Translations under genes and position numbers: made by a program
The notes under the pieces: generated by a model
The model's database searches: none
Seen by the model: the letters and a program-made list of their open reading frames with translations, nothing else
Told to the model about the DNA's origin: nothing
Source of the DNA: an uncultured Candidatus Saccharibacteria bacterium
GTDB lineage: Bacteria; Patescibacteriota; Minisyncoccia; Phycocordibacterales; Phycocordibacteraceae
Assembly (NCBI GenBank): GCA_964398865.1
Contig: CAYNOO010000001.1
Span: 43,661 to 107,660 of the forward strand
Reading direction: 5' to 3'
Length of the DNA: 64,000 nt
Shown here: piece by piece, positions 1-64,000 of the stretch
Layout: the number at the start of each line of letters is the position of its first letter
Numbering within the stretch: position 1 is the stretch's first letter

Positions 1-232
1 TTTTGCAGCTGCATCCTGAGCCTGCGCGGAGGTATCAGCATCTTCAGAGATGGTGAATGAGATCGTCGCAATGTCAGGAGCGGCAGATACCTTTCCTTCC
101 CCTGTCACCGTGATGACATTCGAAGGCGGCACCGAGACAGCGTCGAAATTAACGATAGCATTCACTGCTTTGGCGCCAACAAAAATCGTTGCGACCAAAA
201 GAAAGACAGCGAATAATTTCATAACGAGACGG
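1..232 (-). CDS. SIMPL/DUF541-family secreted protein, N-terminal part; gene continues past window start
   Basis: The reverse strand reads MKLFAVFLLVATIFVGAKAVNA (signal peptide), then ITVTGEGKVSAAPDIATISFTI, which is typical of SIMPL-domain proteins. The gene is truncated at the window edge and is not in the ORF track. Confidence 0.4.
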
Positions 233-423
233 CTCTTCAAGAGACCGTGGTGGTGAGGATGGTCATGCATGTCTTTATGTTCGTCCATAGAAAATATATT
301 TAATGTTATGAACCCAGTATACCACTGGGCTCTTTTATAAAGCTTTTAATGATTGCCTCATTAAGACGGGGCTCCTCCTTCCCTCTTACGGATACAGCGA
401 CTAGCTAAAACAGTAGTGAGGCT

Positions 424-1158
424 TTAGATGCTTGCCAATTGAATGACTAGGAACAGCATTACCATTCCGGCAATGGTCATCGCCGTGGTGAGAAAGCGCG
501 GATGAGCATGGTGACTTTCCGGTATTAAATCAGAAGCTCCGATATAGAGGAAAAAACCGCTAAAGATAGCAAGAATTATAGAGAGTGAGCTCTCTGGGAG
601 AACAAAAAACATTGTAGATAAAACCCCAAACACCGGCGCTATAGCGTCTATGAGCAGAAACTTCTTTGCGAAAGCGTTGCTGCCTCCGTTTTTCAAAACC
701 ATGTTTACCGTATTGATGCCATCGGAAAAATCGTGTGCCAAGACTGCTAGTGCAACCACTGCGCCAACTGCTAAAGAAGCCTGAAACGCGATACCAATTG
801 CCACTCCATCGAGAAAACTGTGGAAAGCGAGACTGCCCGCGCCTAAGAAACCCCTATTCACGCTACTACCTCTTGCATGTCCTTCTTCCGGTTCGTCTGA
901 GTGAGAGTGTAAGAAGATAAGACGATCAAGAACGAGATAGAGAAGAAATCCTAAGGCAGATGCGCCAATAATGGTTGCGTTGGAATGAAACTGCCCACCA
1001 AGCTCGAGGGCTTCGGGCAACAAATCAAAAAAAGCAACAGCGACTACCGCGCCTGCTGAAAAGCCGAGAACAAGATGGAGCTTATCCTTGAGTTTGAGCG
1101 CAAAAACACCTCCGACAAGCGTTGAGAGAAATGCGGCGAAAGAAATCAGCAATACCAT
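424..1158 (-). CDS. zupT: ZIP family metal (zinc) transporter
   Basis: 244 aa, polytopic membrane protein. Contains the ZIP signatures HSFLDGVAIG and HDFSDG and a His-rich loop. Confidence 0.75.
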   Translation of the reverse strand: MVLLISFAAFLSTLVGGVFALKLKDKLHLVLGFSAGAVVAVAFFDLLPEALELGGQFHSNATIIGASALGFLLYLVLDRLIFLHSHSDEPEEGHARGSSVNRGFLGAGSLAFHSFLDGVAIGIAFQASLAVGAVVALAVLAHDFSDGINTVNMVLKNGGSNAFAKKFLLIDAIAPVFGVLSTMFFVLPESSLSIILAIFSGFFLYIGASDLIPESHHAHPRFLTTAMTIAGMVMLFLVIQLASI

Positions 1159-1211
1159 AGAGTTTTAGACTTCTGTAAGTGTAACGCGAAACCCCGTGTG
1201 CTGCTCAGTAA

Positions 1212-1817
1212 TCACAAAGAGGTATTCGCGTACTGAATGTTTTTACGCAAGACGGGCATCACGTGCCCTGACCCGTATTCAAAACGAGGGATTGGTATGG
1301 AAGAATGTACCTGCCACGAACGCCCTTCTTTTTTCAGAATGGTGATACTGTCGAAAACGGATTCAAAGTGGGGACGGAGGACCTTCAGTTCTCGCCAGAT
1401 TCTTCTAAATTGCCGTCGATTCAAAAAGCGCGCGACAGAGGCATGAAGTTTGTTTCCTTCAAGAGGTCCGACCGGCATCCAAGAGATATTGGTATTGAGC
1501 ATCTGAATTGCACGGCGCACTAATGCGACAACTTCCGCGCTCTTGTATACATCCATGTAAATAGTGCGGAAGCCAAAACGCCCAAATCCATCAAAGACAA
1601 GCGGTACTGCGTGCTCATGATGCGCGAACGAGCGGAGAGCACGCTCAACTTCCTTGATGCCCGGCTCATCCGTCTCGAAAGGCGGCTTGATGGTAATGTG
1701 CGGCGGAATACGGTCATGGAGAGGAGTGATGCGATGTCGTAGCGTGAGTTCACGAGTCACGCTCGCATGATAGGCTTCTGCGTCCCCCGAAAGGAGATGG
1801 GCAACGAAGTACTTCAC
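1212..1817 (-). CDS. 2H phosphoesterase superfamily protein (LigT/ThpR-like)
   Basis: Two H-x-T/S-x motifs (HASV and HITI) spaced as in LigT-like RNA 2',3'-cyclic phosphodiesterases. The longest ORF (to 1958) overlaps the upstream gene, so a GTG start near 1817 is more likely. Confidence 0.35.
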   Translation of the reverse strand: MKYFVAHLLSGDAEAYHASVTRELTLRHRITPLHDRIPPHITIKPPFETDEPGIKEVERALRSFAHHEHAVPLVFDGFGRFGFRTIYMDVYKSAEVVALVRRAIQMLNTNISWMPVGPLEGNKLHASVARFLNRRQFRRIWRELKVLRPHFESVFDSITILKKEGRSWQVHSSIPIPRFEYGSGHVMPVLRKNIQYANTSL

Positions 1818-1866
1818 TAGCCCTAGTATACCAAATGCTCTCCCGAGAAAATGCCTTGCGCGGCAA

Positions 1867-2865
1867 TTAGAATTTTTTCTTATTGAAACGAAGTGACGAA
1901 TAGTATGCCGCGACGACGAATACGAGACCGATAGTTCCGGTAATGATTTCAGGAACATGAGTAAGTAAGCTCACGAGCATACTTACTGCAAGCCCGAATA
2001 TCGCCCAGTGTGCGCCATGTTCTAAAAACACGAGCGTATCGAGAGTTCTCTTCCTTACCATGAATATAGTGAGGGAGCGCACAAAATAAGCGCCGATACC
2101 TAACCCCACTGCAATAACCGGCAACGCCGTAGTGAGTGCAAATGCACCGACGACCCCGTCGAGTGAAAACGCGGTGTCGAGAACTTCAAGATAAAAGAAT
2201 AACGCGAGACTGCCCGAGACACCGGTTTTTGCCTCGATGGAAAACGCGCTCGTTATCGCCTCCATTGCAATAAATACAATGACTCCGATAATCCCTGCCG
2301 AGAGCACCTGAATCTGTTCCGCAACAGGAACAAAAAAGGAAACAGCGACTACCGAAATAAGCGCGAGCATAATTTCAAGAGCCTCTATTCTCCCCCAAAG
2401 CGATAGGTACTTCTCGATAAAACGAATCCAGTGCCGCGTTTTGTTACTGTCTAGAAAATATTTCAACGCGACGAGCATGAGAAATACGGCGCCGAACGAA
2501 TGTATAGCAGGAGCAGCGCTCTCTAAAAGCTTTCCGTAATGGGTGGGGTCAAAAAGCGCAATGGTGCCAATAAGCCATGGTGAGATGCCCACGACGAGGG
2601 AAACGATGAGCACGGGCAGGACGATACGCGTACCAAATACTGCAATAAAAATGCCCCACGTAAGAAAACGCCGCTGCCACTTCGCATTCATCTTCGTGAG
2701 CACCTTCGCGTTTACCACCGCGTTGTCGAACGAAAGTGTCACTTCCAAGATGACGAGAAGCACGGCAGTGAATAGCGCTGCTGTTCCGAGATAGTAGTAC
2801 ACGAGCCCAAGCCCCACGACAGAGATGAGCGCCGACACTCCGAAAAATTTTGCAATCGTCTCCAT
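1867..2865 (-). CDS. TerC/DUF475-like integral membrane protein
   Basis: 332 aa, multi-pass membrane protein with paired SFDNAVV and SLDGVVG motifs typical of this family. Confidence 0.45.
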   Translation of the reverse strand: METIAKFFGVSALISVVGLGLVYYYLGTAALFTAVLLVILEVTLSFDNAVVNAKVLTKMNAKWQRRFLTWGIFIAVFGTRIVLPVLIVSLVVGISPWLIGTIALFDPTHYGKLLESAAPAIHSFGAVFLMLVALKYFLDSNKTRHWIRFIEKYLSLWGRIEALEIMLALISVVAVSFFVPVAEQIQVLSAGIIGVIVFIAMEAITSAFSIEAKTGVSGSLALFFYLEVLDTAFSLDGVVGAFALTTALPVIAVGLGIGAYFVRSLTIFMVRKRTLDTLVFLEHGAHWAIFGLAVSMLVSLLTHVPEIITGTIGLVFVVAAYYSSLRFNKKKF

Positions 2866-2893
2866 GCAATACGTCTAGAAAAAGGTTTCTCTA

Positions 2894-3910
2894 TCAGATT
2901 GCCCCCTTATCCTCAGAAAAATAAATACGGGAGCGAGAAATTCCGAAGGCTTTCAGGCGTGTGATAAGAAAATGCTTCATTTCTTTTTCTCCTTTAAATC
3001 TTTTCACTTTCCCGTCAAGCAATACCGCCCACTGCCCCACGTCCCGCATCACGTCAGTCTTATTGAACACGAGATGCGTGACGCCATTCATGCGCACTGC
3101 CTGCTCTATAAGGTTCAAGTTCATCCAGTTGCACTGTCGCGGACGACCTGTTGTTGAGCCATACTCTTCACCGACGCGGCGGAGTTCCTCAAACACCGGA
3201 TCTTTCGGTTCGAATTTCTTCGTGCCTACATAGGTTTCATACATCTTGGCAACACCCCACACGTGCCGTACTGATTGCGGTGGCAAACCGTTCAAGAGTG
3301 CGCCTGCGACGGTGCAATGGCTAGAAGTGACGAACGGATAGTCTCCCCAATCAATATCAAGTCCGAAACCTTGCGCACCCTCCCCGAGAATGACCACGTC
3401 TTTTTTATTGTAGAATTCTTCGTAGAGATCAATGAGGTAGGGTTTCAAGGCTTTTACATGCTCGGCGCGTACACCGGTGCGGGCATACTTGTCACGATAC
3501 GCGGGACCATTCCCCCTCTTTGTGGTGCCGATTGCGACATCCACTGAATCCTCGTCTCGATGCGCGGCAGTGATAACGTGCGTGTTTTTCGCAACAAAAA
3601 GCTTGCCCTTTGTCTTGATGCCGCCTGCTTCAAGCATCTTTATCTCCTTCAAAAACTGAATGGGATCGATGACACAACCAGGACCTATGATTGAACGAAC
3701 TCCCCAAAAGACGCCCGCAGGAACGTGATGGGTTATGAACTTCTTTCCTTTATGAAAAATAGTATGCCCGGCGTTACAGCCTCCGTTATACCGAAGTACA
3801 TGCGTATATTTTTTCGTCTTACACAAAAAATGAGCTACTTTGCCCTTACCTGAATCGCCGTACTGTAAATCAACAATAATATCAGTCTCCACGTTGCAAA
3901 ATGGTATCAC
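2894..3910 (-). CDS. purA: adenylosuccinate synthetase, short archaeal-type
   Basis: QYGDSGKGK P-loop, GGCNAGHT and TTGRPRQ motifs. Length of 338 aa matches short-form PurA. Confidence 0.88.
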   Translation of the reverse strand: MIPFCNVETDIIVDLQYGDSGKGKVAHFLCKTKKYTHVLRYNGGCNAGHTIFHKGKKFITHHVPAGVFWGVRSIIGPGCVIDPIQFLKEIKMLEAGGIKTKGKLFVAKNTHVITAAHRDEDSVDVAIGTTKRGNGPAYRDKYARTGVRAEHVKALKPYLIDLYEEFYNKKDVVILGEGAQGFGLDIDWGDYPFVTSSHCTVAGALLNGLPPQSVRHVWGVAKMYETYVGTKKFEPKDPVFEELRRVGEEYGSTTGRPRQCNWMNLNLIEQAVRMNGVTHLVFNKTDVMRDVGQWAVLLDGKVKRFKGEKEMKHFLITRLKAFGISRSRIYFSEDKGAI

Positions 3911-3931
3911 TCTTTGCCCGCTCGCGCGACT

Positions 3932-5020
3932 CTAGTCGAGGGTTTTCTCCAGAGTGCCCCAAGGAACAGAGACACGCTCCACTAAAAGATACGCCCGCCC
4001 GATAATGGCACCGTCTGCAGTTTCTACGGAAACTCGCCAGCGACCAGGTGCCGGGTTCTCAATGAACGAATACCCCCTGTACCCCTCATGCCTACCCCCA
4101 AGAATAGGAAACGCTACCCTATTCTTTACAACCCAATCACCAGACTCCGAGTCAAAAAACTCCCACTGATGCACAATGTCTGCTCCGAAATGTGCGGGAG
4201 CGAAAACGGATGTGTACGCATAGGCTGCCTCTCCAGAAGTGAGATGCAGCGTAGTATCGCCAAGATTGAGCAAGCGTTCAAGCAAGGTGTGCGTTTCGTC
4301 CGTGGCAGTGTAGGTATCCCCTGTTTTCGTTATCGAATGATAGAGCCCAACACTCTTAAGTGAAAGAGGGATAGGCGGTATCAAATGCGTTACATAGAGA
4401 GCAAGCAAAAGTCCTCCGACAATAAACGCACCTCCAGCGATACGACCAGTGTTCTCGGTGAACGTGTGCGGCACGATAAATGCTCCTGTAAGAAAAAAGA
4501 GAAGAAAAGTTCCGAATGATAAACCGAGACTCCAGAGAAACGTAGGGAGCCCCAAAGACCCGAATAAAATAGGAACGGCGAGCGCAAAGAAAAGCGTGAG
4601 GTTCAGAAAAAAAAGCGTCGTCTGAAAAGGTATGCGATATTTCTCCAAAGAAAATATTTCGTTTCCGACAGCGGCAAGTGCGACGAGAATGAGAAAAGGC
4701 CAGCTCGCGAAAAGCGATCCGCTTGAAAAATATAAGACTAAAAATGCAGACAGTAGGTTTCCTGCTGCGTACTGATGAACGATGGGAAGCCAGGTCTGCA
4801 CGCGCGATGTTTCCGATGATTTCGCACTCATTTGAGTTGCAAGAACAAGTATTGACCCGGCAACGATGACCAGATAGCCGGCAAGAATGATCTGACTCAG
4901 CTCAAGATTAATACTTCTGAATGTGATGATGTCAACGAGAAAGCCGAGCAGAAATGCTGCCGTAGCGAGATGACGTCGAGAACGATACAGGAAATCAAGG
5001 AAAATTTTTACTCGCGACAT
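3932..5020 (-). CDS. polytopic membrane protein with C-terminal soluble domain, function unknown
   Basis: 362 aa with about eight predicted TM helices over the first ~210 aa, followed by a ~150-aa hydrophilic domain. No catalytic motif recognised. Confidence 0.45.
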   Translation of the reverse strand: MSRVKIFLDFLYRSRRHLATAAFLLGFLVDIITFRSINLELSQIILAGYLVIVAGSILVLATQMSAKSSETSRVQTWLPIVHQYAAGNLLSAFLVLYFSSGSLFASWPFLILVALAAVGNEIFSLEKYRIPFQTTLFFLNLTLFFALAVPILFGSLGLPTFLWSLGLSFGTFLLFFLTGAFIVPHTFTENTGRIAGGAFIVGGLLLALYVTHLIPPIPLSLKSVGLYHSITKTGDTYTATDETHTLLERLLNLGDTTLHLTSGEAAYAYTSVFAPAHFGADIVHQWEFFDSESGDWVVKNRVAFPILGGRHEGYRGYSFIENPAPGRWRVSVETADGAIIGRAYLLVERVSVPWGTLEKTLD

Positions 5021-5268
5021 ATATTTCTACTAGAGAACAATAGCAGATTAGGTTCTGTAGCCGAACGTGTTTTGCGAACTTCATGGAAATCACATTCAGG
5101 CTTTGTAGTATCCCCAAGATGCACTGTAAGCATCTGCTAGGTCATACGGCTTAGTGAATGATGGCTGTAGCTGAATCTATTCCTGTATTAGTTATGGAAA
5201 AGATTCGGGGTCGCCTCGTCATCCCCAGCTTACAGACCCATCTCTTTATCTATCTAACTTCTTAACAT

Positions 5269-5964
5269 ATGGCTAAAACATTAAATGCACTTCAGCGAAA
5301 CGTGCTTGCGCTTGCAGCACTCCTCGCCCTTTCACTCATCGGCATACTATTCTTGCTTCCGGGTCAAGCGCACGCGGCATTCCTCGGCGGACAGTTGAGT
5401 CCTGGAGACAGCAATGCTGACGTGACAATATTGCAGACGTACCTTGCATCGGATCCAAGCATCTATCCCGAAGGATTGGTTACAGGATTCTACGGAACTC
5501 TTACCACAGCCGCAGTTGCGCGCTACCAGTGTGCAAACGAAATTGTTTGTACCGGAGACGCGGTAACGACCGGCTATGGTCGCGTCGGACCCAAAACTCT
5601 TGCGTCTATCAACGCACGTCTGAGTGGCGGATCCGTCGGAGCTTCGAGCGTCCCGTTCATCTCCTCGGTCGGCATCAGCACTGCTAAAAATAGCGCTACC
5701 ATCTCATGGAATACAAATGAGGCTACACAGGGTAAGGTGTACTACAGCACTTCCCCAATCTCGCTCAGTGAGGAGAACGGGGTGCCAGGCAGCGTAGGCG
5801 TTAGCGGCAGCATCGCTTTGATGGACTCAGCGTTCCGCTCATCGCAGAGCGTCACCGTGTCTGGTTTGCAAGCCAATACGCTCTACTACTATGTCATCTA
5901 CAGCAATAACGCAGCAGGAGGCGTGAGTGTGACATGGCCAAAGACGTTCACTACGACACCGTAA
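5269..5964 (+). CDS. secreted protein with peptidoglycan-binding (PG_binding_1-like) and fibronectin-III-like domains
   Basis: Signal peptide, then DVTILQTYLASD...GFYGTLTTAAVARYQ (PG-binding-like). The C-terminal part, SATISWNT...GLQANTLYYYVIYS, looks like an FN3 or purple-acid-phosphatase N-terminal domain. Confidence 0.55.
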   Translation: MAKTLNALQRNVLALAALLALSLIGILFLLPGQAHAAFLGGQLSPGDSNADVTILQTYLASDPSIYPEGLVTGFYGTLTTAAVARYQCANEIVCTGDAVTTGYGRVGPKTLASINARLSGGSVGASSVPFISSVGISTAKNSATISWNTNEATQGKVYYSTSPISLSEENGVPGSVGVSGSIALMDSAFRSSQSVTVSGLQANTLYYYVIYSNNAAGGVSVTWPKTFTTTP

Positions 5965-5994
5965 GCAAAAGCTTCTTCAGAAACTAGTGAATAT

Positions 5995-6028
5995 AAACCC
6001 CCGCTCTCACGAGCGGGGGTTTATATTT
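5995..6028 (+). terminator. rho-independent terminator
   Basis: aaacccccgctc tcacga gagcgggggttt hairpin followed by a T-rich tract. Confidence 0.65.
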
Positions 6029-6123
6029 TAGATACAGGGAATTGGGGTCAAGTTCCTAAGCTGGCAATGCTGGGTGCACTGCTCGAAGACTCCAGGTACA
6101 CTTCATTTGCCGCGCAACAAAAA

Positions 6124-6147
6124 GACCGACGAGACGTCGGCTTTTCT
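6124..6147. terminator. bidirectional hairpin terminator ending the tRNA-His/element transcript
   Basis: ccgacg-aga-cgtcgg stem, with an A-run on one side and a T-run on the other. Confidence 0.5.
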
Positions 6148-6160
6148 GTTGGTCATCAAA

Positions 6161-6302
6161 TGGGTGGCTACAGGGAATCGGCGTCAGCTCACTAAACTCG
6201 CAGACTCGTTAAGTGGCTCCTGCCCGGACTCGACCTTCGATTCTTTCGCTATCGCTTCAGAATCGGCTTCGCGGTCTCCGTCTTTCGATTCCCTGTAGCC
6301 AC
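6161..6302 (-). repeat. tRNA-trailer element copy 1: direct copy of the tRNA-His 3' end, 46-nt conserved core, inverted copy of the tRNA 3' end
   Basis: 6161-6180 is identical to 6351-6370 (the tRNA-His 3' end). 6286-6302 is its perfect reverse complement. The core at 6181-6226 recurs at 10913-10958 and, reverse-complemented, at 17943-17988. Confidence 0.7.
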
Positions 6303-6350
6303 GTCAAAAATATAGTCATCAAACGCGTACGCGTTTTCTTCTTTATTTTT

Positions 6351-6424
6351 GGGTGGCTACAGGGAATCGAACCCTGATCGAGAGCTCCACAAGCTCCAGT
6401 GTTAACCGTTACACCATAGCCACC
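6351..6424 (-). tRNA. tRNA-His (GTG)
   Basis: Manual fold: 8-bp acceptor stem with G-1, anticodon loop TTGTGGA, T-loop GGTTCGATTCC. Confidence 0.8.
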
Positions 6425-6460
6425 ATGTGCGAACAAACGATAGAAAATCGCTCATTCTAG

Positions 6461-6544
6461 TGCGCAGGAGAAGACTCGAACTTCCAAGCCCTTGCGGGCG
6501 CTACCACCTCAAGGTAGTGCGTCTACCAATTTCGCCACCTGCGC
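6461..6544 (-). tRNA. tRNA-Leu (GAG)
   Basis: Manual fold: acceptor GCGCAGG/CCTGCGC, anticodon stem-loop CTACC-TTGAGGT-GGTAG, long variable arm. Confidence 0.75.
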
Positions 6545-6596
6545 AGGTGTTCGTATTCTAAGTACTTTTCAACCTTTTGCAAACAAAAAAGAGGCT

Positions 6597-7166
6597 TTAC
6601 GCCTCTTTTGCTGCCTCCTTCTCTTCGTCGGTGACTGGCTCCGAAACTTCGATAGGTGCGTTATCGTTCGCAGCCGATGCTTCAGCTGCAGCTTTTTCTG
6701 CCGCGACTACTGCTTCCGCAGCAGCGGCATCTTCAAGTGCTTTTGCCTCGGCAGCGGATGCTGCTTCAGCCGCTTCGCGATCACTACCGGTAGTCAAAGA
6801 GACAAGTGTCATCTTGCGAAGCTGACGGCGCATCTCGCGCGAGACCTTATCACGGATGTAATAGAGCTTCGCACGACGTACCTTGGAACGACGCACAATA
6901 TCAATCTTATCTATCATCGGAGAGTAGAGCGGGAATATCTTCTCGACGCCGACGCCAGAGAGGGTCGCACGAACCGTGAAGGTAGCGCCAGCTTCAGTGC
7001 CGTGCTTTCGTGCGAGCACCAAGCCTTCGAACATCTGAATACGGGTCTTGCCCTTTTCCTGGATTTTCTGATGCACGCGAACGACGTCGCCAGCCCGAAT
7101 ATCAAGCTTTTTGCGCTCTTCTACGTTTACTGAAGAAATAGTTTTGAGATCAATTGCTACTGCCAT
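6597..7166 (-). CDS. rplS: 50S ribosomal protein L19 with Ala/Glu-rich C-terminal extension
   Basis: The VRVHQKIQEKGKTRIQMFEGLVLARKH...RRAKLYYIRD core matches L19. It is followed by about 75 aa of low-complexity A/E-rich tail. The start is probably at MAVAIDLK. Confidence 0.85.
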   Translation of the reverse strand: MAVAIDLKTISSVNVEERKKLDIRAGDVVRVHQKIQEKGKTRIQMFEGLVLARKHGTEAGATFTVRATLSGVGVEKIFPLYSPMIDKIDIVRRSKVRRAKLYYIRDKVSREMRRQLRKMTLVSLTTGSDREAAEAASAAEAKALEDAAAAEAVVAAEKAAAEASAANDNAPIEVSEPVTDEEKEAAKEA

Positions 7167-7212
7167 AGTGTCGAAAAATAACACGGGGGCGCTGTTTTAG
7201 CAACGGGGCGCC

Positions 7213-7935
7213 CTATTCCAGGGCTCCTAGCTCTTTTTCAGCATGAACAAAATCCGCTGGAAGAGGTGCCTCGAAAGTCCGCCGCTCTCCGCTTGGGAGA
7301 GTAAGTGTGAGTGACAGAGCATGGAGTGCAAGACGCTCAAAGCCAAGGGCATGCCCGCGCTTAGGCGCATACAGTGAGTCGCCAACTATAGGATGCTGCA
7401 GCGCTTTGAAATGCACTCGAATCTGATGCATCCTTCCAGTCTTCGGCTTCGCTTCCACGTACGAGAATCCTCCAGCCGCTTTCAATCTAGTCCAAGCAGT
7501 CAATGCATCTCTTAAGGGTGCCTTTGCCCCTCGCTCGGCTGAGCGGCGCCTGAAGTCAGTCTTTGAGCGACCGATGGGAAGCGCAATGATTCCATTTTCT
7601 TCTTTTAACTCCCCCCACAAGAATGCCCGATATGTTTTTTGTATCTCTCGCTCTTTGAATTGTTCTTTTAAAAAGAAAAAAGCCTTTTGATTCTTAGCGA
7701 GCACGATAACCCCTGAGGTTTGCTTATCGAGCCTGTGCACGATGCCAGGTCTATCAACGACCGTGCCGTTGGTGAGCACCAAAGGCTCCCCTACTCCCTG
7801 GGCTTTCGGGACACGCGCCATAAACCAATCAGCGAGAGTTTTTTCTTCTCTCTTGCCATCCCGATGAACCGACATGCCAGCGGGTTTACAGAGCACCATG
7901 ACGTCATCATCTTCAAAAATTATTTGCGGATTCAT
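7213..7935 (-). CDS. RluA-family pseudouridine synthase
   Basis: HRLDKQTSGVIVLAK catalytic-Asp motif, 240 aa. Confidence 0.8.
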   Translation of the reverse strand: MNPQIIFEDDDVMVLCKPAGMSVHRDGKREEKTLADWFMARVPKAQGVGEPLVLTNGTVVDRPGIVHRLDKQTSGVIVLAKNQKAFFFLKEQFKEREIQKTYRAFLWGELKEENGIIALPIGRSKTDFRRRSAERGAKAPLRDALTAWTRLKAAGGFSYVEAKPKTGRMHQIRVHFKALQHPIVGDSLYAPKRGHALGFERLALHALSLTLTLPSGERRTFEAPLPADFVHAEKELGALE

Positions 7936-7987
7936 ATGAAATAGCAGGAAGCGCCTGATACGTCTCTCTACAACCTACCACTTCTCC

Positions 7988-8665
7988 TTAAACCCCGCGT
8001 CGTCTTTCTCGGGAAGCGAATTCTGCAAGGATTGCATCGAACTCAGCTTTTTCAAAAGCTGGCCACTTGGTGTCAGTAAAAAAGAGCTCGCTATAGACCG
8101 ACTGCCATGTAAGAAAATTGGATAGACGTTTATCCCCTCCTGTGCGGATAATAAGATCGGGGTCGGAGAATTCTCCACCCCAGAGAGCCTTGCGGAATGC
8201 TTGCTCGTCCACGCTCGGGATTCCCTGAGCTAAGAGCGTATTAACTCCTACAACGATTTCAGCTCTTCCTCCATAAGACAGGGCAACAATAAGCGTTCCT
8301 TTTGCGCCACTCTTTGTGCGCTCTTCCAATTCAATCATTTTTTTCTGGAGACTCGAGGGGACTCGCTCGCGCTGACCTATGAATCGTATGCGAGCGCCCT
8401 TCTCCACAAGCTCATCAACCTCCGTACCAAAAGTGTTTTCGAAAAGCTTCATCAGGTAATCAATCTCTTCGGAAGTACGATTCCAATTTTCTGTCGAGAA
8501 TGCGTAGAGAATCAATTCCTTCACACCAACTTCTTGTATCCAAGAGACAAGCTCTTTTACTTTCTCAAGACCGCGTTTATGCCCCTCAAAGCTTGGGAGC
8601 CCATGCTCCCTCGCCCAACGGCGATTGCCGTCCATGATGATTCCGATTGATTGAATGGGTTTCAT
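7988..8665 (-). CDS. uppS: undecaprenyl diphosphate synthase (isoprenyl transferase)
   Basis: IIMDGNRRWA, ILYAFSTENW and the C-terminal RLSNFLTWQS motif. Confidence 0.9.
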   Translation of the reverse strand: MKPIQSIGIIMDGNRRWAREHGLPSFEGHKRGLEKVKELVSWIQEVGVKELILYAFSTENWNRTSEEIDYLMKLFENTFGTEVDELVEKGARIRFIGQRERVPSSLQKKMIELEERTKSGAKGTLIVALSYGGRAEIVVGVNTLLAQGIPSVDEQAFRKALWGGEFSDPDLIIRTGGDKRLSNFLTWQSVYSELFFTDTKWPAFEKAEFDAILAEFASRERRRGV

Positions 8666-8727
8666 GTAACTACGGATAGAGAAACTCGCGTGCGATCGTT
8701 ATAGTTTCCGACACAATACCTCACTTG

Positions 8728-8800
8728 TGGGCGATGCAGGACTCGAACCTGCGACATCTTCAGTGTAAATGAAGCGCTCTACCAACTGAGCTAATCGCCC
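8728..8800 (-). tRNA. tRNA-Val (TAC)
   Basis: Manual fold: GGGCGAT acceptor, anticodon loop TTTACAC, encoded CCA. Confidence 0.8.
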
Positions 8801-8973
8801 ATTTTCTTATTATGCCCTCAAACCAGGGTTTGTGTAAATGAAACGACTATCCGCACCAAAAATAAACGCATCTGGTACTATAGCCTCATGATTCACAACA
8901 GCCGCAGAAAAAGTTGGTCTGGGTTTAATTAAGGTATTCTGCACGCTCGCATTCCGCGAGTATATTTTATTTA

Positions 8974-9669
8974 TTGATCTATCTTACGTACGAGTATCTA
9001 ACTGGATATATGATTCAACTCTCTGAAAAAGCATTTAGGAAACTGATGATAGCGCTTGCGGTCTATCTTGCCGCTCTATTCTCAGCAAACACGCTTGGTC
9101 TCAAGATTATGCCGTTCTTACTCGGTTCGCATCTGTCAGTCGCGGTATTTTCCTTCCCTATCGTCTTTCTTATGACCGACATCATCGGAGAAGTCTACGG
9201 CAAGAAAGTGGCTAAACTCTTCGTGCTCGCCGGATTCATCGCGACAGCGCTTTTTATTGGATATTCCTTCCTCTCTCTTGCAATGCCTTGGTCAGATGCG
9301 GGTCTCTGGGCAAAAGACGGCTACAATCAGATTTTCGGAATCTCAGTTCGCATCGCCATAGCTTCACTCGTTGCCTTCATTATCGCTGAATACCAGGACG
9401 TCATCTCTTTCTTCTTTTTCCGCAATCGGTTCGGTGAGAAACATTTCTGGCTTCGCTCCACACTCTCTAACATCTGGTCGCAGTTCTTGGATTCAGCAAT
9501 CTTCATGGTTATCGCCTTCGCAGGAATCTATGCAACCCCTACTCTAATCAGCATCATCATCACGTGGTGGCTCTATAAGGTGGCTATGGGAATTCTCTAT
9601 ACCCCCCTTTCGTATCTCGGCATGTATCTTCTTCGACACGGTGAGACAGAAAAAACCATCACTCCGTAA
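8974..9669 (+). CDS. YhhQ/DUF165 family transporter (queuosine precursor transporter-like)
   Basis: Polytopic membrane protein with FPIVFLMTDIIGEVYG, typical of YhhQ-family proteins. The true start may be internal. Confidence 0.55.
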   Translation: MIYLTYEYLTGYMIQLSEKAFRKLMIALAVYLAALFSANTLGLKIMPFLLGSHLSVAVFSFPIVFLMTDIIGEVYGKKVAKLFVLAGFIATALFIGYSFLSLAMPWSDAGLWAKDGYNQIFGISVRIAIASLVAFIIAEYQDVISFFFFRNRFGEKHFWLRSTLSNIWSQFLDSAIFMVIAFAGIYATPTLISIIITWWLYKVAMGILYTPLSYLGMYLLRHGETEKTITP

Positions 9670-10174
9670 TGCACGCTTCATAGGTTACGTCGCATCTTCG
9701 ATTGACGGACGTATTTCTCTTGCAGCAAAAAAACGCCCCGACTGGACGAGTGCGGAAGATTGGAAATTCTTCCAGAACAAACTCGCTCTATCGGACGCGG
9801 TAGTCGTAGGGCGCAATACCTACGAAGCAGCTAAAACACGCCTTCAGAAAAGAAATACATACGTGCTTTCAAGCAAGGTCAAAAACCCTGTGCGTCGAGG
9901 ACATGTTACGTTTGTGAACCCGAAGCGCACAGATATCGCCACACTCCTTAAGGGTTACAAAAACGTTGCAGTGATAGGCGGTGCGCGCGTGTACCAAGAG
10001 ATGCTCGATAAGAATTTGCTTGATGAACTCTACCTCACTATAGAGCCACTTGTGTTTGGTCGTGGAACCCCGATGTTTGCGGGTGGTTCCAAAACACGAA
10101 AATTCAAACTGGTATCAGTAAAAAAACTAAATGCGACGGGCAGCATACTTCTTCGCTATCAAGTGATACGATAA
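9641..10174 (+). CDS. RibD C-terminal domain / dihydrofolate-reductase-like reductase
   Basis: IGYVASSIDGRIS...DWKFF...VVGRNTYE...VLSS pattern of the RibD_C / DHFR-like family. Confidence 0.5.
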   Translation: MRQKKPSLRNARFIGYVASSIDGRISLAAKKRPDWTSAEDWKFFQNKLALSDAVVVGRNTYEAAKTRLQKRNTYVLSSKVKNPVRRGHVTFVNPKRTDIATLLKGYKNVAVIGGARVYQEMLDKNLLDELYLTIEPLVFGRGTPMFAGGSKTRKFKLVSVKKLNATGSILLRYQVIR

Positions 10175-10180
10175 CCGCCT

Positions 10181-10888
10181 GTGAAAATCACACCGATAAA
10201 GACACGCATCTTCAAGAATGAAGAAAATCTCTCCGAGTTCATTATCGAGCATATAAAAAAGATTCCCGATGAAGCAATACTCGTCATTGCTTCTAAAATC
10301 GTCGCCCTCTCAGAAAACCACCTTGTTCAACATTCGAACGTTGAACAAGGTGGTGAGCGGTTGATAAAAGATGAGAGCGTATGGGCAATTAAATCCGGGA
10401 ACATGTGGCTCACCGAGAAAGACGGAATGATTATGGCGAATGCCGGTATTGATGAATCAAATGCAGATGGAGGAATTATCCTATTGCCTGAAGATAGCTT
10501 CGATTCAGCGAAAGTTTTGCGACAAACGCTCAAAAAGAAATTCGGGTTGAAGCACCTTGGCATCGTAATCACCGATAGCGCACTCATGCCTCTTCGCGCG
10601 GGAGTGGTCGGCGCAGCTCTTGGTTATGCTGGTTTCAAAGGAGTTCGTGACTATCGTGGCAAGAAAGATATTTTCGGACGCACACTCAAGATGTCCCGCA
10701 CTAATATTGCAGACAGTCTCGCAACTGCAGCAACATTGGTTATGGGCGAAGGGGCAGAGCGACAACCGCTCGCCGTTATCTTGGATGCGCCAGTGGAGTT
10801 CAGTGAAAAAATCAACCGGGAAGAGACACAAATCGCAGCGAAAGATGATATCTTTTGGCCGTTGTTGAAAAGAAGAAAAAAGTCTTAA
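10181..10888 (+). CDS. CofE-like F420-0:gamma-glutamyl ligase family protein
   Basis: IASKIVALSE and MANAGIDESN motifs characteristic of the CofE/F420 ligase fold. Confidence 0.5.
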   Translation: MKITPIKTRIFKNEENLSEFIIEHIKKIPDEAILVIASKIVALSENHLVQHSNVEQGGERLIKDESVWAIKSGNMWLTEKDGMIMANAGIDESNADGGIILLPEDSFDSAKVLRQTLKKKFGLKHLGIVITDSALMPLRAGVVGAALGYAGFKGVRDYRGKKDIFGRTLKMSRTNIADSLATAATLVMGEGAERQPLAVILDAPVEFSEKINREETQIAAKDDIFWPLLKRRKKS

Positions 10889-10893
10889 GATTG

Positions 10894-11054
10894 GTGCCCC
10901 CTGCAGGAATCGGCGTCAGCTCACTAAGCTCGCGGACTCGCTAAGTGGCTCCTGCCCGACCTCGCCTCCTTCGGCAAGCTCAGGATGGCTCCGGTTTTCG
11001 ATTCCTGGCGCACGCAAAGCAGTTTGCGTGCTCAGTGTGCACTTGCTTCGCAAG
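10894..11054 (-). repeat. tRNA-trailer element copy 2 (downstream of tRNA-Arg-TCT)
   Basis: 10894-10912 duplicates the tRNA 3' end found at 11055-11073. The conserved core lies at 10913-10958. A partial inverted copy, cgattcctgg, sits at 10999-11008, followed by two perfect hairpins that abut the tRNA. Confidence 0.7.
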
Positions 11055-11126
11055 TGCCCCCTGCAGGAATCGAACCTACATCGACGGCTTAGAAGTCCGC
11101 AGCTCTATCCATTGAGCTAAGGGGGC
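11055..11126 (-). tRNA. tRNA-Arg (TCT)
   Basis: Manual fold: acceptor GCCCCCT/AGGGGGC, canonical anticodon loop CTTCTAA, T-loop GGTTCGATTCC. One A-G mismatch at 31:39. Confidence 0.75.
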
Positions 11127-11181
11127 GTGGTTGAGAGGAAATGATACCTCAGTACAAGCTTATTTTCGAGAGATGAAAACT

Positions 11182-11523
11182 CTACTGCCCCGCCAGTGGG
11201 ATTTTGGGAACGACACTGCTACTCCCGGCTGGGTCAACAATCGGCAAGAGAGGCTCCCTATCTGCCTCATAATTCGCCTTGCGTGCACGATAAGCATTGA
11301 GAACTGATTGAATCTCACCTTCAGTTATTGTTTGCGCCGGAAACGATACGGTCTCCGTGTGGACGATAAACCCTGACTGTATGCCGAAGAACAGGTACGC
11401 CGCGTAGCAGATGAAGATGATGAGCGGGATGAATAAGAACATAAGTGTAAGAAACCAATCGCGACTAGGATTCGGTCGTGCAAATGACACTAAAAAATCA
11501 GAGATTTTCTGGAAACGATTCAT
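11182..11523 (-). CDS. small membrane protein, last gene of pilM-N-O operon
   Basis: 113 aa with one TM helix. 4-bp overlap with the upstream gene. Confidence 0.35.
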   Translation of the reverse strand: MNRFQKISDFLVSFARPNPSRDWFLTLMFLFIPLIIFICYAAYLFFGIQSGFIVHTETVSFPAQTITEGEIQSVLNAYRARKANYEADREPLLPIVDPAGSSSVVPKIPLAGQ

Positions 11524-12041
11524 GGTGTTGGTGTTTTCTCCTTTATGAAGTCAACAGCAAATGTCGCAAACCACATTTTATTATCTGACGCTTCAAATGA
11601 TGCCGTTACGAGACGGGACGCTTCTGGAAGAGTTTCAATCGCAGAGGCAAAATGCGAGAGAGCCCCAAGAGAGCCTCGGGCAGAAAAAATAACACGAACG
11701 GGTTCATGGTACGTCCAGCTGGCGGGTAGCACCGAAACGGATCCAATCGTTGCTTGCACGCCCTCGCGCTTCGCAGTAGCTTCAATTGCATCAATGAGAC
11801 GAACTGAATCACTGTCGGGCACTATGAACGTCGCAAGCTCAGTGTTACTTGACGCTGTTTCAGCGATCAATACATCCGCGCGGCGCAGCGCTTGATCGCG
11901 CGCATCGCTAGAAAATGAACTTTCCTTTGCTTTCCCGATAGTCGTGACAAATCCGGAAATGCGCATACTGAGGTATACATAACAGCCAAGTGCTCCGACG
12001 AGAAGAATGAGACCAATTAAGAGCGGGGTGAATTTTTTCAT
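11520..12041 (-). CDS. PilO-like pilus assembly protein (N-terminal TM)
   Basis: 173 aa with an N-terminal TM segment. Operonic with pilM and pilN, with 4-bp overlaps. Confidence 0.4.
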   Translation of the reverse strand: MKKFTPLLIGLILLVGALGCYVYLSMRISGFVTTIGKAKESSFSSDARDQALRRADVLIAETASSNTELATFIVPDSDSVRLIDAIEATAKREGVQATIGSVSVLPASWTYHEPVRVIFSARGSLGALSHFASAIETLPEASRLVTASFEASDNKMWFATFAVDFIKEKTPTP

Positions 12042-12586
12042 AGAGCGTTCGCATCAAACGTGAACGGTATCGAAAAATCCAAATCTGTCCCATTCACCAA
12101 GTCCGATATCGGCACTACCGCTCCACTAAAAAGACTCCCGTCTTCCAGTTTTTTACCGAAGTTCACGAGGGCAACACGCGTCTTCGCTTTTCCAGAAACA
12201 GTGATGTCTCCTGTTTTGGAGCCAGTGAAAGCGAGGGAAATACTCCGGATTTGTATATCGTCCGATACTCCGGTCGTGAGGTTAGAGAGTACGAGTGCGG
12301 TGGTTTGACTGCGCTCGTATTCTTTAAGAAGTGCCAGGCGCTCTTTCAAAAGTGAAACCTGTCGAACAATCCCTGAAGATTGATAGAGTTTTACACTCTC
12401 TGCGGACGCATCCAGTGCACGAACAGCAGCCTTGGCTTCGCTTTCTGCCAGGAAATACGATGGTGTGAGAAAAGCGATACCAACAATGCACACTGCGACC
12501 AGTACGAAAACGGCGGCACTCAAAAGCCCCGTGTAATAACGAACACGAAGCTCTCTCTGTTCTTTTGCTCCGAGAAGATTCACCAT
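12038..12586 (-). CDS. pilN: PilN-like type IV pilus assembly protein
   Basis: MVNLLGAKEQRELRVRYY N-terminus followed by a TM segment, as in PilN. Confidence 0.55.
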   Translation of the reverse strand: MVNLLGAKEQRELRVRYYTGLLSAAVFVLVAVCIVGIAFLTPSYFLAESEAKAAVRALDASAESVKLYQSSGIVRQVSLLKERLALLKEYERSQTTALVLSNLTTGVSDDIQIRSISLAFTGSKTGDITVSGKAKTRVALVNFGKKLEDGSLFSGAVVPISDLVNGTDLDFSIPFTFDANAL

Positions 12587-13638
12587 GGTAGTGTGCGGCT
12601 GCCGCGAATCGCCAAACCAATCGCGGTTGAATATTCGAGCGATTTCTGAAACTCCATCGGAGGCACGTAACTATCGAGCGAAAATGCATTCGTCCATACG
12701 TTCGCGACCACCACAGGCACTCGAAGGAATGTCTCGAGGTATTCCGGGAGCCCTCTCAAGTTCGCATTGCCTCCGCATACCAATACTTTTTCTATCGGGA
12801 GTCGCGTTATCCCATCAGCAAAGGAAACATTCCAATCACTCAGATTTCTTGCAATCTCATCTTTCATAACCGAAACCGTCGTCATGAGCGCCTCTACGAC
12901 ACTCATGTTCTCTTTGCTCATAAGAAATCCTTTTTCATTCTTCATCTTTTCTGCTGCCACTTCATCGACATTAAGATTTTTCATGATGACATTCAAAAGT
13001 GCGTCTCCTCCCATGTCTAGGCTTGCCGTGAACGACACCACGCCATTATCAGCAACAGCGATGCGTGTCGTCTGCCTGCCGAGATCAACAATCATTACTA
13101 CTCGTTTCCTATCCTCTTCGTTGAGCGCTGCACGCGCAAGCGCTTGAGACTCTACCTCGAGCGATCGCAGTGTAATACCTGCGTCATAAAACAAGCTGGC
13201 ATAGGCATCGACCATGCGTTTCGCATAGGCGGTGACTGATACAATCGTACCCGCTTGGACTTGACGTGCTACTTCGAAATCAAATATTGTCTCCGCAGGC
13301 GAGAGAGGCACGTGCGCCTCAAGTCCAAATTCTATGAGAGACCGGATGTCCCGTTCGGTTCCTGGTACAAGCGTCTGGTAGAGATAGGCTTTCCGTTCTG
13401 GGATGCTTGCGGTAGCGCTGCGAATCCCATGACGGAGCCGATAAGAGCGTAAGATGTCGACGACGGCATCGCGTTTTTCTATATCGCCATCGACGATAAT
13501 GCCCTTTGGGAGTGGAGTTTCATTAAACGACTCCACGCGAAGCCCAAGTGGAGTCTCTTTCAGGAAAACATATTTGATAGAGTTTCCGGAAACATCAACG
13601 CCTGCTGCCGGCATAGTAACCACAGTTGGTGGCGGAAA
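12580..13638 (-). CDS. pilM: type IV pilus assembly protein PilM (actin-like ATPase fold)
   Basis: VDVSGNSIKYVFL...IVDLGRQTTRIAV...VLVCGGNANLRGLPEYL pattern of PilM. The true start is likely MSFRAS. Confidence 0.75.
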   Translation of the reverse strand, partial: FPPPTVVTMPAAGVDVSGNSIKYVFLKETPLGLRVESFNETPLPKGIIVDGDIEKRDAVVDILRSYRLRHGIRSATASIPERKAYLYQTLVPGTERDIRSLIEFGLEAHVPLSPAETIFDFEVARQVQAGTIVSVTAYAKRMVDAYASLFYDAGITLRSLEVESQALARAALNEEDRKRVVMIVDLGRQTTRIAVADNGVVSFTASLDMGGDALLNVIMKNLNVDEVAAEKMKNEKGFLMSKENMSVVEALMTTVSVMKDEIARNLSDWNVSFADGITRLPIEKVLVCGGNANLRGLPEYLETFLRVPVVVANVWTNAFSLDSYVPPMEFQKSLEYSTAIGLAIRGSRTLPW

Positions 13639-13726
13639 TACCGAAAGCACACTCGCGCGAAATGACATACTCTCTATTATATAGTCGTTCCCTTCTCTGT
13701 TGCTCACTATTCCCTCTTGGGCGCTC

Positions 13727-14053
13727 TCAGCGGATGCGACTTCCTGGATCAACAAATCTAGTCGGCGATAAGAGTGCGAACGTATTCCCTTCACCAACAG
13801 CAAGAAGCATTCCGTTCGAAACCTGACCGCGGATAACGCGCGGCTCCAAATTTGTTATGAAAGGAAATTGCCTGCCGATAAGATCAGCGGGCGCAACATA
13901 TTCAGCGATACCAGAAAGAATTTGGCGCGGTGTCTCTTCGCCGAAATCAACTTCCAAACGCAACAATTTATCAGTATCAGGAACATGCTCAGCGGAGAGG
14001 ATGGTACCAATCTTGATTTCAGCACGCTTGAAATCATCTAGTGAAAGAGACAT
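13727..14053 (-). CDS. tRNA-binding domain protein (CsaA/Trbp111-like)
   Basis: FKRAEIKIGTILSAEHVPDTDKLLRLEVDFGEE...RQILSGI matches the EMAP / MetRS C-terminal-like tRNA-binding fold. Confidence 0.7.
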   Translation of the reverse strand: MSLSLDDFKRAEIKIGTILSAEHVPDTDKLLRLEVDFGEETPRQILSGIAEYVAPADLIGRQFPFITNLEPRVIRGQVSNGMLLAVGEGNTFALLSPTRFVDPGSRIR

Positions 14054-14057
14054 AGAT

Positions 14058-14441
14058 TTATTTTCTGCTCCGTTCTATAAAACTATTAAGAATTATAGCT
14101 GCTGCTTTCGCATCTACAAACGTATCATCGGAATCACGCCTAGCCTCAACGGAGCTATAGAATTCTGGTTCATAAACAACTTTCATTCCGGTTGCCTGCT
14201 CCAAATCGTTCACAAATCGGCGGGCGGGCGTCATAACTGCATTATCATTGCCATCCTTATCCTTTGACTCCCCCACCACTACCTCCGTAATATTTTCGCT
14301 TCGTATGAGTTCAACTAGCGTAGGAACGAGAGTGCGGTCACTCGGGAAAACTGCTTTAGCAAAAGCGACAGAGCCGGACTCGTCGGAAACCGCAACGCCA
14401 ACGCGTTTCGTGCCATAGTCTATACCCATGAGCTTAGACAC
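14058..14441 (-). CDS. ruvX: Holliday junction resolvase-like YqgF/RuvX
   Basis: MGIDYGTKRVGVAVSD N-terminal motif. Confidence 0.85.
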   Translation of the reverse strand: MSKLMGIDYGTKRVGVAVSDESGSVAFAKAVFPSDRTLVPTLVELIRSENITEVVVGESKDKDGNDNAVMTPARRFVNDLEQATGMKVVYEPEFYSSVEARRDSDDTFVDAKAAAIILNSFIERSRK

Positions 14442-14499
14442 CGTAGTAGAGGCAGTATAGCGCGTTGCCAGTCGACAGCGAACGGGTTACGATAGTTAT

Positions 14500-14733
14500 A
14501 TGTTCGGTTTCAACGTCGTGAGCTGGAATCTCTGGATTATTCTCGCTATCCTCTGGACTCTTCCGTGGAAAGGCTATGCCCTATGGCTTGCTGCGAGGAA
14601 CAATCATCCGCGTTGGTTCATCGCGCTTCTTTTGCTCAACACTGTTGCAATTCTTGAAATAATCTATATCTTCGCAATAGGCCGCAAGGCTGCGAGAAAG
14701 GGACCGGATACCACCTCCGCCCCAAGTTCGTAG
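14500..14733 (+). CDS. small membrane protein
   Basis: 77 aa with two hydrophobic helices. Confidence 0.35.
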   Translation: MFGFNVVSWNLWIILAILWTLPWKGYALWLAARNNHPRWFIALLLLNTVAILEIIYIFAIGRKAARKGPDTTSAPSS

Positions 14734-14749
14734 ACTCCCGGAGGAGTCG

Positions 14750-14837
14750 CATAGTGGTCTAGTGCACCTGTCTTGAAAACAGGCGTGGGGTGACCCACCG
14801 AGAGTTCGAATCTCTCCTCCTCCGCAATGATTCGTAA
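14750..14837 (+). tRNA. tRNA-Ser (TGA)
   Basis: Acceptor GGAGGAG/CTCCTCC, anticodon loop CTTGAAA, long variable arm, T-loop GAGAGTTCGAATCTCTC. Confidence 0.8.
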
Positions 14838-14890
14838 AAAGCCAGCACTGCGGTTCTTTGAATATTGGTGATTATACTTACTAAACACTT

Positions 14891-15256
14891 ATGCAGAACC
14901 CGCAAAGATCCTACAACGGAATCGTCATCAAAGGCGAGAACACCGGGACGCGACTTGGTTTCCCGACAGCAAATATCCCGCTCGAAGACATGGGGGTGGA
15001 CGGCATTTACGCCGCAACGGTCACCGTGGACGACATAGTGTACGAAGCGGGTGTGTACGCAAACCAGCGTCGCAACATTCTTGAGGCGCATCTATTGGAT
15101 TTTTCGGGTGATCTTTATGGGCAATCAATCACTATTACTCTCTACGAAAAAATCAGGGAAGAAAAAGAATTTGGCTCATTTGCTAATGAAGCTGAACTTT
15201 CTCAGACAATTGCGCAAGATATCAAGCGTGTACGTGCATATTTCAGAAAATCCTGA
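14891..15256 (+). CDS. riboflavin kinase domain protein
   Basis: GIVIKGENTGTRLGFPTANI and YGQSITITLYEKIR match the RFK fold. Confidence 0.75.
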   Translation: MQNPQRSYNGIVIKGENTGTRLGFPTANIPLEDMGVDGIYAATVTVDDIVYEAGVYANQRRNILEAHLLDFSGDLYGQSITITLYEKIREEKEFGSFANEAELSQTIAQDIKRVRAYFRKS

Positions 15257-15276
15257 TAGCGCGCTATTCTTGCAGG

Positions 15277-16203
15277 ATGGATATATTTAAAAAATACGCC
15301 CCGTTTATGGTTCTGTTCGCAGCGATGCTGTGGGCAACTGACGCGCCTTTTCGCGTCCATTTGACACACGAGCTTTCAAGCAGCTTCATTGTTCTCGCTG
15401 AGCATTTTATCGCCGTTCTTTTTATTCTTCCCATATTGATTTTCAATCTTGCGGAACTCAAGAAATTGAGACTGAAAGAGTGGTTCGCGGTCCTTTTTAT
15501 CGCTATCGGCGGAAGCGCTTTGGCGTCGGTTGCGTTCACGCAGGCGTTCCATTATCTAAATCCGTCAGTGGCGATTCTGCTGCAAAAACTGCAACCATTC
15601 ATGGTCATCGGCTTGGCAGCAGTCGTTCTTAAGGAAACGCTGTCTCGTCGCTTTTGGCTCTTTGCCACTGTGTCGCTTATAGGCGCCTACCTCATCTCAT
15701 TCCCCAACTTCATTCCTCAGACATACCCGGGCGAGACATTCAACGCCAACCTAGTTGGCGTGGGTCTCGCGCTCATCGCTGCATTCTTCTGGGGCGCGTC
15801 GACCGTATTTGGAAAAGTCGTACTGAACAAGACAAACTTTAAGGTCATGACGGCACTGAGGTTTTCAGTGGCATTCGTGTTTCTTATCTTCTTGAATATG
15901 GCTCAGCATTCATTCCCAGTATGGAGTTCCATCACGTCCACTGATTACCTCTTCATATTCATCATCGGCATGACTTCGGGGGTCGTCTCTCTCTTTATCT
16001 ACTACAAAGGGTTGGAGAACACGCGCGCATCTGTCGCCACTTTGGCAGAACTGGGATTTCCTCTTGCTGCGGTCATCGTAAACTGGCTATTCTTGGATGC
16101 TGTTCTTCTGCCAATGCAAATCTTGGGTATCGCCATTCTACTCGGAGGTGTGTATGGTCTTGCAAAATATAATAGAGAAACCGAGGCGATTAGCGCCACG
16201 TGA
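15277..16203 (+). CDS. EamA/DMT superfamily transporter
   Basis: 308 aa with about ten TM segments and a duplicated EamA-like architecture. Confidence 0.7.
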   Translation: MDIFKKYAPFMVLFAAMLWATDAPFRVHLTHELSSSFIVLAEHFIAVLFILPILIFNLAELKKLRLKEWFAVLFIAIGGSALASVAFTQAFHYLNPSVAILLQKLQPFMVIGLAAVVLKETLSRRFWLFATVSLIGAYLISFPNFIPQTYPGETFNANLVGVGLALIAAFFWGASTVFGKVVLNKTNFKVMTALRFSVAFVFLIFLNMAQHSFPVWSSITSTDYLFIFIIGMTSGVVSLFIYYKGLENTRASVATLAELGFPLAAVIVNWLFLDAVLLPMQILGIAILLGGVYGLAKYNRETEAISAT

Positions 16204-16228
16204 CGAACATGAGAAGAATTTTTCTGCT

Positions 16229-16951
16229 CTAAACTCTAAAGAGCGTTTCTCCAGCTCTTCTTTCTATTTCTTGAATGGATTTGTTGCGATGAATTATCTC
16301 GTCATTACGAACTGATCTGAAAAAATCATATTGATTCTTAGAATCGCGCCCGTACCACTCCAGGTAAGCGCTATGAATTGGTTTTTTCTTAAGCTCCTCC
16401 TCATTAGCACGTAGGAAACGATCGTATTGCTCAAAAGCATGCGCTTCGAACAGGTAGTTTAATTCAAATGCGTACCGCGCATTTAACAAATACAGCCAGT
16501 ATGCTATCCAAAAATAAAGGAAGGCGAAAATCATCGGAATGACCGTATGCAAAAACACGTTTGCTTTTTGTACCTCCTTTGCAAGAGTTGAGATAACAAC
16601 AACATGCATGGTCTCGTTGTCTTTCGCTATGCGTGCAAACTTAGCAAGAGCAGAGAGGCGCATTGCCTTTTCTTCATTGCGATAGAACATCGTAAGAAAT
16701 GTGAAAGCGGCGGAATCCCATGAATGGTAGGGTACGCGAGCAATTACCTCAATTGCTCTGAACTTCAGATACGAAGGTTCTTTCCCATACACGACGTTCG
16801 CACACCCAACGAGTAGGCGCCCGAGGATGCGCGGAAGAAAGTGGGGTTTATAGTCATCATAGGGTCGTTTGTATTCTTGGAGGACTTCGGGGTCATTGAG
16901 CTTAGTGTTCAGATCCTCAAGCGCTTTATCATGATATTCCATAGGGTGCAT
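16229..16951 (-). CDS. alternative oxidase (AOX/PTOX)-like di-iron carboxylate protein
   Basis: Four iron-ligand motifs in AOX order: IEVIARVP (E), NETMHV (ExxH), LFEAHAF (E..H) and RNDEIIH (ExxH). Confidence 0.55.
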   Translation of the reverse strand: MHPMEYHDKALEDLNTKLNDPEVLQEYKRPYDDYKPHFLPRILGRLLVGCANVVYGKEPSYLKFRAIEVIARVPYHSWDSAAFTFLTMFYRNEEKAMRLSALAKFARIAKDNETMHVVVISTLAKEVQKANVFLHTVIPMIFAFLYFWIAYWLYLLNARYAFELNYLFEAHAFEQYDRFLRANEEELKKKPIHSAYLEWYGRDSKNQYDFFRSVRNDEIIHRNKSIQEIERRAGETLFRV

Positions 16952-17032
16952 TGTAAACTACTCGGCTAAAAGAAAGGCATAAACGTATACTTCTAAAAAT
17001 GGCATGATACCTCATGCGGTAGGAACGACTTT

Positions 17033-17542
17033 TTGCAAACCTTTGTTCATTACTTTAGCTCACGGGGTATACTGGGCGGAATGGAAAACCAGGTACTCGT
17101 GAGCTGGCAGGCGCGGGAATATGAATTCCGCCCTAAGGAGCGGCAATGGTATTGGACGATAGGCATCGTCGCGATTGGTGCGGCTGTTGCTGCGTTCATT
17201 TTGAGAGACTACCTCTTCTCGCTCATCGCCATCATAGGCGGTTTCGCAGTAATGTTGATTGGTTCAAAAAAACCCTCAAAGCACAATTACAGCCTCTCAG
17301 AAAAAGGACTCTCCATTGGCACCCATCTCATTCCCTACTCCTTAATGACTAGGTTTTCCATCCGTGAAGATGAACCGAGAAAACTCAGTGTAGAAACAAA
17401 AAGGTTGACCGGCACCGTTAGCGCCCCATTGGGAGACGCCGATTACCGTCAGATACGCACTGAACTCAAAAATAGAAACATAGAGGAAGTTGAGGTCTTG
17501 GACTCATTTATAGACCAAGTCGTTGGCGGCATGGGGCTTTGA
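17033..17542 (+). CDS. hypothetical membrane protein
   Basis: Two adjacent TM helices, then a hydrophilic domain. The start may be MENQVL. Confidence 0.35.
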   Translation: MQTFVHYFSSRGILGGMENQVLVSWQAREYEFRPKERQWYWTIGIVAIGAAVAAFILRDYLFSLIAIIGGFAVMLIGSKKPSKHNYSLSEKGLSIGTHLIPYSLMTRFSIREDEPRKLSVETKRLTGTVSAPLGDADYRQIRTELKNRNIEEVEVLDSFIDQVVGGMGL

Positions 17543-17749
17543 GCAACAGTCCGTGTTTTTTTGGCGTTTTGTGGTAGATTTGTGGGACTGCTTGGGGAAG
17601 TAGGCGCTCCCGTAAGCGAAGCTTTCGAGAGCGTGTCCTGAGAAAATACGCTGACGCTTTTTTGCTCAGTCGGGTCGGAACGAAAGAGTGCTTTCGTTTG
17701 CCCCTTCTTCACAAAAGCCGCGCTTTGCGCTATTTTCCTAAGAGACTAT

Positions 17750-17821
17750 GCTCCCGTCGTTCAATGGATAGGACATATCCTTGCGGAGGATACGATGTGG
17801 GTTCGATTCCTGCCGGGAGCA
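17750..17821 (+). tRNA. tRNA-Arg (GCG anticodon)
   Basis: Manual fold: acceptor GCTCCCG/CGGGAGC, anticodon arm TATCC-TTGCGGA-GGATA. Confidence 0.75.
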
Positions 17822-18007
17822 CAAGTACAAAAACAAGCTGCGCAAGCAGCTATTTTTGTTTGTGCTCCCGGAGCACGACAACTGCTTGTCGTGCGTCAGA
17901 AATCGAAAACCGGAGCCATGTCGCCTTTGCGACAGGCGAGGTCGGGCAGGAGCCACTTAGCGAGTCTTCGAGCTTAGTGAGATGCGCCGATTCCTGCCGG
18001 GAGCACA
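17822..18007 (+). repeat. tRNA-trailer element copy 3 (downstream of tRNA-Arg-GCG)
   Basis: Partial inverted copy of the tRNA 3' end at 17860-17871. Hairpin at 17872-17894. Conserved core (reverse-complement orientation) at 17943-17988. Direct 19-nt copy of the tRNA 3' end at 17989-18007. Confidence 0.7.
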
Positions 18008-18013
18008 AATACA

Positions 18014-18046
18014 AAAAACTCCAGACAATTGTCTGGAGTTTTTTGA
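18014..18046. terminator. bidirectional rho-independent terminator (tRNA-Arg/element and rpsT)
   Basis: ctccagaca-attg-tctggag stem flanked by an A6 run and a T6 run. Confidence 0.75.
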
Positions 18047-18052
18047 TTTTAA

Positions 18053-18319
18053 TTACTTGCTGGAGGATTTCTTGAGGAGCGCGGAGAGTCGAGCCTTCTT
18101 TCTTGAAGCCGTGTTTTTCTTTATAACACCGCGCTTTGCTGCTTTATCTATAACACTATAGGCTTTCGCAAGCTCGGCCATCTGTTCTTTTTTATCCTTC
18201 CCTACAAACGTTCGAGTTTGCTTAACCCCCTCTGCCATCGCACGCTTACGACGGATATTGAAAACGCGCTTCCTCAAAGATGCGCGATGTGCCTTTTTCG
18301 CTCCTTTTGTGATTGCCAT
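18053..18319 (-). CDS. rpsT: 30S ribosomal protein S20
   Basis: 88 aa, KR-rich. The IDKAAKRGVIKKNTASRKKARL segment matches S20. Confidence 0.88.
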   Translation of the reverse strand: MAITKGAKKAHRASLRKRVFNIRRKRAMAEGVKQTRTFVGKDKKEQMAELAKAYSVIDKAAKRGVIKKNTASRKKARLSALLKKSSSK

Positions 18320-18396
18320 TGAAAGGTACTTTAGCCTAAAATATCGCTCTCTGCAAATTGCGTCGCCTCTTCATCGACCAGTGTTAGAATAGCTCC

Positions 18397-18969
18397 ATGA
18401 TTGGGTCTTTGGACGGGGCAGTGCGAGGAATCATTCGAGATAGCGTCATTCTTGAAATAAATGGGGTCGGCTACCGCGTTGCGGTACCGATAGCAACTCT
18501 CACGGGCGCGAAAGAAGGAAATAAACTTTTCCTTTGGACGCACCTGGCTGTACGCGAAACTGCCCAAGATCTCTACGGATTTGAGACGCAAAATGAGCTT
18601 TCGTGGTTCGAGCTTCTTCTTACTGTTTCTGGGATCGGACCCAAATCAGCGCTTGGCATCATGAATACTGTCGATGCGAAGTCCTTGGAGCAGGCGATTG
18701 CTAGGAACGATGCGTCCATACTTTCAAAATCATTTGGTATCGGTAAAAAAACAGCAGAAAAGATAGTCCTGGAATTGAGAGAGAAAGTCGGATCCATCGA
18801 AGACAAGGGGGGGGAGAGCGGTTCCGACGGCGATGTGGTGGATGCGCTCGTAGGCTTAGGCTATTCGCTCCGTGAGGCACGAGATGCGGTGCATGCGGTA
18901 TCAAAAGAACTCGTTACGCCCGAGAGTCGACTCCGAGAAGCGATTCGCATTGCATCGCGTTCCCGTTAG
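18397..18969 (+). CDS. ruvA: Holliday junction DNA helicase RuvA
   Basis: MIGSLDG...EINGVGYRVAV... with two HhH motifs (GIGPKSA and GIGKKTA) and a C-terminal domain III. Confidence 0.9.
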   Translation: MIGSLDGAVRGIIRDSVILEINGVGYRVAVPIATLTGAKEGNKLFLWTHLAVRETAQDLYGFETQNELSWFELLLTVSGIGPKSALGIMNTVDAKSLEQAIARNDASILSKSFGIGKKTAEKIVLELREKVGSIEDKGGESGSDGDVVDALVGLGYSLREARDAVHAVSKELVTPESRLREAIRIASRSR

Positions 18970-18974
18970 AACTC

Positions 18975-20261
18975 ATGATGAACGTCCTGAAAAAAACGCT
19001 CCAGAGTATCATCCCGCCTTTCATCTTTTCTCACTTGCTGGCAAGCTATCACTTCATTCTTTCCTGGGGCGCCGCACTCATGTATGGATTTCCTTCCCGG
19101 GGACTCTTCGTTATCGGTGTGACTGGCACGAAAGGAAAATCATCCGTCTCCGAAATGATGAATGCAATTCTTGAAGAAGCTGGATATCGCACCGCACTTG
19201 CAAATACGATCCGTTTCAAAATAGACAAGAATTCGCGAAGAAATCTTTTCAAGATGACCATGCCTGGCAGAGGCTTCTTGCAAAAGTTTTTGCGAGAAGC
19301 CCGTGACGCAGATTGCACGCATGTAGTCCTTGAAATAACCTCTGAAGGTGCTCGGCAATTCAGAAATAATGGGATCGACCTCAACGCTCTTATTTTCACG
19401 AATATCGCTCCCGAACATATCGAGTCACATGGCTCGTATGACGCGTACAAGCGCGCAAAACTTGCTATCGGCATGTCTCTGGTACGCTCACCTAAACGCC
19501 CTCGCACACTAGTAGCGAACGCTGAGGATGAGGTTGGGAAAAAATTCCTTGCGCTTCCCGTGGATCGCGCACTCCCTTTCCGTCTTGAGGATGCGAAGCC
19601 GTATCAAGGTTTAGAAAATAAAATTTCCATGACCTGGAGTGATGTTACTTTTGATGTGCCATTCCCCGGAACGTTTACCATTCTAAACGCGCTCGCAGTC
19701 AGCACGCTCGCTCGTTCGCTTGGCATCAGCGCAGAAGTTGTTGGGCGGGCACTCCAACATATGCAGCCCATCTTGGGGCGAGTGGAGAGAATAGAAGCCG
19801 GTCAAAAGTTCACAGCCGTCGTGGACTATGCGCATACCACTGACTCTCTCATTGCTCTCTACGGCGCTTTCCCGCGCGCGCGAAAAATCTGCGTTCTTGG
19901 AAATACTGGCGGCGGACGGGACACCTGGAAACGCAAGGAAATGGGGGCTATTGCAGACAAGACGTGCGACACGGTGATTCTCACCAACGAAGATCCGTAC
20001 GACGAAGATCCACTGAAAATCGTTGAGGCGATGGCAGAAGGCATGGCTCGACGGCCCCTTATAATCATGGATCGCCGTGAAGCTATTCGGCGAGCACTAA
20101 AGGAAGCGCGAGCGGGAGACGCAGTCTTAATAACTGGAAAAGGAACCGACCCTTACATAATGGGTGCGCGCGGAACAAAAACCCCGTGGTCAGATGCCGA
20201 TGTCGTACGAGAAGAACTCAAAAAACTTTTGCGAGAAAAATCTTTAACTGATGAGAGGTAG
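18975..20261 (+). CDS. Mur ligase family protein (MurE-like)
   Basis: GVTGTKGKSS P-loop and a DYAHTTDSL motif. Confidence 0.65.
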   Translation: MMNVLKKTLQSIIPPFIFSHLLASYHFILSWGAALMYGFPSRGLFVIGVTGTKGKSSVSEMMNAILEEAGYRTALANTIRFKIDKNSRRNLFKMTMPGRGFLQKFLREARDADCTHVVLEITSEGARQFRNNGIDLNALIFTNIAPEHIESHGSYDAYKRAKLAIGMSLVRSPKRPRTLVANAEDEVGKKFLALPVDRALPFRLEDAKPYQGLENKISMTWSDVTFDVPFPGTFTILNALAVSTLARSLGISAEVVGRALQHMQPILGRVERIEAGQKFTAVVDYAHTTDSLIALYGAFPRARKICVLGNTGGGRDTWKRKEMGAIADKTCDTVILTNEDPYDEDPLKIVEAMAEGMARRPLIIMDRREAIRRALKEARAGDAVLITGKGTDPYIMGARGTKTPWSDADVVREELKKLLREKSLTDER

Positions 20262-20267
20262 TACTAT

Positions 20268-21254
20268 GTGATTATGGATGATCCAAAATCAGATCTTCTC
20301 ATCGTCATTCTTCTTTTAATCGCGCTTGGCATTGCGTGGGTATGGACCGGAGGACCAAGCAAACCAATGGCACACCAGGGCGGACTCTTCAGCGCACCAT
20401 GGCCTTTAGGAAAGGGCGGTAATGCATACACGGTGCCGAGCATTCCACTTGGAACAGGCGACGAATCAAATTCGGTAAACGAGGATACTAATCAGAATTC
20501 CAACAATTCGCAGACAAAAACAAGCGTGTTTGACTACTTCTTCGGATACCGCCCAGGCACAGGCTACGTGGCAGACCCGAGCCCCTCTCCCTATGCATCA
20601 TATGTACGCCTCGACAGTGGAAACGCCACGAATGCTGACCCGAAACAGGAGTATGTTTCGATTCGCGTTTCGGGTTCGCTTCAAAGCAGCATCACCATTA
20701 CCGGATGGACACTGCAAAGCAGCACCAACAGCCTCAAAGTCACCATCGGCTCCGCCGCACAGATTCCCGCCTTGGGCGACGTAAACACGAACGCGCCAAT
20801 CACGCTTGGCTCCAATAGCACTGTCTATGTCACCACAGGATTCTCGCCTAACGGAGCATCCTTCCGCACAAACGAATGCACCGGATATTTCGAACAGTTT
20901 CAAGATTTCTCCCCTACGCTCCCAATGGAGTGCCCCCGCCCGCGAGATGAAATGTTTCTTTTTCCTGAAAAGACTGCTGGAAACGCAGAGTGTGAAAATT
21001 TCATCAACTCACTCCGTCAGTGCACACTCACCGTTACAGAAATCCCCGGCAAAATTGGTTCATCATGTCAGGACTTCATTCTGAATAATCTTTCATACAA
21101 CGGGTGCATCTTGAAACATAAGAATGATCCGAATTTCTATCGAGACGAGTGGCGAGTCTTTCTAAATCGCAATCAGGAACTTTGGAGTAACAGCCACGAC
21201 CGAATACTTCTCCTTGATGAGAACGGAAAATTAGTTTCTGCAGTGTCGTATTAG
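20268..21254 (+). CDS. membrane-anchored protein with lamin-tail-domain-like fold and Cys-rich C-terminus
   Basis: N-terminal TM segment. EYVSIRVSGSLQSSITITGWTLQS resembles the LTD signature. Multiple Cys residues in the C-terminal third. Confidence 0.4.
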   Translation: MIMDDPKSDLLIVILLLIALGIAWVWTGGPSKPMAHQGGLFSAPWPLGKGGNAYTVPSIPLGTGDESNSVNEDTNQNSNNSQTKTSVFDYFFGYRPGTGYVADPSPSPYASYVRLDSGNATNADPKQEYVSIRVSGSLQSSITITGWTLQSSTNSLKVTIGSAAQIPALGDVNTNAPITLGSNSTVYVTTGFSPNGASFRTNECTGYFEQFQDFSPTLPMECPRPRDEMFLFPEKTAGNAECENFINSLRQCTLTVTEIPGKIGSSCQDFILNNLSYNGCILKHKNDPNFYRDEWRVFLNRNQELWSNSHDRILLLDENGKLVSAVSY

Positions 21255-21255
21255 A

Positions 21256-21498
21256 CTAGCGGGATTTTTTCTTTAGCTCCCATCCGCGCGGGTCAATATC
21301 AACACGCTTGTCCCCTTTCCCTTTTTCTTTCGGCGTAACAGTCATTAGACCTTTGTAAGGGTGAACCTCAGCAATATAATCGAAGGCACTATCGGGGTGA
21401 ACAACGGTTTTCCCGGTCCTGATTTCCTTAGAGTTCAGATAACCAATGCGTTCAGACCTTTGCCCCCCAAGATGGTCTCGTTTGTATTCCTCTCCCAT
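21256..21498 (-). CDS. small hypothetical protein
   Basis: 80-aa ORF, tightly packed between neighbouring genes. No family recognised. Confidence 0.3.
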   Translation of the reverse strand: MGEEYKRDHLGGQRSERIGYLNSKEIRTGKTVVHPDSAFDYIAEVHPYKGLMTVTPKEKGKGDKRVDIDPRGWELKKKSR

Positions 21499-21524
21499 AG
21501 TCGAGCGATAGTATCCTGCTGAAC

Positions 21525-22022
21525 CTAGCCCGTCAATGATTCAGCTGCCTTGAAAAGAATGATGCCGGCAGCGACAGAAACGTTAAGTGACTCTTTCTCG
21601 CCTCGCATAGGAATTTCCACAACCTCATCACACTGCTTCAGCAGCAGAGGTGACACGCCCAAAACCTCATTCCCGAAGATGACGGCAATGGGAAACTTCG
21701 GTCGCCATTTTGCGTAAGAGATTGCGCGAGGAGATTGCTCCGCCGCCACAATGTCTACTTTACTTTTCTTCAGTTTTTTTATGAGAGCGCTGATATTTTT
21801 ACAGGATTCCCAGGCAACCGAAAGCTCTGCGCCGAGCGCGGTTTTTGCTATTTTCCCGTCAGTGCGCCCGAATCGGTCAAGCGGGGTTGGCGTATAGCCG
21901 GTGAGATAGATTTTGCCTACTCCTGCTGCATCAGCCGTACGAAATATGGCACCCACGTTTTGGGCACTCCGAATGTTATGAAGAATAATAGAAATGGGAG
22001 CGGGCACTTGATTCACAGGCAT
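21525..22022 (-). CDS. SpoU/TrmH-class RNA 2'-O-methyltransferase
   Basis: HNIRSAQNVGAIFRTADAAG...IFGNEVLGV...EIPM matches the SPOUT fold. Confidence 0.75.
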   Translation of the reverse strand: MPVNQVPAPISIILHNIRSAQNVGAIFRTADAAGVGKIYLTGYTPTPLDRFGRTDGKIAKTALGAELSVAWESCKNISALIKKLKKSKVDIVAAEQSPRAISYAKWRPKFPIAVIFGNEVLGVSPLLLKQCDEVVEIPMRGEKESLNVSVAAGIILFKAAESLTG

Positions 22023-22033
22023 ACCGTAACATT

Positions 22034-22417
22034 TTGGGAGCGGTTCCTCTACGTGATACCATTTGGCGAATGGAGAGCCTCTTCCCTTCCCTTTTTACTT
22101 TTAGTTTCTTTGCGCCACTGATACTCCGCGTTGCACTCGCGTTTGTATTTTTTGAAGCAGCCAGAGGCACTTGGAAAGGAGAGAAGAAAGGAAAACTAGC
22201 TTCCTTCACCTCAGGCATTTTAGGTATTGCACTTATGCTCGGGGTATTCACCCAGCTCGCCGCAATTTTAGGAATCGCAAAAATCATCGTGCTTACTTTC
22301 CAGAAGCACGTCCCATCGATATTCCACAAGCGCGCATTCGCACTTCTTGTCGTTGCAATTCTAATTTCCCTGATACTCACTGGTCCCGGCGCAATTGCGA
22401 TTGATTTACCATATTAG
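22034..22417 (+). CDS. DoxX-like membrane protein
   Basis: Small protein of 3-4 TM helices with an LRVALAFVFFEAA-type N-terminus. Confidence 0.45.
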   Translation: MGAVPLRDTIWRMESLFPSLFTFSFFAPLILRVALAFVFFEAARGTWKGEKKGKLASFTSGILGIALMLGVFTQLAAILGIAKIIVLTFQKHVPSIFHKRAFALLVVAILISLILTGPGAIAIDLPY

Positions 22418-22587
22418 TCCGCGCTGGACGAAGTTAGAACCTGTTTGACTTACGCTAACAAACGTAAGTTAGTCCGACATAACTGAGACTAGAGGTTGGA
22501 ACGGTTTTGGCAGTGAACTTTGACGGCTCAGACCCATTCAAGCGAAGTTTGATTCGGGGACTACCTGAATGGTAGTGTGGAAGAACT

Positions 22588-23532
22588 ATGGCAGCCGCAT
22601 TCTCCAGGGAAACACCCTCTGCGCCCAGTTTGACCGGAATGGAAGATTGGAAATGGCAAGAAAGAGACGTCGACCGCTGGTCTCGGGAACAAACGATCAA
22701 GCGCTCCTATCGGGATGAAGTCGTTGGCAAGATCTTAGAGCTCGGCGGGAAATTCGAACTTCATCAATACGGGGCGCTCTCTCAGGATCCGAAGCGCTAC
22801 CCCCTCTATCTTTTAAAATCCCCGAATTTTTCTCCCGCTAAAAAAACGGTCTTGATCACGGGTGGCGTACACGGTTATGAAACCAGTGGCGTTCATGGCG
22901 CGCTCGGATTCCTCGAGGGCGCGGCTTCCCAGTTTGACGGAAAATTTAATTTTGTGTGTGCGCCTTGCATCAGTCCGTGGGCTTACGAGACGGTTAATCG
23001 TTGGAATGCGCGCGCGTTCGACCCGAACCGTTGGTTTCGTGACGGGAGCCCGGTGGAGGAATGCCGGCTTTTCTTGAACGCGATGAAAGAGGTTCGACCC
23101 TTCGCGCATTTTGATCTGCACGAAACGACCGATACAGACAATACCGTTTTCCGACCGGCGAAAGCCGAGCGGGATGGAAAGGCCGAGGAGTGGTCGGAGA
23201 TTCCCGATGGATTTTACGTTGTCGGCGATACCGAGAATCCACAGGCGGATTTTCAGAAAGCTATTATCGAGTCGGTAAGCAAGGTAACTCACATCGCTAA
23301 AGCTGATGAGAATGGGAACATTATCGGAGCCCCGCTCGAGCAAGAGGGAGTGATCAACTATGATGTGAAGAAGCTCATGTTGTGTGCTGGCTTTTCAGAC
23401 GCCGCATATACTATGACCACAGAAGTCTATCCCGATAGCTCCCGGGCTACCGACGAAATCTGCATCAATGCTCAGGTCGCCGCTGTCGCGGGTGGCTTGA
23501 AATATCTTTTGAGCCGGGAAGAAGCCGGTTGA
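22588..23532 (+). CDS. M14 zinc carboxypeptidase-like / succinylglutamate desuccinylase-aspartoacylase family
   Basis: ITGGVHGYETSG and FDLHET zinc-binding motifs. Confidence 0.6.
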   Translation: MAAAFSRETPSAPSLTGMEDWKWQERDVDRWSREQTIKRSYRDEVVGKILELGGKFELHQYGALSQDPKRYPLYLLKSPNFSPAKKTVLITGGVHGYETSGVHGALGFLEGAASQFDGKFNFVCAPCISPWAYETVNRWNARAFDPNRWFRDGSPVEECRLFLNAMKEVRPFAHFDLHETTDTDNTVFRPAKAERDGKAEEWSEIPDGFYVVGDTENPQADFQKAIIESVSKVTHIAKADENGNIIGAPLEQEGVINYDVKKLMLCAGFSDAAYTMTTEVYPDSSRATDEICINAQVAAVAGGLKYLLSREEAG

Positions 23533-23559
23533 TGCGTCCGCGCTTAAGGAAAGAATCAG

Positions 23560-23632
23560 TCCGCCCGCCTGGGCTCGAACCAGGGACCCACTCCTTAAAA
23601 GGGAGTTGCTCTACCAACTGAGCTACGGGCGG
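23560..23632 (-). tRNA. tRNA-Lys (TTT)
   Basis: Manual fold: anticodon arm ACTCC-CTTTTAA-GGAGT, T-arm CCTGG-TTCGAGC-CCAGG. Confidence 0.75.
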
Positions 23633-23892
23633 TAGTGAGAAGGAAAGTGTCTGCGAAGCAGTGTTTTTGAAACGGAGAGACAGAGGAAAGCTTTGCTTTC
23701 ATTCTGGCTCGACGAAACAAAAACAAGAGCGTCAGCGAACTTTCTTCGAGTGACCCGTCCGAAATAAAAGCTTTGCTTTTGTTACGGGCGCGGATTCGTT
23801 TTTTCCTCTCTTGGTCTTCCGCGCATGAGCTTTATGCTCTTGGGCAGATTCGTGGATTATGCTCTAAAATCGTGAGTTTTTCCAGTCAGACA

Positions 23893-24582
23893 TCACTTCT
23901 TCAACAAAAACGCCTCCAGCAAATCCCCCAAGTTCCCTCCTCCAAGCCGGGATTGATGCACCATGCGAACTAATTCGCGCGATATCTCTTCACAGCCCGC
24001 CTCTCCTAAACGAGCCCCCGCTTTCTTTGTTTTTGAATAAACGAAGGGCTTTAAGCCTGCCTCGCTGGCTGTTTTTGCTTTCGATGCAAGAACCATCGCG
24101 CGCGCCTGCCACATAAGGATCCCGTGAATCTCTTGGGGCTCTGAACCAGAATCAATAAGACGTCGATAGGTTATCCAAGAGTCTTTCCTGTTCCCCGCAG
24201 CAAATGAATCGGTAAGAGCGAAAGCACTTAAGGTCGGCGTTGTGGTTTTTTCTTGTACCTCAAAGTTTTCTAGTGTCGCACCCTTTGGAATGCCTTTCTG
24301 AATGGGCACAGATAAAATCGGTTCAATGACGATTACCAGCGCATCGCCCTCAAGTAAATCTTCCGCGCGCTCGGTAAGTAAGATTTTTCCGTCCGGATCC
24401 TCAAGCGGTCGGTCGAGAAGGAGTGCAACTTTGGGAGCAAAGAGCCCGCGCGAACTCAAGTACCCGAGCACACCCGTGAACGCTTCCCCGCTTTCGCCAA
24501 AACGCACGAGCTCAGCTCCTTCCGCGATCTTCATCGCGCGCGCTTTCGCCTTGACCGTATCCCCCGTGAGTATGTAGAGCAT
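23893..24582 (-). CDS. DNA polymerase III delta subunit-like (HolA N-terminal-like)
   Basis: Starts MLYILTGD, like HolA MIYLLYGED. Sits directly downstream of polA. Shorter than canonical HolA. Confidence 0.35.
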   Translation of the reverse strand: MLYILTGDTVKAKARAMKIAEGAELVRFGESGEAFTGVLGYLSSRGLFAPKVALLLDRPLEDPDGKILLTERAEDLLEGDALVIVIEPILSVPIQKGIPKGATLENFEVQEKTTTPTLSAFALTDSFAAGNRKDSWITYRRLIDSGSEPQEIHGILMWQARAMVLASKAKTASEAGLKPFVYSKTKKAGARLGEAGCEEISRELVRMVHQSRLGGGNLGDLLEAFLLKK

Positions 24583-24584
24583 TG

Positions 24585-27026
24585 CTATTGTTTTAAAGGC
24601 TTCATTTCTCCCCAATTGAACCCGATGGAGGAGGAGGAAAGGATGGGGACGTCTTTTGTCATATCCCTCGGCACTATTGACTGCATGTGCCCAAGAATTT
24701 TTGGAGCGAGCTCTTCTACTTTTTCTTTTCGTATTTCGAAAATAAGCTCATCGTGTACTTGAAGTATGAGGTACGCCTCTCCTTTATATTGTTCCCGCAA
24801 AAGAGTATTAATCTCGACCATGGCGAGCTTGATGATGTCGGCTTGCGTCCCCTGCATCGGCGCATTTAGCGCCTGCCGCTCTGCCTCAGAGCGGACGAAG
24901 GGCAGCTTTGAGCGAAGCCCCGGGAAAAAACGTTTCCTGCCGAAGAGCGTTTTCGTATAGCCAAGCCTGGACGCATCCGCTTTTACTTTAGTGAGGTACG
25001 CAGCAAGCCCTGCAAAGTTTGCAAAGTAATCTGTGAGGTACGCCTGCGCCTCGGCGCGGTCAACTTTTTGTCCTCCGGTATCGAGATTCATCTTGAGGGC
25101 ATTCACGCCCATGCCATAGAGGATGCCAAAGTTAATGACTTTTGCCCTGCGGCGCATCTCCGCATCAACTTTCTCGGGCGATACTTTAAAAACGGCTGCG
25201 GCAACAGCTGCGTGCACGTCTTCTCCGCGCTTAAAAATCTCAATAAGCTTTTCGTCCCCCGAAAGAAGCGCCGCGATGCGCAATTCTATTTGCGAATAGT
25301 CGAATGCCGCGAGCACAAAGCCTGGGGTAGCGACAAACGCATTACGGATACGCCGACCAAGCTCAGTCTTAATAGGAATATTCTGCAACCCCGGATCCTT
25401 TGAAGCCATGCGACCAGTTGCGGCGCCCGTCTGAATAAATGTGGTATGTAAACGGCTCTCCTTGTCCAAGAGAGGCGGAATCGCGTCGATGTACGTACCT
25501 AATAGTTTGGAGAGACTGCGGTAGGCGAGGATATCCTTGATGATAGGATGCGCATCTTTAAGCTTTACTAATTCAGATTCTTTAGTTGAGAGCTGTCCGG
25601 TTGCTGTCTTTTTTTGACGCTTACCCTCTATGCCGATACCGAGCTTAGTAAAAAGTATATCCCCTAATTGCTTAGGCGAGCTTATATTAAATTCTGTGCC
25701 CGCGTGAGCATGTATTTTTTTCTCGAGTTTCGCAAGCTCTTTCGTATATTCATGGGACAGGTCTTTTAAGTACGGCGCGTCGATCAGCACGCCGCGCTTA
25801 TTCATAGCTTCGATTACTGGAATAAGTGGTTTCTCAATATTTTCGAAGACCTCTAGCAATTCTTCCTTTCGTATCTTGACACTCAGCTTTTCATGCGCCT
25901 CCGGAAGGGTTTTCGACTTCGTGTTCGCAAGTACATCGTCAAGTGTCGGGTTTGTCAGGTCTGACTGCGTGAGCCAGAGCATCACACACGCTTCCGCAAA
26001 AATCTGCTTCTCGGCTGGCAACACTGTTTCTATCGCGGACAATGATTGCTGCCGCGGCGCATCGCCTTCTTCATTCTTTTCTGCCTTTGCGACTTTGGCT
26101 GGCTTTCCCAGAAGTGCGCTCATTCTCGGCACGAGAGAGCGAAACCCGAGGTCTGTGAAAAGAGCCGTGGCGTGCGCACTATCGAGCGTATCAACAAACG
26201 GTTTAGTGGGCTCCTTGAAATCAATCGGTGCGTCTATTCGAATGGTCGCAAGTACTTTTGAAAATTCCGCCTCGTCTTCATGCTCTCGAACAAGAGCGAC
26301 ATTCCGCTCTGAAAAACCAGCTTCTTTCCATTTCTCAGGAGTCCATTTCTTGCTGTGTATTGCCTTATACACTCCCTCCATTGAATCGAATGTTTGCAGG
26401 AGCTTCGTTGCCGTCTTCTCTCCGACACCAGGAATTCCGATGATGTTGTCTGACGGGTCCCCCGCGAATCCTTTGTAGTCAGGAATCCTCTCCGGCAAGA
26501 AACCGTAGCGCGCGAGCACTGCTTTCTCGTCATAAAGAATAGTGTCCTGGATTCCGCGCCGGAGCGTAAAGACTTTTACGCGCTCGTCATCGACTAATTG
26601 CAACGTATCCATGTCTCCTGACGCGATGATGACATCGAATTTCTTTTTTGCACTCGTCGCAATGGTGCCAATCACATCATCAGCCTCGAATCCTGGTACC
26701 TCGTAGATAGGGATGCCGAAAGCTGAAAGCACGTCGCGTGACCGCGTTATCTGTACCACGAGAGAACTATCAAGTTCCGGGCGTTTTGCCTTGTACTCTT
26801 TGTACACTTCGTGCCGGTGCGTAGGTCCGGGAAGGTCATAGGCTGCGACAACGTGGTCGGGTTTTAAATCCTTAATTATCTTGATGAGCATCGCGGCAAG
26901 ACCATAGACGGCATTGACGGGTTCCCCTGAAGGAGATGAGAGTTCAGGCAGCGCATGATATGCACGATGTATGATCGCGTGCGTATCAAGAAGGATGAGT
27001 GTTTCTTTTTTCTTATTCGCGCTCAT
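24585..27026 (-). CDS. polA: DNA polymerase I
   Basis: N-terminal 5'-3' exonuclease domain. Polymerase motifs RRRAKVINFGILYGMG and QVHDELIFE. Confidence 0.9.
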   Translation of the reverse strand: MSANKKKETLILLDTHAIIHRAYHALPELSSPSGEPVNAVYGLAAMLIKIIKDLKPDHVVAAYDLPGPTHRHEVYKEYKAKRPELDSSLVVQITRSRDVLSAFGIPIYEVPGFEADDVIGTIATSAKKKFDVIIASGDMDTLQLVDDERVKVFTLRRGIQDTILYDEKAVLARYGFLPERIPDYKGFAGDPSDNIIGIPGVGEKTATKLLQTFDSMEGVYKAIHSKKWTPEKWKEAGFSERNVALVREHEDEAEFSKVLATIRIDAPIDFKEPTKPFVDTLDSAHATALFTDLGFRSLVPRMSALLGKPAKVAKAEKNEEGDAPRQQSLSAIETVLPAEKQIFAEACVMLWLTQSDLTNPTLDDVLANTKSKTLPEAHEKLSVKIRKEELLEVFENIEKPLIPVIEAMNKRGVLIDAPYLKDLSHEYTKELAKLEKKIHAHAGTEFNISSPKQLGDILFTKLGIGIEGKRQKKTATGQLSTKESELVKLKDAHPIIKDILAYRSLSKLLGTYIDAIPPLLDKESRLHTTFIQTGAATGRMASKDPGLQNIPIKTELGRRIRNAFVATPGFVLAAFDYSQIELRIAALLSGDEKLIEIFKRGEDVHAAVAAAVFKVSPEKVDAEMRRRAKVINFGILYGMGVNALKMNLDTGGQKVDRAEAQAYLTDYFANFAGLAAYLTKVKADASRLGYTKTLFGRKRFFPGLRSKLPFVRSEAERQALNAPMQGTQADIIKLAMVEINTLLREQYKGEAYLILQVHDELIFEIRKEKVEELAPKILGHMQSIVPRDMTKDVPILSSSSIGFNWGEMKPLKQ

Positions 27027-27451
27027 GTTTTTTCTTCAATATCCCTAACAGTGTCGCCAACGACCGTAAACTGCAAACCACGTGCCTCTTTCGGCACCCC
27101 TCCAGGAATCCGGTCAGGCCATTCAATTAAGATAAGGTTTGCTGGATTTTCCAGATAGCTGTTCCATCCGACCGTATCTCTATCCATTTTCTCCAAACGA
27201 TACGCGTCAATGTGAACGAGGCGTTCAAACACTGGGTGCGTGATTGGATATGCTTGCGCTACAACAAATGTTGGGCTCGTTACGCTTCTTTGTACACCAA
27301 GGACTTTCGCGACTTCTTGTACGAACGCGGTCTTACCGGCGCCAAGCTCCCCCGAAAGTCCAATAACATGAGCTTTCTCGCTTCGCCGTTTCGGAAGACT
27401 TTCCACGAAATGCCCTGCAAATTCTCTTAGGTCATCTCGAGAAACTTTCAT
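27023..27451 (-). CDS. tsaE: tRNA t6A biosynthesis ATPase TsaE (YjeE)
   Basis: GLSGELGAGKTAFV P-loop, SPTF motif, 142 aa. Confidence 0.8.
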   Translation of the reverse strand: MKVSRDDLREFAGHFVESLPKRRSEKAHVIGLSGELGAGKTAFVQEVAKVLGVQRSVTSPTFVVAQAYPITHPVFERLVHIDAYRLEKMDRDTVGWNSYLENPANLILIEWPDRIPGGVPKEARGLQFTVVGDTVRDIEEKT

Positions 27452-27531
27452 CTAACAATCTTACTATAGGTACCCATCTTCCCCGCCCAGAGCTCCAATT
27501 TTGGGTCGGTCAAAGCTAAATAAGGTACTAT

Positions 27532-29211
27532 TTGCCTATGGCACAAACTGATGACACTGATATAAAACTCGGAGAACTGCAACGAAGAGAGGAGGAGGAG
27601 CTCGCGCTCATGCTCTCACACCGGTATAAAATTCGGTACATAGACTTGACGCGCGTTTCCATAAACACGGACGCACTTCGTCTTATTGAAGAGCCGGTAG
27701 CTCGCCTCGCCGAAGTGGCGGCGTTCGAGATAGTAGGAAAGAAACTGACGCTTGCGGTACGCTCCCCGCAGCACCCTAAGCTCCCTGCACTCTTGGAGGA
27801 CTTAGGAAAACTAGGATACGACATTGAGGAAGTGATGGTGTCGCGAGTATCGTTGGACAGAGCATGGGAACACTACAAAGATCTATCGTTTGCGGTTGAA
27901 TCGAAGCAAGGGGTGCTCGATGTTTCGCCGGAAGAATTGAAAAAGGCTATCGGGAGTATTCATACCATAGAAGACATCCAAAAATCGGTTGCGAGCGTTA
28001 CCGAGATGAAACGTGCATATCGTATTTCAAAAATCTTGGAAGTAGTGCTCGCCGGTGCATTTGCTGTGGATGCATCGGACATTCACATTGAACCCGAGCA
28101 GACACAAGTGCGCCTGCGCTATCGACTTGATGGTGTGCTGCATGATGTCATCAATTTCGATACGGACACTTCAAACCTTCTCTTGTCTCGCCTGAAACTT
28201 CTCTCGGGTCTCAAGCTGAACCTGAAGAGTCGCCCACAAGATGGACGATTCAGCCTCGTCATGGACAATAAAGAGATAGAAATACGAACCTCGGTGATCC
28301 CTGGCGCATACGGAGAAACGGTCGTGATGCGTCTTCTGAACCCAGAAACTATTTCGGTACCCTTTGAGGCCTTGGGTATGGAGCCAAAATTACGCGCACT
28401 CGTCGAGCGTGAAATCGGAAATCCGAATGGCATGCTCTTAAACACTGGTCCGACAGGCAGCGGAAAGACGACCACGCTTTACGCATGCATGAAAAAGATT
28501 AACTCTTCTGAAATAAAAATTATTACGATTGAAGACCCTGTCGAATATCACGTCGCCGGACTCGTTCAAACGCAGGTGGATGAAAAAAATTACACGTTCC
28601 TCCAGGGGCTCCGCTCAGCGCTCCGCCAGGATCCAGATGTCATCATGATTGGCGAAATCCGCGACGAAGAAGTCGCGAAAACCGCGATTGACGCCGCCTT
28701 AACTGGACACTTTGTTTTCTCGACGTTGCACACGAATGACGCGGCCGGCTCGTTCCCCCGTCTTGTCGATCTCGGCGTTGATCCGAAAGTATTTGGTTCG
28801 GCAATAAACATCGCTATGGCACAACGATTAGTGCGCGTGCTCTGTAAAGTTTGCAAAAAACAAGTTCCGCTTGAGGGTAAGGACAAGGAACGGGTCGAAA
28901 CTGTGCTCGCTGGCTTGCGTGATAAAAGTGCCATTCCTGCCGACGTATCAAAAGTATTCGAGCCAGTGGGTTGTTCTGCTTGTAACAATACTGGCTTCAA
29001 AGGTCGTATTGGAGTATTTGAAGCAGTGGTCATTGATACGGAAATGGACACGCTCCTACGCACCTCCCCTTCAGAACATGAGATACAACAACTTCAGCGA
29101 ACCAAAGAGATACTCACTATGGTTGAGGATGGAGTTATGAAGGTCTTAAACGGCGTTACTTCCCTTACGGAACTCAATCGCGTCGTCTTGATAGAGGAAA
29201 CCCTCAAATAG
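27532..29211 (+). CDS. pilB: type IV pilus assembly ATPase PilB (GspE family)
   Basis: GPTGSGKTTTLYA Walker A, IGEIRD, His box, and a C-terminal Cys tetrad (CKVC...CSAC). Confidence 0.85.
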   Translation: MPMAQTDDTDIKLGELQRREEEELALMLSHRYKIRYIDLTRVSINTDALRLIEEPVARLAEVAAFEIVGKKLTLAVRSPQHPKLPALLEDLGKLGYDIEEVMVSRVSLDRAWEHYKDLSFAVESKQGVLDVSPEELKKAIGSIHTIEDIQKSVASVTEMKRAYRISKILEVVLAGAFAVDASDIHIEPEQTQVRLRYRLDGVLHDVINFDTDTSNLLLSRLKLLSGLKLNLKSRPQDGRFSLVMDNKEIEIRTSVIPGAYGETVVMRLLNPETISVPFEALGMEPKLRALVEREIGNPNGMLLNTGPTGSGKTTTLYACMKKINSSEIKIITIEDPVEYHVAGLVQTQVDEKNYTFLQGLRSALRQDPDVIMIGEIRDEEVAKTAIDAALTGHFVFSTLHTNDAAGSFPRLVDLGVDPKVFGSAINIAMAQRLVRVLCKVCKKQVPLEGKDKERVETVLAGLRDKSAIPADVSKVFEPVGCSACNNTGFKGRIGVFEAVVIDTEMDTLLRTSPSEHEIQQLQRTKEILTMVEDGVMKVLNGVTSLTELNRVVLIEETLK

Positions 29212-29424
29212 ACCTCTGCCCCAACAAATAAAAAACCGCACCCCTCTAAACAACGCTTTGCGAATGGTGGAACAGATGATGAGGAGATCGCCAGAGGATG
29301 ACCGAAGTCATTTTTCCAGCGAATCCTTACAGTGATGCCACGGCGTTGCTTAGATGAGCACGGCTTCTTATACAAGAAAACCCCTTTCGGGGCTATAATA
29401 TAATGCTAGCATAGGCTTTTAAGT

Positions 29425-30456
29425 ATGTCAAGGGCGCGCACAACCAATTTGGATTCGGACGATATCGCACCAAAAGAAGCGGGTGAGCGTGTTTTAGACC
29501 AAACACTTCGCCCAGAAGCCTGGGAAGAATATGTGGGGCAAGAGAACGTGAAAGAAAATCTCCGTGTGCTCATAGCGGCTGCAAGAGAGCGCAATCACGC
29601 GCCGGAACACACGCTTCTCTATGGACCGCCGGGTCTCGGTAAGACCACACTTGCGCATCTGATGGCGAAAGAGCTTGGTGCCAACATGCGCGCAACCGCA
29701 GGTCCCGTCATCGAGCGAGTGGGCGACCTTGCGGCGATTCTCACGAACCTAGAGCCAGGGGACGTTTTGTTCATTGACGAAATACACCGCTTGAATAAAA
29801 CCATCGAAGAAGTTTTATATCCTGCGATGGAGGCTGGAAAGCTCGACATAATTATCGGTAAAGGTCCCTCAGCGCGAACCATAGAACTTGCGCTCCCCTC
29901 GTTCACACTCGTGGGCGCTACCACCAGAATCGGTCTCATCTCGGCGCCCTTGCGTTCTCGATTCTCTGGGGGCGTGTTTCAACTTGATTTTTATTCTGAA
30001 AAAGAAATAGAAAGAATTCTTGCTCGCTCCGCACAAATTCTCGGCATTGAGGCAGATACGGACGCGCTTCAAGAAATCGCGAAACGTTCCCGAAAAACTC
30101 CGCGCACCGCAAACTATCTCTTGAAGCGCTCTCGCGACGTCGCGCAACTTGATCGCACGTCGCTGTCCAAAGTTGCCGCAGAAAAAGCGCTCGCCATGAT
30201 CGGCATTGATACTGCGGGTCTGACACCTTCTGACAGACGCATCCTTGAAGCACTCATCGGAAAATTCGGAGGGGGTCCCGTAGGCGTAAAGACCCTTGCT
30301 GCTGCTGCTGCTGAGGATGAGCAAACAATAGAAGATGTGTATGAACCTTATCTCATGCAAGAAGGCTTCTTGGAGCGTACGCCGCGAGGGCGTATTGTTA
30401 CCGCACGTGCACGCGAGCATTTAGGAAAACAAGGTGCGCAAAAAAAACTAATATGA
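29425..30456 (+). CDS. ruvB: Holliday junction branch migration helicase RuvB
   Basis: [13 protein letters not shown] Walker A, DEIHRL Walker B, RuvB C-terminal winged helix. Confidence 0.95.
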
Positions 30457-30785
30457 CATTACTCTCGGACACATTGAAAAAATGGGTAACGAAACAGGAA
30501 TCAATAATCTGGCAAGCCCAAAAGAAGGAGCGGGGGGATGCTTCACATCTGCTTGCCTATACCGCCAAGCTTGGCGAAGAAGTTGGGGAACTTGCAGAGC
30601 AGGTGCTTGCACGTTTCGGCTACCAGCGAAAATCGAAAGTTATGGCTCAGGGGGATGAGGAGCTTGCCGATGAGTGCGCGGATGTCATCATTGTCTCACT
30701 ATTTCTTGCTGAAGCAGCTGGAGTTGATATAGAAAAAGCCTTGGCACGAAAGATGGAAAAACTTGAGGTACGAAATAAGGAATAA
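30453..30785 (+). CDS. MazG-like nucleotide pyrophosphohydrolase domain protein
   Basis: EEVGELAE...ELADECADV all-alpha NTP-PPase motif pair. Confidence 0.55.
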
Positions 30786-30803
30786 TAAAGAGCGCTTTCG
30801 TTC

Positions 30804-31298
30804 ATGTCTTCGCTGAAACCTGTAGTGATCGCTGTCGACCCAGGCTACGATCGAGTCGGTATTGCAGTGATGGAAGCGAGCGAGCTCATTCATTCAGAGT
30901 GCTTCACTCCACCCAAAGGTTCTTTTCCTGAAAGACTCGGAGCAGTATTTCAGCGAGTAAGTGATGTTATAAAAAAATACGCACCTGGTGCACTCGCTAT
31001 AGAAACTCTTTTTTTCACTAAAAATCAAAAGACGGCTATACATGTGGCGGAAGCGCGAGGAGTCATAACGCTTGCAGGAGTGGAGGCGGGCATCCCGATC
31101 TTTGAGTACTCCCCGCAAGAAGTGAAGATAGCAGTCACAGGCTCAGGAAACGCAAACAAGAAGGGTGTCATCAGGATGGTGGATATGCTCGTGCCTATGG
31201 CTACAAAAATGCGACACGATGATGAATACGATGCGATAGCACTCGCGATAGCACATCAATCGAGCGCTAAGTTCAGGCAGGCTCGAAAAAACAAATAG
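30804..31298 (+). CDS. ruvC: crossover junction endodeoxyribonuclease RuvC
   Basis: IAVDPGYDRVGIAV catalytic-Asp N-terminus and a C-terminal DEYDAIALAIAH motif. Confidence 0.9.
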   Translation: MSSLKPVVIAVDPGYDRVGIAVMEASELIHSECFTPPKGSFPERLGAVFQRVSDVIKKYAPGALAIETLFFTKNQKTAIHVAEARGVITLAGVEAGIPIFEYSPQEVKIAVTGSGNANKKGVIRMVDMLVPMATKMRHDDEYDAIALAIAHQSSAKFRQARKNK

Positions 31299-31398
31299 AA
31301 TCGGGGGCTTTGGCGTTTTCCCCTCTCTTACTTGTGCGATGCCTTGCCAAGAAATAACGTTTTGGTACAAATAGGGCGTTAGAAAATATAAACTCTCA

Positions 31399-31530
31399 TG
31401 CCTAAAGACCTGAAAAAGAAAGGATTCGAAGAAGAGGAAGAGGATGCGCTTCTGACTCCTCCTAGCGCAGAAGATCTTGTGGACGAAGAAGAGGAAGATC
31501 TTTTCGGAGACGAAGATGATATGCTCTGAC
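31399..31530 (+). CDS. small highly acidic protein (43 aa), hypothetical
   Basis: ATG ORF reading MPKDLKKKGFEEEEEDALLTPPSAEDLVDEEEEDLFGDEDDML, followed immediately by a strong terminator. Below the ORF-track size cutoff. Confidence 0.3.
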
Positions 31531-31540
31531 GAAAAAATAA

Positions 31541-31572
31541 AACCCGATCCAGTGTCGGGTTTTATTTTTTCT
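31541..31572. terminator. bidirectional rho-independent terminator (small ORF / tyrS convergent)
   Basis: aaaacccgatccagtgtcgggtttt hairpin with T-runs on both strands. Confidence 0.7.
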
Positions 31573-32764
31573 GTATAGAAAGAAAACGATGCTTTCCTAT
31601 ACGGAGCACGACGCCATTTTCGGGTTGAAAGTTAGCGTCAGTAATTTTTGTATCGCTTCCCGCGATACGCACAGCGCCATCAGCTATCAGGCGGCGCCAT
31701 TCTGTCTTAGAGGCAATTACGTTATTACGGATGAGCAGCTCAATAAATGCCTCCCCGGGCATGATGCTATATGTCGGTACCTCCGTAGGAACTTCTCCTT
31801 TTGAAAAAGCGGAAACGAAATGCTCCCCGGCTTTCTTACTTAAAGATTCCCCATGGTACATTTGCACGATTTCAGTAGCAAGCGCAAATTTTGCATCACG
31901 AGGACCCTTTGTAAGAATATCTGTAACCATAGGTAGTGGTACGCGTGTGCAGTGTATGAAATATGTCTCGATGAGAGAGTCGGGGATGCTCATAACTTTC
32001 CCAAACATGTCTGCAGGTGCATCGTTGAGGTTTACCGTGTTGCCCCAGCTCGAACTCATCTTGCGTCCGTCAGTTCCCAAAATGAGCTCGCCCATCACAA
32101 TGTGTTGTGGTCGCTGCCCAGCTTTACTTTGTAGCACGCGACCGGCAAGCAAGTTAAAGCGCTGGTCCGTACCTCCAAGCTCTACATCAGCTTCTACAGC
32201 AACGCTGTCATATCCTTGCATGAGGGGATACAGAACTTCGCGCAGAGATACTCTCTTCCCTTCGTCCAGACGTCGCTTAATATTGTCGCGTGCGATGAAG
32301 TCAGCTACAGAAAATGCGTCGGCCTGATCACCAATCGCTGCATAATCCAATTTCAAAAGCCATTCAGAATTACGCCGTACTTCTAGTAGGCTTTTATCAA
32401 GTATCTTTTCCGCTTGGGAAACGTACGCGGCAAGATTTTTCTCAACCTCTTTGCGTGAAAGCATGGGGCGCTCGCTCTCCTTATCCGACGTGTCCCCGAC
32501 TACGCCGGTAGCATCCCCGATGATAAACACAACCATGTGCCCCAAGTTTTGAAAGTCCCGAAGTTTTAAGAGGGGTACTGCGCGCCCAATGTGAAGATTG
32601 GGGCTTGTCGGGTCAATACCAAGTTTGATGCGTAAACGCTTTCCAGATAAAAGGAGTTTTCGAAGCGACTCACTTCCAGGAATGACCTCAACAACACTCC
32701 TGGTCAAAAGGGTTTCAATTTTCTGAAGATCAGTACTTACCGGAGCCTTGCTTCTGAAAAACAT
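31562..32764 (-). CDS. tyrS: tyrosyl-tRNA synthetase
   Basis: Class I HIGH-like PTSPNLHIGR motif, KMSSS (KMSKS) motif, C-terminal S4 domain. Confidence 0.9.
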   Translation of the reverse strand: MFFRSKAPVSTDLQKIETLLTRSVVEVIPGSESLRKLLLSGKRLRIKLGIDPTSPNLHIGRAVPLLKLRDFQNLGHMVVFIIGDATGVVGDTSDKESERPMLSRKEVEKNLAAYVSQAEKILDKSLLEVRRNSEWLLKLDYAAIGDQADAFSVADFIARDNIKRRLDEGKRVSLREVLYPLMQGYDSVAVEADVELGGTDQRFNLLAGRVLQSKAGQRPQHIVMGELILGTDGRKMSSSWGNTVNLNDAPADMFGKVMSIPDSLIETYFIHCTRVPLPMVTDILTKGPRDAKFALATEIVQMYHGESLSKKAGEHFVSAFSKGEVPTEVPTYSIMPGEAFIELLIRNNVIASKTEWRRLIADGAVRIAGSDTKITDANFQPENGVVLRIGKHRFLSIQKK

Positions 32765-32850
32765 ATAATAAACTTTACCACGGAGCTATGAATGAGGGTT
32801 TCCGCTCTTATACCTAGCATCGGGGGTCTTCCCTTGCTACGATTCACTGT

Positions 32851-35034
32851 ATGCGCAAGCGGAGTTTTATCCGTAAACACAAGAGGGCAATTCTTCTTAT
32901 TGCCGGTTCGATAATCCTTTTCACCGTTGGCGCTCTTTCCATATGGGCAGCATCTTTGAAGATTCCTGACATCAAATCTTTAGAAACCCGAAAAGTTGAG
33001 CAGTCAACAAAAATCTATGACCGCACTGGCACCGTTCTCCTGGATGACCTGAGCGAGAACATGTCACGTACTGTTGTGTCGGACGATGAGATATCCTCCT
33101 ACATAAAGCAAGCGACTGTAGCTATAGAGGACTCGGAGTTTTACCATCATGCCGGCGTGCGCCCACTGGCGTTTTTGCGGGCAACTATCGTCAACGTACT
33201 TTCCCTCGGCTTTGAGCAAGGAGGCTCAACCATCACCCAGCAAGTCGTCAAAAATTCAATCCTCACCACCGACAAAACCATCGCGCGAAAGATAAAGGAA
33301 TGGATTCTGGCAATAAAACTTGAGCAAGTACTCACAAAGGAGCAAATTCTTGACCTCTACCTCAACGGGAATCCCTATGGCGGGGTCATTTACGGCGTTG
33401 AGGAAGCGAGTGAGCAATTTTTTAGCAAACACGCAAAGGATGTGTCCTTGGCTGAAGCGGCGTACCTCGCGGCACTGCCGCAAGCGCCCACATACTACTC
33501 ACCCTATGGCAACCATCGAGACGCGCTTGATTCGCGAAAAAATCTAGTGCTGTCACGCATGAAAGAACTCGGCTTCATAACTGAAGAGGCGTATAATGCG
33601 GCAAAAGCAGAAAACGTGTCCTTCGCCCCGCAGGCGCGAGGAGGTATACGGGCTCCGCATTTCGTCTTTTACGTACGAAGCCTTTTGGAACAAGAATTCG
33701 GCACAAGCGCCTTAGAGCAGTCAGGCTGGAGAATCATCACCACGCTCGATGCTGACCTTGAATCAAAAGCAGAGGAGGTAGTGAAAAGAAATGCGCTTGA
33801 GAATGAAAAAGATTTTAATGCTGAAAACGCAAGCATTGTCGCCATTGACCCAAAGACGGGAGACATCCTTACGATGGCAGGCTCTAGAGATTACTTTGAT
33901 AAGGAGATAAACGGAGCCTACAACATCGCTCTCGCGAAACGTCAGCCGGGTTCCTCTTTCAAGCCATTCGTATATGCAGCCGCATTCCTCAAGGGCTACA
34001 CGCCAAACACCATTCTTTTTGATGTCGCGACGCAGTTCTCGACAGCGTGCCCCGCGACAAGCCTAAGCGACACACCACCATGTTATGCGCCAGAAAATTT
34101 TGATAACAAATTTCTAGGACCCATGACTATACGGGATGCGCTTGCGCAGTCACGAAACATCCCCGCAGTGAAGGCGCTCTATCTTGTGGGAATCAATAAT
34201 GCGCTAACGCTCGCGCGCTCAATGGGCATCAGCACCCTCGGGAATGCAGCTCAGTACGGTCTTACTTTGGTCTTGGGCGGTGGGGAAGTGACGCCGCTTG
34301 ATATGACAAGCGGGTATGGCGTCTTTGCAAATGAGGGCATACGAAACCCGTATCGAGCAATACTTCGCATTGAAGATAAGAACGGAAATCAAGTAAAAGT
34401 GTACCCCCTATCGCCCGAGCGGGTGCTTGATGCAAACGTCGCACTGAATATCTCTGACATTCTCTCTGATAATGTAGCGCGTACCCCTGAGTTCGGGTCA
34501 GATTCGGCACTGAACTTTCCGGGTCGGCATGTGGCCGCAAAAACTGGTACGACTAATGATTATCGGGATGCTTGGATATTAGGCTACACACCAGACATCG
34601 CTGTCGGGGCATGGGCTGGAAATAACGACAACACGCCTATGGTAAAGAAAATCGCTGGCTTCATCGTTGCCCCTCTCTGGCATGAGTTCATGGAATACGC
34701 ACTCACCAAGTTCCCTAATACCCCCTTCCCTGAAGCGCGTAGTTTAGAGAGCACAAATGATAAACCAGTGCTCCGTGGCATCTGGCAAGGAGGTGATGCA
34801 GTGACTGTAGATGCCCAAACGGGTGCTCCGGTACCACCTGGCTTCAGTGGTCCCACCAAAAGTCGCATAACGGTATCCGCACACTCAATACTCTACTGGC
34901 TCAATAAAGACGACCCGCGAGGAGCGCAACCAAACAATCCAAATGACGATCCCCAGTTTGTGCGGTGGGATTGGGGGGTGCGTGCATGGGCAGCACAACA
35001 CGGCGTCGTAGACGGAACTACAATCATTCAGTAA
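32851..35034 (+). CDS. mrcA: class A penicillin-binding protein (glycosyltransferase + transpeptidase)
   Basis: GT51 motifs EDSEFYHHAGV and GGSTITQQ. Transpeptidase motifs SSFKPF (SxxK), SRN and KTGTTND. Confidence 0.85.
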   Translation: MRKRSFIRKHKRAILLIAGSIILFTVGALSIWAASLKIPDIKSLETRKVEQSTKIYDRTGTVLLDDLSENMSRTVVSDDEISSYIKQATVAIEDSEFYHHAGVRPLAFLRATIVNVLSLGFEQGGSTITQQVVKNSILTTDKTIARKIKEWILAIKLEQVLTKEQILDLYLNGNPYGGVIYGVEEASEQFFSKHAKDVSLAEAAYLAALPQAPTYYSPYGNHRDALDSRKNLVLSRMKELGFITEEAYNAAKAENVSFAPQARGGIRAPHFVFYVRSLLEQEFGTSALEQSGWRIITTLDADLESKAEEVVKRNALENEKDFNAENASIVAIDPKTGDILTMAGSRDYFDKEINGAYNIALAKRQPGSSFKPFVYAAAFLKGYTPNTILFDVATQFSTACPATSLSDTPPCYAPENFDNKFLGPMTIRDALAQSRNIPAVKALYLVGINNALTLARSMGISTLGNAAQYGLTLVLGGGEVTPLDMTSGYGVFANEGIRNPYRAILRIEDKNGNQVKVYPLSPERVLDANVALNISDILSDNVARTPEFGSDSALNFPGRHVAAKTGTTNDYRDAWILGYTPDIAVGAWAGNNDNTPMVKKIAGFIVAPLWHEFMEYALTKFPNTPFPEARSLESTNDKPVLRGIWQGGDAVTVDAQTGAPVPPGFSGPTKSRITVSAHSILYWLNKDDPRGAQPNNPNDDPQFVRWDWGVRAWAAQHGVVDGTTIIQ

Positions 35035-35098
35035 AACAAGTGGGCACAAAGCAGTTTACAGATAGAAAAACCGCCAACTGCTTTCTGCCAACTATCTT

Positions 35099-35362
35099 TT
35101 AACGGATATCGCGAACAGCGTTCCGCGCTTTCGGCATCTCTTGAAAAAGCTCCGCAAGAATAGCACCCCTCGCAATCTGAATCGCGCTTTTCGCTATAGA
35201 AGAACAGCGTACGAACGCTACATTATTTGAAATCGAGATATCTTCTTTCTTTATTGGCACCTTTGCAGCAAAAGAGATTGCCGCAGCCGTTGCGCGACGA
35301 AGGGCATCATCCGGCGGGGTGAGGTTCTGGAAACGAGCGAGAAAGTCACTGACGAGTTTCAT
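35099..35362 (-). CDS. DUF721/DciA-like protein
   Basis: 87 aa, immediately downstream of dnaN. The ISNNVAFVRCSSIAKSAIQIARGAILAEL pattern resembles DUF721. Confidence 0.35.
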   Translation of the reverse strand: MKLVSDFLARFQNLTPPDDALRRATAAAISFAAKVPIKKEDISISNNVAFVRCSSIAKSAIQIARGAILAELFQEMPKARNAVRDIR

Positions 35363-35390
35363 AATTTACTTAATAGATTCATGAATCTAT

Positions 35391-36491
35391 TCAGCGATTC
35401 ATTGGCATCACAAGGTAGGTGAAGCCTTTTCCGGTGCCATCAGTCATAACCATTGGCTTACCAGCCCCTGCTACAGAAAACGTGATGCTGTCGCCAGCAA
35501 CCACCGAAAGGGCGTCGACTATATATTTTGCATTAAAATTTATGTCTATATCCTCCCCTTTAAGAACCGCGGGGAAGTGATCTACTGTTTCCCCAACAGA
35601 AGCATTGACTGCTCTAACGGTAAAAGTCGCCTCAGACGGCTTAAGGGAAATATGTACCTGATTAAAGGAATCAGTAAATATAGAGACCTTGCGAAAGGCA
35701 CGGGTAGCGTCCTCCTTGAGACAGGTCGCCTCCACAACATAATCACGAGGGATGATGGCGTGATAGTCAGGGAATGACCCGTCGATAGTTCGTGAAGTTA
35801 TATGACCGGAATCAGATATGAATGAGCACTGATTATCCCCCACCCGTACCTCAACCTCAGTCCCTGATTCAATGGCCCGCAATATATCAGCGACATTACG
35901 TGCCGGTATTAATACCGAACCAAAAGAACTCTTTGTCTTTAGTGGTATTTTCACCTCAGCAAGACGGAAAGAATCGGTCGCAACTGCGATCAACTCCCCC
36001 TTCTCCAAACTAAGAGAGATACTTGAAAGCTCTGGCTTAACACTAGAAGTTGATGCTGAGAATGAAACCGCTCTGAGTGCGGTAATAAACTCACGAGTTG
36101 GTAGTACCGCAGACACCCCCTCCCCCTCTTTTACGTACGGTAGTGTCGGGAACTCAGAATTATCTACAAGAGTAATAGAGGTAGTACCTCGATCTCCGTC
36201 AATAATAAGATTATTCCCTGACGTTTTGAGTATTAACTTTTGGTCCGTCAATGCCGACACCGTCTGTGAGAGTACTTGTGCTGGAATGGCTATAACACCA
36301 TCTTGGATTGTTTTTGCTTTTAATACGACCTCGACACTTAAATCTAAATTGGTGGCACGAAGTACTGCCCGACCTCCTTCAACAACAATCAAAACGCACC
36401 CAAAAACCGGCAGTGAAAGACTTTTATTACTCACCTTAGCTGCAACATTCACCGCCTTCTCTAAGTTTTCTCTCAATATCTCCATTTTCAT
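35391..36491 (-). CDS. dnaN: DNA polymerase III beta sliding clamp
   Basis: 366 aa. N-terminus MKMEILRENLEKAVNVAAKVS... and three-domain clamp length. Confidence 0.9.
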   Translation of the reverse strand: MKMEILRENLEKAVNVAAKVSNKSLSLPVFGCVLIVVEGGRAVLRATNLDLSVEVVLKAKTIQDGVIAIPAQVLSQTVSALTDQKLILKTSGNNLIIDGDRGTTSITLVDNSEFPTLPYVKEGEGVSAVLPTREFITALRAVSFSASTSSVKPELSSISLSLEKGELIAVATDSFRLAEVKIPLKTKSSFGSVLIPARNVADILRAIESGTEVEVRVGDNQCSFISDSGHITSRTIDGSFPDYHAIIPRDYVVEATCLKEDATRAFRKVSIFTDSFNQVHISLKPSEATFTVRAVNASVGETVDHFPAVLKGEDIDINFNAKYIVDALSVVAGDSITFSVAGAGKPMVMTDGTGKGFTYLVMPMNR

Positions 36492-36723
36492 ATTTTCTTT
36501 AGTTTAAGAAGATATTCTTATTCTAATACACTGTGGACGGAGGGGGTAGCTTAAAAAGCTTTCATTTAAGCTGTATTTTATAAGTGTTTTAAAGAAAAGC
36601 TGTTTATAGCGCCACACTATTGTGTGTATAGTAACTGTTTGTATATAAGAATATTTTTTTTGAATTATTTTCCACACTTTTTCCAACAGCATTTCCAATG
36701 AGTTATTCATATCCTTTTCAACA
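36492..36723. promoter_or_regulatory. putative oriC / DnaA-box cluster in AT-rich dnaN-dnaA intergenic region
   Basis: AT-rich 230 bp with TTTTCCACA (36667-36675), TGTGGAC (36532-36538) and related TGTGTATA motifs. Confidence 0.4.
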
Positions 36724-38070
36724 TTATTTCAACATACCCCGTATCTCCTCGATCTGTGTTTTCAAATCACCATCACTCAGTATTCCTCCGCGGACTTTTT
36801 CACACGCATGTATGACGGTGGTGTGATCTCTTCCCCCGAACACAGTTCCAATAGCCGGGTATGAAAGGTGGAAGTCCTCGCGCAAGATGTACATCATTAT
36901 TTGTCTTGGGCGAACAACCTCACGACGACGAGTTTTTGCATACATACTCGCTTCGTCAATATTATAGAACTCAGCAATCCGTGAAATCACATGTTTTACT
37001 GACACTACCCGTTTAGGGCGCGCCGTTGTCTTTATGAGGTCTTTTATCTGCTCTTCCGAAAGCGTTCCTTTTAGTTGTATCTGACAAAGAATCGTATTCA
37101 ACATCCCCTCTATCTCGCGAATATTTCCTGGAACCGCCATAGAAAGATTTTCAATGGTAATGTCCGACAAGGTTAGATTCATCGATTGCGCCTTCGTCTT
37201 GATAATAGCCATACGCGACTCGTGGTCAGGTTCGTTTATGGCAACCGCCATACCAGCGACGAAACGAGATTTCAAGCGCTCGGTGATGTCTGGGATGAGG
37301 TTTGGGTGCCGATCAGAGGAGCAGACAATCTGTTTGTTGGCGTCGTGGAGTGTATTGAAGAGATGAAAAAATTCCTCTTGGATAGTTCCTTTTTTAGAGA
37401 AAAATTGTATGTCGTCGATAATAAGCACATCATACGAGCGGTATTTTTCTTTGAATGATGGAATACTGCGGTTGTTGATGGCATTCATGAACTCAAATCC
37501 AAATCTTTCAGCGGTAAGATAAAAAACTTTCTTCGAGGGGTAGGTTTTTTTTATCTGATTCCCCACCGCTTGGGTGAGGTGAGTTTTCCCTCGACCAGTT
37601 TCGCCGTATACGAAGAGTGGATTGTAGGCGATGCCGGGATTTTTAACTACCACTTGCCCCGCGGTGAACGCGAGCTCATTAAAAGGTCCTACGACGAAGG
37701 TATCGAACGTATAGCGTGGGTTCAGGTTGTCGGAACGATTGATGTAATAGTCGGAAAGCGGTAGCTCTGATTCAGGTCGTGTTTCAACTACAACTTTCTC
37801 AGGCGTTCTTTTAGGGCTTTCTTTCGAAACGATGTATTCAACGCCACGAAGTGTATCTACGAAGCCGCGGATGGTTTTTAAGACAAGCTTGCCAAAACGT
37901 TCAGAAATCCACTCTTTCGTTAATTGATTGGGAACGCCTACAAAAACGACCCCGTCTTCTATGCGCACGATATGGGTTTCCCCGAACCACATCTTGAAAC
38001 TCGCTGGGGATATTGAAAGCTCTATGTTAGTTAGTGTATTTTCCCAGAGTTGCTTCGTGTCGAGTTCCAT
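36724..38070 (-). CDS. dnaA: chromosomal replication initiator DnaA
   Basis: AAA+ GETGRGKTHL Walker A, DDIQFF Walker B, C-terminal DNA-binding domain VSRIAEFYNIDEASMYAKTRRREVVRPRQIMMY. Confidence 0.9.
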   Translation of the reverse strand: MELDTKQLWENTLTNIELSISPASFKMWFGETHIVRIEDGVVFVGVPNQLTKEWISERFGKLVLKTIRGFVDTLRGVEYIVSKESPKRTPEKVVVETRPESELPLSDYYINRSDNLNPRYTFDTFVVGPFNELAFTAGQVVVKNPGIAYNPLFVYGETGRGKTHLTQAVGNQIKKTYPSKKVFYLTAERFGFEFMNAINNRSIPSFKEKYRSYDVLIIDDIQFFSKKGTIQEEFFHLFNTLHDANKQIVCSSDRHPNLIPDITERLKSRFVAGMAVAINEPDHESRMAIIKTKAQSMNLTLSDITIENLSMAVPGNIREIEGMLNTILCQIQLKGTLSEEQIKDLIKTTARPKRVVSVKHVISRIAEFYNIDEASMYAKTRRREVVRPRQIMMYILREDFHLSYPAIGTVFGGRDHTTVIHACEKVRGGILSDGDLKTQIEEIRGMLK

Positions 38071-38173
38071 GTAAGTTCGGTCATTATACCCGTGTGGAGA
38101 AAACAGCAAACTTGCGGAAAAGACTCCTCCGTGTTAATAAACTGTGAGATACTTGTGTATAACATTTCACACG

Positions 38174-38308
38174 CATGAAAAGAACATACCAGCCGAAAAA
38201 AAGAAAGCGTAAGACAACACACGGATTTCTAGTCCGAACAGCCACTACTGCCGGTAGGAAGGTTTTGAAAAAACGACGTCGTAAAGGACGCGCAAAGCTT
38301 ACGGTTTA
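38174..38308 (+). CDS. rpmH: 50S ribosomal protein L34
   Basis: [44 protein letters not shown], 44 aa. Not in the ORF track because it is under 60 aa. Confidence 0.85.
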
Positions 38309-38396
38309 GTGAGTAGGGGCTAGTGATTAGGGTTTAGAAAAACTCTTGAAATGCTCCCCTAAACGCTAAACACTGGCCCCTAACCACTGATTCACC

Positions 38397-38708
38397 ATGC
38401 TTGCAAAAGAAGAACGCGTTTCGCGTCTTGATTTCGCAAAACGCCCCACAGCGGTAGTTCGTTTTATATACGGCTCTATAAAAGGTTTTTCTGGCACTCC
38501 GAGTGGCGCGGTCGTCATTTCGAAGAAAACCTGCCCTACAGCGCCAGAAAGAAATAAGATACGACGAAGAATATACAGCATCATTCGTCCCCTCATTCGC
38601 TCCGGCGCACTCACTAAGCCAGTGATTGTCTATCCTAACAAAGCAGCTACGATAGCCCGGTTTCAAGATCTAAAACAAGAACTTGAAAAATGCTTAGCGA
38701 AAACGTGA
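38397..38708 (+). CDS. rnpA: RNase P protein component
   Basis: 103-aa basic protein with GAVVISKK...RNKIRRRI motifs, in the conserved rpmH-rnpA-yidC order. Confidence 0.8.
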   Translation: MLAKEERVSRLDFAKRPTAVVRFIYGSIKGFSGTPSGAVVISKKTCPTAPERNKIRRRIYSIIRPLIRSGALTKPVIVYPNKAATIARFQDLKQELEKCLAKT

Positions 38709-38765
38709 TCGATTTCCCTTAAACGCCAATCACTAGCCCATAGCCCCCCACTCGCGCTAGAATGC

Positions 38766-39509
38766 GTGGAAATGGCATCTTTTTTTCACACAGCAATCTA
38801 CCAGCCAATCTATAACGCGCTCGCCTTCATCATCGGCGTTGTTCCCGGAGGAGATGTGGGTATTGCTATCGTCATAATCACGCTTCTCGTTCGTCTCGTA
38901 CTCTTCCCTCTCTCGCTTAGTGCAATAAAGACTCAGATTTCGATGCGCGCTATCGATCCGGAACTGAAAACTCTTCGAGAAAAACTGAAAGATAACAAAG
39001 AGGAACTTGCTCGCCAAACCATGGCGCTTTTCAAAGAAAACAACATTAATCCATTTGCGAGCTTTCTGTTGATATTGGTGCAGCTGCCTATAATCATCGG
39101 ACTTTACCTAGTGCTCCAGCATGAAAGCAAGATAGTAGCATTTGACCCGAGCGTGCTCTATTCTTTCGTTCACGCCCCGGAGCAAGCATCACTCCTTTTC
39201 CTGGGGTTTGTTGATCTCACGGGGAAAAGCATTGTGCTTGCGGGCATCGTAGCGATTACGCAATTTATCTATGCACGGCTCATGACTCCTCCAACAGCAG
39301 GCAGCTCCTCGAAATCCAAGCAACCACCCTCTTTCCAAGATGACTTGGCAAAGAGCATGAATCTTCAAATGCGATACGTCTTCCCTCTCGTTATCGGGGT
39401 AGTCGCCTACGCCGCCTCTTCAGCGATCGCACTCTACTTCCTTATAGGCAATCTTTTCAGCATCGGACAAGAGTTAGCAATACGACGCATGCATCATGGA
39501 AAAAGATAA
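38766..39509 (+). CDS. yidC: membrane protein insertase YidC (short form)
   Basis: Conserved TM core PIYNALAFII...ITLLVRLVLFPLS...NINPFASFLLILVQLPIIIGLY. Confidence 0.8.
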   Translation: MEMASFFHTAIYQPIYNALAFIIGVVPGGDVGIAIVIITLLVRLVLFPLSLSAIKTQISMRAIDPELKTLREKLKDNKEELARQTMALFKENNINPFASFLLILVQLPIIIGLYLVLQHESKIVAFDPSVLYSFVHAPEQASLLFLGFVDLTGKSIVLAGIVAITQFIYARLMTPPTAGSSSKSKQPPSFQDDLAKSMNLQMRYVFPLVIGVVAYAASSAIALYFLIGNLFSIGQELAIRRMHHGKR

Positions 39510-39972
39510 AGTCATTGGCACAATCAAAGAATTGATTAGCAAAATGGGTCTCGCACTCAAGGATGTCCAGGTATCTGAAGTCGCCGGGCATACACTCTTC
39601 ACGCTTCTCTCTGAAGATTCAGGCGCTCTTATTGGAGCCGGAGGAGATACGCTTCACGCCTTGAACCATATAGTGAAAAAATCGCTCGAAGACTATGCGG
39701 AGGGAGATGAGCCGTTTCGCTTCGTCATTGACGTCAATGGGTACCATCTGAAGCACATCAAGATGCTTGAAGCGCAGGCGCACATGCTTGCTGAGCGCGC
39801 TCGCACGTTCAAATACGACATCGACATGAGTCCGATGAGCCCATATGACCGAATGATCGTGCACGCATCGCTTCAAGGATCACCAGAGGTGAAAACAGAA
39901 TCAGAGGGCGAAGGAAAACTTCGCCACATCGTCATTCGCTACAAAGGAGAAGGTACTTCTACGCAAGCGTAA
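39496..39972 (+). CDS. jag: Jag/KhpB RNA-binding protein (KH + R3H)
   Basis: N-terminal Jag domain, KH-like GAGGDTLHALNHIV, C-terminal R3H MIVHASLQ. Overlaps yidC by 14 bp. Confidence 0.75.
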   Translation: MEKDKVIGTIKELISKMGLALKDVQVSEVAGHTLFTLLSEDSGALIGAGGDTLHALNHIVKKSLEDYAEGDEPFRFVIDVNGYHLKHIKMLEAQAHMLAERARTFKYDIDMSPMSPYDRMIVHASLQGSPEVKTESEGEGKLRHIVIRYKGEGTSTQA

Positions 39973-39980
39973 TTCCCCAT

Positions 39981-41195
39981 TTATTCATCGCGAGTTAAGT
40001 CGAGCGACCATAAGGTCAGGTCGTTCTTGTTGATGAATATCGCATAGCGTTGGTCTGGAGAGATGCTCACACTGGTTACATCAATTGGAATGCCGGCTAT
40101 TTCTTGGAAGTTCCCCAGCGAATGCGCAGTGCCTTCAAATGGACGGATAAGCCAGGCTGAATCATTCAGGCGAATTTTCCCCAGCATCCAATCGTCTGGA
40201 AGTGATGCGGTTGCATCTATAGAGTCTGATATTCCACAGAAAACAGTAGGATTAGCTTCTGAAACCCACGCGCATTTGGTAGCGAGTGTTTGAAGTGGTG
40301 CGAGGTAATTTTGCCCTGTTTGGATGTCGAGCATTGCCAAGACGGCACGATTGCCGGCTCCACTGCTGTAGAGCACGTAGCGCCCCGTTGGGCTCGGCAT
40401 CGAAAGAAGCCCCGGAATTTCACCGAGCACCTTTATCAAACTTCCATCAGCTTTGATTTCATATAAAAATCCAGGGATCCCTGATGATGGGGCGCTTTCT
40501 ATGAAAAAATGCGTGCCACCCGCAAGCGGCACCCATGAACGGATTGGAGAGAGTAGTATAGTTCGCGGCTTGTCGCCATTAGGTTGTGCAAGCTCAATCT
40601 GCGATCCTCCAGCTACTTCAGTTACGGTGAGCAGAGTGAGCCCACTTGACGCGACCGCAACGCGTGCGAACCCTTTCAATGGTGACGTATTCAGCGATTG
40701 TTGAGAGGTTGTCGCATTCAAGACTGCAAATGCATTCGAGATGGTTTGAGAGTCTGGCAGCGTACGCAAGATTAAGCTCGAATCATTTATTACGACGAGA
40801 TCTTGTATCAGAGGAATCGTAGTATTGGATAGGCGCGTTTCCGCGTATGAATCAACTGGCGTTTCAAAGATGTGACCCGTCGTTCTTTCCATAAAACGGA
40901 TACGTGAAGAAGTTGTTGTAGCGGGAGATGCAAACCATGCTCCCGCCGTGGGACGGTTACTCACTTGACGGAGTCGCGCGGTCACCTTTTGTGCTGTCTC
41001 TGCACCCGTTTCCCCAGGAGTTTGATTGTTGTTGGAAGGGGTGCGGCTACCAAAAGGGAAAAAAGCACTGAAAAAATCTTTTGATAGTACGTCCCCGTTA
41101 CCAGGTGTTTTTTGAGAAACGAAAAAAAAGTATCCAGCAGCGAGCAGCGCGACTATTAGAAGCGCCAGTCCAGAAATTATGAGTGTGCGCCGCAT
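39981..41195 (-). CDS. membrane-anchored hypothetical protein, possible beta-propeller
   Basis: One N-terminal TM segment (MRRTLIISGLALLIVALLAAG), then about 380 aa of extracytoplasmic domain. Confidence 0.4.
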   Translation of the reverse strand: MRRTLIISGLALLIVALLAAGYFFFVSQKTPGNGDVLSKDFFSAFFPFGSRTPSNNNQTPGETGAETAQKVTARLRQVSNRPTAGAWFASPATTTSSRIRFMERTTGHIFETPVDSYAETRLSNTTIPLIQDLVVINDSSLILRTLPDSQTISNAFAVLNATTSQQSLNTSPLKGFARVAVASSGLTLLTVTEVAGGSQIELAQPNGDKPRTILLSPIRSWVPLAGGTHFFIESAPSSGIPGFLYEIKADGSLIKVLGEIPGLLSMPSPTGRYVLYSSGAGNRAVLAMLDIQTGQNYLAPLQTLATKCAWVSEANPTVFCGISDSIDATASLPDDWMLGKIRLNDSAWLIRPFEGTAHSLGNFQEIAGIPIDVTSVSISPDQRYAIFINKNDLTLWSLDLTRDE

Positions 41196-41199
41196 AATT

Positions 41200-41850
41200 T
41201 TAATGAGAAGCAGTCGATGCTGGGCAGCTTTGAACAGCCTCCCCAATCCCGGCACACCCGTTTGTTCCGGGCGCTAAAAACTTATTATCAATTCGGCACG
41301 TCAAAGTACATCCTGCTTTTAAAGTTCCCGTGTACGGCAATAAGTCAGTACCGCTCGGTAGCGTATTAGCGCCTGCAGCACCCAGACCTCCTGTGGCAAT
41401 ACTACTACCCAAAGGGACTGTTACGTTTGAACCGCTTCCCCCCAAGGCACTTAAGTCATCAGTGAGTGCCTTTAGATTGAGTATATTTGGATTAATGACG
41501 TTCAGTATGATATATGACAATAAAAGCAAAATGAGTCCGAACGCTGCGCCTTGGATGCCTTCCACGGCACTCTGCTTTTTCCCAATGACGTCAGAGGTCA
41601 TGTATTTCAAACCTTCGAACGTGATCATCACGACCCCAAGAATAGCCGCAATGCCAATGGAGAGCGTGAATACTGCATTTAGGTAGTCAGTAAGCGAGGT
41701 GCTTGCATTAACCGCGCTGCCAGTAGGAAGTGGTATGGAAACAATCGGCTGAAATTGAAATTGCCCAGGAGCGTCCGCAGCATGGGCAAGATGCGCCCCA
41801 CCGACGATGCTGGCAGTAAGTAAGATCAGAATGATGAGAGCTCGGCGCAT
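41200..41850 (-). CDS. VirB2/TrbC-like pilin candidate with Gly/Cys-rich C-terminal extension
   Basis: Signal peptide followed by two hydrophobic helices, the VirB2/TrbC topology. Sits next to a VirB4 gene. Confidence 0.3.
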   Translation of the reverse strand: MRRALIILILLTASIVGGAHLAHAADAPGQFQFQPIVSIPLPTGSAVNASTSLTDYLNAVFTLSIGIAAILGVVMITFEGLKYMTSDVIGKKQSAVEGIQGAAFGLILLLLSYIILNVINPNILNLKALTDDLSALGGSGSNVTVPLGSSIATGGLGAAGANTLPSGTDLLPYTGTLKAGCTLTCRIDNKFLAPGTNGCAGIGEAVQSCPASTASH

Positions 41851-41851
41851 A

Positions 41852-42823
41852 TCAAAATGTAAGTTGGAATGAAGCATCGGCATGCTCTAAGAATTTTTTT
41901 GCACTTTCAAACGAAACACTCACTGCGTGTGTACCGCTTCCGCCTCCGACTTTCCTGAACGTAGCCGCACGAGGTTTCAGAGGGTCCACCGCAAAGGGTA
42001 TGGTATCAAGATTCCACGTAAACGACACATCATTCAGATCACTTGCGAACATCGGATACGCAATGAATGAGACTTCTTCGTCTACAAACGGAAACAGCCC
42101 CGTGAGCGCTCGGTCAAAACGCATTCCAAGAAGAGGCGCGTTTTCGTAAATGATGACGGAAGGAGTCTGCGGTTCTATGCGCACGGAGTTTTCTGCAACA
42201 ATAGTACCGTCTCGCGTGCCCGCGACAACAGAGACATTGAATGCTGTCGCAAAACGCGGTGGTGTCATAGTTATGCTCGACTTTCCATACCCAGATTGTT
42301 TTTGTGTATACACACCATCTATTTTCCACGAATACACGAGAGAGTTCGCGGAAACTTCGTTGCCATTTGTAGTAAGGTGTGGAATCGCCATAATTCTGAC
42401 CGTGCTTTGCCCGCTCGGAAGAGGGCGCCCTATATATAAAGGTGGTGTATACGTAACCCCTTCCCAAACTATATCGACTGATGCTGGGCGGATGATTGCG
42501 ACAGCATCCCCTCTCGGGACACCGTTTTCAATCGCAACGACACGAATTGTTTGTGCAGCCCCCAAGGTCCCTGCAGTAATCGAAATCGACGTGTGATCGA
42601 CCCCTTGGTCAACGGTGGCGCCATTTACCAACCACATATAGGCAGTGGTGCCTGTCTCTTGTGCCGGGTCTGAGACGGTGAGCGTTACCGTGTTGCCGGG
42701 CACAGGATGTTCAGGGCTCACGCCTATTTCCAATACGGATCCAAAACTAGGTAAAAGTGCAGCCGCTGCAAAAGACGGTGCAATCAAGAGAGCACATACG
42801 ACAATAATCGCTTTCTGGAGCAT
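41852..42823 (-). CDS. secreted hypothetical protein of T4SS-like cluster
   Basis: Signal peptide, then 323 aa, beta-rich, no TM segment. Confidence 0.4.
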   Translation of the reverse strand: MLQKAIIVVCALLIAPSFAAAALLPSFGSVLEIGVSPEHPVPGNTVTLTVSDPAQETGTTAYMWLVNGATVDQGVDHTSISITAGTLGAAQTIRVVAIENGVPRGDAVAIIRPASVDIVWEGVTYTPPLYIGRPLPSGQSTVRIMAIPHLTTNGNEVSANSLVYSWKIDGVYTQKQSGYGKSSITMTPPRFATAFNVSVVAGTRDGTIVAENSVRIEPQTPSVIIYENAPLLGMRFDRALTGLFPFVDEEVSFIAYPMFASDLNDVSFTWNLDTIPFAVDPLKPRAATFRKVGGGSGTHAVSVSFESAKKFLEHADASFQLTF

Positions 42824-42917
42824 AGTACAAGGCTCATTATACGGGCGAGGATGCGGTTTCGAGCTCCCACTTTAGATTCTAGGGGAAATCACCCTTATGT
42901 AGAGACTTCGACCTATT

Positions 42918-44726
42918 CTATTCCGCTCCCTCTTTTTTCTCGCGAGCTATAGCCAAGAGTTGCGAAGGGTCAGAGGTAATTATCTGATCCTCAGTGTAGG
43001 AGGCGATGATTTTTATAGCTACGTGCTTAAGACCTGCAAAAAAGATGCCCTCCCCTACGTCTGACTCAAGGAGTAGATATTTTTCCTCTTCGGTCAAATT
43101 GAATGTTTTTTGTACGGCTTCTATGGATGTGGGCGACTGCTTTAAAAGAATCTGAATGGAGGAGTTTGTGAGCATTGGCAAGCCATAGGGGGATTTCAGG
43201 AAGTCCTCAACGTCCTGCGTGATGGTAGCGAGCCCGAGATAGTATTTTCTTCCACGCTTCGCCATGCCGTAGAGGAATGCAGCAGTGTCTTCCGACTTCA
43301 TCATCCACCACGCTTCGTCGATCACGAGAAGACGTTTGCGCAGATCTTTCCTGACCGCATTCCATATGAAGTGCGTGATGATGTACATGGCGATGGTCTT
43401 GAGCTCGTCCTCCATGTTACGAACCGAGAACGCTACGAACTTTTTGTTGATGTCGACGTTTGTTGGGCGATTGATGAAACCCGACCATGTGCCTTTGGTG
43501 TACTTTGTTATTCGCTGCACCAAAGACTCGCTTCCCTCCATGCCGGCAAGCACGAGTTCGAAGTCAGACAAAAGAGGCGGCTCCATGTTACTGAAATCAT
43601 TTGCCCCCGTTATGTCTTTCAGTGCGTATGTTTCAGTGATAGCCCTGTCTACGATGGCATCTTCCTCAGGAGTAAGACCACCGAGCATCAAGCGAAATAA
43701 TCCGACGAGGTTGATGATGTTTGAGCGAAGTATGTCAGCGGGCGATTCATCCTCGCGTGGCACCGGCAGGTCGAAAGGATTGATGCGGTTTTCTGATGAG
43801 AGCGATATGTTGAAGAATCTACCACCAACCGCGTTTGCCAGGTACTCGTATTCGCTTTCAGGATCTATAACAATGACTTCTGTGTCGAACATCAGTGACC
43901 GTAAGATTTCGAGCTTCGTGCCATATGATTTTCCGGAACCTGATTTTGCAAAAGTTACTGAGTTATAGTTTTCCAAAGAAAACCTATCAAAGAGAATGAG
44001 AGATGAGTTGTGTCTGTTGATGCCATAGAGAATCCCCTTGTCGCTCGTCAGGTCGAACGATATGAACGGGAAGAAGCTTGAGAGCGGAGCAGAATTCATT
44101 TTTGAGTTAACCGCGAGCTGGTCATCCCCTATCGGTATGACACTCTTGAATCCTTGCTCTTGCTGGAAGAGTGCTGGCTTTATATAGACGAGCTTAGCGT
44201 CCAGGATTGAACGCATTTCCGCCTCCGTCTTATCGAGCTCATCCTGGTTTGTTCCATAAATAGATATATAGAGCCCCACATCAAACACACGCTCTTGTGC
44301 TTGCTGGAGCTGGTTTCTGAGTTGCTCGATGTCTTGGTATGCCGTATCGAGCATCGGGTCGCGCACCATGCCTTTTTCTTGGCGCGTCATGATTTGGCTC
44401 TGCACCTCTGCGACTTTTTTCTGGAACTTCCGCAGGATTGCTGCTGTGTCGACAGGATGAATGAAAATAGAGATGTCCAACACTCTGTCGCGGTTGATGA
44501 TGGGAGCGAACCACGTTCCCGATAAGAAACGTGGGTATGAAATTACATAAAAGGTGCGGACGAGCTTATCACCCAAGTTCATCTCGCGCGGTGTTATTTT
44601 CAACGCTGAGGGCGCAATAATGTCTGCAAAATCAAGCTTCGCCGCTTCGTAAATGTCTTTCGGCAGGAACGGCGTTAGCTCCTGCTTCTTTTTTTCTCCA
44701 CCAGTTAGAAAATCAAGTATTGCCAT
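42918..44726 (-). CDS. virB4: VirB4/TrbE-family type IV secretion ATPase
   Basis: Walker A FAKSGSGKSY, Walker B LLVIDEAWWMM (the DEAW motif typical of VirB4/TraC), VirB4-type N-terminal domain. Confidence 0.8.
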   Translation of the reverse strand: MAILDFLTGGEKKKQELTPFLPKDIYEAAKLDFADIIAPSALKITPREMNLGDKLVRTFYVISYPRFLSGTWFAPIINRDRVLDISIFIHPVDTAAILRKFQKKVAEVQSQIMTRQEKGMVRDPMLDTAYQDIEQLRNQLQQAQERVFDVGLYISIYGTNQDELDKTEAEMRSILDAKLVYIKPALFQQEQGFKSVIPIGDDQLAVNSKMNSAPLSSFFPFISFDLTSDKGILYGINRHNSSLILFDRFSLENYNSVTFAKSGSGKSYGTKLEILRSLMFDTEVIVIDPESEYEYLANAVGGRFFNISLSSENRINPFDLPVPREDESPADILRSNIINLVGLFRLMLGGLTPEEDAIVDRAITETYALKDITGANDFSNMEPPLLSDFELVLAGMEGSESLVQRITKYTKGTWSGFINRPTNVDINKKFVAFSVRNMEDELKTIAMYIITHFIWNAVRKDLRKRLLVIDEAWWMMKSEDTAAFLYGMAKRGRKYYLGLATITQDVEDFLKSPYGLPMLTNSSIQILLKQSPTSIEAVQKTFNLTEEEKYLLLESDVGEGIFFAGLKHVAIKIIASYTEDQIITSDPSQLLAIAREKKEGAE

Positions 44727-44728
44727 AA

Positions 44729-45400
44729 TTATTCAACAGGAGCGGGTTGTTCCATAACGATAGGTTTTTCTAATTCTCCTGGATTGAACTCTCTGTAGAG
44801 AAGCTCTATCACTTCTTCGGTGCCAAGAGGAACCGTCCGTACACCAGTGCGAGCGAGTCCTTGCTCCACTGTTCCCATTCTTTGTTCTAGTTGGGTGCGA
44901 TGTTCTTCGAAACCAATAGTGCTTTCGTCGCGCGACGAGAGATTTGTTTTTCCGAAAATTTTGTTCTGCACCGCTTTCTTTACATCCAGCATCGGCGGCG
45001 AGTACGGAATAACGATGAAAAAATGCTTGCTCATAATATTTGCGCGTTCGATGAACGTCTTTATAAATTCTATATATTCACGCACCTGTATTTTCATTAG
45101 CTCTTCTGTCTGCGCCTTTAGACGTTCATCGAGAAGCGCGATGTAGGGTCGTATATCCAATTTTCTGGACTGCACGAAAAACTGAACGCTAAAATCTAGT
45201 GAATTCATAAAACTCTGGAACTGGGCGAGGATAGCATTCTGCTCGTCCTCGGATTTGAGTGCAAAGTTGATGGATGATGCAAGCATTACCCCTACGAGCG
45301 TGCCGCTTTTCATCACCATCACTCCCCCACGGACTTCTTTCACTGGAACGAAATCCTGCGCCGCCTTTGTTTTTTTTGTCTTCTCATCTCCTCCAGCCAT
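44729..45400 (-). CDS. hypothetical protein with VirB4 N-terminal-domain-like region
   Basis: 223 aa. KEVRGGVMVMKSGTLVGVMLASSINFALKSEDEQNAILAQFQSFMNSL...VQFFVQSRKLD mirrors the pattern at the N-terminus of VirB4 proteins. No NTPase motifs. Confidence 0.3.
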   Translation of the reverse strand: MAGGDEKTKKTKAAQDFVPVKEVRGGVMVMKSGTLVGVMLASSINFALKSEDEQNAILAQFQSFMNSLDFSVQFFVQSRKLDIRPYIALLDERLKAQTEELMKIQVREYIEFIKTFIERANIMSKHFFIVIPYSPPMLDVKKAVQNKIFGKTNLSSRDESTIGFEEHRTQLEQRMGTVEQGLARTGVRTVPLGTEEVIELLYREFNPGELEKPIVMEQPAPVE

Positions 45401-45414
45401 AGATATAGGTTTTA

Positions 45415-45424
45415 GGTGTCAGGT
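45415..45424. repeat. left inverted repeat (aggtgtcagg) flanking the four-helix-bundle gene
   Basis: Perfect reverse complement of 45800-45809. Confidence 0.6.
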
Positions 45425-45790
45425 CCCAGCTTTCAGGGAAGAAAGTAATTTTGAAAGCATCATTCTTATCTCAAGAATTAAACGCCCTGCTTCATTATAG
45501 TCTGCTTTCTGAGCGTAGAAGAGATCCTCGGCAATGATTAACTGGGTATCTAGTTCCGCTAAAGATCCAAGTGCAAAATATAGGAATTGAATAAAATCTT
45601 TCTTGCTTCGTCTACCTCTACCTTCTGCGATATTTGAGGGCACAGAAACCGCGGCTCTTTGCATTTGTGATGCAAGACCATACCATTCTTCCGGAGGAAA
45701 TTTTTTTGATATTCTGTAAATATGTGAAACTAGGGTAATGCTTTTTTGCCAAACAATCAGATCTTTATATGACTTTATGTTCCTATCCAT
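45419..45790 (-). CDS. four-helix-bundle protein (Avd / 23S rRNA intervening-sequence protein family)
   Basis: YKDLIVWQKS...FPPEEWYGLASQMQRAAVSVPSNIAEGRGRRSKKDFIQFLYFALGSLAELDTQL is the hallmark of the PF05635-type four-helix-bundle family. Confidence 0.7.
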   Translation of the reverse strand: MDRNIKSYKDLIVWQKSITLVSHIYRISKKFPPEEWYGLASQMQRAAVSVPSNIAEGRGRRSKKDFIQFLYFALGSLAELDTQLIIAEDLFYAQKADYNEAGRLILEIRMMLSKLLSSLKAGT

Positions 45791-45799
45791 CTTCTTCAA

Positions 45800-45809
45800 C
45801 CTGACACCT
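45800..45809. repeat. right inverted repeat (cctgacacct) flanking the four-helix-bundle gene
   Basis: Perfect reverse complement of 45415-45424. Additional partial repeats (ctttcagg at 45430-45437 and cctgaaag at 45807-45814). Confidence 0.6.
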
Positions 45810-45828
45810 GAAAGCGGAAACCTGAAAC

Positions 45829-46266
45829 CTATTGTTGCTTTTTATCCGAATACACACTCTCTTTGATGTCTAAACTCCACGCTAAGTCTTTTATTTTGTT
45901 TGCTGTTGCTGACGGGACGTACTTTGCCGGATCTTCAGCTTGCGTTTGCCCAGGGAGCATAATTTCTTCAGGGAGCACGGTTTTTGATTGTTTCTTTTCC
46001 CAGATGTAGAGTTTGGTGCGAAAAAGATACTGAAAGCCGGACTCAAGGGCGTTAACAAGCGGTCGATCGTTAATTTTATAGAACGCAAGAGCTGCGCCTA
46101 AAAGTGCGACAGGTCCGCCAATAAGTACCGCAATCCAGTGTGGTGCTATAAGCCATAAAGCAACCAAAAACCCGCCTCCTCCAACCAAGTACACGAATTG
46201 CACTGCAGTGAGAGGACCAAAAATTTTATCTTCAACCTCGACAAATTGCGGTACTTGAAATTGCAT
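45829..46266 (-). CDS. PrgI-family (VirB3-like) T4SS membrane protein
   Basis: MQFQVPQFVEVEDKIFGPLTAVQFVYL N-terminus followed by two TM helices, as in PrgI/VirB3-like proteins of Gram-positive T4SSs. Confidence 0.45.
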   Translation of the reverse strand: MQFQVPQFVEVEDKIFGPLTAVQFVYLVGGGGFLVALWLIAPHWIAVLIGGPVALLGAALAFYKINDRPLVNALESGFQYLFRTKLYIWEKKQSKTVLPEEIMLPGQTQAEDPAKYVPSATANKIKDLAWSLDIKESVYSDKKQQ

Positions 46267-46268
46267 AG

Positions 46269-47060
46269 TTATTCAACAGGTTCTCGATAGGGATCAACCC
46301 CTCCTTTATATGCGGGTTTTGAAGGCGGGGGTGTTGTAGATAGTTGTTTTGACTCGACCTCTGCCGTTTCAGGCTGGATTTCTACGGTAGGGTTGGAAGT
46401 AGTTTGTGTTTGAGATGGTACACCGAGTTTTTGCTCCACTATGCTCGGGATAGTCTGATCTCCTAGGACAGTAGAATCGGATGCTTCCTCTATGTCCACG
46501 TCGTCTTCGTCGGTTTCTGGGATAATCGGGTCCTTTTTCGCTTGTTCCAATGCGAATGCCAACTCCTTCTTGTTTTCCTCGTCCCTCTTTGCGGCTTCCG
46601 CTCGATCCTTTTCGTATTCTGCCAACAATCTCGGATCATCATCTGGCATATTTTCTATCTCTTTGCGTCTTACCTCCTCGGCGCGCTCTTCTTCCGAGAG
46701 TTCCGGCTCCGAGGGCTTTTCGGTCCATACGCTCGGCTCGGGTATATTTTCCTTGACGCGACGAGACGCTTCCTTGAAGACACGATCATTGATATCGGCA
46801 ACGAGTTCCCGCGCCCCCTGATTGGATAGTTCATGCATCGCTTGGTGCAAGTTTGTTTCGAGCGCAGACTCGCTTTCAAGACCCAACAAAGTCAGGTTTG
46901 CGATCTCGGTGAAGAGAAGCAGTTGTCGTAAGTTCAGAGCATGTTTTTTCTGTATGCCGATATAGATATTCGTCAGCGACGTGGAACCTAAAAAATCATA
47001 AAGCGGCTTCGGCAACTTCTTTTTTGCTTCCTCTCTTTCTCCCTGCGTGTGCGATTTCAT
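46269..47060 (-). CDS. acidic hypothetical protein of T4SS-like cluster
   Basis: 263 aa, highly charged and disordered central/C-terminal region. No family recognised. Confidence 0.4.
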   Translation of the reverse strand: MKSHTQGEREEAKKKLPKPLYDFLGSTSLTNIYIGIQKKHALNLRQLLLFTEIANLTLLGLESESALETNLHQAMHELSNQGARELVADINDRVFKEASRRVKENIPEPSVWTEKPSEPELSEEERAEEVRRKEIENMPDDDPRLLAEYEKDRAEAAKRDEENKKELAFALEQAKKDPIIPETDEDDVDIEEASDSTVLGDQTIPSIVEQKLGVPSQTQTTSNPTVEIQPETAEVESKQLSTTPPPSKPAYKGGVDPYREPVE

Positions 47061-47074
47061 ATGCTATTTCTGAT

Positions 47075-50000
47075 TTAAACTGGATTTTCCCATGACCTTA
47101 CCATGCGCGCTATGTCCCCTGTCAGTTTCCCGCGCCTATCAAGCTCTTTGAAGCCGGCGATTATGCTTCGTCTCATATCAGCGTTGCTGCCGTACCTCTC
47201 GAGTATTTTCAATACTGTTGAAGGTCTTTTTATTCCCGGGAGTGCCAGCGTGATGATTCTTGGCGGCAGCGTCACTATCTGATCGTCAGTCCAATCGCTC
47301 ATATATGACTCGGCTTTTCGTATCTGCTCTTCTGAGTAAGGGACGTTTCGGTCAAAACTGTTGAAGTAATCTTCAGGAGAGAGAGTAGGTTCGGGAGCCG
47401 CTTGCGTTGGGGCCGCTTGCGTCGTCACGGTGGGGGCTTCGGCTACAGGGGCTTCATCTGTGGGGGCGACTGAATAGTCATTGCTGCTGCTGCCCGGGTC
47501 AATCGGAACACCGCCTCTATTTCGTTCTGCCGCTTCCGCCTCTGCAATATCTGCCGCCTGCCTCTCGGTGAAGGTGGTATCCGTATCCACACCACCGTCT
47601 TCAAACGGTTCCGGTGCGGAGAAATCTGAGGGCGGGACGAACCCAGGAACGTTTACTGGCTCTGGGGCGCTTGGTGTCGGTCCCCGTGGACCGCCGCCGC
47701 CTGGTGTGAAGGTCGGACCCCCTCCGCCCCCGGGACCTCTCCCTGTAGGTGGTTCAGGGGTTTCTCCGCCGAAGCTTGCGGTGATTGCCTCTTCCGAGAA
47801 GACTTCAGGTAATGGGGCTTTGTTCATCGCCTGACGCCACAAGTTAATGCGTCGGATACGCTCGGGGGTTGGCCAACCGAAAATGCTTTTCATATGTTCA
47901 TTGCCAGCGTAGTTGGCGATCATCGAATCATCTCCGCGAGTAAGGAGTTGGGCAAAGAATTCCTGCCTCTCGGCGATGTCTTGTCCCTCGAGCGATTGCA
48001 GCTGATCGGCGTCGACGCCGATCGGGGTGTTCGTCGACCACCATGTTCGGTTGTTGAATATCGCCTTGATTTCGCGCGGATTTTTTCCTCGGTAGTAACC
48101 GCGGGTAGCTTCCTCGGTTTGGACGAATCTGTGTATCGCGAAGTTCGCAGGGTCTTGGAGAAACGCTTCTCTTGTTGCGGGGTCATCTAGCGTACCGTTT
48201 CGCTGAGCCTCAAGGTATCTGTTTTTCGCCTCCGTCATCACCTGTAATCTCTTTGCATCCCGCAGCTCCTCTCTCTTTATGCCTTTCGCTTCGTATTCTC
48301 GGTACTCCGCTTCGTTGATGTTCGCAATCCTCCTATCCACTTCGCTTTGGAGGGGATTAAAACCCTCCTTCTGTGCGGCTATCACCATTTTGGCGTAGCG
48401 CTGATTACTTTCCGCGAGTCTCAAGTCACTTTGGCTTACGGAATTCGGATCAAACCTCGCTTTATTTATTAGTCTCTGCGTTTTACCGTTTTCGTTAAGT
48501 GTTTCTTCCGCCCACTTCACGGCTCTTTCTGCTCCGTGATAGTTGACTGTGCCATCCTCATATGGGAGGTGGTCTCTACTTTGCAAGCCAAACAACATAT
48601 AAGCACCTGCTTGCTGGTCGCGCACCCTATCGAGCGGTCTTCTTTTTTCAGAGCCGAAGTCACGCTGCTCTGTCGTTGGAAGAAGTTTTTTATCTTTGAT
48701 GTCTGCGAATACACTGCTCGAGAATACTTGAGGAAATACCGCTAGCTTACGCAGATCTTGGAATCTTTCTCCGGTCGACTCATCAAAGACAGCATCTGAA
48801 AGCAAGAGATCTTGCATCTCGTCACTCGTCGGGATGTTTTTCTTTTGGTCGTTGAATAGGGCGAGCGTGTTTGCACCATATACTTCTCCCCCCTCCAAGA
48901 ATTCACCACTATCCACGTTTCTTTGGATATTTCTGACATTTTGAGCCCACACACCGTAACGAGACTTGATCATCGCGTTCTTTATGTCGCGTCTGATTTT
49001 GGGATCCTTTCTAACTTCCAACCATTGGCTGTTAGGAAGGATTTTAGCAAGCTTGATTATTGATTTCGGATCTTTGTCGTATTCTCGTTCCCAGAATCCA
49101 GAGGAAATGCTTGCATAGATTGCTTCTGCATCGGTACGACTCTTTCTGTAAGAATTTTTACCATCCAGTTTTGCAGCGTCCATCCTTTCGTGGTATGCCC
49201 ATTTGTCTTCCCCTGCGCCCTCATCAGGGTTAGCATTCTCGAGGTCCGTTAGTCGCCCTCTTTCTTTAGCGGTAAGCGTGCCAGCAAGCCCTTTTGCTTT
49301 GAGGTCGTCTAGCTCGCCTTTGAATAGATGTTTCCTGCCAAGTTCCCCCCGCGACTCTTGCCTGTCCCAGAACTCACTCCATGTCTCAAGACGACCTTCT
49401 CTGTTGACCTTCCCTTCAGTGTTTAACTTCTCAAGATTCTGCAATTCAGCTTTCTCGTGCGCCAGGAGAGCCCCACTTTTCGCTTTGGTGCGTAGTTCCT
49501 CTAATCGGTCCTGACCAATCCTCAGTCGTTCGTTTCCGGCCGCGTATTCGGCGGAAAATGCGTTTTCCATGCGATCCATTTTTCCAAGAGCGCCACCTTC
49601 TCGCTTGCGTTCATCCAACTCTTCCATCTTTTTTTTCTCATCTACCGTAAGTTTTTTCCCAAGTTCCGCGAGTCGCGCAACTTCTCTCGCGGTGAGAGTC
49701 TTTGGGTCTTTTTTCCGAAGTTCATCTAGTTCGTTTTGTTCCGCAGCCGTAAGGATTCCTGCCCCCGCTTTCTTCTTAAGCGCTTTGTACAGCTTCTTTT
49801 CGTCGCGCGTCCAGGTTCCGTTTAGTTCCGCTCTTTGTTTCTCATCTTTTTCCACTTCGCCCAATTCGACTTCACGAGCTTTTCGTTTCTCCTTTACGGA
49901 ACCGTAATCATCGAAACCAAAGAACTTCTGACCTTTTGCTTGGGCCAGCCGTTCTTGCGCCCATCTGTCGCCCGCCCGCAACATTGCTCCTAAAACAGGG

Positions 50001-51379
50001 GTCTTGTTTTGGTCAAAACGATTTCGCGCTGCCCATTCTCTGTATCGAGGGGCCAACCAGTCCGCGGTGCCTCCTATAGCCTGCCGTGCTGCAATCGCCC
50101 CAGTGAATTTCAATCCTGTCGTATACGCTTTCGGCATCCAGCCTGTGAGTTGGTTGGATGCCTTGTATATGTCGGCGAACTGTTTTGCTCGCTCACTCAA
50201 GTCTTTTGCTACTTTAAGCGACTGCAACATGAATATTGCGGCGACAATGAAGGTAAGCATCAATCCGATGATACTTTCGGCGCTCGCTGTTGCGCTAAAG
50301 ATTGCGTCTTTTGAGCTTCGTATGATGGTGAAAGAAAAACCCACAAGAAGAAAATAGACAGGGGCAAAAAATGCCTGGCTGAAAAGCGCCTCCCACCACT
50401 CTTTTGCATACTTGCTTGTGGTGGGAAGCATAAAAGCGACTATGCCAACAGGCGACGTAATAAGAACCAAGATAAGCGCAACAAATCGACCAACTAAAAG
50501 AGAGATTGCAGATAAGAAGATGAAAATGGTGACTAATTCAAATATCAAAAGCAGAATGTCGAACACCAGTTTGTTCAACATTCCGTCATTGCTTACCACC
50601 TTCACCCCTTCTGAGGTCGCGCTGATTGATGTCCAGTTGTTCATCAGAGTGCCTTCGTTGTCTCGGAGTCCTTGGATGTTTACGAGTCCCATGAAGGTGC
50701 TCGCGAGGTTACATTTATTGTTATCCGCGCAATCTTTATCTGCTGAAATGACACTCTGGTAGATTTTGGTAGCGAGAAAATTGGAAGAATCTATGACTGC
50801 GCCAGCGAAGAAGTAGCTGAAATTTACTAAAATTGCACCAATAATGAGCTTCGCCAGTACGTTCTTAGCGTTTACATTCTTGAGGTGAAGAATGGTGCCG
50901 ATGGCTATAGCAACGAGCCCACCGATGATGGCGATGTTCGCAAGGTCGCGCATTATTCCCCAAGCGGTGCGAACTCCTTGCGCTGATGAGGATGTCACGT
51001 AGCGTCCCATTTGCACGACCATTTGGTCTATCACAAAGTTGAAAAATGAACCCAAGATCGCTAGGAAAAAAGTGACTATGCGGATTAGTATTTCAAAGAT
51101 AAACGCAATGACATTCAGAATGGTGTTTCCTAGTGCTCCGAGAACTGCATCTATTGCCATGCTCCCGATTTGTCCTTGGTTCTCGTTGTATGTCTGCGCT
51201 GCCTCTGCGTTCGCTGCCGCCATCTCTGGGGCCACTGTTGCAAGACCGCCTGGTGATCCTTGGTCCCCCCCAGTATTATCAAGAGCAAAAGCCGCTCCCG
51301 TAGGTACCATTACCCCCGCGAGTGCAACGAGTATAGAGAGGATAACGAAAACTTTTCTCATGCTTAATATTGCTGACAC
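47075..51379 (-). CDS. giant VirB6-like polytopic membrane protein with ~1000-aa hydrophilic extension
   Basis: 1434 aa. Signal peptide, then about 430 aa with multiple TM helices (VirB6/TrbL/ConG-like). A charged repeat-containing domain follows (LTAAEQNELDELRKKD, LTAREVARLAELGKK and LTAKERGRLTDLEN repeats). Near the C-terminus there is a Gly/Pro-rich stretch. Confidence 0.5.
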   Translation of the reverse strand: MSAILSMRKVFVILSILVALAGVMVPTGAAFALDNTGGDQGSPGGLATVAPEMAAANAEAAQTYNENQGQIGSMAIDAVLGALGNTILNVIAFIFEILIRIVTFFLAILGSFFNFVIDQMVVQMGRYVTSSSAQGVRTAWGIMRDLANIAIIGGLVAIAIGTILHLKNVNAKNVLAKLIIGAILVNFSYFFAGAVIDSSNFLATKIYQSVISADKDCADNNKCNLASTFMGLVNIQGLRDNEGTLMNNWTSISATSEGVKVVSNDGMLNKLVFDILLLIFELVTIFIFLSAISLLVGRFVALILVLITSPVGIVAFMLPTTSKYAKEWWEALFSQAFFAPVYFLLVGFSFTIIRSSKDAIFSATASAESIIGLMLTFIVAAIFMLQSLKVAKDLSERAKQFADIYKASNQLTGWMPKAYTTGLKFTGAIAARQAIGGTADWLAPRYREWAARNRFDQNKTPVLGAMLRAGDRWAQERLAQAKGQKFFGFDDYGSVKEKRKAREVELGEVEKDEKQRAELNGTWTRDEKKLYKALKKKAGAGILTAAEQNELDELRKKDPKTLTAREVARLAELGKKLTVDEKKKMEELDERKREGGALGKMDRMENAFSAEYAAGNERLRIGQDRLEELRTKAKSGALLAHEKAELQNLEKLNTEGKVNREGRLETWSEFWDRQESRGELGRKHLFKGELDDLKAKGLAGTLTAKERGRLTDLENANPDEGAGEDKWAYHERMDAAKLDGKNSYRKSRTDAEAIYASISSGFWEREYDKDPKSIIKLAKILPNSQWLEVRKDPKIRRDIKNAMIKSRYGVWAQNVRNIQRNVDSGEFLEGGEVYGANTLALFNDQKKNIPTSDEMQDLLLSDAVFDESTGERFQDLRKLAVFPQVFSSSVFADIKDKKLLPTTEQRDFGSEKRRPLDRVRDQQAGAYMLFGLQSRDHLPYEDGTVNYHGAERAVKWAEETLNENGKTQRLINKARFDPNSVSQSDLRLAESNQRYAKMVIAAQKEGFNPLQSEVDRRIANINEAEYREYEAKGIKREELRDAKRLQVMTEAKNRYLEAQRNGTLDDPATREAFLQDPANFAIHRFVQTEEATRGYYRGKNPREIKAIFNNRTWWSTNTPIGVDADQLQSLEGQDIAERQEFFAQLLTRGDDSMIANYAGNEHMKSIFGWPTPERIRRINLWRQAMNKAPLPEVFSEEAITASFGGETPEPPTGRGPGGGGGPTFTPGGGGPRGPTPSAPEPVNVPGFVPPSDFSAPEPFEDGGVDTDTTFTERQAADIAEAEAAERNRGGVPIDPGSSSNDYSVAPTDEAPVAEAPTVTTQAAPTQAAPEPTLSPEDYFNSFDRNVPYSEEQIRKAESYMSDWTDDQIVTLPPRIITLALPGIKRPSTVLKILERYGSNADMRRSIIAGFKELDRRGKLTGDIARMVRSWENPV

Positions 51380-53304
51380 TGAATGAGCGCTGTATTCGCT
51401 TCCGTTGTCATTCCATCAAGAAGTGTTTTTGACGCGTCACGATCGTTATCGAGCGCGGCAAGGTCAGATTGGGTGTGGATTGTGCCGTATGCGCCAAATT
51501 CGCTATATGCTTGAGCAAGAGAATTTATTTCGGCAGATGTAGCTGCGTTTTCGATTTGAGTCTGTAGCGATTCAAGAGATGCAGATGTTGTTTGTGAATT
51601 ATCGAATGCGATTGATTGCAAGGCTATTTGGGGTGCGATGACAGTTTGTACTGTCGAAGACGCCTGATTGAACTGTATCGTTGCCCCCGCGACATCGATA
51701 CCAACTCCCCCTCCTTGCCCAATGAGGGTTTGGTAGCAAGCTTGCACCGCGGAGTAAGCGCTTTTTGTGCTTTCCAGATTGAAGAGCATAGCGGCAAGAG
51801 TGACTTGGTATGCATATTCAATTTCAAGAGCATCGTTCACACTGTTGCGAAGGGTAGTTTGTGCTTGCGAAATGAGCGCACCCTGACTATTCCCCGCCAC
51901 GCTATCCAAGTACGAACCTTGCCCGGTCGAACTCTTTTGAGAAAGTCCACTCAAACCTTTAAGGCTCGTGAACGCTTGCTGCGCAAGTTGCGCGAAGAGC
52001 GAATCAACCAAGTCTCCAATCTCACTTGCACGTGCCTGCTGTTCATACCCAGCTCTGACTCCTGTTTGGAGCGTGTCATTTGCAACAGTTGCAGGTCCGA
52101 CGATTCTGTATCGTACGCACTGCTGAAGCGGTTTCCCTGATCCGCCCGGATCAAGACACTCTATTTTTGGTAGAATGCCCTCAGCCTGCTGGTTGAGTTG
52201 TTGTTGTTCAGTGAGTCTACTTGCTATACTCGTGCGCTCTTGCCCTGTTGCTGCTAATGAAGCTCCTACTGGCGTGCATTGTGGGTGATACACCAACGTG
52301 TTCATGAGCATCGCGAAGCCTCCTTTAGAAAAATCCTTTAAGAACTCATCCGTTCCTTGCACCGGGCATCTCAGCGAGGATTGTGTGTCGGCTTGATATT
52401 GATCATTAACTTGACGCTGCACTCCGGGTAAGAGCTTGGGGTCAAGCCCGCTGTTAGGGAGAACGTTCTTTATAAAATCCATGTGTATTGCATCACTCAA
52501 TATCGCGTTGTCGTTCGCGAGATTTTGGGAATAGATTGGAAGACCGCCGTTTCCCGTATTTGAATCGGCAATGACGGTTTTGGAGAAGTCCGCAGCAAAT
52601 GCATGACTCGTTTGTCGAACTAAAACATTTTGAACGCAGGTAACGTCAAGCTGTGTATCCTGATCAGTTTGTATCTTTTGCGTGTTTCCTTGAATTCTTT
52701 GTGAAGTGCTTCGCACCTGAGCATCATTAACCGGCACTTCGCTCCCACCGAGCGCGCCAGTCACCACCCCTAAAGGACCGCCCGTAACGCTCCCAAGAGT
52801 ACTACCCAAGTTACCTCCGAGGAGGTTTCCAAGAGACCCGCTGATGTTTCCGCCGCCGAGCAAGTTGCCGGCTATATTTCCCAAGCTGGAGCCGTTGAGG
52901 ATGCTGCCAATGTTTCCGTTGCCGCTAAGTAAGCTAGAAATAATCTGACCCGCCTGACTTCCTCCGGTGATGGTGCCAATGACCCCGCTTATATTCCCTC
53001 CTTGGATACTACTTAAAAGAGAACTGATATTGAATCCTTGAGGAAGCTGTCCGAACATGCTTGAACCGATACCTCCGAGCGATCCTCGCGCATCTGATTT
53101 ACAGCCTGCAACCTCTCCACTCTTGGTGCCGCTCGTAAGATCAGAGAGTGGGGTTACCGTATCCAAATTTAAAGTTTCTTGAGGGAGAGGTGTGATTGGT
53201 CCTAAGTCATCAAAAGGAAGAGCTGTGATGACATCATCAGCATGTGTTACTGCTGGCAACGTAGTTACGAGAATCAGGGCGAAGATTAAGAAAATGTTTT
53301 TCAT
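51364..53304 (-). CDS. secreted Gly/Ser/Asn-rich repeat protein (possible surface/adhesin component of T4SS-like cluster)
   Basis: Signal peptide. GNISG / LLGGN / LGS short repeats over residues ~90-200. No TM segment. Confidence 0.4.
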   Translation of the reverse strand: MKNIFLIFALILVTTLPAVTHADDVITALPFDDLGPITPLPQETLNLDTVTPLSDLTSGTKSGEVAGCKSDARGSLGGIGSSMFGQLPQGFNISSLLSSIQGGNISGVIGTITGGSQAGQIISSLLSGNGNIGSILNGSSLGNIAGNLLGGGNISGSLGNLLGGNLGSTLGSVTGGPLGVVTGALGGSEVPVNDAQVRSTSQRIQGNTQKIQTDQDTQLDVTCVQNVLVRQTSHAFAADFSKTVIADSNTGNGGLPIYSQNLANDNAILSDAIHMDFIKNVLPNSGLDPKLLPGVQRQVNDQYQADTQSSLRCPVQGTDEFLKDFSKGGFAMLMNTLVYHPQCTPVGASLAATGQERTSIASRLTEQQQLNQQAEGILPKIECLDPGGSGKPLQQCVRYRIVGPATVANDTLQTGVRAGYEQQARASEIGDLVDSLFAQLAQQAFTSLKGLSGLSQKSSTGQGSYLDSVAGNSQGALISQAQTTLRNSVNDALEIEYAYQVTLAAMLFNLESTKSAYSAVQACYQTLIGQGGGVGIDVAGATIQFNQASSTVQTVIAPQIALQSIAFDNSQTTSASLESLQTQIENAATSAEINSLAQAYSEFGAYGTIHTQSDLAALDNDRDASKTLLDGMTTEANTALIQCQQY

Positions 53305-54056
53305 GTTTTCTTTTGAAGTGTTGTGATGCTTGCCAAGAGAACCTCCATGCTGTTTGTAACGTAACTTTGTGCTTTGTTGAATGTGTCCACGTCAGAGAGA
53401 GCTACTATGGGGTCACCTTTCCAGCGCGCCATGTTCTCAACTGCTTTTGCTAACGCACCGACACTCTTCACTGCCTCTAAGTGTTGTGGTGCGAGTTTTG
53501 CGGGCACTTCCATTACTAAAAGCGACGCGGCAATTTTTTTGTACAAGTCAGCAGTTTTTTGAAGTTCAGGCGTTCCGTTCGCGTTGTTATTTATGACGCT
53601 CTCGGTGAAGAGTGTGACTTCATATTTTTTTACTGTGCTTGCTTGGCTTACGATGACCGTTAAGAGCTTCACGTACGTATCCAATGATGTTTCATCGTTC
53701 ACATTCAAATCATTGAGTGTGATTATCGGCACTATTGCGGGATTTGAAACATGTTTTTTTGTTAGCTCAGCAAGCATGGCGTCCCTTTCCGCTGCAGTGA
53801 ATGTGCCACTTTGAGTCAGGTCAATATAGTTATTGTAGAGATCTAGAGAAAGCGCCTCCGTGACATTGTCAGAGGGAGAACCAGGAGCAGAGCTTGAAAC
53901 TTCACGCCAATCTTTGAGTGTTACTCCGCTCGGTAGCGAGTTTCCTTTGGGCTGATTTTGGAAATAATAGAAAGAGGCAGCTCCTATTACGACAAGCGCA
54001 AATATCACTGCGAAAAAAGACCCCCCCCATTTATTTCGGGCTTCCATTCTGCTCAT
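53301..54056 (-). CDS. membrane-anchored protein (VirB8-like position), hypothetical
   Basis: N-terminal TM segment (FFAVIFALVVIGAASFYYF), then about 220 aa periplasmic domain. First gene of the minus-strand cluster. Confidence 0.35.
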   Translation of the reverse strand: MSRMEARNKWGGSFFAVIFALVVIGAASFYYFQNQPKGNSLPSGVTLKDWREVSSSAPGSPSDNVTEALSLDLYNNYIDLTQSGTFTAAERDAMLAELTKKHVSNPAIVPIITLNDLNVNDETSLDTYVKLLTVIVSQASTVKKYEVTLFTESVINNNANGTPELQKTADLYKKIAASLLVMEVPAKLAPQHLEAVKSVGALAKAVENMARWKGDPIVALSDVDTFNKAQSYVTNSMEVLLASITTLQKKT

Positions 54057-54127
54057 AAGTATAACCTTACATATAAAGGACATAGTCCTTTATATGTCTT
54101 TATGGGGATTAGCGGAGATACTATTTA

Positions 54128-54162
54128 AAATAAAAAAACACCTGTGATTTTAAACAGGTGCT
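54128..54162 (-). terminator. rho-independent terminator (minus strand)
   Basis: cacctgtttaaaatcacaggtg hairpin followed by a T-run on the minus strand. Confidence 0.65.
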
Positions 54163-54194
54163 TTCCCTAGCCGAATCAAATTTATTAGGAGTTT

Positions 54195-54383
54195 TTAGTG
54201 TCTACGTCCGAATGTTTTGTTCCAGACCCCCTTTCCTACCATCCATACTACTAAAGCGTCCAGCGCAAGACCGAGAGCCTCTCTGTTTTCTTGAAGAAGT
54301 TTCCCGGCGCTTTCAGTAACTTCACCTGTCCCCCCAACGAATGCCGGACCCAAGGAGCCCGCAGCCTCTATTAATTGCATCAT
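54195..54383 (-). CDS. small hypothetical protein
   Basis: 62-aa ORF with its own downstream terminator. Confidence 0.3.
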   Translation of the reverse strand: MMQLIEAAGSLGPAFVGGTGEVTESAGKLLQENREALGLALDALVVWMVGKGVWNKTFGRRH

Positions 54384-54509
54384 ATGATTTCTAAGTAATT
54401 TTTATTAAATAACTCATTCCCAGCGCTCTATATGGCTAGCGTGAAGATTACGTGAGAATATTCACACCCTACCTCATAAAATACAAAAGTCAAGTTTTCG
54501 CCTCTTTTC

Positions 54510-54719
54510 TTAGCGCAAAGGAGCGTCTTGTCGTAAAAAAGCCTTATAATCAGGCATTTTTTCCTTAGCGGAGAAATGCGGAGCGGATTCTTGGTTCGCT
54601 TCAGGGTTTGAGGAGGCATATCCTAAAAATGCAGCTGCAGCCAGTGCTCCAAGCCCTATTAAAGTTGCTTTACGGGGATTTTTTACTACGTGGTTCCAAC
54701 AATTTTCTATTCCACTCAT
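54510..54719 (-). CDS. small membrane protein
   Basis: 69 aa with a single TM segment (LIGLGALAAAAFLGYA). Confidence 0.3.
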   Translation of the reverse strand: MSGIENCWNHVVKNPRKATLIGLGALAAAAFLGYASSNPEANQESAPHFSAKEKMPDYKAFLRQDAPLR

Positions 54720-54796
54720 ATTTATTGAAAGGAGTATACCCTAAAAACAAAAAATAGTGACAAAATAAAGCATACTCTAATACGGCGAGCTATAGT

Positions 54797-55657
54797 GTGG
54801 GAATGTTGAAGCGTTTATTCTCTCTTGCCTTCGTCATTTTTCTCTTCTCCCCTATTGCAGCGTTTGCTATAGGCGGTCCGTTCGGCGGACCTATGCTCAG
54901 TCCCCCGACGCCATGTATTGACCCTCCTGGTTCTTATATGTTTACGCTCGGTCCCCCTTCCGCTGGGGTATATAAATACATCCCCGGGGTTTCGGTCACA
55001 TACTTATTTGGTCCTCCCAAGACTGTTGGTCAGTTGTTGTTGGGAAATTTTATGCCAGGAATATGTACAAAACCGGGAACACCGCCTGTCCCTGTTCCGG
55101 TGTTTGTTATTACAGCTGAGGGCTCAAGCGGTCCCGCTAAGCCCGTAACGCCGCCAAAGCCCGCACCCGCAAGAACGGAGTGCGTCGATGGCGCCTTCAA
55201 TCTTTCAAGTAGTGCGGGTAAGGCACAAGGAGAAGCAAATATCCGACAGATTTTTTCCGAATCTGGAATCCCAGTGAATAAAGGTGCGTGTGGACTTAAT
55301 AAAACTTTTCAGAGCACTGCGGGAGGTTGTACTGACGTAAGTGGATTGCAGTGCCAGGCAGTTTCATATTTGCAATCGCTCCAAACTCTTTGTGGTAAAA
55401 ATTCTCTGCTTATCACCGGTGGCAGCGAAGCAGGGCACGGTAGCCATATCGTCGGCAACAAAGTGGACCTTTCGTCTGGGGGAGCGAGTTTCAATAATCA
55501 ACTTTCACAATGTATTAAAAGCAATTTTACGTTTGATCCTTCACGAGGTGTTTGGGTAGATAGAAAGACAGGCTCTACGTTCCTTGCTGAAGGTGCAGGA
55601 CAAACTAGAAATACGACAGGGGTTCACTGGCACGTGTGTATAGGCAGAGGTTGCTAA
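54797..55657 (+). CDS. secreted protein with C-terminal LAS-type (M15-like) zinc peptidase motifs, candidate cell-wall hydrolase
   Basis: Signal peptide, Pro-rich linker, then SHIVGNKVD (H-x6-D) and HWH (H-x-H) motifs. Confidence 0.45.
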   Translation: MGMLKRLFSLAFVIFLFSPIAAFAIGGPFGGPMLSPPTPCIDPPGSYMFTLGPPSAGVYKYIPGVSVTYLFGPPKTVGQLLLGNFMPGICTKPGTPPVPVPVFVITAEGSSGPAKPVTPPKPAPARTECVDGAFNLSSSAGKAQGEANIRQIFSESGIPVNKGACGLNKTFQSTAGGCTDVSGLQCQAVSYLQSLQTLCGKNSLLITGGSEAGHGSHIVGNKVDLSSGGASFNNQLSQCIKSNFTFDPSRGVWVDRKTGSTFLAEGAGQTRNTTGVHWHVCIGRGC

Positions 55658-56451
55658 TGGAGTTCTTTCGCAATGGTGAGCCACGTCTCTAGACTCACGT
55701 CTTCGGCGCGAACACGCGCATCGAGCGCAAGATTTTCCCACGCGCCTTCTACTTGAGTTGCAGGGAATTTCTTTTTCAAATTTCCTAAAAGCGTTTTTCT
55801 TTTCTGACCGAATCCGATTTTTAGAATTTCAAAGAATTTTTCTTCAGATATCTTTTTAAAATTCTTTCCATTAATTTCGGTGATAGCAAGAATTGCTGAA
55901 TCAACCGATGGAGGTGGGTTAAAACTTCCTCTCGAAACTGTTTTTACGTATTTAGGAATGCCGTATGCTTTCACCGAAAGTGACAAAATGCTTTCTTTCT
56001 TACTTCGTGCAATTCTTTCTGCAACTTCTTTTTGTATTAGAAACGCGAGTGAGACGGGTTTATTTTTTGCAGTGAGGCATGAGCGAATGAGTTCTCCGGT
56101 TATGTAGTACGGAATATTTGCGGCGACTTTGTACGCGCCTTTCGGAAATAGTTTGTCGGGAGTTAGTTCTCTCGCATCTCCCTCATGAATCACTAATCGT
56201 GCGTCTCGGATCTCCTCCGCGAATCTCTCACAGAGAACAGCAACCATCGCCCGATCTTTTTCAACAGTAGTCACCGTTGCCCCAAGCGCGAGAATCTCCC
56301 TCGTGAGCATTCCTTTCCCTGGACCAATTTCTAACACCTTGTCTCCGGCTTTGATACCTGCGGCGCTCGCCACAGCGCTCGCTATCCCTATGTTCGTGAG
56401 CAAGTGCTGACCAAGCTTTGCCCCCCGAGGTTTTTTTCTGTTGTTCTTCAT
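55654..56451 (-). CDS. rsmA: 16S rRNA (adenine1518/1519-N6)-dimethyltransferase
   Basis: LGQHLLTN start and VLEIGPGKGMLT SAM-binding motif. Confidence 0.88.
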   Translation of the reverse strand: MKNNRKKPRGAKLGQHLLTNIGIASAVASAAGIKAGDKVLEIGPGKGMLTREILALGATVTTVEKDRAMVAVLCERFAEEIRDARLVIHEGDARELTPDKLFPKGAYKVAANIPYYITGELIRSCLTAKNKPVSLAFLIQKEVAERIARSKKESILSLSVKAYGIPKYVKTVSRGSFNPPPSVDSAILAITEINGKNFKKISEEKFFEILKIGFGQKRKTLLGNLKKKFPATQVEGAWENLALDARVRAEDVSLETWLTIAKELH

Positions 56452-56511
56452 ATTTTTATATTACTTCCACGTCTCACAATGCTCTGAAATATTCCGACTA
56501 TAACTTTTAGA

Positions 56512-56551
56512 GCTCCAGAGACTATACGATTAATCGTATAGTCTCTGGAGC
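56512..56551. repeat. perfect 40-bp palindrome between uvrD and rsmA
   Basis: gctccagagactatacgattaatcgtatagtctctggagc is its own reverse complement. Confidence 0.7.
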
Positions 56552-56569
56552 AATTACCGTGGTGATGAT

Positions 56570-58504
56570 TTAGGATATGGTATTCATTTCTTCGCTATTC
56601 CAGAAAGGGAACGTTATCACGGTTCGAAGTTCCGGATCTAGTTCAGTGATAAAAACTGAAGCCGTATTTTCAGAACGTGTTCCGAATATCCTGCGCGTAT
56701 AGGCGAAGAGTGCATAGACTTGTTTTTTCGCGCGAGTGAGCGCTACGTAGAAAAGCCTCCTTTCTTCCTCAGTGTCTACATCGTCGGATCCATCACGTTC
56801 ATGTGGGAATAAACCTTCTTCTAGTCCTGCGATGAACACAGTGTCGAACTCTAATCCTTTCGCGGCATGAACTGTCATAAGCTTCACTCCTGCTTTTGGT
56901 TTTTCTAATTCATCTTGGTCTGATTGCAGCGCAGCTTCTTCTATCAATCGCTCGATGCCTGCGCCCGACGGAAGCCCATCATATTTCGTCGCAACAGTGA
57001 CGAGCTCTTTCAGGTTTTCTAGCCGCTCGGCATCTTCAGGACTGCCAGTTTTATACAAGCGCCACATCCCGCTCTCGGTTAGTGCGAAGTGTACTGCTTC
57101 TGACGCGCTCTTCTCTTCAATAGCTTTTAATATGCGCGCGAGAGTTTGGCGAAAGAGATGTACTTTTTCTTTTGCTGCCGCAGGCAGCCCCTCTTCCTGA
57201 TTGTTAATAATCTTAGCGAGCGTCACTTTACCGATGCCTCGCGTTGGGGTAGAAATGGCGCGCGTTATGTCAGCGGCAGAGTCTGGATTCAGTGCTGCGC
57301 GGAGATACGCAAGTGTATCTTTTACTTCTTTGCGCTCAAAAAAGCGTACCCCCAAAACTTGATAGGGTACTGCAGCTTTCAGAAATGCTTCCTCCAAGAC
57401 TCGTGATTGAAAATTCGCACGATACAAGACTGCAATATCTTCCGCAAGCAATCCTCTTTCTATAAGTAACTTGGATTCTCCTGCGATGAATGCTGCTTCA
57501 TGGTTTTCGTCCGGGAAACCCGCTACGCGTATGTTTTCTCCGTCATCGTTTTTCGTATACAGTTCTTTTTCTCGGCGGTTTGTATTCTTTGCAATAGCAT
57601 CGTTCGCTGCAGAGAGAATAGTTTTCGTAGAGCGGTAATTTTCTGTAAGCAGAAGCACTTCAGCGTCCGGGAACGCGGTTTCAAAATTCATGATGTGTTC
57701 GATGGATGCGCCCCGCCAGCTGTAAATGTTCTGATCAACGTCTCCTACTGCGGCAATGTTTCCGTGACGCGCCGCAAGAATCTTTACAATTTCGTACTGC
57801 ACGCGGTTAGTATCCTGATATTCGTCAACGTGTATGTAGTCCCATGCGTTCTGAAAATGTTCGCGAGCAGGCGCGTGGTTCGTGAGCAGTGAGTGGGCTG
57901 TAAGGAGTATGTCGTCAAAATCTAGAGCCTTCTCTTTTTTCAGGATTGCTTCGTAGCGTCCCCACACCTCGCCTACTGCCTCATCAATGTAAGAGGAAGC
58001 GTGCTCCGCCTGGAATTCACGCTGACCTATCGCCTCTCCTTTTTTCCGGCTCATGATAGAAATCACACGACGCGGTTCGAGCTGTTTTGGGTCAAAGCCG
58101 GCTGCCGTTATGGCTTCTCTCATGGCGCGCGTAGAGTCGGCGCGGTCATAGATGGTAAAGCGGGCTGGTAGCCCCACTGCCCCATGGAATGCTTTTATGA
58201 TTTCTAAAGAAAGACGATGAAACGTCCCAATGAAAGGGTCGTGCCGCGGGCGGTCATAAGGGGAAAGAGAGAAATCCGTATCTATGATCCGGCTCACGCG
58301 CTCCTTCATTTCTTTCGCTGCCTTATTTGTGAACGTGACCGCAAGAATCCTCTCTGGCGCTACCCCTGAACGGATGATTTCCGCTATACGGTGGACGATA
58401 ACTCTGGTTTTTCCTGCTCCAGCGCCTGCAAGTATAAGGAGCGGTCCCTTCAGATGAGTTACTGCCTTCTTTTGGGTTTCATTTAGATGTGCAAGGTGAT
58501 CCAC
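56570..58504 (-). CDS. uvrD: ATP-dependent DNA helicase UvrD/PcrA
   Basis: LNETQKKAV...LILAGAGAGKTRVIVHRIA Walker A, DEYQDTN motif, SF1 helicase length. Confidence 0.9.
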   Translation of the reverse strand: MDHLAHLNETQKKAVTHLKGPLLILAGAGAGKTRVIVHRIAEIIRSGVAPERILAVTFTNKAAKEMKERVSRIIDTDFSLSPYDRPRHDPFIGTFHRLSLEIIKAFHGAVGLPARFTIYDRADSTRAMREAITAAGFDPKQLEPRRVISIMSRKKGEAIGQREFQAEHASSYIDEAVGEVWGRYEAILKKEKALDFDDILLTAHSLLTNHAPAREHFQNAWDYIHVDEYQDTNRVQYEIVKILAARHGNIAAVGDVDQNIYSWRGASIEHIMNFETAFPDAEVLLLTENYRSTKTILSAANDAIAKNTNRREKELYTKNDDGENIRVAGFPDENHEAAFIAGESKLLIERGLLAEDIAVLYRANFQSRVLEEAFLKAAVPYQVLGVRFFERKEVKDTLAYLRAALNPDSAADITRAISTPTRGIGKVTLAKIINNQEEGLPAAAKEKVHLFRQTLARILKAIEEKSASEAVHFALTESGMWRLYKTGSPEDAERLENLKELVTVATKYDGLPSGAGIERLIEEAALQSDQDELEKPKAGVKLMTVHAAKGLEFDTVFIAGLEEGLFPHERDGSDDVDTEEERRLFYVALTRAKKQVYALFAYTRRIFGTRSENTASVFITELDPELRTVITFPFWNSEEMNTIS

Positions 58505-58862
58505 AGGGTTTCACTATAGCAGCCCGGATATTCCCCCGATTCTTTTTAAGAAATTTTTTGTAAAAATGTCAATTTTTATGCTCTTTTTGGTTGTCCCCCT
58601 CATGATTTTTTAATGGTTGACGTAGATTTTCACTTGGGTATAGTGGACATACTACCGTAAGCGTCAGTCTCTTATATTGGCTTAACAGAGCCATTTCTCC
58701 TGAGACGTCCGTCCGGCTAACCCTGAGTGGGGAATAATTATAGAAACAAAACACGATAGCGCCCGCGAGCCAGCCCATGCAGGTTCCCGAGTTACACAAA
58801 GTAAGTATAGTTCGGTTTTTATTGCCGTCCTCATAGTCTTTTCATGCCTCAGTATCTTTAAA

Positions 58863-59840
58863 GTGGCGCACGCTGTTTCTCTATCTGATTTTTTCGGAGC
58901 GTTTACCTCCACTGCTGAAGACACGGCTTCAACATTGAGTTTTTCTGTTTCCAAGACTCCGGCACTCAAGAACGCCGTAAATTCTGACCCAAATCCGGCC
59001 AAGGGCGGTGGCGACATAACCATAGTTGGCGGCGTTGCGCTCGCAGCTGAAAGTGGTCCTGAAGGGACACTTGCCGATATACAGGATAAAAAGCCTGCAT
59101 CAAATCAGATTTCCATATATGTGGTCCGTGTCGGAGATTCCCTCTCTGAGATTGCCAAGATGTTTAATGTTTCAAATAACACCATTCTCTGGGCCAACAA
59201 CCTGACAAGCTTTAAGAGCGTACATCCGGGCGATACCCTCGTCATACTCCCTGTTACCGGTATAGAGCATGTCGTTTTGAAGGGTGAAACACTTGCCGGT
59301 ATCGTCAAAAAGTATAAAGGCGACATGCAGGATGTGCTTAATTTCAACAATCTTTCTTCAGGAGCGGCTCTGGTTGTTGGAGATACGATCGTCATTCCAG
59401 ACGGTGTTGATGCACCATTGATTACTACATCTTCGGTCAAGACCTCTTCAACGGCGACTGAGAAGCTTATAAGTAGCGCGGGCGGACCTGTTATTTCAGG
59501 GTATTATTTACGCCCTATCATTGGGGGTAAAAAGACCCAAGGACTCCATGGTTACAACGGGGTTGATCTTGGAACACCTGTAGGCACTCCAGTCATGGCA
59601 TCATGCCCCGGTACCGTGATGGTGAGTCGCGATTCTGGATGGAACGGAGGGTATGGCGAGTACATCGTGATTCAATGTTCTAATGGTACGCAGACAGTGT
59701 ACGGGCATCTTTCAAAGACGAGTGTATCGGCAGGTGCATCAGTGGTACAGGGGCAAGTCATAGCACTCTCTGGTAACACCGGTCGTTCCACAGGTCCACA
59801 TCTTCACTTTGAAATTCGCGGAGCGGCGAATCCTTTCTAA
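58863..59840 (+). CDS. LysM-LysM-M23 peptidoglycan DD-metalloendopeptidase
   Basis: Two LysM repeats (YVVRVGDSLSEIAKMF and HVVLKGETLAGIVKKY). C-terminal M23 region HGYNGVDLG...GNTGRSTGPHLHFEIR. Confidence 0.85.
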   Translation: MAHAVSLSDFFGAFTSTAEDTASTLSFSVSKTPALKNAVNSDPNPAKGGGDITIVGGVALAAESGPEGTLADIQDKKPASNQISIYVVRVGDSLSEIAKMFNVSNNTILWANNLTSFKSVHPGDTLVILPVTGIEHVVLKGETLAGIVKKYKGDMQDVLNFNNLSSGAALVVGDTIVIPDGVDAPLITTSSVKTSSTATEKLISSAGGPVISGYYLRPIIGGKKTQGLHGYNGVDLGTPVGTPVMASCPGTVMVSRDSGWNGGYGEYIVIQCSNGTQTVYGHLSKTSVSAGASVVQGQVIALSGNTGRSTGPHLHFEIRGAANPF

Positions 59841-59852
59841 TACTTCTTGAAA

Positions 59853-60614
59853 TCAAGCAACGCGCTTAGCGTTGTCGAAGTATTCTTCCTCGTTCTCGTC
59901 CTGATTGGGCAACTCTGGTGATTCAGACGCCGCCGGGGCGTTATCGTTTGCAGGTTGTTGTTTGAATACTGGTTGTCGGGGTTTATACTCCGGCTTTTTT
60001 TCTAGAGAATTTCGTGGAGCAGGAGCAATGCCGTCGACTGGCTTGTCTTCTTTAGGAGTATTTTGGTTTGGTGCATCTTTCAAGGGGCTTTGTGAACGAG
60101 GCTCTTTCTCTCCGGCAGATCGCTCGGAGCGTTCTTCTTTCCCGCTCATTTTTCCCGACCCGCCCTGCTCGTTTCCTTGCCCCTCAGGTTGTTCAGTTTC
60201 ATTGTTGTTTTGTCCACGTGCATTTTTTCTGCGAAGCGCCCTAAACGCAACGTCCTGCGCCCGCTCCGCTTTAGATTCCGCACCTTCTTCTCCTTCCAAT
60301 GGATCAGTTCCCGCTTTGTTTATTCGGTACGAGAACCATATGAACAGAGTGCAAGAAGGGGAAAAGGATAATCCAGGCACCGCTTCGAGAGCAGCATTGA
60401 CGAGTGTGGTCGCGAGCATCTTATCTGTCTTGTAGCCATTTAGCCACCACATACCACGGCAATAGCATATGAAGACTGTACCTGCGAGCGGAAGCCAGCA
60501 AAGGACGAAGTCGACGATTATCGCTACTTTTAGGTACGCGTCATATGAGTCTTTCGGGATGCGTTTTTTCCCTCCGAAAAAAGAGAAAAGATTGTTTTTT
60601 GTTTCTCCTGCCAC
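59853..60614 (-). CDS. membrane protein with disordered charged C-terminal tail
   Basis: 253 aa. Two TM helices near the N-terminus, then low-complexity E/K/Q-rich sequence. Confidence 0.4.
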   Translation of the reverse strand: MAGETKNNLFSFFGGKKRIPKDSYDAYLKVAIIVDFVLCWLPLAGTVFICYCRGMWWLNGYKTDKMLATTLVNAALEAVPGLSFSPSCTLFIWFSYRINKAGTDPLEGEEGAESKAERAQDVAFRALRRKNARGQNNNETEQPEGQGNEQGGSGKMSGKEERSERSAGEKEPRSQSPLKDAPNQNTPKEDKPVDGIAPAPRNSLEKKPEYKPRQPVFKQQPANDNAPAASESPELPNQDENEEEYFDNAKRVA

Positions 60615-60638
60615 AGTGGCATTGTAGCGCGTCTAGTT

Positions 60639-62141
60639 TTACCCGTTTCGGAGAATACGCGGGCGGTATTGCAGTGCTTCGAGCACGTGGGCTGAGCCTA
60701 CTGATTCGTCTCCTGCAATGTCTGCAATGGTACGCGCAAGCCTGAGCACGCGATGGTATGAGCGTGGCGAAAGCTTCAGTGTACCTGCGGCGCTGGCGAG
60801 AACTTTCGTTGCCTCGTCAGTGATGCCAATAGCGCTTCCCAACATTTTTGATGAGAGCTCGCTGTTCGTGTGCGCCGACAATTTTAATGCCTGAGCTCGC
60901 GCCCGCTGTTTTTCCCGAGCATCCATGATGCGTTTCTGTACTGCTAGAGAAGTTTCGCCCGCTCCTTTCGCGCGAAGCTTTTCATGAGGAACATGTGGCA
61001 CTTCTATCCAAATATCTATACGATCGATGATTGCACCCGAGAGTTTTTTCTTGAAGTGTTGTATGTCTCTTGGGTCTGCATTGTCGCCAGGCGGATTCAT
61101 CGCAGCCACTAACATGATGTTTGCTGGGAATGTGGTAGAGCCAGCCGCTCTCGAGATAGTAATCGCCCGATTCTCTAGAGGTTCCCTCAGGGCTTCAAGT
61201 GCACGCCGGTCAAACTCAGGAAATTCATCCAAGAAAAGCACACCTCGATGCGCAAGCGTCACTTCTCCTGGTCGCAAGGAGTTACCGCCGCCAACTAGTG
61301 CAACGTATGAGGAGGTGTGATGCGGGGCGCGTATAGGGGCTGAAACAAGTAAGGTTTCTTTTAAAGTGCCTGCGACGGAGTGAATTGCCGTTACTTCTAC
61401 TGCTTCATCAAAAGAAAGCGGCGGGAGAATTCCAGCAAGCGCGTTTGCAAGCATTGTTTTTCCTGTGCCGGGGGGTCCTACAAACGCAACGTTGTGGCGC
61501 CCTGCAGCAGCAATCTCTAACCCACGCTTCGCAGTTTCCTGTCCTTTGATATCAGATAAATCCACCGCAGGAGCTACACTGACTATTTTGCTGTTCACCT
61601 GACTCGCGGTTGCTGGCAGAAGTTTTTTGCCCGTGACATGTGCAATGACTTCTTTAAGCGAGGCTGCCCCGAGGACTGACACGCCCGTTACTAACGCCGC
61701 TTCTGCGGCATTCTCTTCCGGCACAATTATATTTTTGAATCCGTATTCGCGTGCCGCAAGACCCGCAGGCAAGGCACCCTTGATGGGACGGAGCGTTCCG
61801 TCGAGCGCGAGCTCCCCTAGGAAAACAGTGTCGTTCGCGTCGAATTTTATTTCCTCGGCAGAAAGCAAGTATGCAAGTGCCATAGGAAGATCAAAGACGG
61901 TTCCTTCTTTTTTCAGGTCAGCTGGTGCGAGTGAGATTATTACTTTATGGTTTTTGCTTTTGGGTGACGGGTATCCAGTGTGCTTGATTGCAGCAGAAAT
62001 TCTGTCCCGTGCTTCTTCGACCGCTTTCCCGGCGAGTCCCACCACTGCAAACGAATACAGACCTCGCGAAAGGTCTGTCTCGATGGTTACGCGATTTGAT
62101 GTAGGGAATCCTGGCTGAACGCTATACACGCGCGCAAACAT
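60639..62141 (-). CDS. comM: Mg-chelatase-like AAA+ protein ComM/YifB
   Basis: N-terminal Lon-like domain and AAA+ motif VAFVGPPGTGKTMLA. Confidence 0.85.
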   Translation of the reverse strand: MFARVYSVQPGFPTSNRVTIETDLSRGLYSFAVVGLAGKAVEEARDRISAAIKHTGYPSPKSKNHKVIISLAPADLKKEGTVFDLPMALAYLLSAEEIKFDANDTVFLGELALDGTLRPIKGALPAGLAAREYGFKNIIVPEENAAEAALVTGVSVLGAASLKEVIAHVTGKKLLPATASQVNSKIVSVAPAVDLSDIKGQETAKRGLEIAAAGRHNVAFVGPPGTGKTMLANALAGILPPLSFDEAVEVTAIHSVAGTLKETLLVSAPIRAPHHTSSYVALVGGGNSLRPGEVTLAHRGVLFLDEFPEFDRRALEALREPLENRAITISRAAGSTTFPANIMLVAAMNPPGDNADPRDIQHFKKKLSGAIIDRIDIWIEVPHVPHEKLRAKGAGETSLAVQKRIMDAREKQRARAQALKLSAHTNSELSSKMLGSAIGITDEATKVLASAAGTLKLSPRSYHRVLRLARTIADIAGDESVGSAHVLEALQYRPRILRNG

Positions 62142-62208
62142 GATTGTGCAAGTATATCAATGCTTCATCGGCATCGAGTTCGGTCATGCACAGATTGTTT
62201 AGGCAGGA

Positions 62209-62586
62209 TTATCCGACTGTTTCGCGCATGTGCTTCTTGCATGTGGGCGCTGCAGGGTTTGCTTCAAGCCTATCCATCTCGATCGCTTCACCGGAAATCT
62301 CACAGGTGCCGTATGTACCCTCCGTTATCTTTGCGAGTGCATTCATTACTTGATTTAAGCGACCCTCAAGTTCGTTCAAGGCAGCGTTGTTGTCCTGCAT
62401 GTCCTCGATGACATCAGCATTATCGTTTCTGTCTGCACCAAACTCATCCCCCGCAGGCTTTGAAGGAACCCAATCTGATGAATTTGAAGGGTTTCTGCTA
62501 CCGAGCTCCGAGAGCTCGATTTCCAAGAGCGCCTTTTCTTCCTCAAGCAATTTCTTGAACTTTACGATGTCGTTTTGTGTGAGCAT
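62209..62586 (-). CDS. DksA/TraR-family C4 zinc-finger protein
   Basis: Coiled-coil N-terminus and a C-terminal CEISGEAIEMDRLEANPAAPTC C4 finger. Confidence 0.65.
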   Translation of the reverse strand: MLTQNDIVKFKKLLEEEKALLEIELSELGSRNPSNSSDWVPSKPAGDEFGADRNDNADVIEDMQDNNAALNELEGRLNQVMNALAKITEGTYGTCEISGEAIEMDRLEANPAAPTCKKHMRETVG

Positions 62587-62654
62587 TCGGGCATCCTAGC
62601 ATGCGGAACCTATAGCTTCCAGGTTCAAGGTAGCAACTAGAAAACATCCCGAGC

Positions 62655-63959
62655 TTACTCGCTCTTCTGAAGCGAAAGACGGGTTATTACTTCACGGAGT
62701 GTACTCTCGTTGGTTGTAATGATGATGAGGTCAGGGCGAAGAAATGCATACATAATGTGCCACGCTGGCTGGCTTTCTCGGATATCAATATTCTGGACAG
62801 TGCGGTCAGTGAAGGTGAGCGGGGGTGGTGTGGATGCGATGCTTGCTGGAGCGAGCGCTGAGGGCTTGAAGAAGTCACCCAAACCTTCGTCCATGCGCGT
62901 CTCCCATGAGAGCATCGCTTGAAATGCATGGTCGTACGCTGCAACGCTAATGAGAAGAAATGGCTGATTGTGGTCAAATGCGTGTATGCCAACCATCGTA
63001 CCTGTTGTATTTCGCACAAGCGCATCGGGTGCTCCTAGGAGCGTCAGAATGTCTGCCGTACTAAGCGGTATGCTGTTTTCGGTTACGACGAAACTTTCGA
63101 CTTCGCCGAGGTTGAGTACCGCAGAATCTTTTACTTTTGCGAGGGTCGTTGGGAGAGGCTCTTCAGGAGAATGTTCTACCGTAATTGAATGATTTGCCGG
63201 AATGAGAGAGCGTAACGGCGCCGCTATATCGTCAGGCTTATTCAAAAAGAATGCGATGCCAACGCTTCCGATGCCAATCAGTATGAAAAGAATAGCTCCG
63301 CCCAAGAAGAGTCGCATACGATTTGCGCGTCGGCGTACTGCAGCTTCATCTTCGTAAGGTCCCTCTGCCATTGTTCGCTTCTGCTCAGCGCCCACGATTG
63401 AGGTAAGCGTGGTGTTTCGTTTTCTGATTTCTGCGCTTATGTCATTAGCATAGGTGCGCACTCTTGGGAGACCGTCTTCCGACTCCACACTTTGCTTCAG
63501 AGATTTTATTTCTGGCGGCAGCGTTTTTTCTCTTACCGGTTCAGCCTCAAGACCCATTTCGCGATTACTCCGTTCAAGCGGATTGAGTGGAGGCAGGGAT
63601 TGTACGGCGGTATTTTCTTTTTGTTCTGTGCTTTCTATCGTTTTTGTTTTTGTCGCTTCAACAACAGCGTTCCCCGAATAAAGCGAACTTACCGCCTTCG
63701 CCAACGCATCTACCGTCTTGAATTTTGCTCCACTAGCTGGAGGAACGGCAGTTTTTTTTGTGACCTCCTCTGGGGCATCAAGCAGAACCGGTGCGACTAC
63801 CGGCATTAATTTTTCATGTTCCGCAGTCGAAACATCAACACCTTTTGGTAGTGCGTTTGTACTCGACTCTTTTGCGAGTTCACTATTACCAGCGATGTCC
63901 CCCGCCTTGTCCGTCTCGTCCGCCATTTCGTCTATCATTGTACCCTCCCCTCGGAGCAT
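62655..63959 (-). CDS. hypothetical membrane-anchored protein
   Basis: 434 aa. Disordered N-terminal part, one TM segment (LFLGGAILFILIGIGSVGIAFFL), then a C-terminal globular domain. Confidence 0.4.
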   Translation of the reverse strand: MLRGEGTMIDEMADETDKAGDIAGNSELAKESSTNALPKGVDVSTAEHEKLMPVVAPVLLDAPEEVTKKTAVPPASGAKFKTVDALAKAVSSLYSGNAVVEATKTKTIESTEQKENTAVQSLPPLNPLERSNREMGLEAEPVREKTLPPEIKSLKQSVESEDGLPRVRTYANDISAEIRKRNTTLTSIVGAEQKRTMAEGPYEDEAAVRRRANRMRLFLGGAILFILIGIGSVGIAFFLNKPDDIAAPLRSLIPANHSITVEHSPEEPLPTTLAKVKDSAVLNLGEVESFVVTENSIPLSTADILTLLGAPDALVRNTTGTMVGIHAFDHNQPFLLISVAAYDHAFQAMLSWETRMDEGLGDFFKPSALAPASIASTPPPLTFTDRTVQNIDIRESQPAWHIMYAFLRPDLIIITTNESTLREVITRLSLQKSE

Positions 63960-64000
63960 CCCCGCTTGGGTTTCCCTCCGCAGGTTTCAAACCTTTTCGC

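What the first reader, a model, noticed from the sequence alone, without database searches (positions are those of the whole stretch)
6161..6302. Family of three paralogous tRNA-trailer elements, each bounded by copies of its own host tRNA 3' end
Seen directly: copy 1 at 6161-6302, copy 2 at 10894-11054 and copy 3 at 17822-18007 lie 40-60 nt on the 3' side of tRNA-His, tRNA-Arg(TCT) and tRNA-Arg(GCG) respectively. All three share an almost invariant 46-nt core, GCGTCAGCTCACTAA(A/G)CTCGC(A/G)GACTCG(C/T)TAAGTGGCTCCTGCCCG. It is written in the reverse-complement sense relative to the tRNA strand, in all three copies. Immediately next to the core, each copy carries a direct 19-20-nt duplicate of the last nucleotides of that particular tRNA (T-loop 3' half, T-stem, acceptor 3' strand). 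For His this is 6161-6180 = 6351-6370. For Arg-TCT it is 10894-10912 = 11055-11073. For Arg-GCG it is 17989-18007 = 17803-17821. Further toward the tRNA there is an inverted copy of the same tRNA end: a perfect 17-mer for His at 6286-6302, a partial 12-mer at 17860-17871, and a partial 10-mer at 10999-11008. The flanking repeats therefore differ between copies and track the host tRNA, while the core is constant. In two of three cases a strong terminator directly follows the element. The element would therefore be co-transcribed as a tRNA trailer ending in a second tRNA-like 3' end. Inference: one reading is a miniature non-autonomous element that integrates site-specifically at tRNA 3' ends, with the duplicated tRNA segment as the att identity region and the core as a recombinase-binding arm. 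The other reading is a structured trailer RNA in which the internal anti-3'-end segment pairs alternatively with the genuine tRNA end or with the downstream decoy copy. I know of no described element with this architecture.
Basis: partly seen in the sequence, partly recalled or inferred. Interest (0 to 1): 0.85.

Follow-up and report, generated by a model that had tools for sequence, protein, structure and literature searches.

The report
Structured mini-elements behind tRNA genes
Three tRNA genes in this Patescibacteria genome are each followed by a ~160-190-base non-coding element that folds into a conserved three-way junction, whose closing stem copies that tRNA's own 3' end; the family is undescribed, comes and goes between related genomes, and looks like a new kind of small insertion element (or RNA device) tied to tRNA and tmRNA genes.

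Summary
The three tRNA-end duplications (20, 19 and 21 nt) are the only direct repeats of 17 nt or more within 400 nt in the window.

On the tRNA strand each element reads as follows:
- the tRNA with its own 3' end (t1);
- a palindromic trailer or terminator;
- an inverted copy of the tRNA end (t'), often split by a hairpin (P1a) at the acceptor/T-stem boundary;
- GAAA;
- hairpins P2 and P3;
- a direct copy of the tRNA end (t2), starting at T-loop position C56.

t' pairs with t2 to form stem P1, a tRNA "top-half" mimic that closes a three-way junction with strong covariation.

About 30 further copies were found, in Patescibacteria contigs only. They sit behind at least 12 kinds of tRNA and behind tmRNA, and the flank always matches the local host. 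No Rfam family, paper, phage or plasmid matches. Orthologous sites are empty, or are occupied by unrelated cores with the same architecture. t2 lies where the native tRNA end lies in an empty site, so the unit carries a replacement tRNA end, as tRNA-integrating islands do. No recombinase is present.

Best reading: a non-autonomous, structure-dependent insertion element of tRNA genes. Whether the fold acts as RNA or as single-stranded DNA is unresolved. The main rival is a tRNA-maturation switch or tRNA-like RNA.

The parts
6351..6423 (-). Host tRNA-His(GTG). Its last 20 nt (t1, 6350-6369) are the proximal copy of the repeat.
   Evidence: ARAGORN; Rfam tRNA; exact repeat
6303..6349 (-). Copy 1 trailer: an imperfect palindrome (hairpin 6321-6336) between the tRNA end and the inverted copy.
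   Evidence: sequence; fold; not scored as a terminator on the tRNA strand
6286..6302 (-). Copy 1 5' arm t': a perfect 17-nt reverse complement of the tRNA-His 3' end (acceptor and T-stem 3' strands plus T-loop CGATT).
6181..6285 (-). Copy 1 core: junction AAAG, P2 (6225-6281, with an extra inserted hairpin) and conserved P3 (6181-6224).
   Evidence: (98.8 bits)
6161..6180 (-). Copy 1 distal direct copy of the tRNA-His 3' end (t2, the decoy). It pairs with t' to form P1.
   Evidence: 16 pairs
6125..6141 (-). Terminator-like hairpin plus T-run after copy 1.
11054..11126 (-). Host tRNA-Arg(TCT). t1 is 11054-11072.
11032..11053 (-). Copy 2 short palindromic trailer (TTGCGAAGCAAG, 11042-11053) and the distal 5' arm (GTGCACACTGA, 11032-11042, 8/10 complementary to the acceptor 3' strand).
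11010..11031 (-). Copy 2 P1a hairpin (GCACGCAAACTGCTTTGCGTGC), inserted at the acceptor/T-stem boundary of the 5' arm.
   Evidence: It shows compensatory differences from copy 3. The loop AACTGCTT recurs in L027, L039 and L009.
10913..11009 (-). Copy 2 proximal 5' arm (GCCAGGAATCG, 10999-11009), junction AAAA, P2 and P3.
   Evidence: (107.4 bits)
10894..10912 (-). Copy 2 distal copy of the tRNA-Arg(TCT) 3' end (t2). It lies 5 nt from the stop codon of the convergent F420-ligase-like gene (10181-10888), where the native tRNA end lies in the empty orthologous site L030.
17750..17822 (+). Host tRNA-Arg(GCG). t1 is 17804-17824.
17823..17860 (+). Copy 3 palindromic trailer with a terminator-like hairpin (17836-17851 plus T-run).
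17861..17905 (+). Copy 3 5' arm: TGTGCTCCCGGA (17861-17872, perfect complement of the acceptor 3' strand), P1a hairpin (17873-17894), GTCAGAAATCG (17895-17905).
17906..17987 (+). Copy 3 core: junction AAAA, P2 and P3.
   Evidence: (98 bits)
17988..18008 (+). Copy 3 distal copy of the tRNA-Arg(GCG) 3' end (t2).
18012..18045 (+). Bidirectional terminator-like hairpin after copy 3.

Best explanation
The three loci belong to a previously undescribed, Patescibacteria-wide family of small (about 150-190 bp), ORF-less, structure-dependent insertion elements of tRNA and tmRNA genes.

What the inserted unit is. Read as an insertion in the T-loop (between T55 and C56), the unit consists of:
- a replacement tRNA 3' end (t1);
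- a palindromic trailer or terminator;
- an inverted copy of that end (t');
- a core.
The tRNA gene stays intact, and the native 3' end (t2) is pushed downstream. This is the same logic as integrase-driven islands in tRNA genes.

How it folds. In single-stranded form (the tRNA-sense strand), t' pairs with a copy of the tRNA end. The result is a 10-18-bp helix that mimics the acceptor/T-stem stack of the host tRNA. It often carries a side hairpin (P1a) where the D and anticodon arms would branch. This helix closes a junction of two or more hairpins.

Shown here: the architecture, the fold with covariation, host-matched arms, the restriction to tRNA/tmRNA 3' ends, presence/absence and core replacement at orthologous sites, and the absence of any gene in the element.

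Inferred: the element is propagated in trans by an enzyme encoded elsewhere. Candidates are a tyrosine-recombinase-type or other structure-specific enzyme acting on a folded single strand, as with CTXphi attP(+) or integron attC, or a tRNA-processing or RNA-dependent enzyme if the active form is RNA. The fold is kept because propagation depends on it.

Unresolved: whether the active form is single-stranded DNA or RNA.
For: Repeats. The three tRNA-end duplications are the only long local direct repeats in the window.

Fold.
- It is a three-way junction with 96.3% of cells paired, against 84.4% in shuffles and about 30% when the 3' partners are slid.
- 12 pairs change on both sides. Examples are the P2 base pair (CG 9 / AU 6 / GC 6 / UA 1) and a P3 pair (GC 15 / AU 7).
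- A tandem G.A motif (CGAG/CGAG) and the junction GAAA are invariant.
- G-U pairs outnumber A-C, which points to the tRNA-sense strand as the folded strand.

Distribution.
- Of 27 distinct copies fetched by the core 20-22-mer, 19 lie 0-85 nt behind a tRNA or tmRNA and repeat that host's end. Hosts are tRNA-His, four Arg isoacceptors, Ala, two Glu, Pro, two Ser, Gly and Asp, plus tmRNA.
- The repeat always starts at T-loop C56 and ends within about 3 nt of the discriminator.

Orthologous tRNA-Arg(TCT) site next to the F420-ligase-like gene.
- It is empty in L030.
- It holds a type-I core in the window, L019 and L003; a type-II P3 in L033; and an unrelated type-III core in L031 and L029, whose tRNA is identical to the window's.
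- tRNA-Arg(GCG), identical to the window's, has no element in L035.
- tRNA-Leu(GAG) is occupied in L039 but not in the window.

Position of t2. It lies 3-8 nt from the neighbouring gene's stop codon, as the native tRNA end does in the empty site. In L019 and L033, t1 carries an encoded CCA plus terminator that the empty site lacks.

Core history. Core identity is decoupled from host. L002 (tRNA-Ala) is 95% identical to L019 (tRNA-Arg), and L001 (tmRNA) is 93% identical to L027 (tRNA-His). Meanwhile the window and L027 share an identical tRNA-His but have different cores.

Other signs of a selfish element.
- Tandem arrays, orphans, truncated copies and nested copies occur.
- At least four core types share the same architecture.
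- No ORF fits in the element, and Pfam found no recombinase among 50 window proteins scanned.
Against: - No trans-acting enzyme has been identified.
- An insertion in the T-loop that carries another tRNA's 3' end would break the new host tRNA. How a core lineage reaches a new tRNA species with matching arms is therefore unexplained. The same P1a hairpin lineage occurs with Arg-TCT, Arg-GCG, His and Leu hosts.
- Empty sites could be precise secondary deletions between the 19-21-nt repeats rather than the ancestral state. Presence/absence alone does not prove insertion.
- P1a sits exactly at the acceptor/T-stem boundary, and the conserved G.A motifs look RNA-like. Both features fit an RNA recognised as a tRNA better than a DNA recombination site.
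- The 6-of-7 occupancy of one orthologous site is high for a pure parasite.
- The sample was fetched with an exact core word, which inflates the apparent core conservation.
Confidence: 0.5

Rival explanations
1. The element is a cis-acting RNA device or a tRNA-like small RNA that serves the host. It would be co-transcribed by read-through from the tRNA. t' can pair either with the genuine tRNA 3' end, which traps the tRNA, or with the decoy, which forms P1 and frees the tRNA. The conserved junction (P2/P3) would bind a ligand or protein that sets this balance. Alternatively, P1 plus P1a makes the RNA a substrate for RNase P, 3' trimming and CCA addition, releasing a stable ~150-nt tRNA-shaped RNA.
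For: - The fold has strong covariation and conserved non-Watson-Crick motifs typical of RNA.
- P1a sits at the acceptor/T-stem boundary in both type-I and type-III copies, giving a tRNA-like shape.
- The full-transcript minimum-energy fold pairs t' with the genuine tRNA end. It is 7-8 kcal/mol more stable than the tRNA-plus-P1 fold, so the two states compete.
- L019 and L003 are orthologous copies and differ by a compensatory G:C to A:U change in P3, which indicates purifying selection on the structure after insertion.
- Host-matched arms are what such a function would require.
- There is no terminator between tRNA and element in the window Arg-TCT copy or in the L005 and L026 copies.
Against: - Many copies have a canonical strong terminator between the tRNA and t'.
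- Distribution is sporadic. The same tRNA is with or without the element in relatives, and unrelated cores occupy one site.
- Tandem, truncated, orphan and nested copies behave like selfish DNA.
- There are no expression data.
- The Rfam tRNA model does not score the element.
Confidence: 0.27
2. The element is an ancient, vertically inherited appendage of Patescibacteria tRNA genes, not a mobile element. Its arms would be kept identical to the host tRNA by concerted evolution, through templated correction within the long t1-trailer-t' palindrome and gene conversion between the two direct copies. Cores would be exchanged among resident elements by homologous recombination at the conserved junction sequences. 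Empty sites would be precise deletions between the direct repeats.
For: - The t1-trailer-t' unit is a near-perfect palindrome in many copies, for example L033, L018 and L001. That is the substrate for quasi-palindrome correction.
- In L003 exactly this palindrome has been deleted relative to L019.
- The 19-21-nt repeats allow precise loss.
- One orthologous site is occupied in 6 of 7 genomes.
- This model explains sister cores with host-specific arms without a retargeting step.
Against: - It needs an independent origin or an original spread to at least 12 tRNA species and tmRNA in any case.
- Cores are 93-95% identical, variable loops included, between different hosts and differently classified bins.
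- Unrelated core types with the same architecture at one site need replacement events.
- 20-nt repeats are short for RecA-type gene conversion.
Confidence: 0.15
3. The elements are scars of larger tRNA-integrated islands or prophages. After deletion of the interior, attL and attR and a few arm sequences would be left.
For: - The direct repeat runs from the T-loop to the tRNA 3' end, with a regenerated tRNA and a displaced fragment. That is the standard signature of tyrosine-integrase islands (Islander, PMC4383910; T-loop sublocation, bioRxiv 10.1101/2020.11.02.365908).
- tmRNA is also a target.
Against: - The same ~100-nt core with the same boundaries recurs behind more than 12 different tRNAs, which independent deletions would not produce.
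- The core shows base-pair covariation, not conserved protein-binding half-sites.
- Standard att sites have no inverted copy of the tRNA end.
- No full-length relative was found in viral contigs, phages or plasmids.
Confidence: 0.05

Closest known systems
Genomic islands and prophages integrated in tRNA/tmRNA genes by tyrosine integrases (T-loop sublocation)
   Same: - The direct repeat runs from the T-loop to the 3' end of the gene.
- The gene is regenerated by element-borne sequence, and the native fragment is displaced.
- tmRNA is also used as a target.
- Tandem arrays occur.
- Presence/absence varies between relatives.
   Different: - Size is 150-190 bp instead of kilobases.
- There is no integrase or any other gene.
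- It carries an inverted copy of the tRNA end.
- It has a conserved folded core with covariation.
- One core lineage serves many different tRNA species.
Folded single-stranded recombination sites: CTXphi attP(+) forked hairpin and integron attC
   Same: - Two copies of the target-like sequence lie in opposite orientation, separated by about 90-110 nt, and fold into a forked hairpin of about 150 nt.
- Only one strand appears to be the folded one.
- Structure is conserved more than stem sequence across the wider family.
- After integration the hairpin arms lie at one end of the element, as t'-core-t2 does here.
   Different: - The stem mimics a tRNA gene end, not dif or the attC R/L boxes.
- No Xer or IntI link was shown.
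- The stem is interrupted by a hairpin at the acceptor/T-stem boundary.
- The loop is itself a conserved structured junction.
MITEs (miniature inverted-repeat transposable elements)
   Same: Small, non-coding, multi-copy and non-autonomous, with decayed and nested copies.
   Different: - There are no constant terminal inverted repeats. The inverted segments are host-specific.
- The 19-21-nt duplication is far longer than usual target-site duplications.
- Targeting is strictly to tRNA/tmRNA 3' ends.
tRNA-like structures used as processing or recognition handles (tmRNA tRNA-like domain, plant mitochondrial t-elements, mascRNA, viral TLS)
   Same: - It has an acceptor/T-stem coaxial helix ending at a discriminator position.
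- A side arm sits where the D and anticodon arms branch.
- It lies in a transcript that tRNA-processing enzymes could cut.
   Different: - The T-loop is replaced by a two-hairpin junction.
- The acceptor helix copies the neighbouring tRNA.
- The Rfam tRNA and tmRNA models do not score it.
- No processing data exist.
Riboswitches with a switching P1 helix closing a multi-helix junction
   Same: - A conserved junction is closed by P1.
- One P1 strand has an alternative partner, the genuine tRNA 3' end.
   Different: - The alternative partner is upstream and is a tRNA, not an expression platform.
- No ligand or regulated gene is known.
- It behaves like selfish DNA.
Primer-binding site of retroviruses and LTR retrotransposons
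   Same: A 17-20-nt segment exactly complementary to the 3' end of a specific host tRNA, with its boundary in the T-loop.
   Different: - There are no LTRs and no reverse transcriptase in the element.
- The CCA complement is not consistently present.
- This is a bacterial chromosome. Group II introns are reported absent from Patescibacteria (PMC13011429).

Membership tests
tRNA/tmRNA-gene integrating islands (Islander-type, tyrosine integrase) | Regenerated target gene plus a displaced 3' fragment as direct repeats at the element ends | tested here: met
   There are 19-21-nt exact repeats from T-loop C56 to the 3' end. The distal copy sits in the native position.
tRNA/tmRNA-gene integrating islands (Islander-type, tyrosine integrase) | Element encodes its own integrase | tested here: not met
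   The element is 150-190 bp with no ORF. Pfam found no recombinase among 50 window proteins scanned.
tRNA/tmRNA-gene integrating islands (Islander-type, tyrosine integrase) | Occupied and empty versions of the same tRNA gene in relatives | tested here: met
   L030 is empty, whereas L019, L033, L031, L029 and the window are occupied. L035 is empty. Whether this reflects gain or loss was not resolved.
MITE | Constant terminal inverted repeats recognised by a transposase | tested here: not met
   The inverted segments (t' and t) differ between copies and follow the host tRNA.
MITE | Short target-site duplication of fixed length | tested here: inconclusive
   The duplication is 19-21 nt, and its ends coincide with tRNA landmarks. 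One 19-nt repeat at a non-tRNA site occurs in L036.
Folded ssDNA sites (CTXphi attP(+), integron attC) | Two inverted target-like sequences separated by a spacer, folding into a forked hairpin on one strand | tested here: met
   t' and t2 are separated by 85-125 nt. P1 has 10-18 bp. Strand asymmetry is shown by G-U versus A-C pairs. The comparison rests on PMC3089051.
Folded ssDNA sites (CTXphi attP(+), integron attC) | Recombination by Xer or IntI on the folded strand | not testable with these tools
   No enzyme could be linked to the element.
Any Rfam RNA family (tRNA, tmRNA, ribozymes, riboswitches, group I introns) | Match to a curated covariance model | tested here: not met
   Only the host tRNAs reach the gathering score. 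Nothing relevant appears at E up to 10 on two copies.
Structured RNA in general | Base pairs kept through compensatory changes | tested here: met
   12 pairs change on both sides, and 0 of 500 shuffles reach the observed covariation score. The same result would hold for folded ssDNA.
Riboswitch / cis-regulatory RNA | Transcribed with the regulated gene; two mutually exclusive folds | tested here: inconclusive
   Two competing folds are predicted. However, terminators precede many copies, and there are no expression data.
tRNA intron (group I or archaeal bulge-helix-bulge type) | Interrupts the tRNA and must be spliced | tested here: not met
   The upstream tRNA is complete in all three window copies. 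The one interrupted case (L003) is a deletion derivative of the L019 arrangement.

The most novel reading that the evidence does not exclude
The arms are functional address labels. One possibility is that t' acts as a ~20-nt guide that pairs with the 3' end of a chosen tRNA gene and directs insertion, so that the paired stretch becomes the duplication. That would be a nucleic-acid-guided, retargetable insertion element with no protein gene of its own. The other possibility is that the unit is a portable RNA switch. It would hold its host tRNA hostage through t', release it when the junction is stabilised, and give Patescibacteria tRNA-specific control of maturation. Either would be a mechanism with no described counterpart.
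Probability: 0.28. Interest if true: 0.95.

Novelty: new variant of a known kind. Interest (0 to 1): 0.8.

Why it matters
If the best reading holds, Patescibacteria carry a widespread class of gene-less elements. These bacteria have tiny genomes that are thought to be streamlined. The elements exploit the most conserved sequence landmark in any genome, the tRNA T-loop and 3' end, and depend on a tRNA-shaped fold.

This raises three concrete questions:
- Which enzyme moves the elements?
- How is a new tRNA address acquired?
- Is the fold read as RNA or as single-stranded DNA?

There are practical consequences too. tRNA finders and island finders will mis-handle these loci: the decoy ends look like att sites, L003 looks like a tRNA with a T-loop intron, and ARAGORN missed the L001 tmRNA. 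The ~100-nt core is also a new conserved structured motif that is not in Rfam. If instead the RNA-switch reading holds, this would be the first case of a cis element gating maturation of an individual tRNA.

Tried and rejected
- Known RNA families. Rfam returned only the host tRNAs at gathering thresholds on the window. Permissive thresholds on two copies gave nothing meaningful.
- Hammerhead or other small ribozymes. By inspection, the junction strands (GAAA / GG / none) and CUGACGC do not fit the hammerhead core.
- T-loop intron. L003 suggested this, but L019 shows the intact arrangement. L003 lacks exactly the t1-trailer-t' palindrome, so it is a deletion derivative.
- Phage or plasmid origin. 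There were no hits in IMG/VR with two patterns. The single hit (L037) is a chance match inside a phage lysis-type gene with no tRNA. INPHARED phages and PLSDB plasmids also gave nothing.
- Partner enzyme nearby. Pfam found only housekeeping, type IV pilus and T4SS-like genes among 50 window proteins scanned. A GIY-YIG ORF next to the L016 array is not found near other copies. A reverse-transcriptase gene abuts an orphan array in L036, but it could not be fetched because the look-ups were exhausted.
- Chance hits. The core word in L007 and L023 lies in coding sequence and these hits were discarded.
- Snap-back copying as the origin of t'. It explains the perfect palindromes, but not the conserved P1a hairpin that interrupts t' in many copies.
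- Literature. Seven full-text searches found no description of such an element.
Full report
**Observation**

The window holds seven tRNA genes (Rfam agrees). Three of them are each followed on the same strand by an element with a shared core:
- tRNA-His(GTG), 6351-6423, minus strand;
- tRNA-Arg(TCT), 11054-11126, minus strand;
- tRNA-Arg(GCG), 17750-17822, plus strand.

The 46-nt consensus matches exactly twice, against none in shuffles. The third copy differs by three substitutions and one deletion.

The exact tRNA-end duplications are:
- 6161-6180 = 6350-6369 (20 nt);
- 10894-10912 = 11054-11072 (19 nt);
- 17804-17824 = 17988-18008 (21 nt).

These three are the only direct repeats of 17 nt or more within 400 nt in the whole window. 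A covariance model built from 22 copies finds no fourth copy in the window.

**Anatomy on the tRNA strand**

Each locus reads, in order:
- the tRNA, ending in its own 3' segment t1;
- a trailer that is palindromic and often a canonical terminator;
- a 5' arm t' that is the reverse complement of the tRNA end, from the T-loop (T54/C56) through the T-stem and acceptor 3' strands and sometimes into the trailer;
- the junction GAAA(G/A);
- hairpin P2;
- GG;
- hairpin P3;
- a direct copy t2 of the tRNA end, starting at T-loop C56.

t' pairs with t2 over 10-18 bp to form P1. In the two Arg copies, and in many copies elsewhere, t' is interrupted by a hairpin, P1a. It lies at the boundary between the acceptor-stem complement and the T-stem complement. 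That is where the D and anticodon arms leave a real tRNA. P1 plus P1a is therefore a tRNA "top-half" mimic in which the T-loop is replaced by P2 and P3.

**The fold is under selection**

On 22 copies the consensus is a three-way junction. Counting pairs on that structure gives the following:
- 96.3% of cells form standard pairs, against 84.4% in shuffles and about 30% when the 3' partners are slid by one to three columns.
- 12 pairs change on both sides.
- 0 of 500 shuffles reach the observed covariation score.

Examples are the base of P2 (CG 9, AU 6, GC 6, UA 1) and a P3 pair (GC 15, AU 7). The internal loops are invariant: GGA/GA in P2, AGG/GAC in P3, and a tandem G.A motif CGAG/CGAG.

G-U pairs outnumber A-C pairs, and the G.A motifs would be C.U on the other strand. 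The folded strand is therefore the tRNA-sense strand. This does not distinguish RNA from single-stranded DNA. No Rfam family matches, even at permissive thresholds.

**Distribution**

Exact-word scans with the core found three Patescibacteria MAGs among 185,579 species genomes and 24 metagenome stretches. Two of the latter are chance hits in coding sequence. Viral contigs, phage records and plasmid records gave nothing real.

Of 27 distinct copies, 19 lie 0-85 nt behind a tRNA or tmRNA gene and repeat that host's 3' end. The hosts include:
- tRNA-His;
- tRNA-Arg with anticodons TCT, GCG, CCG and CCT;
- tRNA-Ala, tRNA-Glu (two anticodons), tRNA-Pro, tRNA-Ser (two anticodons), tRNA-Gly and tRNA-Asp.

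In L001 the host is a tmRNA gene, which Rfam detects at 1090-1485. It is followed by two tandem elements whose arms copy the tmRNA end.

The repeat always begins at C56 of the T-loop and ends within about 3 nt of the discriminator. The remaining copies are orphans, truncated, tandem or nested.

One caveat applies. The sample was fetched with an exact 20-22-mer, so conservation of that stretch is inflated.

**Comparison of orthologous sites**

The tRNA-Arg(TCT) locus lies between an F420-ligase-like gene (window 10181-10888) and a three-gene pilus-associated operon. The same arrangement exists in relatives. Its state varies:
- In L030 the tRNA ends 5 nt from the ligase gene and there is no element.
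- L019 and L003 have type-I cores.
- L033 has the same 5' arm as L019 but a different P3.
- L031 and L029 have a tRNA identical to the window's. They carry an unrelated core with the same layout: t1, terminator, t' with a P1a hairpin, GGAATCG, two hairpins, then t2.

Elsewhere:
- In L035, a tRNA-Arg(GCG) identical to the window's has only a terminator.
- In L039, tRNA-Leu(GAG), which is unoccupied in the window, carries a type-II element.
- A fourth core type follows tRNA-Arg(GCG) in L026.

In all occupied Arg-TCT sites, t2 sits 3-8 nt from the neighbour's stop codon, exactly where the native tRNA end sits in the empty site. In L019 and L033, t1 carries an encoded CCA and a terminator that the empty site lacks. 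Relative to the empty site, the extra DNA is therefore t1 + trailer + t' + core. The native end is displaced.

This is the logic of integrase-driven islands in tRNA genes (Islander, PMC4383910). It includes the T-loop "sublocation" of the repeat boundary (bioRxiv 10.1101/2020.11.02.365908; Williams 2002, from my own knowledge).

**Core history versus host**

Core identity does not follow the host tRNA or genome relatedness:
- L002 (tRNA-Ala, Saccharibacteria bin) is 95% identical to L019 (tRNA-Arg-TCT). That is closer than L019 is to its ortholog L003 (90%).
- L001 (tmRNA) is 93% identical to L027 (tRNA-His).
- The window and L027 share a 100% identical tRNA-His but have different cores.

Within the window, the Arg-TCT and Arg-GCG copies share derived states (GAAAAC, GGTCGGG, and a similar P1a), yet each has arms matching its own tRNA. 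The P1a loop AACUGCUU recurs with Arg, His and Leu hosts. Arms and cores therefore have separate histories.

**What it most likely is**

The data fit a family of gene-less, structure-dependent insertion elements of tRNA and tmRNA genes that bring their own replacement tRNA end. No ORF fits in the element. Pfam shows only housekeeping, pilus and T4SS-like genes among 50 window proteins scanned, so any enzyme acts in trans.

The geometry resembles the CTXphi attP(+) forked hairpin (PMC3089051) and integron attC sites (PMC4792948). It has two inverted target-like sequences about 100 nt apart that fold on one strand. After integration, both lie at one end of the element. I take this as the closest mechanistic analogy, but it is an inference.

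Against a purely DNA-level role:
- P1a sits exactly at the acceptor/T-stem boundary.
- The conserved motifs are RNA-like.
- A compensatory change separates the orthologous copies L019 and L003.

Against an RNA role:
- Many copies have strong terminators between the tRNA and t'. The window Arg-TCT copy has none and the His copy only a weak hairpin.

**Alternative pairing**

Folding the whole transcript predicts that t' pairs with the genuine tRNA end in a long hairpin. The tRNA body then pairs with t2. This fold is 7-8 kcal/mol more stable than tRNA plus P1. It is the basis of the main rival, an RNA switch on tRNA maturation or a tRNA-shaped small RNA.

**Unresolved**

- How a core lineage acquires arms for a new tRNA. 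A T-loop insertion carrying a foreign 3' end would inactivate the new host.
- Whether empty sites are ancestral or are precise deletions between the repeats.
- Which enzyme is involved. One lead is a reverse-transcriptase gene that abuts an orphan or nested array in L036, from the same genome as L030 and L039. I could not fetch it.

**Verdict**

The family is not in Rfam and was not found in the literature I searched. I rate it a new variant of a known kind (tRNA-gene-integrating elements, or tRNA-like structured nucleic acids). There is a substantial chance that the mechanism is new.

Noticed in passing
L003:2598-2780: This tRNA-Arg(TCT) gene has lost its own 3' end, its terminator and part of t' (the palindrome) relative to the L019 arrangement. 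The element now sits inside the T-loop, and ARAGORN misses the gene. It is either a pseudogene or a tRNA that needs RNA-level removal of the element.
   Followed up: partly
L001:1090-1885: ARAGORN missed this tmRNA gene, but Rfam finds it at 105.8 bits. It is followed by two tandem elements whose arms copy the tmRNA 3' end. The first copy contains an insertion and a run of N, so there may be an assembly problem.
   Followed up: partly
L036:1-600 (GCA_964937175.1): A 312-aa RVT_1 reverse-transcriptase gene ends at position 52. It is followed by about 550 nt of orphan or nested element copies, including a 19-nt direct repeat TTAGCGACTCGTGACCACA at 274-292 and 569-587 that is not a tRNA end.
   Followed up: no
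L031:2195-2371, L029:2680-2870, L026:222-376, L033:2215-2368, L039:3972-4160: Core types II, III and IV have the same t1-trailer-t'-junction-t2 architecture behind tRNA-Arg and tRNA-Leu. Types III and IV have no evident sequence similarity to the window core.
   Followed up: partly
window:35394-38109: dnaN and dnaA lie side by side, so the chromosomal replication origin is probably within the window, near 38.1-38.7 kb.
   Followed up: no
window:39984-54083: A cluster on one strand includes a T4SS pilin-like protein, a TraG/VirB4-like ATPase, a 1434-aa ORF and several proteins with no Pfam match. It may be a conjugation or type-IV-secretion-like module.
   Followed up: no
window:1215-1958: A LigT-like 2'-5' RNA ligase / 2H phosphoesterase gene, which is an RNA end-healing or tRNA-repair type enzyme, is encoded 4 kb from the first element.
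   Followed up: no
window:16232-16951: There is a protein with an alternative-oxidase (AOX) domain in a Patescibacteria genome. The gene is conserved next to the tRNA-Arg(GCG)/rpsT/ruvA region in relatives (L035).
   Followed up: no
L016:10081-10377 and 10717-10983: An orphan tandem pair of elements (type II-like, then type I) with no tRNA upstream lies next to a 98-aa GIY-YIG nuclease-like ORF. tblastn found no such ORF near other copies.
   Followed up: yes
L029:2246-2635: A 129-aa predicted membrane ORF, with about 450 nt in total, is inserted between a truncated decoy and the F420-ligase-like gene. It is absent from the otherwise identical L031 arrangement.
   Followed up: no
L021:1-250: An IS-like transposase C-terminus and repeated 20-mers lie directly upstream of an element whose host tRNA is missing, which suggests a later IS insertion displaced the tRNA. 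A second element, on the opposite strand behind tRNA-Asp, shares a bidirectional terminator with the first.
   Followed up: partly

What the first reader, a model, noticed from the sequence alone, without database searches (positions are those of the whole stretch)
10894..11054. Copy 2 of the tRNA-trailer element, with additional perfect hairpins abutting tRNA-Arg(TCT)
Seen directly: same core (10913-10958) and a 19-nt direct copy of the tRNA 3' end (10894-10912). The inverted copy is reduced to cgattcctgg (10999-11008). Between it and the tRNA there are two perfect hairpins: gcacgcaaa-gcagt-ttgcgtgc at 11010-11031 and gcacttgc-ttc-gcaagtgc at 11037-11056. The second hairpin ends exactly at the tRNA 3' terminus. 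Inference: this looks like a processed or structured trailer, and it shows the family tolerates variable inserts between the inverted copy and the tRNA.
Basis: seen in the sequence. Interest (0 to 1): 0.6.

Follow-up and report, generated by a model that had tools for sequence, protein, structure and literature searches.

The report
Mini mobile element inside tRNA gene
The "trailer" behind tRNA-Arg(TCT) is a roughly 160-bp mobile insertion lodged in the T-loop of the tRNA gene; it supplies a replacement tRNA 3' end and carries a conserved folded module, and it belongs to a large, apparently undescribed family in Patescibacteria (CPR) genomes.

Summary
The interpretation as a processed tRNA trailer is only partly right.

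- **What is there.** 10913-11072 is a 160-bp insertion between T55 and C56 of tRNA-Arg(TCT). It brings its own copy of the last 19 nt of the tRNA (11054-11072). The native 3' end, with encoded CCA, now lies at 10892-10912, 3 nt from the stop codon of the convergent F420-ligase gene.
- **Internal parts.** It holds a junction hairpin, an inverted copy of the tRNA 3' part split by a conserved 9-bp hairpin (11010-11031), and an ~86-nt core.
- **Fold.** The inverted copy, the core and the adjoining tRNA segment form a three-way junction supported by covariation.
- **Family.** There are 3 copies in the window and 85 model hits in about 500 kb of Patescibacteria loci. They sit at 15 or more tRNA species and at the 3' ends of fusA and rpsI.
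- **Mobility.** Orthologous tRNA-Arg(TCT) sites in relatives are empty, or carry this core family or a different one.
- **Not found.** There is no linked protein, no Rfam, phage or plasmid match, and no paper.

Best reading: a non-autonomous integrative element whose folded end acts as its recombination site or guide. The enzyme, and whether the fold is RNA or ssDNA, are unknown.

The parts
11054..11126 (-). tRNA-Arg(TCT), complete and canonical. Its last 19 nt (11054-11072) are the element-borne replacement 3' segment.
   Evidence: ARAGORN; Rfam tRNA at 64.4 bits; model.
11054..11072 (-). A_el: proximal copy of the tRNA 3' part (C56 to A73, plus 1 nt). It is the left end of the inserted element and has no encoded CCA.
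   Evidence: 19-nt perfect direct repeat. In 24 of 31 family members the repeat ends 0 to +2 nt past the tRNA end.
11039..11057 (-). Junction hairpin X (8 bp, 3-nt loop): the centre of the palindrome between the tRNA end plus 5 nt and its inverted copy. It has no T-run in this copy.
   Evidence: Sequence; predicted in the MFE fold; not called terminator-like.
11033..11046 (-). Distal half of the inverted copy (complement of the acceptor 3' strand and 5 nt of trailer), 12 of 14 matching.
11010..11031 (-). P0: conserved 9-bp hairpin with a CUGC tetraloop, inserted in the inverted copy exactly at the acceptor/T-stem boundary.
   Evidence: 24 of 67 copies have a perfect 9-bp/4-nt hairpin 45-52 nt from the core. 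All 9 pairs covary. Compensatory CA/TG versus AC/GT changes separate it from window copy 3.
10999..11008 (-). A' (proximal half of the inverted copy): CCAGGAAUCG, antisense to tRNA positions 56-65. It is the 5' strand of helix P1.
   Evidence: P1 is 86% paired over 67 copies, and 8 of 8 pairs show changes on both sides.
10913..10998 (-). Conserved core: junction AAA; P2 (10959-10995, with a GGA/GA internal loop and a variable hairpin); GGGCAGG; P3 (10918-10950, AGCCACUUAG...CUUAGUGAGCU); GACGC at the 3' boundary.
   Evidence: Covariance model R1 scores this copy at 115.9 bits.
10892..10912 (-). Displaced native 3' end of tRNA-Arg(TCT) (C56 to A73 plus encoded CCA). It is the 3' strand of P1 and lies 3 nt from the stop codon (10886-10888) of the convergent F420-ligase gene.
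   Evidence: The empty orthologous sites L074 and L075 show the tRNA directly abutting this flank.
6161..6369 (-). Copy 1, at tRNA-His(GTG): A_el 6350-6369, 17-nt inverted copy 6286-6302, core 6181-6285, displaced 3' end 6161-6180.
   Evidence: R1 at 95.6 bits.
17804..18017 (+). Copy 3, at tRNA-Arg(GCG): A_el plus trailer 17804-17833, terminator-like hairpin 17836-17851, inverted copy 17852-17871 and 17895-17905 split by P0 (17873-17894), core 17906-17987, displaced 3' end 17988-18017, followed by the native terminator 18012-18045.
   Evidence: R1 at 113.7 bits.

Best explanation
The segment is one integrated copy of a small (about 125-190 bp), protein-less mobile element family that targets the T-loop of tRNA genes in Patescibacteria.

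**Shown**
- The element sits between T55 and C56.
- Its left end is its own copy of the tRNA's last ~19 nt, so the gene stays intact. The native 3' end is pushed downstream and decays.
- Its right end is a conserved ~90-nt core.
- Just upstream of the core lies an inverted copy of the same tRNA segment, split by a conserved hairpin.
- The inverted copy, the core and the adjoining tRNA segment fold as a three-way junction (P1, P2, P3), with the insertion junction at the base of P1.
- Orthologous sites are empty or filled.
- Serial insertions build arrays.

**Inferred**
- The unit A_el - hairpin - A' - core moves as a whole, probably through a circular or single-stranded form in which A' pairs with A_el.
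- That pairing would present a duplex mimic of the tRNA-gene target next to the structured core. This would be a folded att site like integron attC or CTX-phage attP, or else an RNA guide.
- A recombinase encoded elsewhere in the genome would exchange strands at T55|C56.
- Each element lineage is matched to one tRNA, or to the 3' end of fusA or rpsI, because only insertions that restore the gene survive.
For: - **Empty and filled sites.** At the orthologous F420-ligase/tRNA-Arg(TCT) locus, L074 and L075 are empty, L073 and L076 carry a different core with the same architecture, and L035, L003 and the window carry this core.
- **Repeat boundaries.** The repeat always starts at C56 after GGTT. 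It ends 0 to +2 nt after the tRNA end in 24 of 31 copies.
- **Native distal copy.** The distal copy has the native context: an encoded CCA, or the native terminator.
- **Arrays.** Arrays hold divergent units, each with its own 3'-end variant and a matching inverted copy. Examples are the L032 fusA C-termini, L036, L029, L038, and an older decayed copy at window ~6030-6100.
- **Which copy A' follows.** When the proximal and distal copies differ, A' matches the proximal one in 4 of 4 informative cases: L004, L022, L047 and L063.
- **Cargo.** Two versions carry cargo: L049 at 3.2 kb, with an HNH homing endonuclease, and L038 at 1.7 kb.
- **Covariation.** P1 is 86% paired, with 8 of 8 pairs changed on both sides. 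P2 is 94% paired, with 36 double changes at one pair. P0 covaries at all 9 pairs.
- **Strand.** The tRNA-sense strand folds better in 65 of 67 copies. For this copy z is -3.8 against -1.1.
- **Spread.** The family occurs at 15 or more tRNA species, with 85 model hits in about 500 kb. It was found only in Patescibacteria genomes.
Against: - **No enzyme.** No recombinase, transposase or reverse transcriptase is linked to any copy, so the enzymatic step is conjecture.
- **No free form.** No excised or circular form was seen.
- **RNA or DNA unresolved.** G-U pairs (42) barely outnumber A-C pairs (35), so the data do not separate an RNA fold from an ssDNA fold.
- **Fixed-length duplication not excluded for tRNA sites.** A ~19-21-bp target duplication would also end at the tRNA terminus. 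That reading is excluded only by the fusA arrays and the A'-proximal match.
- **Retargeting unexplained.** It is unclear how a lineage acquires a matching 3' end and inverted copy for a new target.
- **Possible assembly artefacts.** Some odd loci (L023, L004) could be chimeric metagenome assemblies.
- **Ascertainment.** The invariance of P3 was imposed by the search pattern.
Confidence: 0.6

Rival explanations
1. It is a host-serving, tRNA-linked structured RNA, the reader's "structured trailer". The segment would be co-transcribed with or just after the tRNA. It would fold into a tRNA-like body, with an acceptor-like helix from the inverted copy and the distal 3' segment, and P0 in place of the D and anticodon arms. 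RNase P and RNase Z would trim it, and it would act as a stable ncRNA such as a decoy or a processing or termination module.
For: - The tRNA-sense strand folds better in 65 of 67 copies.
- P0 sits exactly at the acceptor/T-stem boundary in two unrelated core families.
- The junction nucleotides are strongly conserved.
- GNRA-like loops and tandem G-A motifs are present.
- The distal segment of this copy ends in CCA.
- Copies are abundant: 3 of 7 tRNA genes in the window carry one.
Against: - Orthologous sites are empty or hold a different core family.
- Serial arrays contain decaying older copies.
- The same core sits at the 3' ends of fusA and rpsI.
- Terminators often separate the tRNA from the core.
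- A' follows the proximal copy, not the distal one.
- There is no Rfam match.
Confidence: 0.15
2. It is a conventional miniature transposon (MITE-like). A transposase acting in trans would make staggered cuts about 19-21 bp apart, and the tRNA 3'-end repeat would be a target-site duplication.
For: - It is small, protein-less and multicopy.
- Direct repeats flank the insert.
- Repeat length clusters at 19-21 nt.
Against: - It has no terminal inverted repeats of its own.
- Repeat length ranges from 12 to 45 nt.
- Units in the fusA arrays carry different C-terminal coding variants (L032).
- The inverted copy of the target lies inside the element, which a target-site duplication does not produce.
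- A' matches the proximal repeat when the two differ.
Confidence: 0.08
3. It is an intron-like element in the T-loop. The RNA between the two repeats would be removed, either by self-cleavage and ligation or by host enzymes, joining U55 to the distal C56. The proximal copy would be a safeguard.
For: - In L003 the proximal 3' end is missing and the tRNA is interrupted.
- P1 pairs an internal guide with the 3' "exon".
- The three-way junction has conserved unpaired nucleotides.
Against: - The tRNA is complete upstream in nearly all copies.
- L003 looks like a deletion derivative of an L035-type copy.
- Terminators lie inside the would-be intron.
- No group I, group II or known self-cleaving ribozyme matched, even at E up to 10.
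- No bulge-helix-bulge motif is evident.
- The protein-gene targets include their own stop codon in the proximal copy.
Confidence: 0.07
4. The copies are scars: attL-attR remnants left after most of a larger integrated prophage or island was deleted.
For: - The geometry is that of tRNA-gene integration (T-loop sublocation, repeat equal to the tRNA remainder).
- Two larger versions with cargo exist.
Against: - More than 80 copies share the same compact size and architecture.
- Covariation shows ongoing selection on structure.
- There is no match in IMG/VR, the phage collection or the plasmid collection.
Confidence: 0.05

Closest known systems
Integrase-mediated genomic islands and prophages integrated in tRNA genes, T-loop sublocation class
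   Same: - Insertion lies within the T-loop.
- The flanking direct repeat equals the remainder of the tRNA.
- The element supplies the functional 3' end and the native one is displaced.
- Tandem arrays form at one tRNA.
- Related genomes differ in presence or absence.
   Different: - It is 125-190 bp, against kilobases.
- It has no integrase or any other gene.
- It carries an internal antisense copy of the att segment and a conserved, covarying three-way-junction module.
- The same core also occurs at the 3' ends of fusA and rpsI.
Folded single-strand recombination sites: integron attC and CTX-phage attP(+) used by IntI and XerCD (established knowledge; the attC/ssDNA point is as discussed in PMC5737381)
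   Same: - Imperfect inverted repeats pair around an intervening structured region.
- The crossover lies at the foot of the stem.
- Structure is conserved through covariation.
- Units stack in arrays.
- After integration, an inverted copy of the site sits about 90 nt inside one junction.
   Different: - The target is a tRNA T-loop or a gene 3' end, not attI or dif.
- The intervening core is strongly conserved in sequence.
- No IntI or Xer dependence has been shown.
- The pairing arms are target-specific and up to ~30 nt long.
Guide RNAs encoded at transposon ends: IS110/IS1111 bridge or seek RNAs, and the omega RNAs of IS200/IS605 TnpB (established knowledge)
   Same: - A structured non-coding module of about 100-180 nt abuts the element boundary.
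- It contains a segment that base-pairs with the target sequence.
   Different: - No recombinase or nuclease gene lies in or beside the element.
- Only the right side of the target is matched.
- The element duplicates the target's 3' part.
- There is no Rfam hit to those RNAs.
MITEs and CIMEs (non-autonomous derivatives of transposons or integrative elements)
   Same: They are short, multicopy, protein-less and mobilised in trans.
   Different: - It has no terminal inverted repeats and no fixed target-site duplication (unlike MITEs).
- It is not a random deletion product (unlike CIMEs).
- It has a conserved folded core.
tRNA introns (bacterial group I in the anticodon loop; archaeal bulge-helix-bulge introns, including T-loop positions)
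   Same: It lies inside a tRNA gene, and an internal segment pairs with exon sequence.
   Different: - The tRNA is not interrupted.
- It has no group I core and no bulge-helix-bulge motif.
- Terminators lie inside the element.

Membership tests
tRNA-gene integrative element (tyrosine-integrase island or prophage) | Insertion in the 3' part of a tRNA gene, with flanking direct repeats equal to the tRNA remainder | tested here: met
   The repeat starts at C56 in the tRNA-linked copies with a scored repeat, and ends 0 to +2 nt past the tRNA end in 24 of 31.
tRNA-gene integrative element (tyrosine-integrase island or prophage) | The element encodes its own integrase next to one att site | tested here: not met
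   The element holds no ORF. No recurrent neighbouring protein family was found. Pfam found no recombinase among the window neighbours or in the two cargo versions.
tRNA-gene integrative element (tyrosine-integrase island or prophage) | Presence/absence polymorphism at orthologous sites | tested here: met
   L074 and L075 are empty. L073 and L076 carry another core family. The window, L035 and L003 carry this core.
MITE | Terminal inverted repeats of the element itself and a target-site duplication of fixed length | tested here: not met
   The ends (A_el and GACGC) are not inverted repeats. The repeat is 12-45 nt long, and array units carry different variants.
tRNA intron (group I or archaeal bulge-helix-bulge) | It interrupts the mature tRNA sequence and has a group I core or a bulge-helix-bulge motif at the junctions | tested here: not met
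   A complete tRNA lies upstream. No intron or ribozyme family matched at E up to 10. L003, the only interrupted case, looks like a deletion.
Folded ssDNA att site (attC or CTX attP type) | Two inverted arms pair around a variable or structured region, with the crossover at the stem foot and structure conserved by covariation | tested here: met
   P1 (A' with A) is 86% paired, with 8 of 8 pairs changed on both sides. The junction lies at the base of P1.
Folded ssDNA att site (attC or CTX attP type) | Recombination by IntI or XerCD on one folded DNA strand | not testable with these tools
   No enzyme has been identified. The G-U versus A-C counts (42 versus 35) do not separate RNA from DNA.
Any Rfam RNA family (release 15) | Covariance-model match at or near the gathering score | tested here: not met
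   Only tRNA matched. The other hits were spurious and far below threshold.
Intrinsic terminator (for hairpin 2 at 11039-11057) | G+C-rich hairpin followed by a T-run | tested here: not met
   It was not called in copy 2. The equivalent hairpin of copy 3 (17836-17851) and those of many other copies were called, or have T-runs.

The most novel reading that the evidence does not exclude
The ~170-nt unit may be a self-directed mobile RNA or ssDNA. Excised as a rod-like circle (A_el paired with A', capped by hairpin X at one end and the core at the other), it would use its own antisense segment to choose the tRNA T-loop. The conserved three-way junction would either catalyse cleavage and ligation at U55|C56 or serve as a bridge-type guide for a host recombinase. 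That would make it a new class of RNA-guided or ribozyme-like insertion element, and among the smallest mobile units known.
Probability: 0.15. Interest if true: 0.9.

Novelty: new variant of a known kind. Interest (0 to 1): 0.66.

Why it matters
- **Scale.** If correct, many tRNA genes in Patescibacteria, a large part of bacterial diversity with tiny genomes, carry unannotated miniature integrative elements. In this window 3 of 7 tRNA genes do.
- **Annotation.** The elements rebuild the 3' end of the gene. This matters for tRNA annotation, because duplicated 3' ends and occasional interrupted genes result.
- **Assembly.** Contigs break or become chimeric at the conserved core.
- **Mobile-element biology.** The element carries a structured module containing an antisense copy of its own target. 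That suggests either a folded-strand att site outside integrons and Xer systems, or a new guide-RNA mechanism.
- **Testability.** Both readings can be tested with the sequences defined here.

Tried and rejected
- **Rfam.** The gathering-threshold scan of the whole window and the E<=10 scan of the element found only tRNA.
- **Literature.** Five full-text searches found no description of the element.
- **Viral, phage and plasmid collections.** IMG/VR pattern scans and phage and plasmid BLAST gave nothing.
- **Linked enzyme.**
  - The window neighbours are housekeeping genes.
  - Clustering 226 neighbouring ORFs from 70 loci gave no recurrent mobile-element protein.
  - The HNH endonuclease and the other L049 cargo proteins occur in no other locus.
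- **Fourth copy.** The weak fourth model hit at 2512-2693 lies inside a DUF475/TerC membrane-protein ORF and lacks P3, so it is a false positive.
- **Known ribozymes.** By inspection the element fits neither the hammerhead topology nor group II domain V. The junction strands and bulge pattern do not match, and Rfam found nothing.
- **Small ORF.** An AUG is common in P2 but not conserved, and the frame is broken by variable hairpins.
- **Retroviral-type primer-binding site.** In this copy the inverted copy complements the gene trailer, not the mature CCA end.
- **Wobble-pair strand test.** It was inconclusive.
- **Neighbour look-up.** The look-up of encoding contigs on the window's own protein returned only a 1.4-kb contig that breaks inside the element.

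Full report
**1. Observation**

tRNA-Arg(TCT) lies at 11054-11126 on the minus strand (ARAGORN; Rfam 64.4 bits).
- The 46-nt core at 10913-10958 recurs at 6181-6226 with 3 mismatches, where none is expected by chance. It recurs inverted at 17934-17984.
- The 19-nt repeat occupies 10894-10912 and 11054-11072.
- Hairpin 1 is perfect, with a 9-bp stem and a 4-nt loop at 11010-11031.

Three details need correcting.
- Hairpin 2 lies at 11039-11057. It overlaps the last 3-4 nt of the tRNA rather than ending exactly at its terminus.
- The inverted copy is complete, not reduced. Its second half (11033-11046, 12 of 14 matching) sits on the other side of hairpin 1.
- The distal repeat extends to 10892 and encodes CCA. 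The proximal copy does not.

**2. Anatomy, read in tRNA sense**

All three window copies share one plan. They lie at tRNA-His at 6161-6369 (minus), tRNA-Arg(TCT), and tRNA-Arg(GCG) at 17804-18017 (plus). The order of parts is:
1. a complete tRNA whose last ~19 nt, from T-loop C56, form segment A;
2. a short variable hairpin X;
3. an inverted copy of A, called A', which in copies 2 and 3 is split by hairpin P0 exactly at the acceptor/T-stem boundary;
4. AAA(G);
5. helix P2, with a GGA/GA internal loop and a variable tip;
6. GGGCAGG;
7. helix P3 (AGCCACUUAG...CUUAGUGAGCU);
8. GACGC;
9. a second, direct copy of A.

**3. A large family**
- One scan of GTDB species genomes found the core in three Patescibacteria MAGs.
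- One metagenome scan found 68 more loci.
- A covariance model built from 67 distinct copies finds exactly three copies in the window. It finds 85 in about 500 kb of fetched loci, including tandem arrays.
- In most copies a complete tRNA lies just upstream, and the repeat abuts the core. At least 15 tRNA species are used.
- The repeat always starts at C56, after GGTT. It ends 0 to +2 nt past the tRNA end in 24 of 31 cases.
- A subgroup sits at the 3' ends of fusA (L015, L032, L059), at rpsI (L008), or immediately after tRNAs. There the repeat covers the last codons and the stop codon.
- Rfam, IMG/VR, the phage and plasmid collections and five literature searches gave nothing.

**4. It is an insertion, and the distal copy is the native end**

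The window locus (Vut_1, DHFR, F420-ligase, convergent tRNA-Arg(TCT), pil genes) is syntenic in relatives whose F420-ligase is 67-73% identical.
- L074 has an identical tRNA and L075 a related one. In both, the tRNA abuts the flank directly, so these sites are empty.
- L073 and L076 carry an unrelated core with the same left-hand architecture: terminator palindrome, complement of the acceptor strand, a hairpin, then the complement of the T-stem and T-loop.
- L035 and L003 carry another subtype of the present core.

In the window the distal copy has the native context. It encodes CCA and lies 3 nt from the F420-ligase stop codon. In copies 1 and 3 the distal copy is followed by the native terminator.

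Arrays support serial insertion.
- L032 holds two units with different fusA C-terminal variants, each with its own matching inverted copy.
- L036, L029 and L038 stack different core families.
- Downstream of window copy 1 lies an older, decayed core (~6030-6100), then a degenerate tRNA-His 3' end and the real terminator.

When the proximal and distal copies differ (L004, L022, L047, L063), A' matches the proximal one. So A (proximal), X, A' and the core belong together as the inserted unit, and the distal copy is a relic.

Two copies carry cargo between the proximal A and A'. L049 holds 3.2 kb including an HNH homing endonuclease. L038 holds 1.7 kb. In those two the palindrome is pulled apart. 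This shows that the palindrome in the minimal elements is simply A and A' lying side by side.

**5. Structure**
- P1 (A' with the A that follows the core) is 86% paired over 67 copies, and all 8 pairs show changes on both sides.
- P2 is 94% paired, with 36 double changes at its middle pair. Shuffled and slid controls score far lower.
- P3 is invariant, but that was imposed by the search pattern.
The loop is mostly CUGC and all nine pairs covary. That set was selected for being perfect hairpins.
- Between window copies 2 and 3, P0 differs by two compensatory pairs.
- The tRNA-sense strand folds better than its complement in 65 of 67 copies. For this copy z is -3.8 against -1.1.
- G-U pairs (42) barely outnumber A-C pairs (35), so RNA and single-stranded DNA cannot be told apart. 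The same caveat was raised for attC-like motifs in PMC5737381.

**6. Mechanism**

The following are shown:
- a T-loop-specific insertion that replaces the tRNA 3' end;
- presence/absence polymorphism at orthologous sites;
- serial arrays;
- an internal antisense copy of the replaced segment, which co-varies with the element's own copy;
- a covarying three-way junction with the insertion junction at its foot.

The following are inferred.
- The unit moves through a circular or single-stranded intermediate in which A' pairs with its own A.
- This would create a duplex copy of the target next to the core. It would be a folded att site comparable to attC or CTX attP, or alternatively a guide RNA.
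- A recombinase encoded elsewhere would exchange strands at T55|C56.

No enzyme is linked to any copy, so this step is the weakest.

**7. Rivals**
- **A host ncRNA or structured trailer.** This fits the strand bias and the tRNA-like placement of P0. It does not fit the empty sites, the arrays, the protein-gene targets or the terminators between the tRNA and the core.
- **A MITE with a target-site duplication.** This fails on repeat-length variation (12-45 nt), on the divergent repeats in arrays, and on the inverted target copy inside the element.
- **A T-loop intron.** This rests only on L003, which looks like a deletion of an L035-type copy. No intron or ribozyme signature was found.
- **Deletion scars of larger islands.** This does not explain more than 80 compact copies under structural selection.

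**8. Verdict**

The finding is real, and more interesting than a trailer. It is a previously unannotated family of miniature elements targeting tRNA T-loops in Patescibacteria.
- I rate it a new variant of a known kind: tRNA-gene integrative elements with a folded att site or guide module.
- Confidence is 0.6 in the mobile-element reading as stated.
- I give about 0.15 to the more radical reading that the ~170-nt unit itself directs or catalyses its insertion.

Noticed in passing
window 6030-6110 (minus strand), with 5990-6027: An older, decayed copy of the core (…GCCAGCTTAGGAACTTGACCCC|AATTCCCTGTATC) lies downstream of copy 1. It is followed by a degenerate tRNA-His 3' end and the true terminator palindrome, which points to serial insertion at tRNA-His.
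   Followed up: partly
L073 3223-3976 and L076 3193-3532: At the orthologous tRNA-Arg(TCT) site there is a different core family ("type C": GCAGGAATCGAAGACC…GTGTACAGCTCCTGTAAGGAG|A). It has the same left-hand architecture, including a hairpin inserted at the acceptor/T-stem boundary of the inverted copy. Other divergent cores occur in L038 (after tRNA-Asp), L029 and L036.
   Followed up: partly
L003 2593-2775: tRNA-Arg(TCT) lacks its proximal 3' end, so the gene is interrupted in the T-loop by the element and ARAGORN finds no tRNA. It looks like a deletion within the palindrome of an L035-type copy. Whether that genome has another tRNA-Arg(TCT) is unknown.
   Followed up: partly
L015 ~11860-12060; L032 ~7560-7830; L059; L008 ~5390-5560: The same core is inserted at the 3' ends of fusA (EF-G) and rpsI (S9), with the last codons and the stop codon duplicated. 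L032 has two tandem units encoding different EF-G C-termini.
   Followed up: partly
L049 1063-4361: A 3.2-kb cargo-bearing version lies in tRNA-Ser(GCT). It holds an HNH endonuclease with homing-endonuclease-associated repeats (1899-2582), two unknown proteins, and an internal ~65-nt repeat (1216-1300 and 3388-3450).
   Followed up: partly
L060 ~7380-7400; also L008, L015, L032, L033, L046: In the non-T-loop subgroup the tip of P2 carries TATAAT-like loops (L060: TGTATAAT, an extended -10 sequence). These could be outward-facing promoters. Not tested.
   Followed up: no
L023 and L004: In these copies the distal repeat belongs to a different tRNA or tRNA allele than the proximal one. This could reflect recombination between elements, or chimeric metagenome assembly across the conserved core. 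The window's own protein look-up returned a contig that breaks inside the element (L072).
   Followed up: no
window 16229-16951 (minus strand): This ORF matches Pfam AOX (alternative oxidase) at E = 9e-11. That is unusual for a Patescibacteria genome, which normally lacks respiratory components.
   Followed up: no
window 2512-2693: A weak covariance-model hit (17.8 bits) lies inside a DUF475/TerC membrane-protein ORF. It lacks P3 and is judged a false positive.
   Followed up: yes

What the first reader, a model, noticed from the sequence alone, without database searches (positions are those of the whole stretch)
16229..16951. Alternative-oxidase-like di-iron protein in a genome that otherwise looks fermentative and minimal
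Seen directly: the four iron-binding motifs occur in AOX/PTOX order (E, NExMH, E..H, DExxH) within a 240-aa protein. Established knowledge: AOX is a quinol oxidase that is rare in bacteria. Inference: in a small-genome organism without visible respiratory-chain genes in this window, it may be an oxygen-detoxifying enzyme or a horizontally acquired gene.
Basis: partly seen in the sequence, partly recalled or inferred. Interest (0 to 1): 0.55.

Follow-up and report, generated by a model that had tools for sequence, protein, structure and literature searches.

The report
Overlooked AOX/PTOX-like oxidase of Patescibacteria
The gene is real and encodes an intact di-iron oxidase of the alternative-oxidase/plastid-terminal-oxidase superfamily, from a large unstudied branch found almost only in ultra-small Patescibacteria (plus a few archaea), which are usually described as unable to reduce oxygen.

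Summary
The ORF at 16229-16951 (- strand, 240 aa) and its four iron-binding motifs are confirmed. Its only Pfam hit is AOX (PF01786, 42 bits, cut-off 22.7); no other ferritin-like family appears. An AlphaFold model (pLDDT 87.5) matches only the trypanosome alternative oxidase among solved structures.

It is neither a canonical AOX nor a canonical PTOX: 17% identity to TAO and about 28% to cyanobacterial PTOX. It belongs to a tight clade of more than 1000 protein clusters and at least 210 GTDB species genomes, essentially all Patescibacteria. A small subclade sits on archaeal contigs. The sister group is an uncharacterised Acidimicrobiales family with the same motif spacing.

All six metal ligands and the Asn/Tyr/Asp second shell are invariant, and two membrane-docking helices are present.

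The gene is not a recent transfer. Its flanking genes are conserved in relatives down to 62% identity, and GC3 and codon usage are ordinary.

The 64-kb window holds no respiratory or quinone genes, and no conserved partner gene exists.

Most likely it is a non-pumping, membrane-surface quinol:O2 oxidoreductase running on externally acquired quinone, for O2 scavenging or redox balance. The substrate is inferred, not shown.

The parts
16229..16951 (-). CDS of the AOX/PTOX-like di-iron oxidase (240 aa; alternative start at 16942 gives 237 aa)
   Evidence: ORF list. Pfam PF01786, 42.2 bits. 100% match to P0001. AF2 model with pLDDT 87.5. Foldseek top 12 hits are all TAO.
16841..16951 (-). Residues 1-37: N-terminal two-helix extension specific to this family (consensus LNxxLNDPxxLxEYKxPYDxYxP)
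   Evidence: Conserved in A1, with invariant E12, L14, L18, Y27 and Y34. Modelled as helices 6-17 and 21-31, with block-mean pLDDT 96-97 over residues 11-30. Lies outside the Pfam AOX match, which covers residues 62-223.
16787..16840 (-). Residues 38-55: amphipathic helix alpha1, predicted membrane-docking
   Evidence: Helix in the model. Hydrophobic moment 0.46 and mean hydrophobicity 0.36.
16748..16750 (-). E68, first iron ligand (motif IEVIARVPY); aligns with TAO E123
   Evidence: Invariant. Aligned to TAO LETVAGVPG.
16604..16618 (-). N112-E113-T-M-H116: second ligand pair plus second-shell Asn; aligns with TAO N161/E162/H165
   Evidence: Read directly from the sequence. Invariant. Aligned to TAO NERMH.
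16484..16558 (-). Residues 132-156: very hydrophobic, aromatic-rich helix alpha4, predicted membrane-embedded
   Evidence: Highest hydropathy in the protein (KD19 = 2.03). Aligns with the hydrophobic TAO segment IIITQAIMYLFLLVAYVISPR.
16424..16447 (-). E169-A-H171-A-F-E-Q-Y176: third ligand Glu and catalytic-type Tyr; aligns with TAO E213...Y220. H171 replaces TAO E215, as in PTOX
   Evidence: E169, H171, A172 and Y176 are invariant across CPR, archaeal, Acidimicrobiales and PTOX sequences. Alignments.
16289..16303 (-). D217-E218-I-I-H221: fourth ligand pair plus second-shell Asp; aligns with TAO D265/E266/H269
   Evidence: Invariant. Aligned to TAO RADEAEHR.
16952..17032 (.). 81-bp divergent intergenic region between the oxidase gene and the DUF5673-like gene; presumed promoter region
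   Evidence: Gene coordinates. The consensus scan found only one weak sigma-70-like match, which overlaps the start codon, so it is not informative.
17033..17542 (+). Context only: DUF5673-like membrane protein, divergently transcribed; the most frequent neighbour
   Evidence: Its cluster (cl4) occurs in 19 loci and lies within two genes of the oxidase in 15 of them, immediately upstream in 11. No functional link is shown.
14891..16203 (+). Context only: riboflavin kinase (14891-15256) and EamA-family transporter (15277-16203), convergent with the oxidase gene
   Evidence: Pfam Flavokinase and EamA. This synteny is kept only within the window's subclade.

Best explanation
The gene encodes a functional di-iron carboxylate oxidase of the AOX/PTOX superfamily that sits on the membrane surface.

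**Shown or predicted here**
- A four-helix bundle (alpha2, alpha3, alpha5, alpha6) supplies four Glu and two His ligands (E68, E113, H116, E169, E218, H221) to a di-iron centre.
- The Asn112/Tyr176/Asp217 second shell is intact.
- Two hydrophobic helices (residues 38-55 and 132-156) are suited to anchoring the protein in one membrane leaflet.

**Inferred mechanism**
- A lipophilic quinol enters from the membrane and is oxidised.
- O2 is reduced to water without proton pumping.
- These organisms are not known to make quinones, so the quinol is most likely acquired from a host or the environment. It would be re-reduced by a flavoprotein dehydrogenase encoded elsewhere in the genome.
- The pay-off is O2 scavenging and/or re-oxidation of reducing equivalents in an otherwise fermentative cell.

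**Evolution**
- The protein belongs to a distinct, vertically inherited Patescibacteria clade.
- That clade is sister to an Acidimicrobiales AOX-like family and nearer to PTOX than to mitochondrial-type AOX.
For: **Family and fold**
- AOX is the only Pfam hit and is above its cut-off.
- The Foldseek top 12 PDB hits are all TAO (probability 0.99-1.00, TM 0.47-0.56). The next hit has E = 1.9.
- A joint profile of the family with its relatives aligns to TAO across all four motifs at E = 2e-12.

**Active site**
- E68, N112, E113, H116, E169, Y176, D217, E218 and H221 are invariant in 32 family members and in 44 sequences from four clades.

**Membrane helices**
- Shown by hydropathy and hydrophobic-moment analysis.

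**Selection and breadth**
- 1040 clusters at E <= 1e-3, the top 120 being 60-76% identical.
- 210 GTDB species genomes.

**Clade placement**
- NJ bootstrap support is 97% for the family and 97% for the family plus the Acidimicrobiales clade.
- Both share ligand spacing of 45/56-57/47-49 residues, against 39/52/69 in PTOX and 39/51/53 in TAO.

**Vertical inheritance**
- The flanking gene order is conserved in L001 and in L007-L014, L016, L027 and L030.
- GC3 z = -0.65 and codon usage is ordinary.

**External quinone idea**
- Parcubacteria C7867-001 carries family member P0053 (L018).
- Nelson and Stegen (PMC4508563) reported that this genome has a cytochrome bd quinol oxidase but no quinone biosynthesis genes, and proposed host-derived quinones.
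Against: - There is no biochemical evidence for any member of this clade, and no member of the sister clade is characterised.
- A quinone pool and a quinone reductase were not demonstrated. The window has none, and I could not scan whole genomes.
- No conserved operon partner exists.
- Some residues that line the TAO quinol/inhibitor pocket differ: R118 becomes K63, E215 becomes H171, T219 becomes Q175. Substrate preference may therefore differ.
- A profile built from the family alone does not detect TAO by sequence.
- The structure is a prediction, and the Foldseek rmsd to TAO is about 8 A.
Confidence: 0.6

Rival explanations
1. The protein has the same fold and di-iron centre but a different job. 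It oxidises, hydroxylates or desaturates some other lipophilic substrate rather than a respiratory quinol, or it takes electrons from a protein donor such as a cytochrome b5-type protein.
For: - Patescibacteria generally lack quinone biosynthesis and electron-transport chains (PMC4508563; PMC7507113).
- Pocket residues differ from TAO (K63, H171, Q175).
- There is a family-specific, conserved N-terminal extension.
- In four loci a membrane protein with a cytochrome b5 domain lies two genes away.
Against: - Every characterised member of PF01786 is a quinol oxidase (established knowledge).
- The second-shell Asn/Tyr/Asp network of the oxidases is fully kept.
- H171 is shared with genuine PTOX.
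- The cytochrome b5 neighbour is present in only 4 of 73 loci.
Confidence: 0.22
2. The gene is a recent horizontal acquisition, or a binning or assembly contaminant, and is not a native part of this genome.
For: - Overall GC of the gene is low (0.434, z = -2.4).
- One paper interpreted a single CPR AOX hit as a transfer from Proteobacteria (PMC9540462).
- In a few related loci a serine recombinase lies two genes away.
Against: - The gene lies between housekeeping genes (RuvX, tRNA-Ser, S20, RuvA, Mur ligase) on one contiguous sequence.
- The same order is found in independent assemblies whose oxidases are 62-76% identical.
- GC3 (z = -0.65) and codon usage are ordinary, so the low GC comes from amino-acid composition.
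- The nearest relatives are all Patescibacteria, not Proteobacteria.
Confidence: 0.03
3. The protein belongs to another ferritin-like di-iron family (a Coq7-type hydroxylase, a rubrerythrin-like peroxidase or a ferritin), and the AOX motifs are convergent.
For: - One JGI record names a family member 'demethoxyubiquinone hydroxylase (CLK1/Coq7/Cat5)' (P0479).
- There is a weak sub-threshold NCBIfam hit to a non-haem ferritin-like protein (12.6 bits against a cut-off of 154).
Against: - No Pfam hit other than AOX appears at E <= 10.
- Foldseek gives COQ7 E = 4.0, probability 0.08, TM 0.25, and ferritins E > 2, against probability about 1.0 for TAO.
- The ligand spacing and membrane helices follow the AOX/PTOX pattern.
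Confidence: 0.02
4. The gene is a decaying relic with no current function.
For: No partner genes were seen, and the organism is otherwise fermentative and minimal.
Against: - The ORF is intact.
- 65 columns are invariant across 32 members at 58-76% identity, including every catalytic residue.
- The gene is retained in hundreds of reduced genomes.
Confidence: 0.03

Closest known systems
Acidimicrobiales / Ilumatobacteraceae 'alternative oxidase' clade (uncharacterised, PGAP-named; e.g. P0143, P0336)
   Same: - Sister clade in the NJ tree (97% bootstrap for the union).
- Same ligand spacing of 45/57/47 residues.
- Shared QDNE..H motif, Lys at the position of TAO R118, and similar length of about 235-250 aa.
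- Also stand-alone genes.
   Different: - Only about 27% identical.
- Different motif 4 (IGxDERxHK against RNDEIIHRN).
- Found in free-living aerobic Actinomycetota, which presumably have their own quinones and respiratory chain (my knowledge; not tested here).
- Lacks the family-specific N-terminal LNDP...YK.PYD.Y signature.
Plastid/plastoquinol terminal oxidase (PTOX/IMMUTANS) of cyanobacteria, cyanophages and plastids
   Same: - Best annotated matches by tblastn: Nostoc and Acaryochloris plasmid genes at 27-29% identity and E down to 1e-13, and cyanophage PTOX at 26-28%.
- Shares the ARVPY motif and a His two residues after the third ligand Glu (ExH), where AOX has Glu.
   Different: - Lacks the roughly 20-residue PTOX insertion between helices 5 and 6: E3-to-E4 spacing is 49 residues against a median of 69.
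- Has 6 extra residues between E1 and E2.
- Has a different N-terminus.
- Occurs in non-photosynthetic organisms with no known plastoquinone.
- Forms a separate clade.
Mitochondrial/proteobacterial alternative oxidase (AOX; structure: Trypanosoma brucei TAO, PDB 3VV9)
   Same: - Same Pfam family.
- It is the only solved fold that matches.
- The six ligands, the catalytic-type Tyr and the Asn/Asp second shell align one-to-one.
- Two membrane-surface helices are in the same positions.
   Different: - 17% identity.
- The family profile alone does not find TAO at E <= 10, although cyanobacterial PTOX does at 1e-6.
- Motifs differ: AVPG becomes ARVPY, NERMH becomes NETMH, LEEEA becomes FEAHA.
- There is no ubiquinone-producing host cell.
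Coq7 / other soluble ferritin-like di-iron proteins
   Same: Four-helix-bundle di-iron carboxylate scaffold with ExxH motifs.
   Different: No Pfam hit. The structural match is negligible. These proteins lack the AOX-type membrane helices and motif spacing.

Membership tests
AOX/PTOX superfamily (Pfam PF01786) | Profile match above the curated gathering score | tested here: met
   42.2 bits against a cut-off of 22.7, E = 9.1e-11, residues 62-223 on profile positions 54-209 of 216. All listed homologues carry a precomputed PF01786 hit.
AOX/PTOX superfamily (Pfam PF01786) | Four Glu and two His iron ligands on four helices in the order E / ExxH / E / ExxH | tested here: met
   E68, E113/H116, E169 and E218/H221 are invariant. 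They align with TAO E123, E162/H165, E213 and E266/H269. The TAO residue roles come from my knowledge of the 3VV9 structure.
AOX/PTOX superfamily (Pfam PF01786) | Second-shell Asn, Tyr and Asp (TAO N161, Y220, D265) | tested here: met
   N112, Y176 and D217 are invariant across all four clades.
AOX/PTOX superfamily (Pfam PF01786) | AOX-type fold: a four-helix bundle plus two membrane-surface helices | tested here: met
   AF2 model with pLDDT 87.5 and pTM 0.87. Foldseek top 12 hits are all TAO, probability 0.99-1.00, TM 0.47-0.56. Helices 38-55 (amphipathic) and 132-156 (hydrophobic) fit the two membrane helices. This rests on a predicted structure only.
AOX/PTOX superfamily (Pfam PF01786) | Cyanide-insensitive quinol:O2 oxidoreductase activity | not testable with these tools
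   Needs enzyme assays.
AOX/PTOX superfamily (Pfam PF01786) | A membrane quinone pool and a quinone reductase in the same cell | tested here: inconclusive
   None in the 64-kb window and none conserved next to the gene in 73 loci. Whole genomes could not be scanned. Literature reports no quinone biosynthesis in Parcubacteria, including the family-bearing genome C7867-001 (PMC4508563).
PTOX sensu stricto | PTOX-type motifs (LETxARVPYF, NE(L/M)HHL, ExHA...Y, RDDExEH) | tested here: inconclusive
   ARVPY and ExHA...Y are shared. NETMHVV and RNDEIIHRN differ from PTOX.
PTOX sensu stricto | Extra segment between helices 5 and 6 (the long E3-to-E4 spacing typical of PTOX) | tested here: not met
   E3-to-E4 spacing is 49 residues, against a median of 69 in 26 PTOX-type sequences.
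PTOX sensu stricto | Groups within the PTOX clade in a phylogeny | tested here: not met
   It forms its own clade (97% bootstrap), sister to the Acidimicrobiales clade. This was an NJ tree only, rooted on a partial TAO sequence.
Mitochondrial-type AOX | Canonical motifs LET(V)A(A/G)VPGMV, NERMHL, LEEEA, RADE(A)xHR and detectable pairwise similarity | tested here: not met
   No PDB hit by phmmer or by the family profile at E <= 10. 17% identity to TAO. The motifs differ.
Coq7 / rubrerythrin / ferritin | Profile or fold match to those families | tested here: not met
   No Pfam hit at E <= 10. The NCBIfam ferritin-like hit is 12.6 bits against a cut-off of 154. Foldseek probability is at most 0.25.

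The most novel reading that the evidence does not exclude
This family is a third, overlooked class of O2 reductase, widespread in Paceibacteria-type Patescibacteria and shared with some small archaea. It would work without any endogenous quinone, either by using quinol taken from the host membrane or by using a non-quinone electron donor. If so, many symbionts now regarded as strictly fermentative and lacking oxygen reductases actually consume O2. The cross-domain sharing would then reflect selection for this trait in the episymbiotic lifestyle.
Probability: 0.15. Interest if true: 0.8.

Novelty: new variant of a known kind. Interest (0 to 1): 0.55.

Why it matters
Surveys that concluded Patescibacteria and DPANN ancestrally lack oxygen reductases searched only the haem-copper and cytochrome bd families (PMC7507113). 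A 2025 catalogue of O2-using genes in CPR genomes does not list this protein (PMC12577380). Nor does the paper on the very genome, C7867-001, that carries a member (PMC4508563).

An intact, strongly conserved AOX/PTOX-type oxidase in at least 210 species genomes raises two points:
- A sizeable part of this radiation may reduce O2. That bears on how these cells tolerate oxic groundwater and soil.
- Whether they borrow quinones from hosts becomes a directly testable question.

The family also gives a third architecture for structure-function work on di-iron quinol oxidases: a distinct ligand spacing and its own N-terminal extension, shared in part with an Acidimicrobiales clade.

Tried and rejected
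- **Exact-sequence contig look-ups.** P0001 and P0002 were not on record, so the window's own contig and the 749-kb relative could not be read beyond 10-kb flanks.
- **Conserved operon partner.** I clustered ORFs from 73 loci and found none. The neighbourhood is lineage-specific. Pfam on recurrent neighbours gave only sporadic redox genes.
- **Sister-clade context.** The Acidimicrobiales genes are also stand-alone and their surroundings are uninformative.
- **Promoter/terminator scan.** Counts were near the shuffle expectation around the gene, so it gave no information.
- **Rfam.** Only the two tRNAs reached their gathering scores in 14-19 kb; a sub-threshold sX4 match (28 bits against 70) is taken as chance.
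- **Literature.** Searches for alternative oxidase, PTOX or quinol oxidase together with Patescibacteria, Parcubacteria, CPR or DPANN found no description of this family. The only mention is one CPR hit in a Naegleria AOX paper.
- **Recent HGT.** Rejected on synteny and codon usage.
- **Nostoc pn1 locus.** This unannotated hit is an ordinary PTOX, not a close relative.

Full report
**1. Observation**

The window carries an ORF at 16229..16951 on the - strand. It encodes 240 aa and starts with ATG. A second in-frame ATG at 16942 gives the 237-aa protein held by NCBI (P0001, 100% identical).

- E68, in RAIEVIARVPY
- N112-E113-T-M-H116
- E169-A-H171...Y176
- D217-E218-I-I-H221

I checked one motif at the DNA level. 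The reverse complement of 16604-16618 reads AAC GAG ACC ATG CAT.

**2. Family assignment**

- Pfam gives a single hit even at E <= 10: AOX (PF01786), 42.2 bits against a gathering score of 22.7, E = 9e-11, residues 62-223.
- No Coq7, rubrerythrin or ferritin family appears. NCBIfam has nothing above threshold.
- By sequence alone the protein is far from the only solved member. Neither the protein nor a profile of 32 close homologues finds the trypanosome alternative oxidase (TAO) at E <= 10.
- An AlphaFold2 model built on that alignment is confident (pLDDT 87.5, pTM 0.87).
- Foldseek against the PDB returns TAO chains as the top 12 hits (probability 0.99-1.00, TM 0.47-0.56, 15-19% identity). 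The next hit has E = 1.9, and ferritins and COQ7 have probability <= 0.25.
- A joint profile of the family with its more distant relatives aligns to TAO over all four motifs at E = 2e-12.

**3. Active site and membrane elements**

- Across 32 family members that are 58-76% identical, 65 columns are invariant, including E68, E113, H116, E169, E218 and H221.
- Across 44 sequences spanning the family, its archaeal branch, the Acidimicrobiales clade and genuine PTOX, 14 columns are invariant: E68, A71, P74, Y75, N112, E113, H116, E169, H171, A172, Y176, D217, E218 and H221.
- In the alignments with TAO the ligands correspond to E123, E162/H165, E213 and E266/H269. The catalytic-type Tyr corresponds to Y220, and the second-shell residues to N161 and D265. 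The residue roles are from my knowledge of the 3VV9 structure. The numbering offset is consistent.
- Positions that line the TAO quinol/inhibitor pocket partly differ: R118 becomes K63, E215 becomes H171 (as in PTOX), and T219 becomes Q175.
- Helix 38-55 is amphipathic (hydrophobic moment 0.46). Helix 132-156 is the most hydrophobic segment and is rich in aromatic residues. Both sit where TAO has its two membrane-surface helices.
- Residues 1-37 form a conserved two-helix extension specific to this family.

**4. Position within the superfamily**

A profile search of 1.84 billion representative proteins found 518 relatives at E <= 1e-3, falling into three tiers:
- the family itself
- a tier with LELVARVPYQAW / QDNEQWHLLI / IGxDERxHK motifs
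- canonical PTOX with LETIARVPYF / NELHHLLI / IRDDExEH motifs

No canonical AOX appears among the best 150 hits.

- The second tier is a large family (4682 proteins), named 'alternative oxidase' in Acidimicrobiales and Ilumatobacteraceae MAGs.
- The best annotated tblastn matches are cyanobacterial plasmid PTOX genes (27-29% identity, E down to 1e-13) and cyanophage PTOX (26-28%).
- In an NJ tree with 100 bootstraps, the family is monophyletic (97%), the Acidimicrobiales tier is monophyletic (86%), and the two together form a clade (97%).
- Identities of the window protein are 27% to that tier, 28% to PTOX and 17% to TAO.
- Ligand spacing tells the same story:

| Group | E1 to E2 | E2 to E3 | E3 to E4 |
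|---|---|---|---|
| This family | 45 | 56 | 49 |
| Acidimicrobiales tier | 45 | 57 | 47 |
| PTOX | 39 | 52 | 69 |
| TAO | 39 | 51 | 53 |

The protein is therefore a member of the AOX/PTOX superfamily, but it fails the tests for both PTOX sensu stricto and mitochondrial-type AOX. It represents a third architecture.

**5. Distribution and inheritance**

- The protein search returned 1040 clusters at E <= 1e-3. The best 120 are 60-76% identical, and where named they come from Patescibacteria, Paceibacterota, Parcubacteria, Kaiserbacteria or Minisyncoccia MAGs.
- A scan of one genome per GTDB species found 210 encoding loci. The best 80 are all from such MAGs.
- A few titles read Gammaproteobacteria, Bacillota or 'uncultured Saccharibacteria'. 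These loci share neighbour clusters with Patescibacteria loci, so the labels look generic or wrong.
- The window's gene order is RuvX, DUF5652, tRNA-Ser, riboflavin kinase, EamA, oxidase, DUF5673, tRNA-Arg, S20, RuvA, Mur ligase. It recurs in independent assemblies whose oxidases are 62-76% identical.
- Overall GC of the gene is low (0.434, z = -2.4), but GC3 (0.456, z = -0.65) and codon usage are ordinary. The deviation therefore comes from amino-acid composition.
- The gene is vertically inherited in this lineage. Any inter-phylum transfer was ancient.
- Beyond the window's subclade the neighbourhood is not conserved, and there is no operon partner.
- Scattered loci place the gene next to redox genes: an FAD-linked oxidase, a membrane protein with a cytochrome b5 domain, a multicopper oxidase, CcdA, and a SOUL haem-binding protein. 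These are hints only.

**6. Genome context**

- Pfam annotation of about 50 genes in the window shows typical Patescibacteria content: dnaA/dnaN, RuvABC, PolA, aminoacyl-tRNA synthetases, PBP1, type IV pilus and T4SS-like genes, and vitamin-uptake and flavin-salvage genes.
- The window has no respiratory complex, quinone-biosynthesis gene or quinone reductase.
- This covers only 64 kb. I could not scan whole genomes.
- Nelson and Stegen found no quinone biosynthesis in Parcubacteria genomes. That includes C7867-001, which carries a family member (P0053, L018). They found a cytochrome bd quinol oxidase there and proposed host-derived quinones, and they did not list the AOX-like gene (PMC4508563).
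- Beam et al. concluded that O2 reductases are ancestrally absent from Patescibacteria and DPANN, after searching only the haem-copper and bd families (PMC7507113).
- A 2025 catalogue of O2-using genes in CPR and a 2024 review do not mention this family.
- The only mention I found is a single CPR hit in a Naegleria AOX phylogeny, interpreted there as a transfer from Proteobacteria (PMC9540462). That does not fit this family.

**7. Mechanism**

Shown or strongly supported:
- an AOX-type fold
- a complete di-iron ligand set and second shell
- membrane-docking helices
- strong purifying selection

Inferred:
- The enzyme oxidises a membrane quinol and reduces O2 to water without pumping protons.
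- The quinol is acquired externally, and an unidentified dehydrogenase re-reduces it.
- The benefit is O2 scavenging and/or redox balancing.

I put about 0.9 on 'functional AOX/PTOX-superfamily di-iron oxidase' and about 0.6 on the full quinol-oxidase reading. The main rival (about 0.2) is the same scaffold acting on a different lipophilic substrate or electron donor. Recent HGT or contamination, another ferritin-like family, and a decaying relic are each <= 0.03.

**8. Unexpected side finding**

- Family members about 50% identical to the window protein lie on archaeal contigs.
- L088 carries RpoH, RpoB'', RpoB', RpoA' and RpoA''. L089 carries S27ae, GatE and a beta-CASP nuclease. L090 carries an archaeal-type LeuRS.
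- NCBIfam equivalogs above cut-off confirm the archaeal nature of RpoH, RpoB'', S27ae, GatE and the LeuRS; the beta-CASP nuclease scored below its cut-off.
- In an NJ tree these sequences form a subclade nested within the Patescibacteria diversity. This suggests transfer from bacteria to archaea.
- Whether the archaea are DPANN was not determined.

**9. Verdict**

This is a real, intact gene. It is correctly recognised as AOX-like, but it belongs to a distinct, large and unstudied Patescibacteria clade (new variant of a known kind). It is interesting mainly because it is a plausible O2 reductase in a radiation widely described as lacking one, and because it makes the borrowed-quinone question testable.

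Noticed in passing
L088:8001-8696, L089:1899-2585, L090:1145-1831: Family members about 50% identical to the window protein sit on archaeal contigs. Markers are the RpoH/B''/B'/A'/A'' operon, S27ae with GatE, and an archaeal-type LeuRS. In an NJ tree they form a subclade nested inside the Patescibacteria sequences, which suggests cross-domain transfer among small-celled organisms. One member of that subclade (P0417) is labelled Minisyncoccia, but it lies on a 2-kb contig and may be mis-binned.
   Followed up: partly
window 17804-17833 and 17988-18017: The last 19 nt of tRNA-Arg(GCG) plus 11 nt downstream are repeated 184 nt further on (29 of 30 identical). Hairpin-forming inverted repeats lie in between. 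This looks like an att-type duplication, or the scar of an element that once inserted at the tRNA.
   Followed up: partly
L084:8281-9948, L085 and L054 (FAD-linked oxidase); L055, L066, L080, L083 (cytochrome b5 membrane protein, e.g. L080:1396-2115); L022:237-1493 and L052 (multicopper oxidase): In a minority of related loci the oxidase gene lies next to other redox genes. These are a D-lactate-dehydrogenase-like FAD-linked oxidase, a membrane protein with a C-terminal cytochrome b5 domain, a multicopper oxidase, CcdA/DsbD_TM and a SOUL haem-binding protein. They are possible electron donors or part of an O2-stress module, but none is conserved across the family.
   Followed up: partly
L023, L024 (11864-13546), L056: A large serine recombinase lies two genes from the oxidase gene in three related loci, which hints at occasional mobility of the gene within Patescibacteria.
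   Followed up: no
window 14891-16203: A stand-alone riboflavin kinase sits directly upstream of an EamA/DMT transporter. This may be a riboflavin uptake and FMN salvage pair, since some DMT-family proteins transport riboflavin (my knowledge). In L001 an aldo-keto reductase follows.
   Followed up: no
window 35391-38109: dnaN and dnaA lie here, with a GC dip to 0.426 at 36-38 kb. This is the likely replication origin region of the chromosome.
   Followed up: no
window 41200-53304: A T4SS-like cluster lies on the - strand. It includes a T4SS pilin-like protein, a TraG/VirB4-like ATPase (602 aa) and a 1434-aa protein with a TrbL/VirB6 domain, plus several ORFs with no Pfam hit. The region has strongly negative AT skew (-0.32 at 48-50 kb).
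   Followed up: no
window 8974-10888: A trio of genes (Vut_1 vitamin-uptake transporter, a DHFR/RibD_C-like reductase, and an F420-0:gamma-glutamyl-ligase-like protein) is conserved in the same order in the related contig L001. The F420-ligase-like gene is an odd presence in an organism not expected to make F420.
   Followed up: no
P0013, P0053, P0025, P0044, P0066, P0102 (family members of 258-272 aa): A subset of family members carries an extra C-terminal hydrophobic, transmembrane-like tail of about 25 residues. The window protein lacks it. This suggests two modes of membrane anchoring within the family.
   Followed up: no
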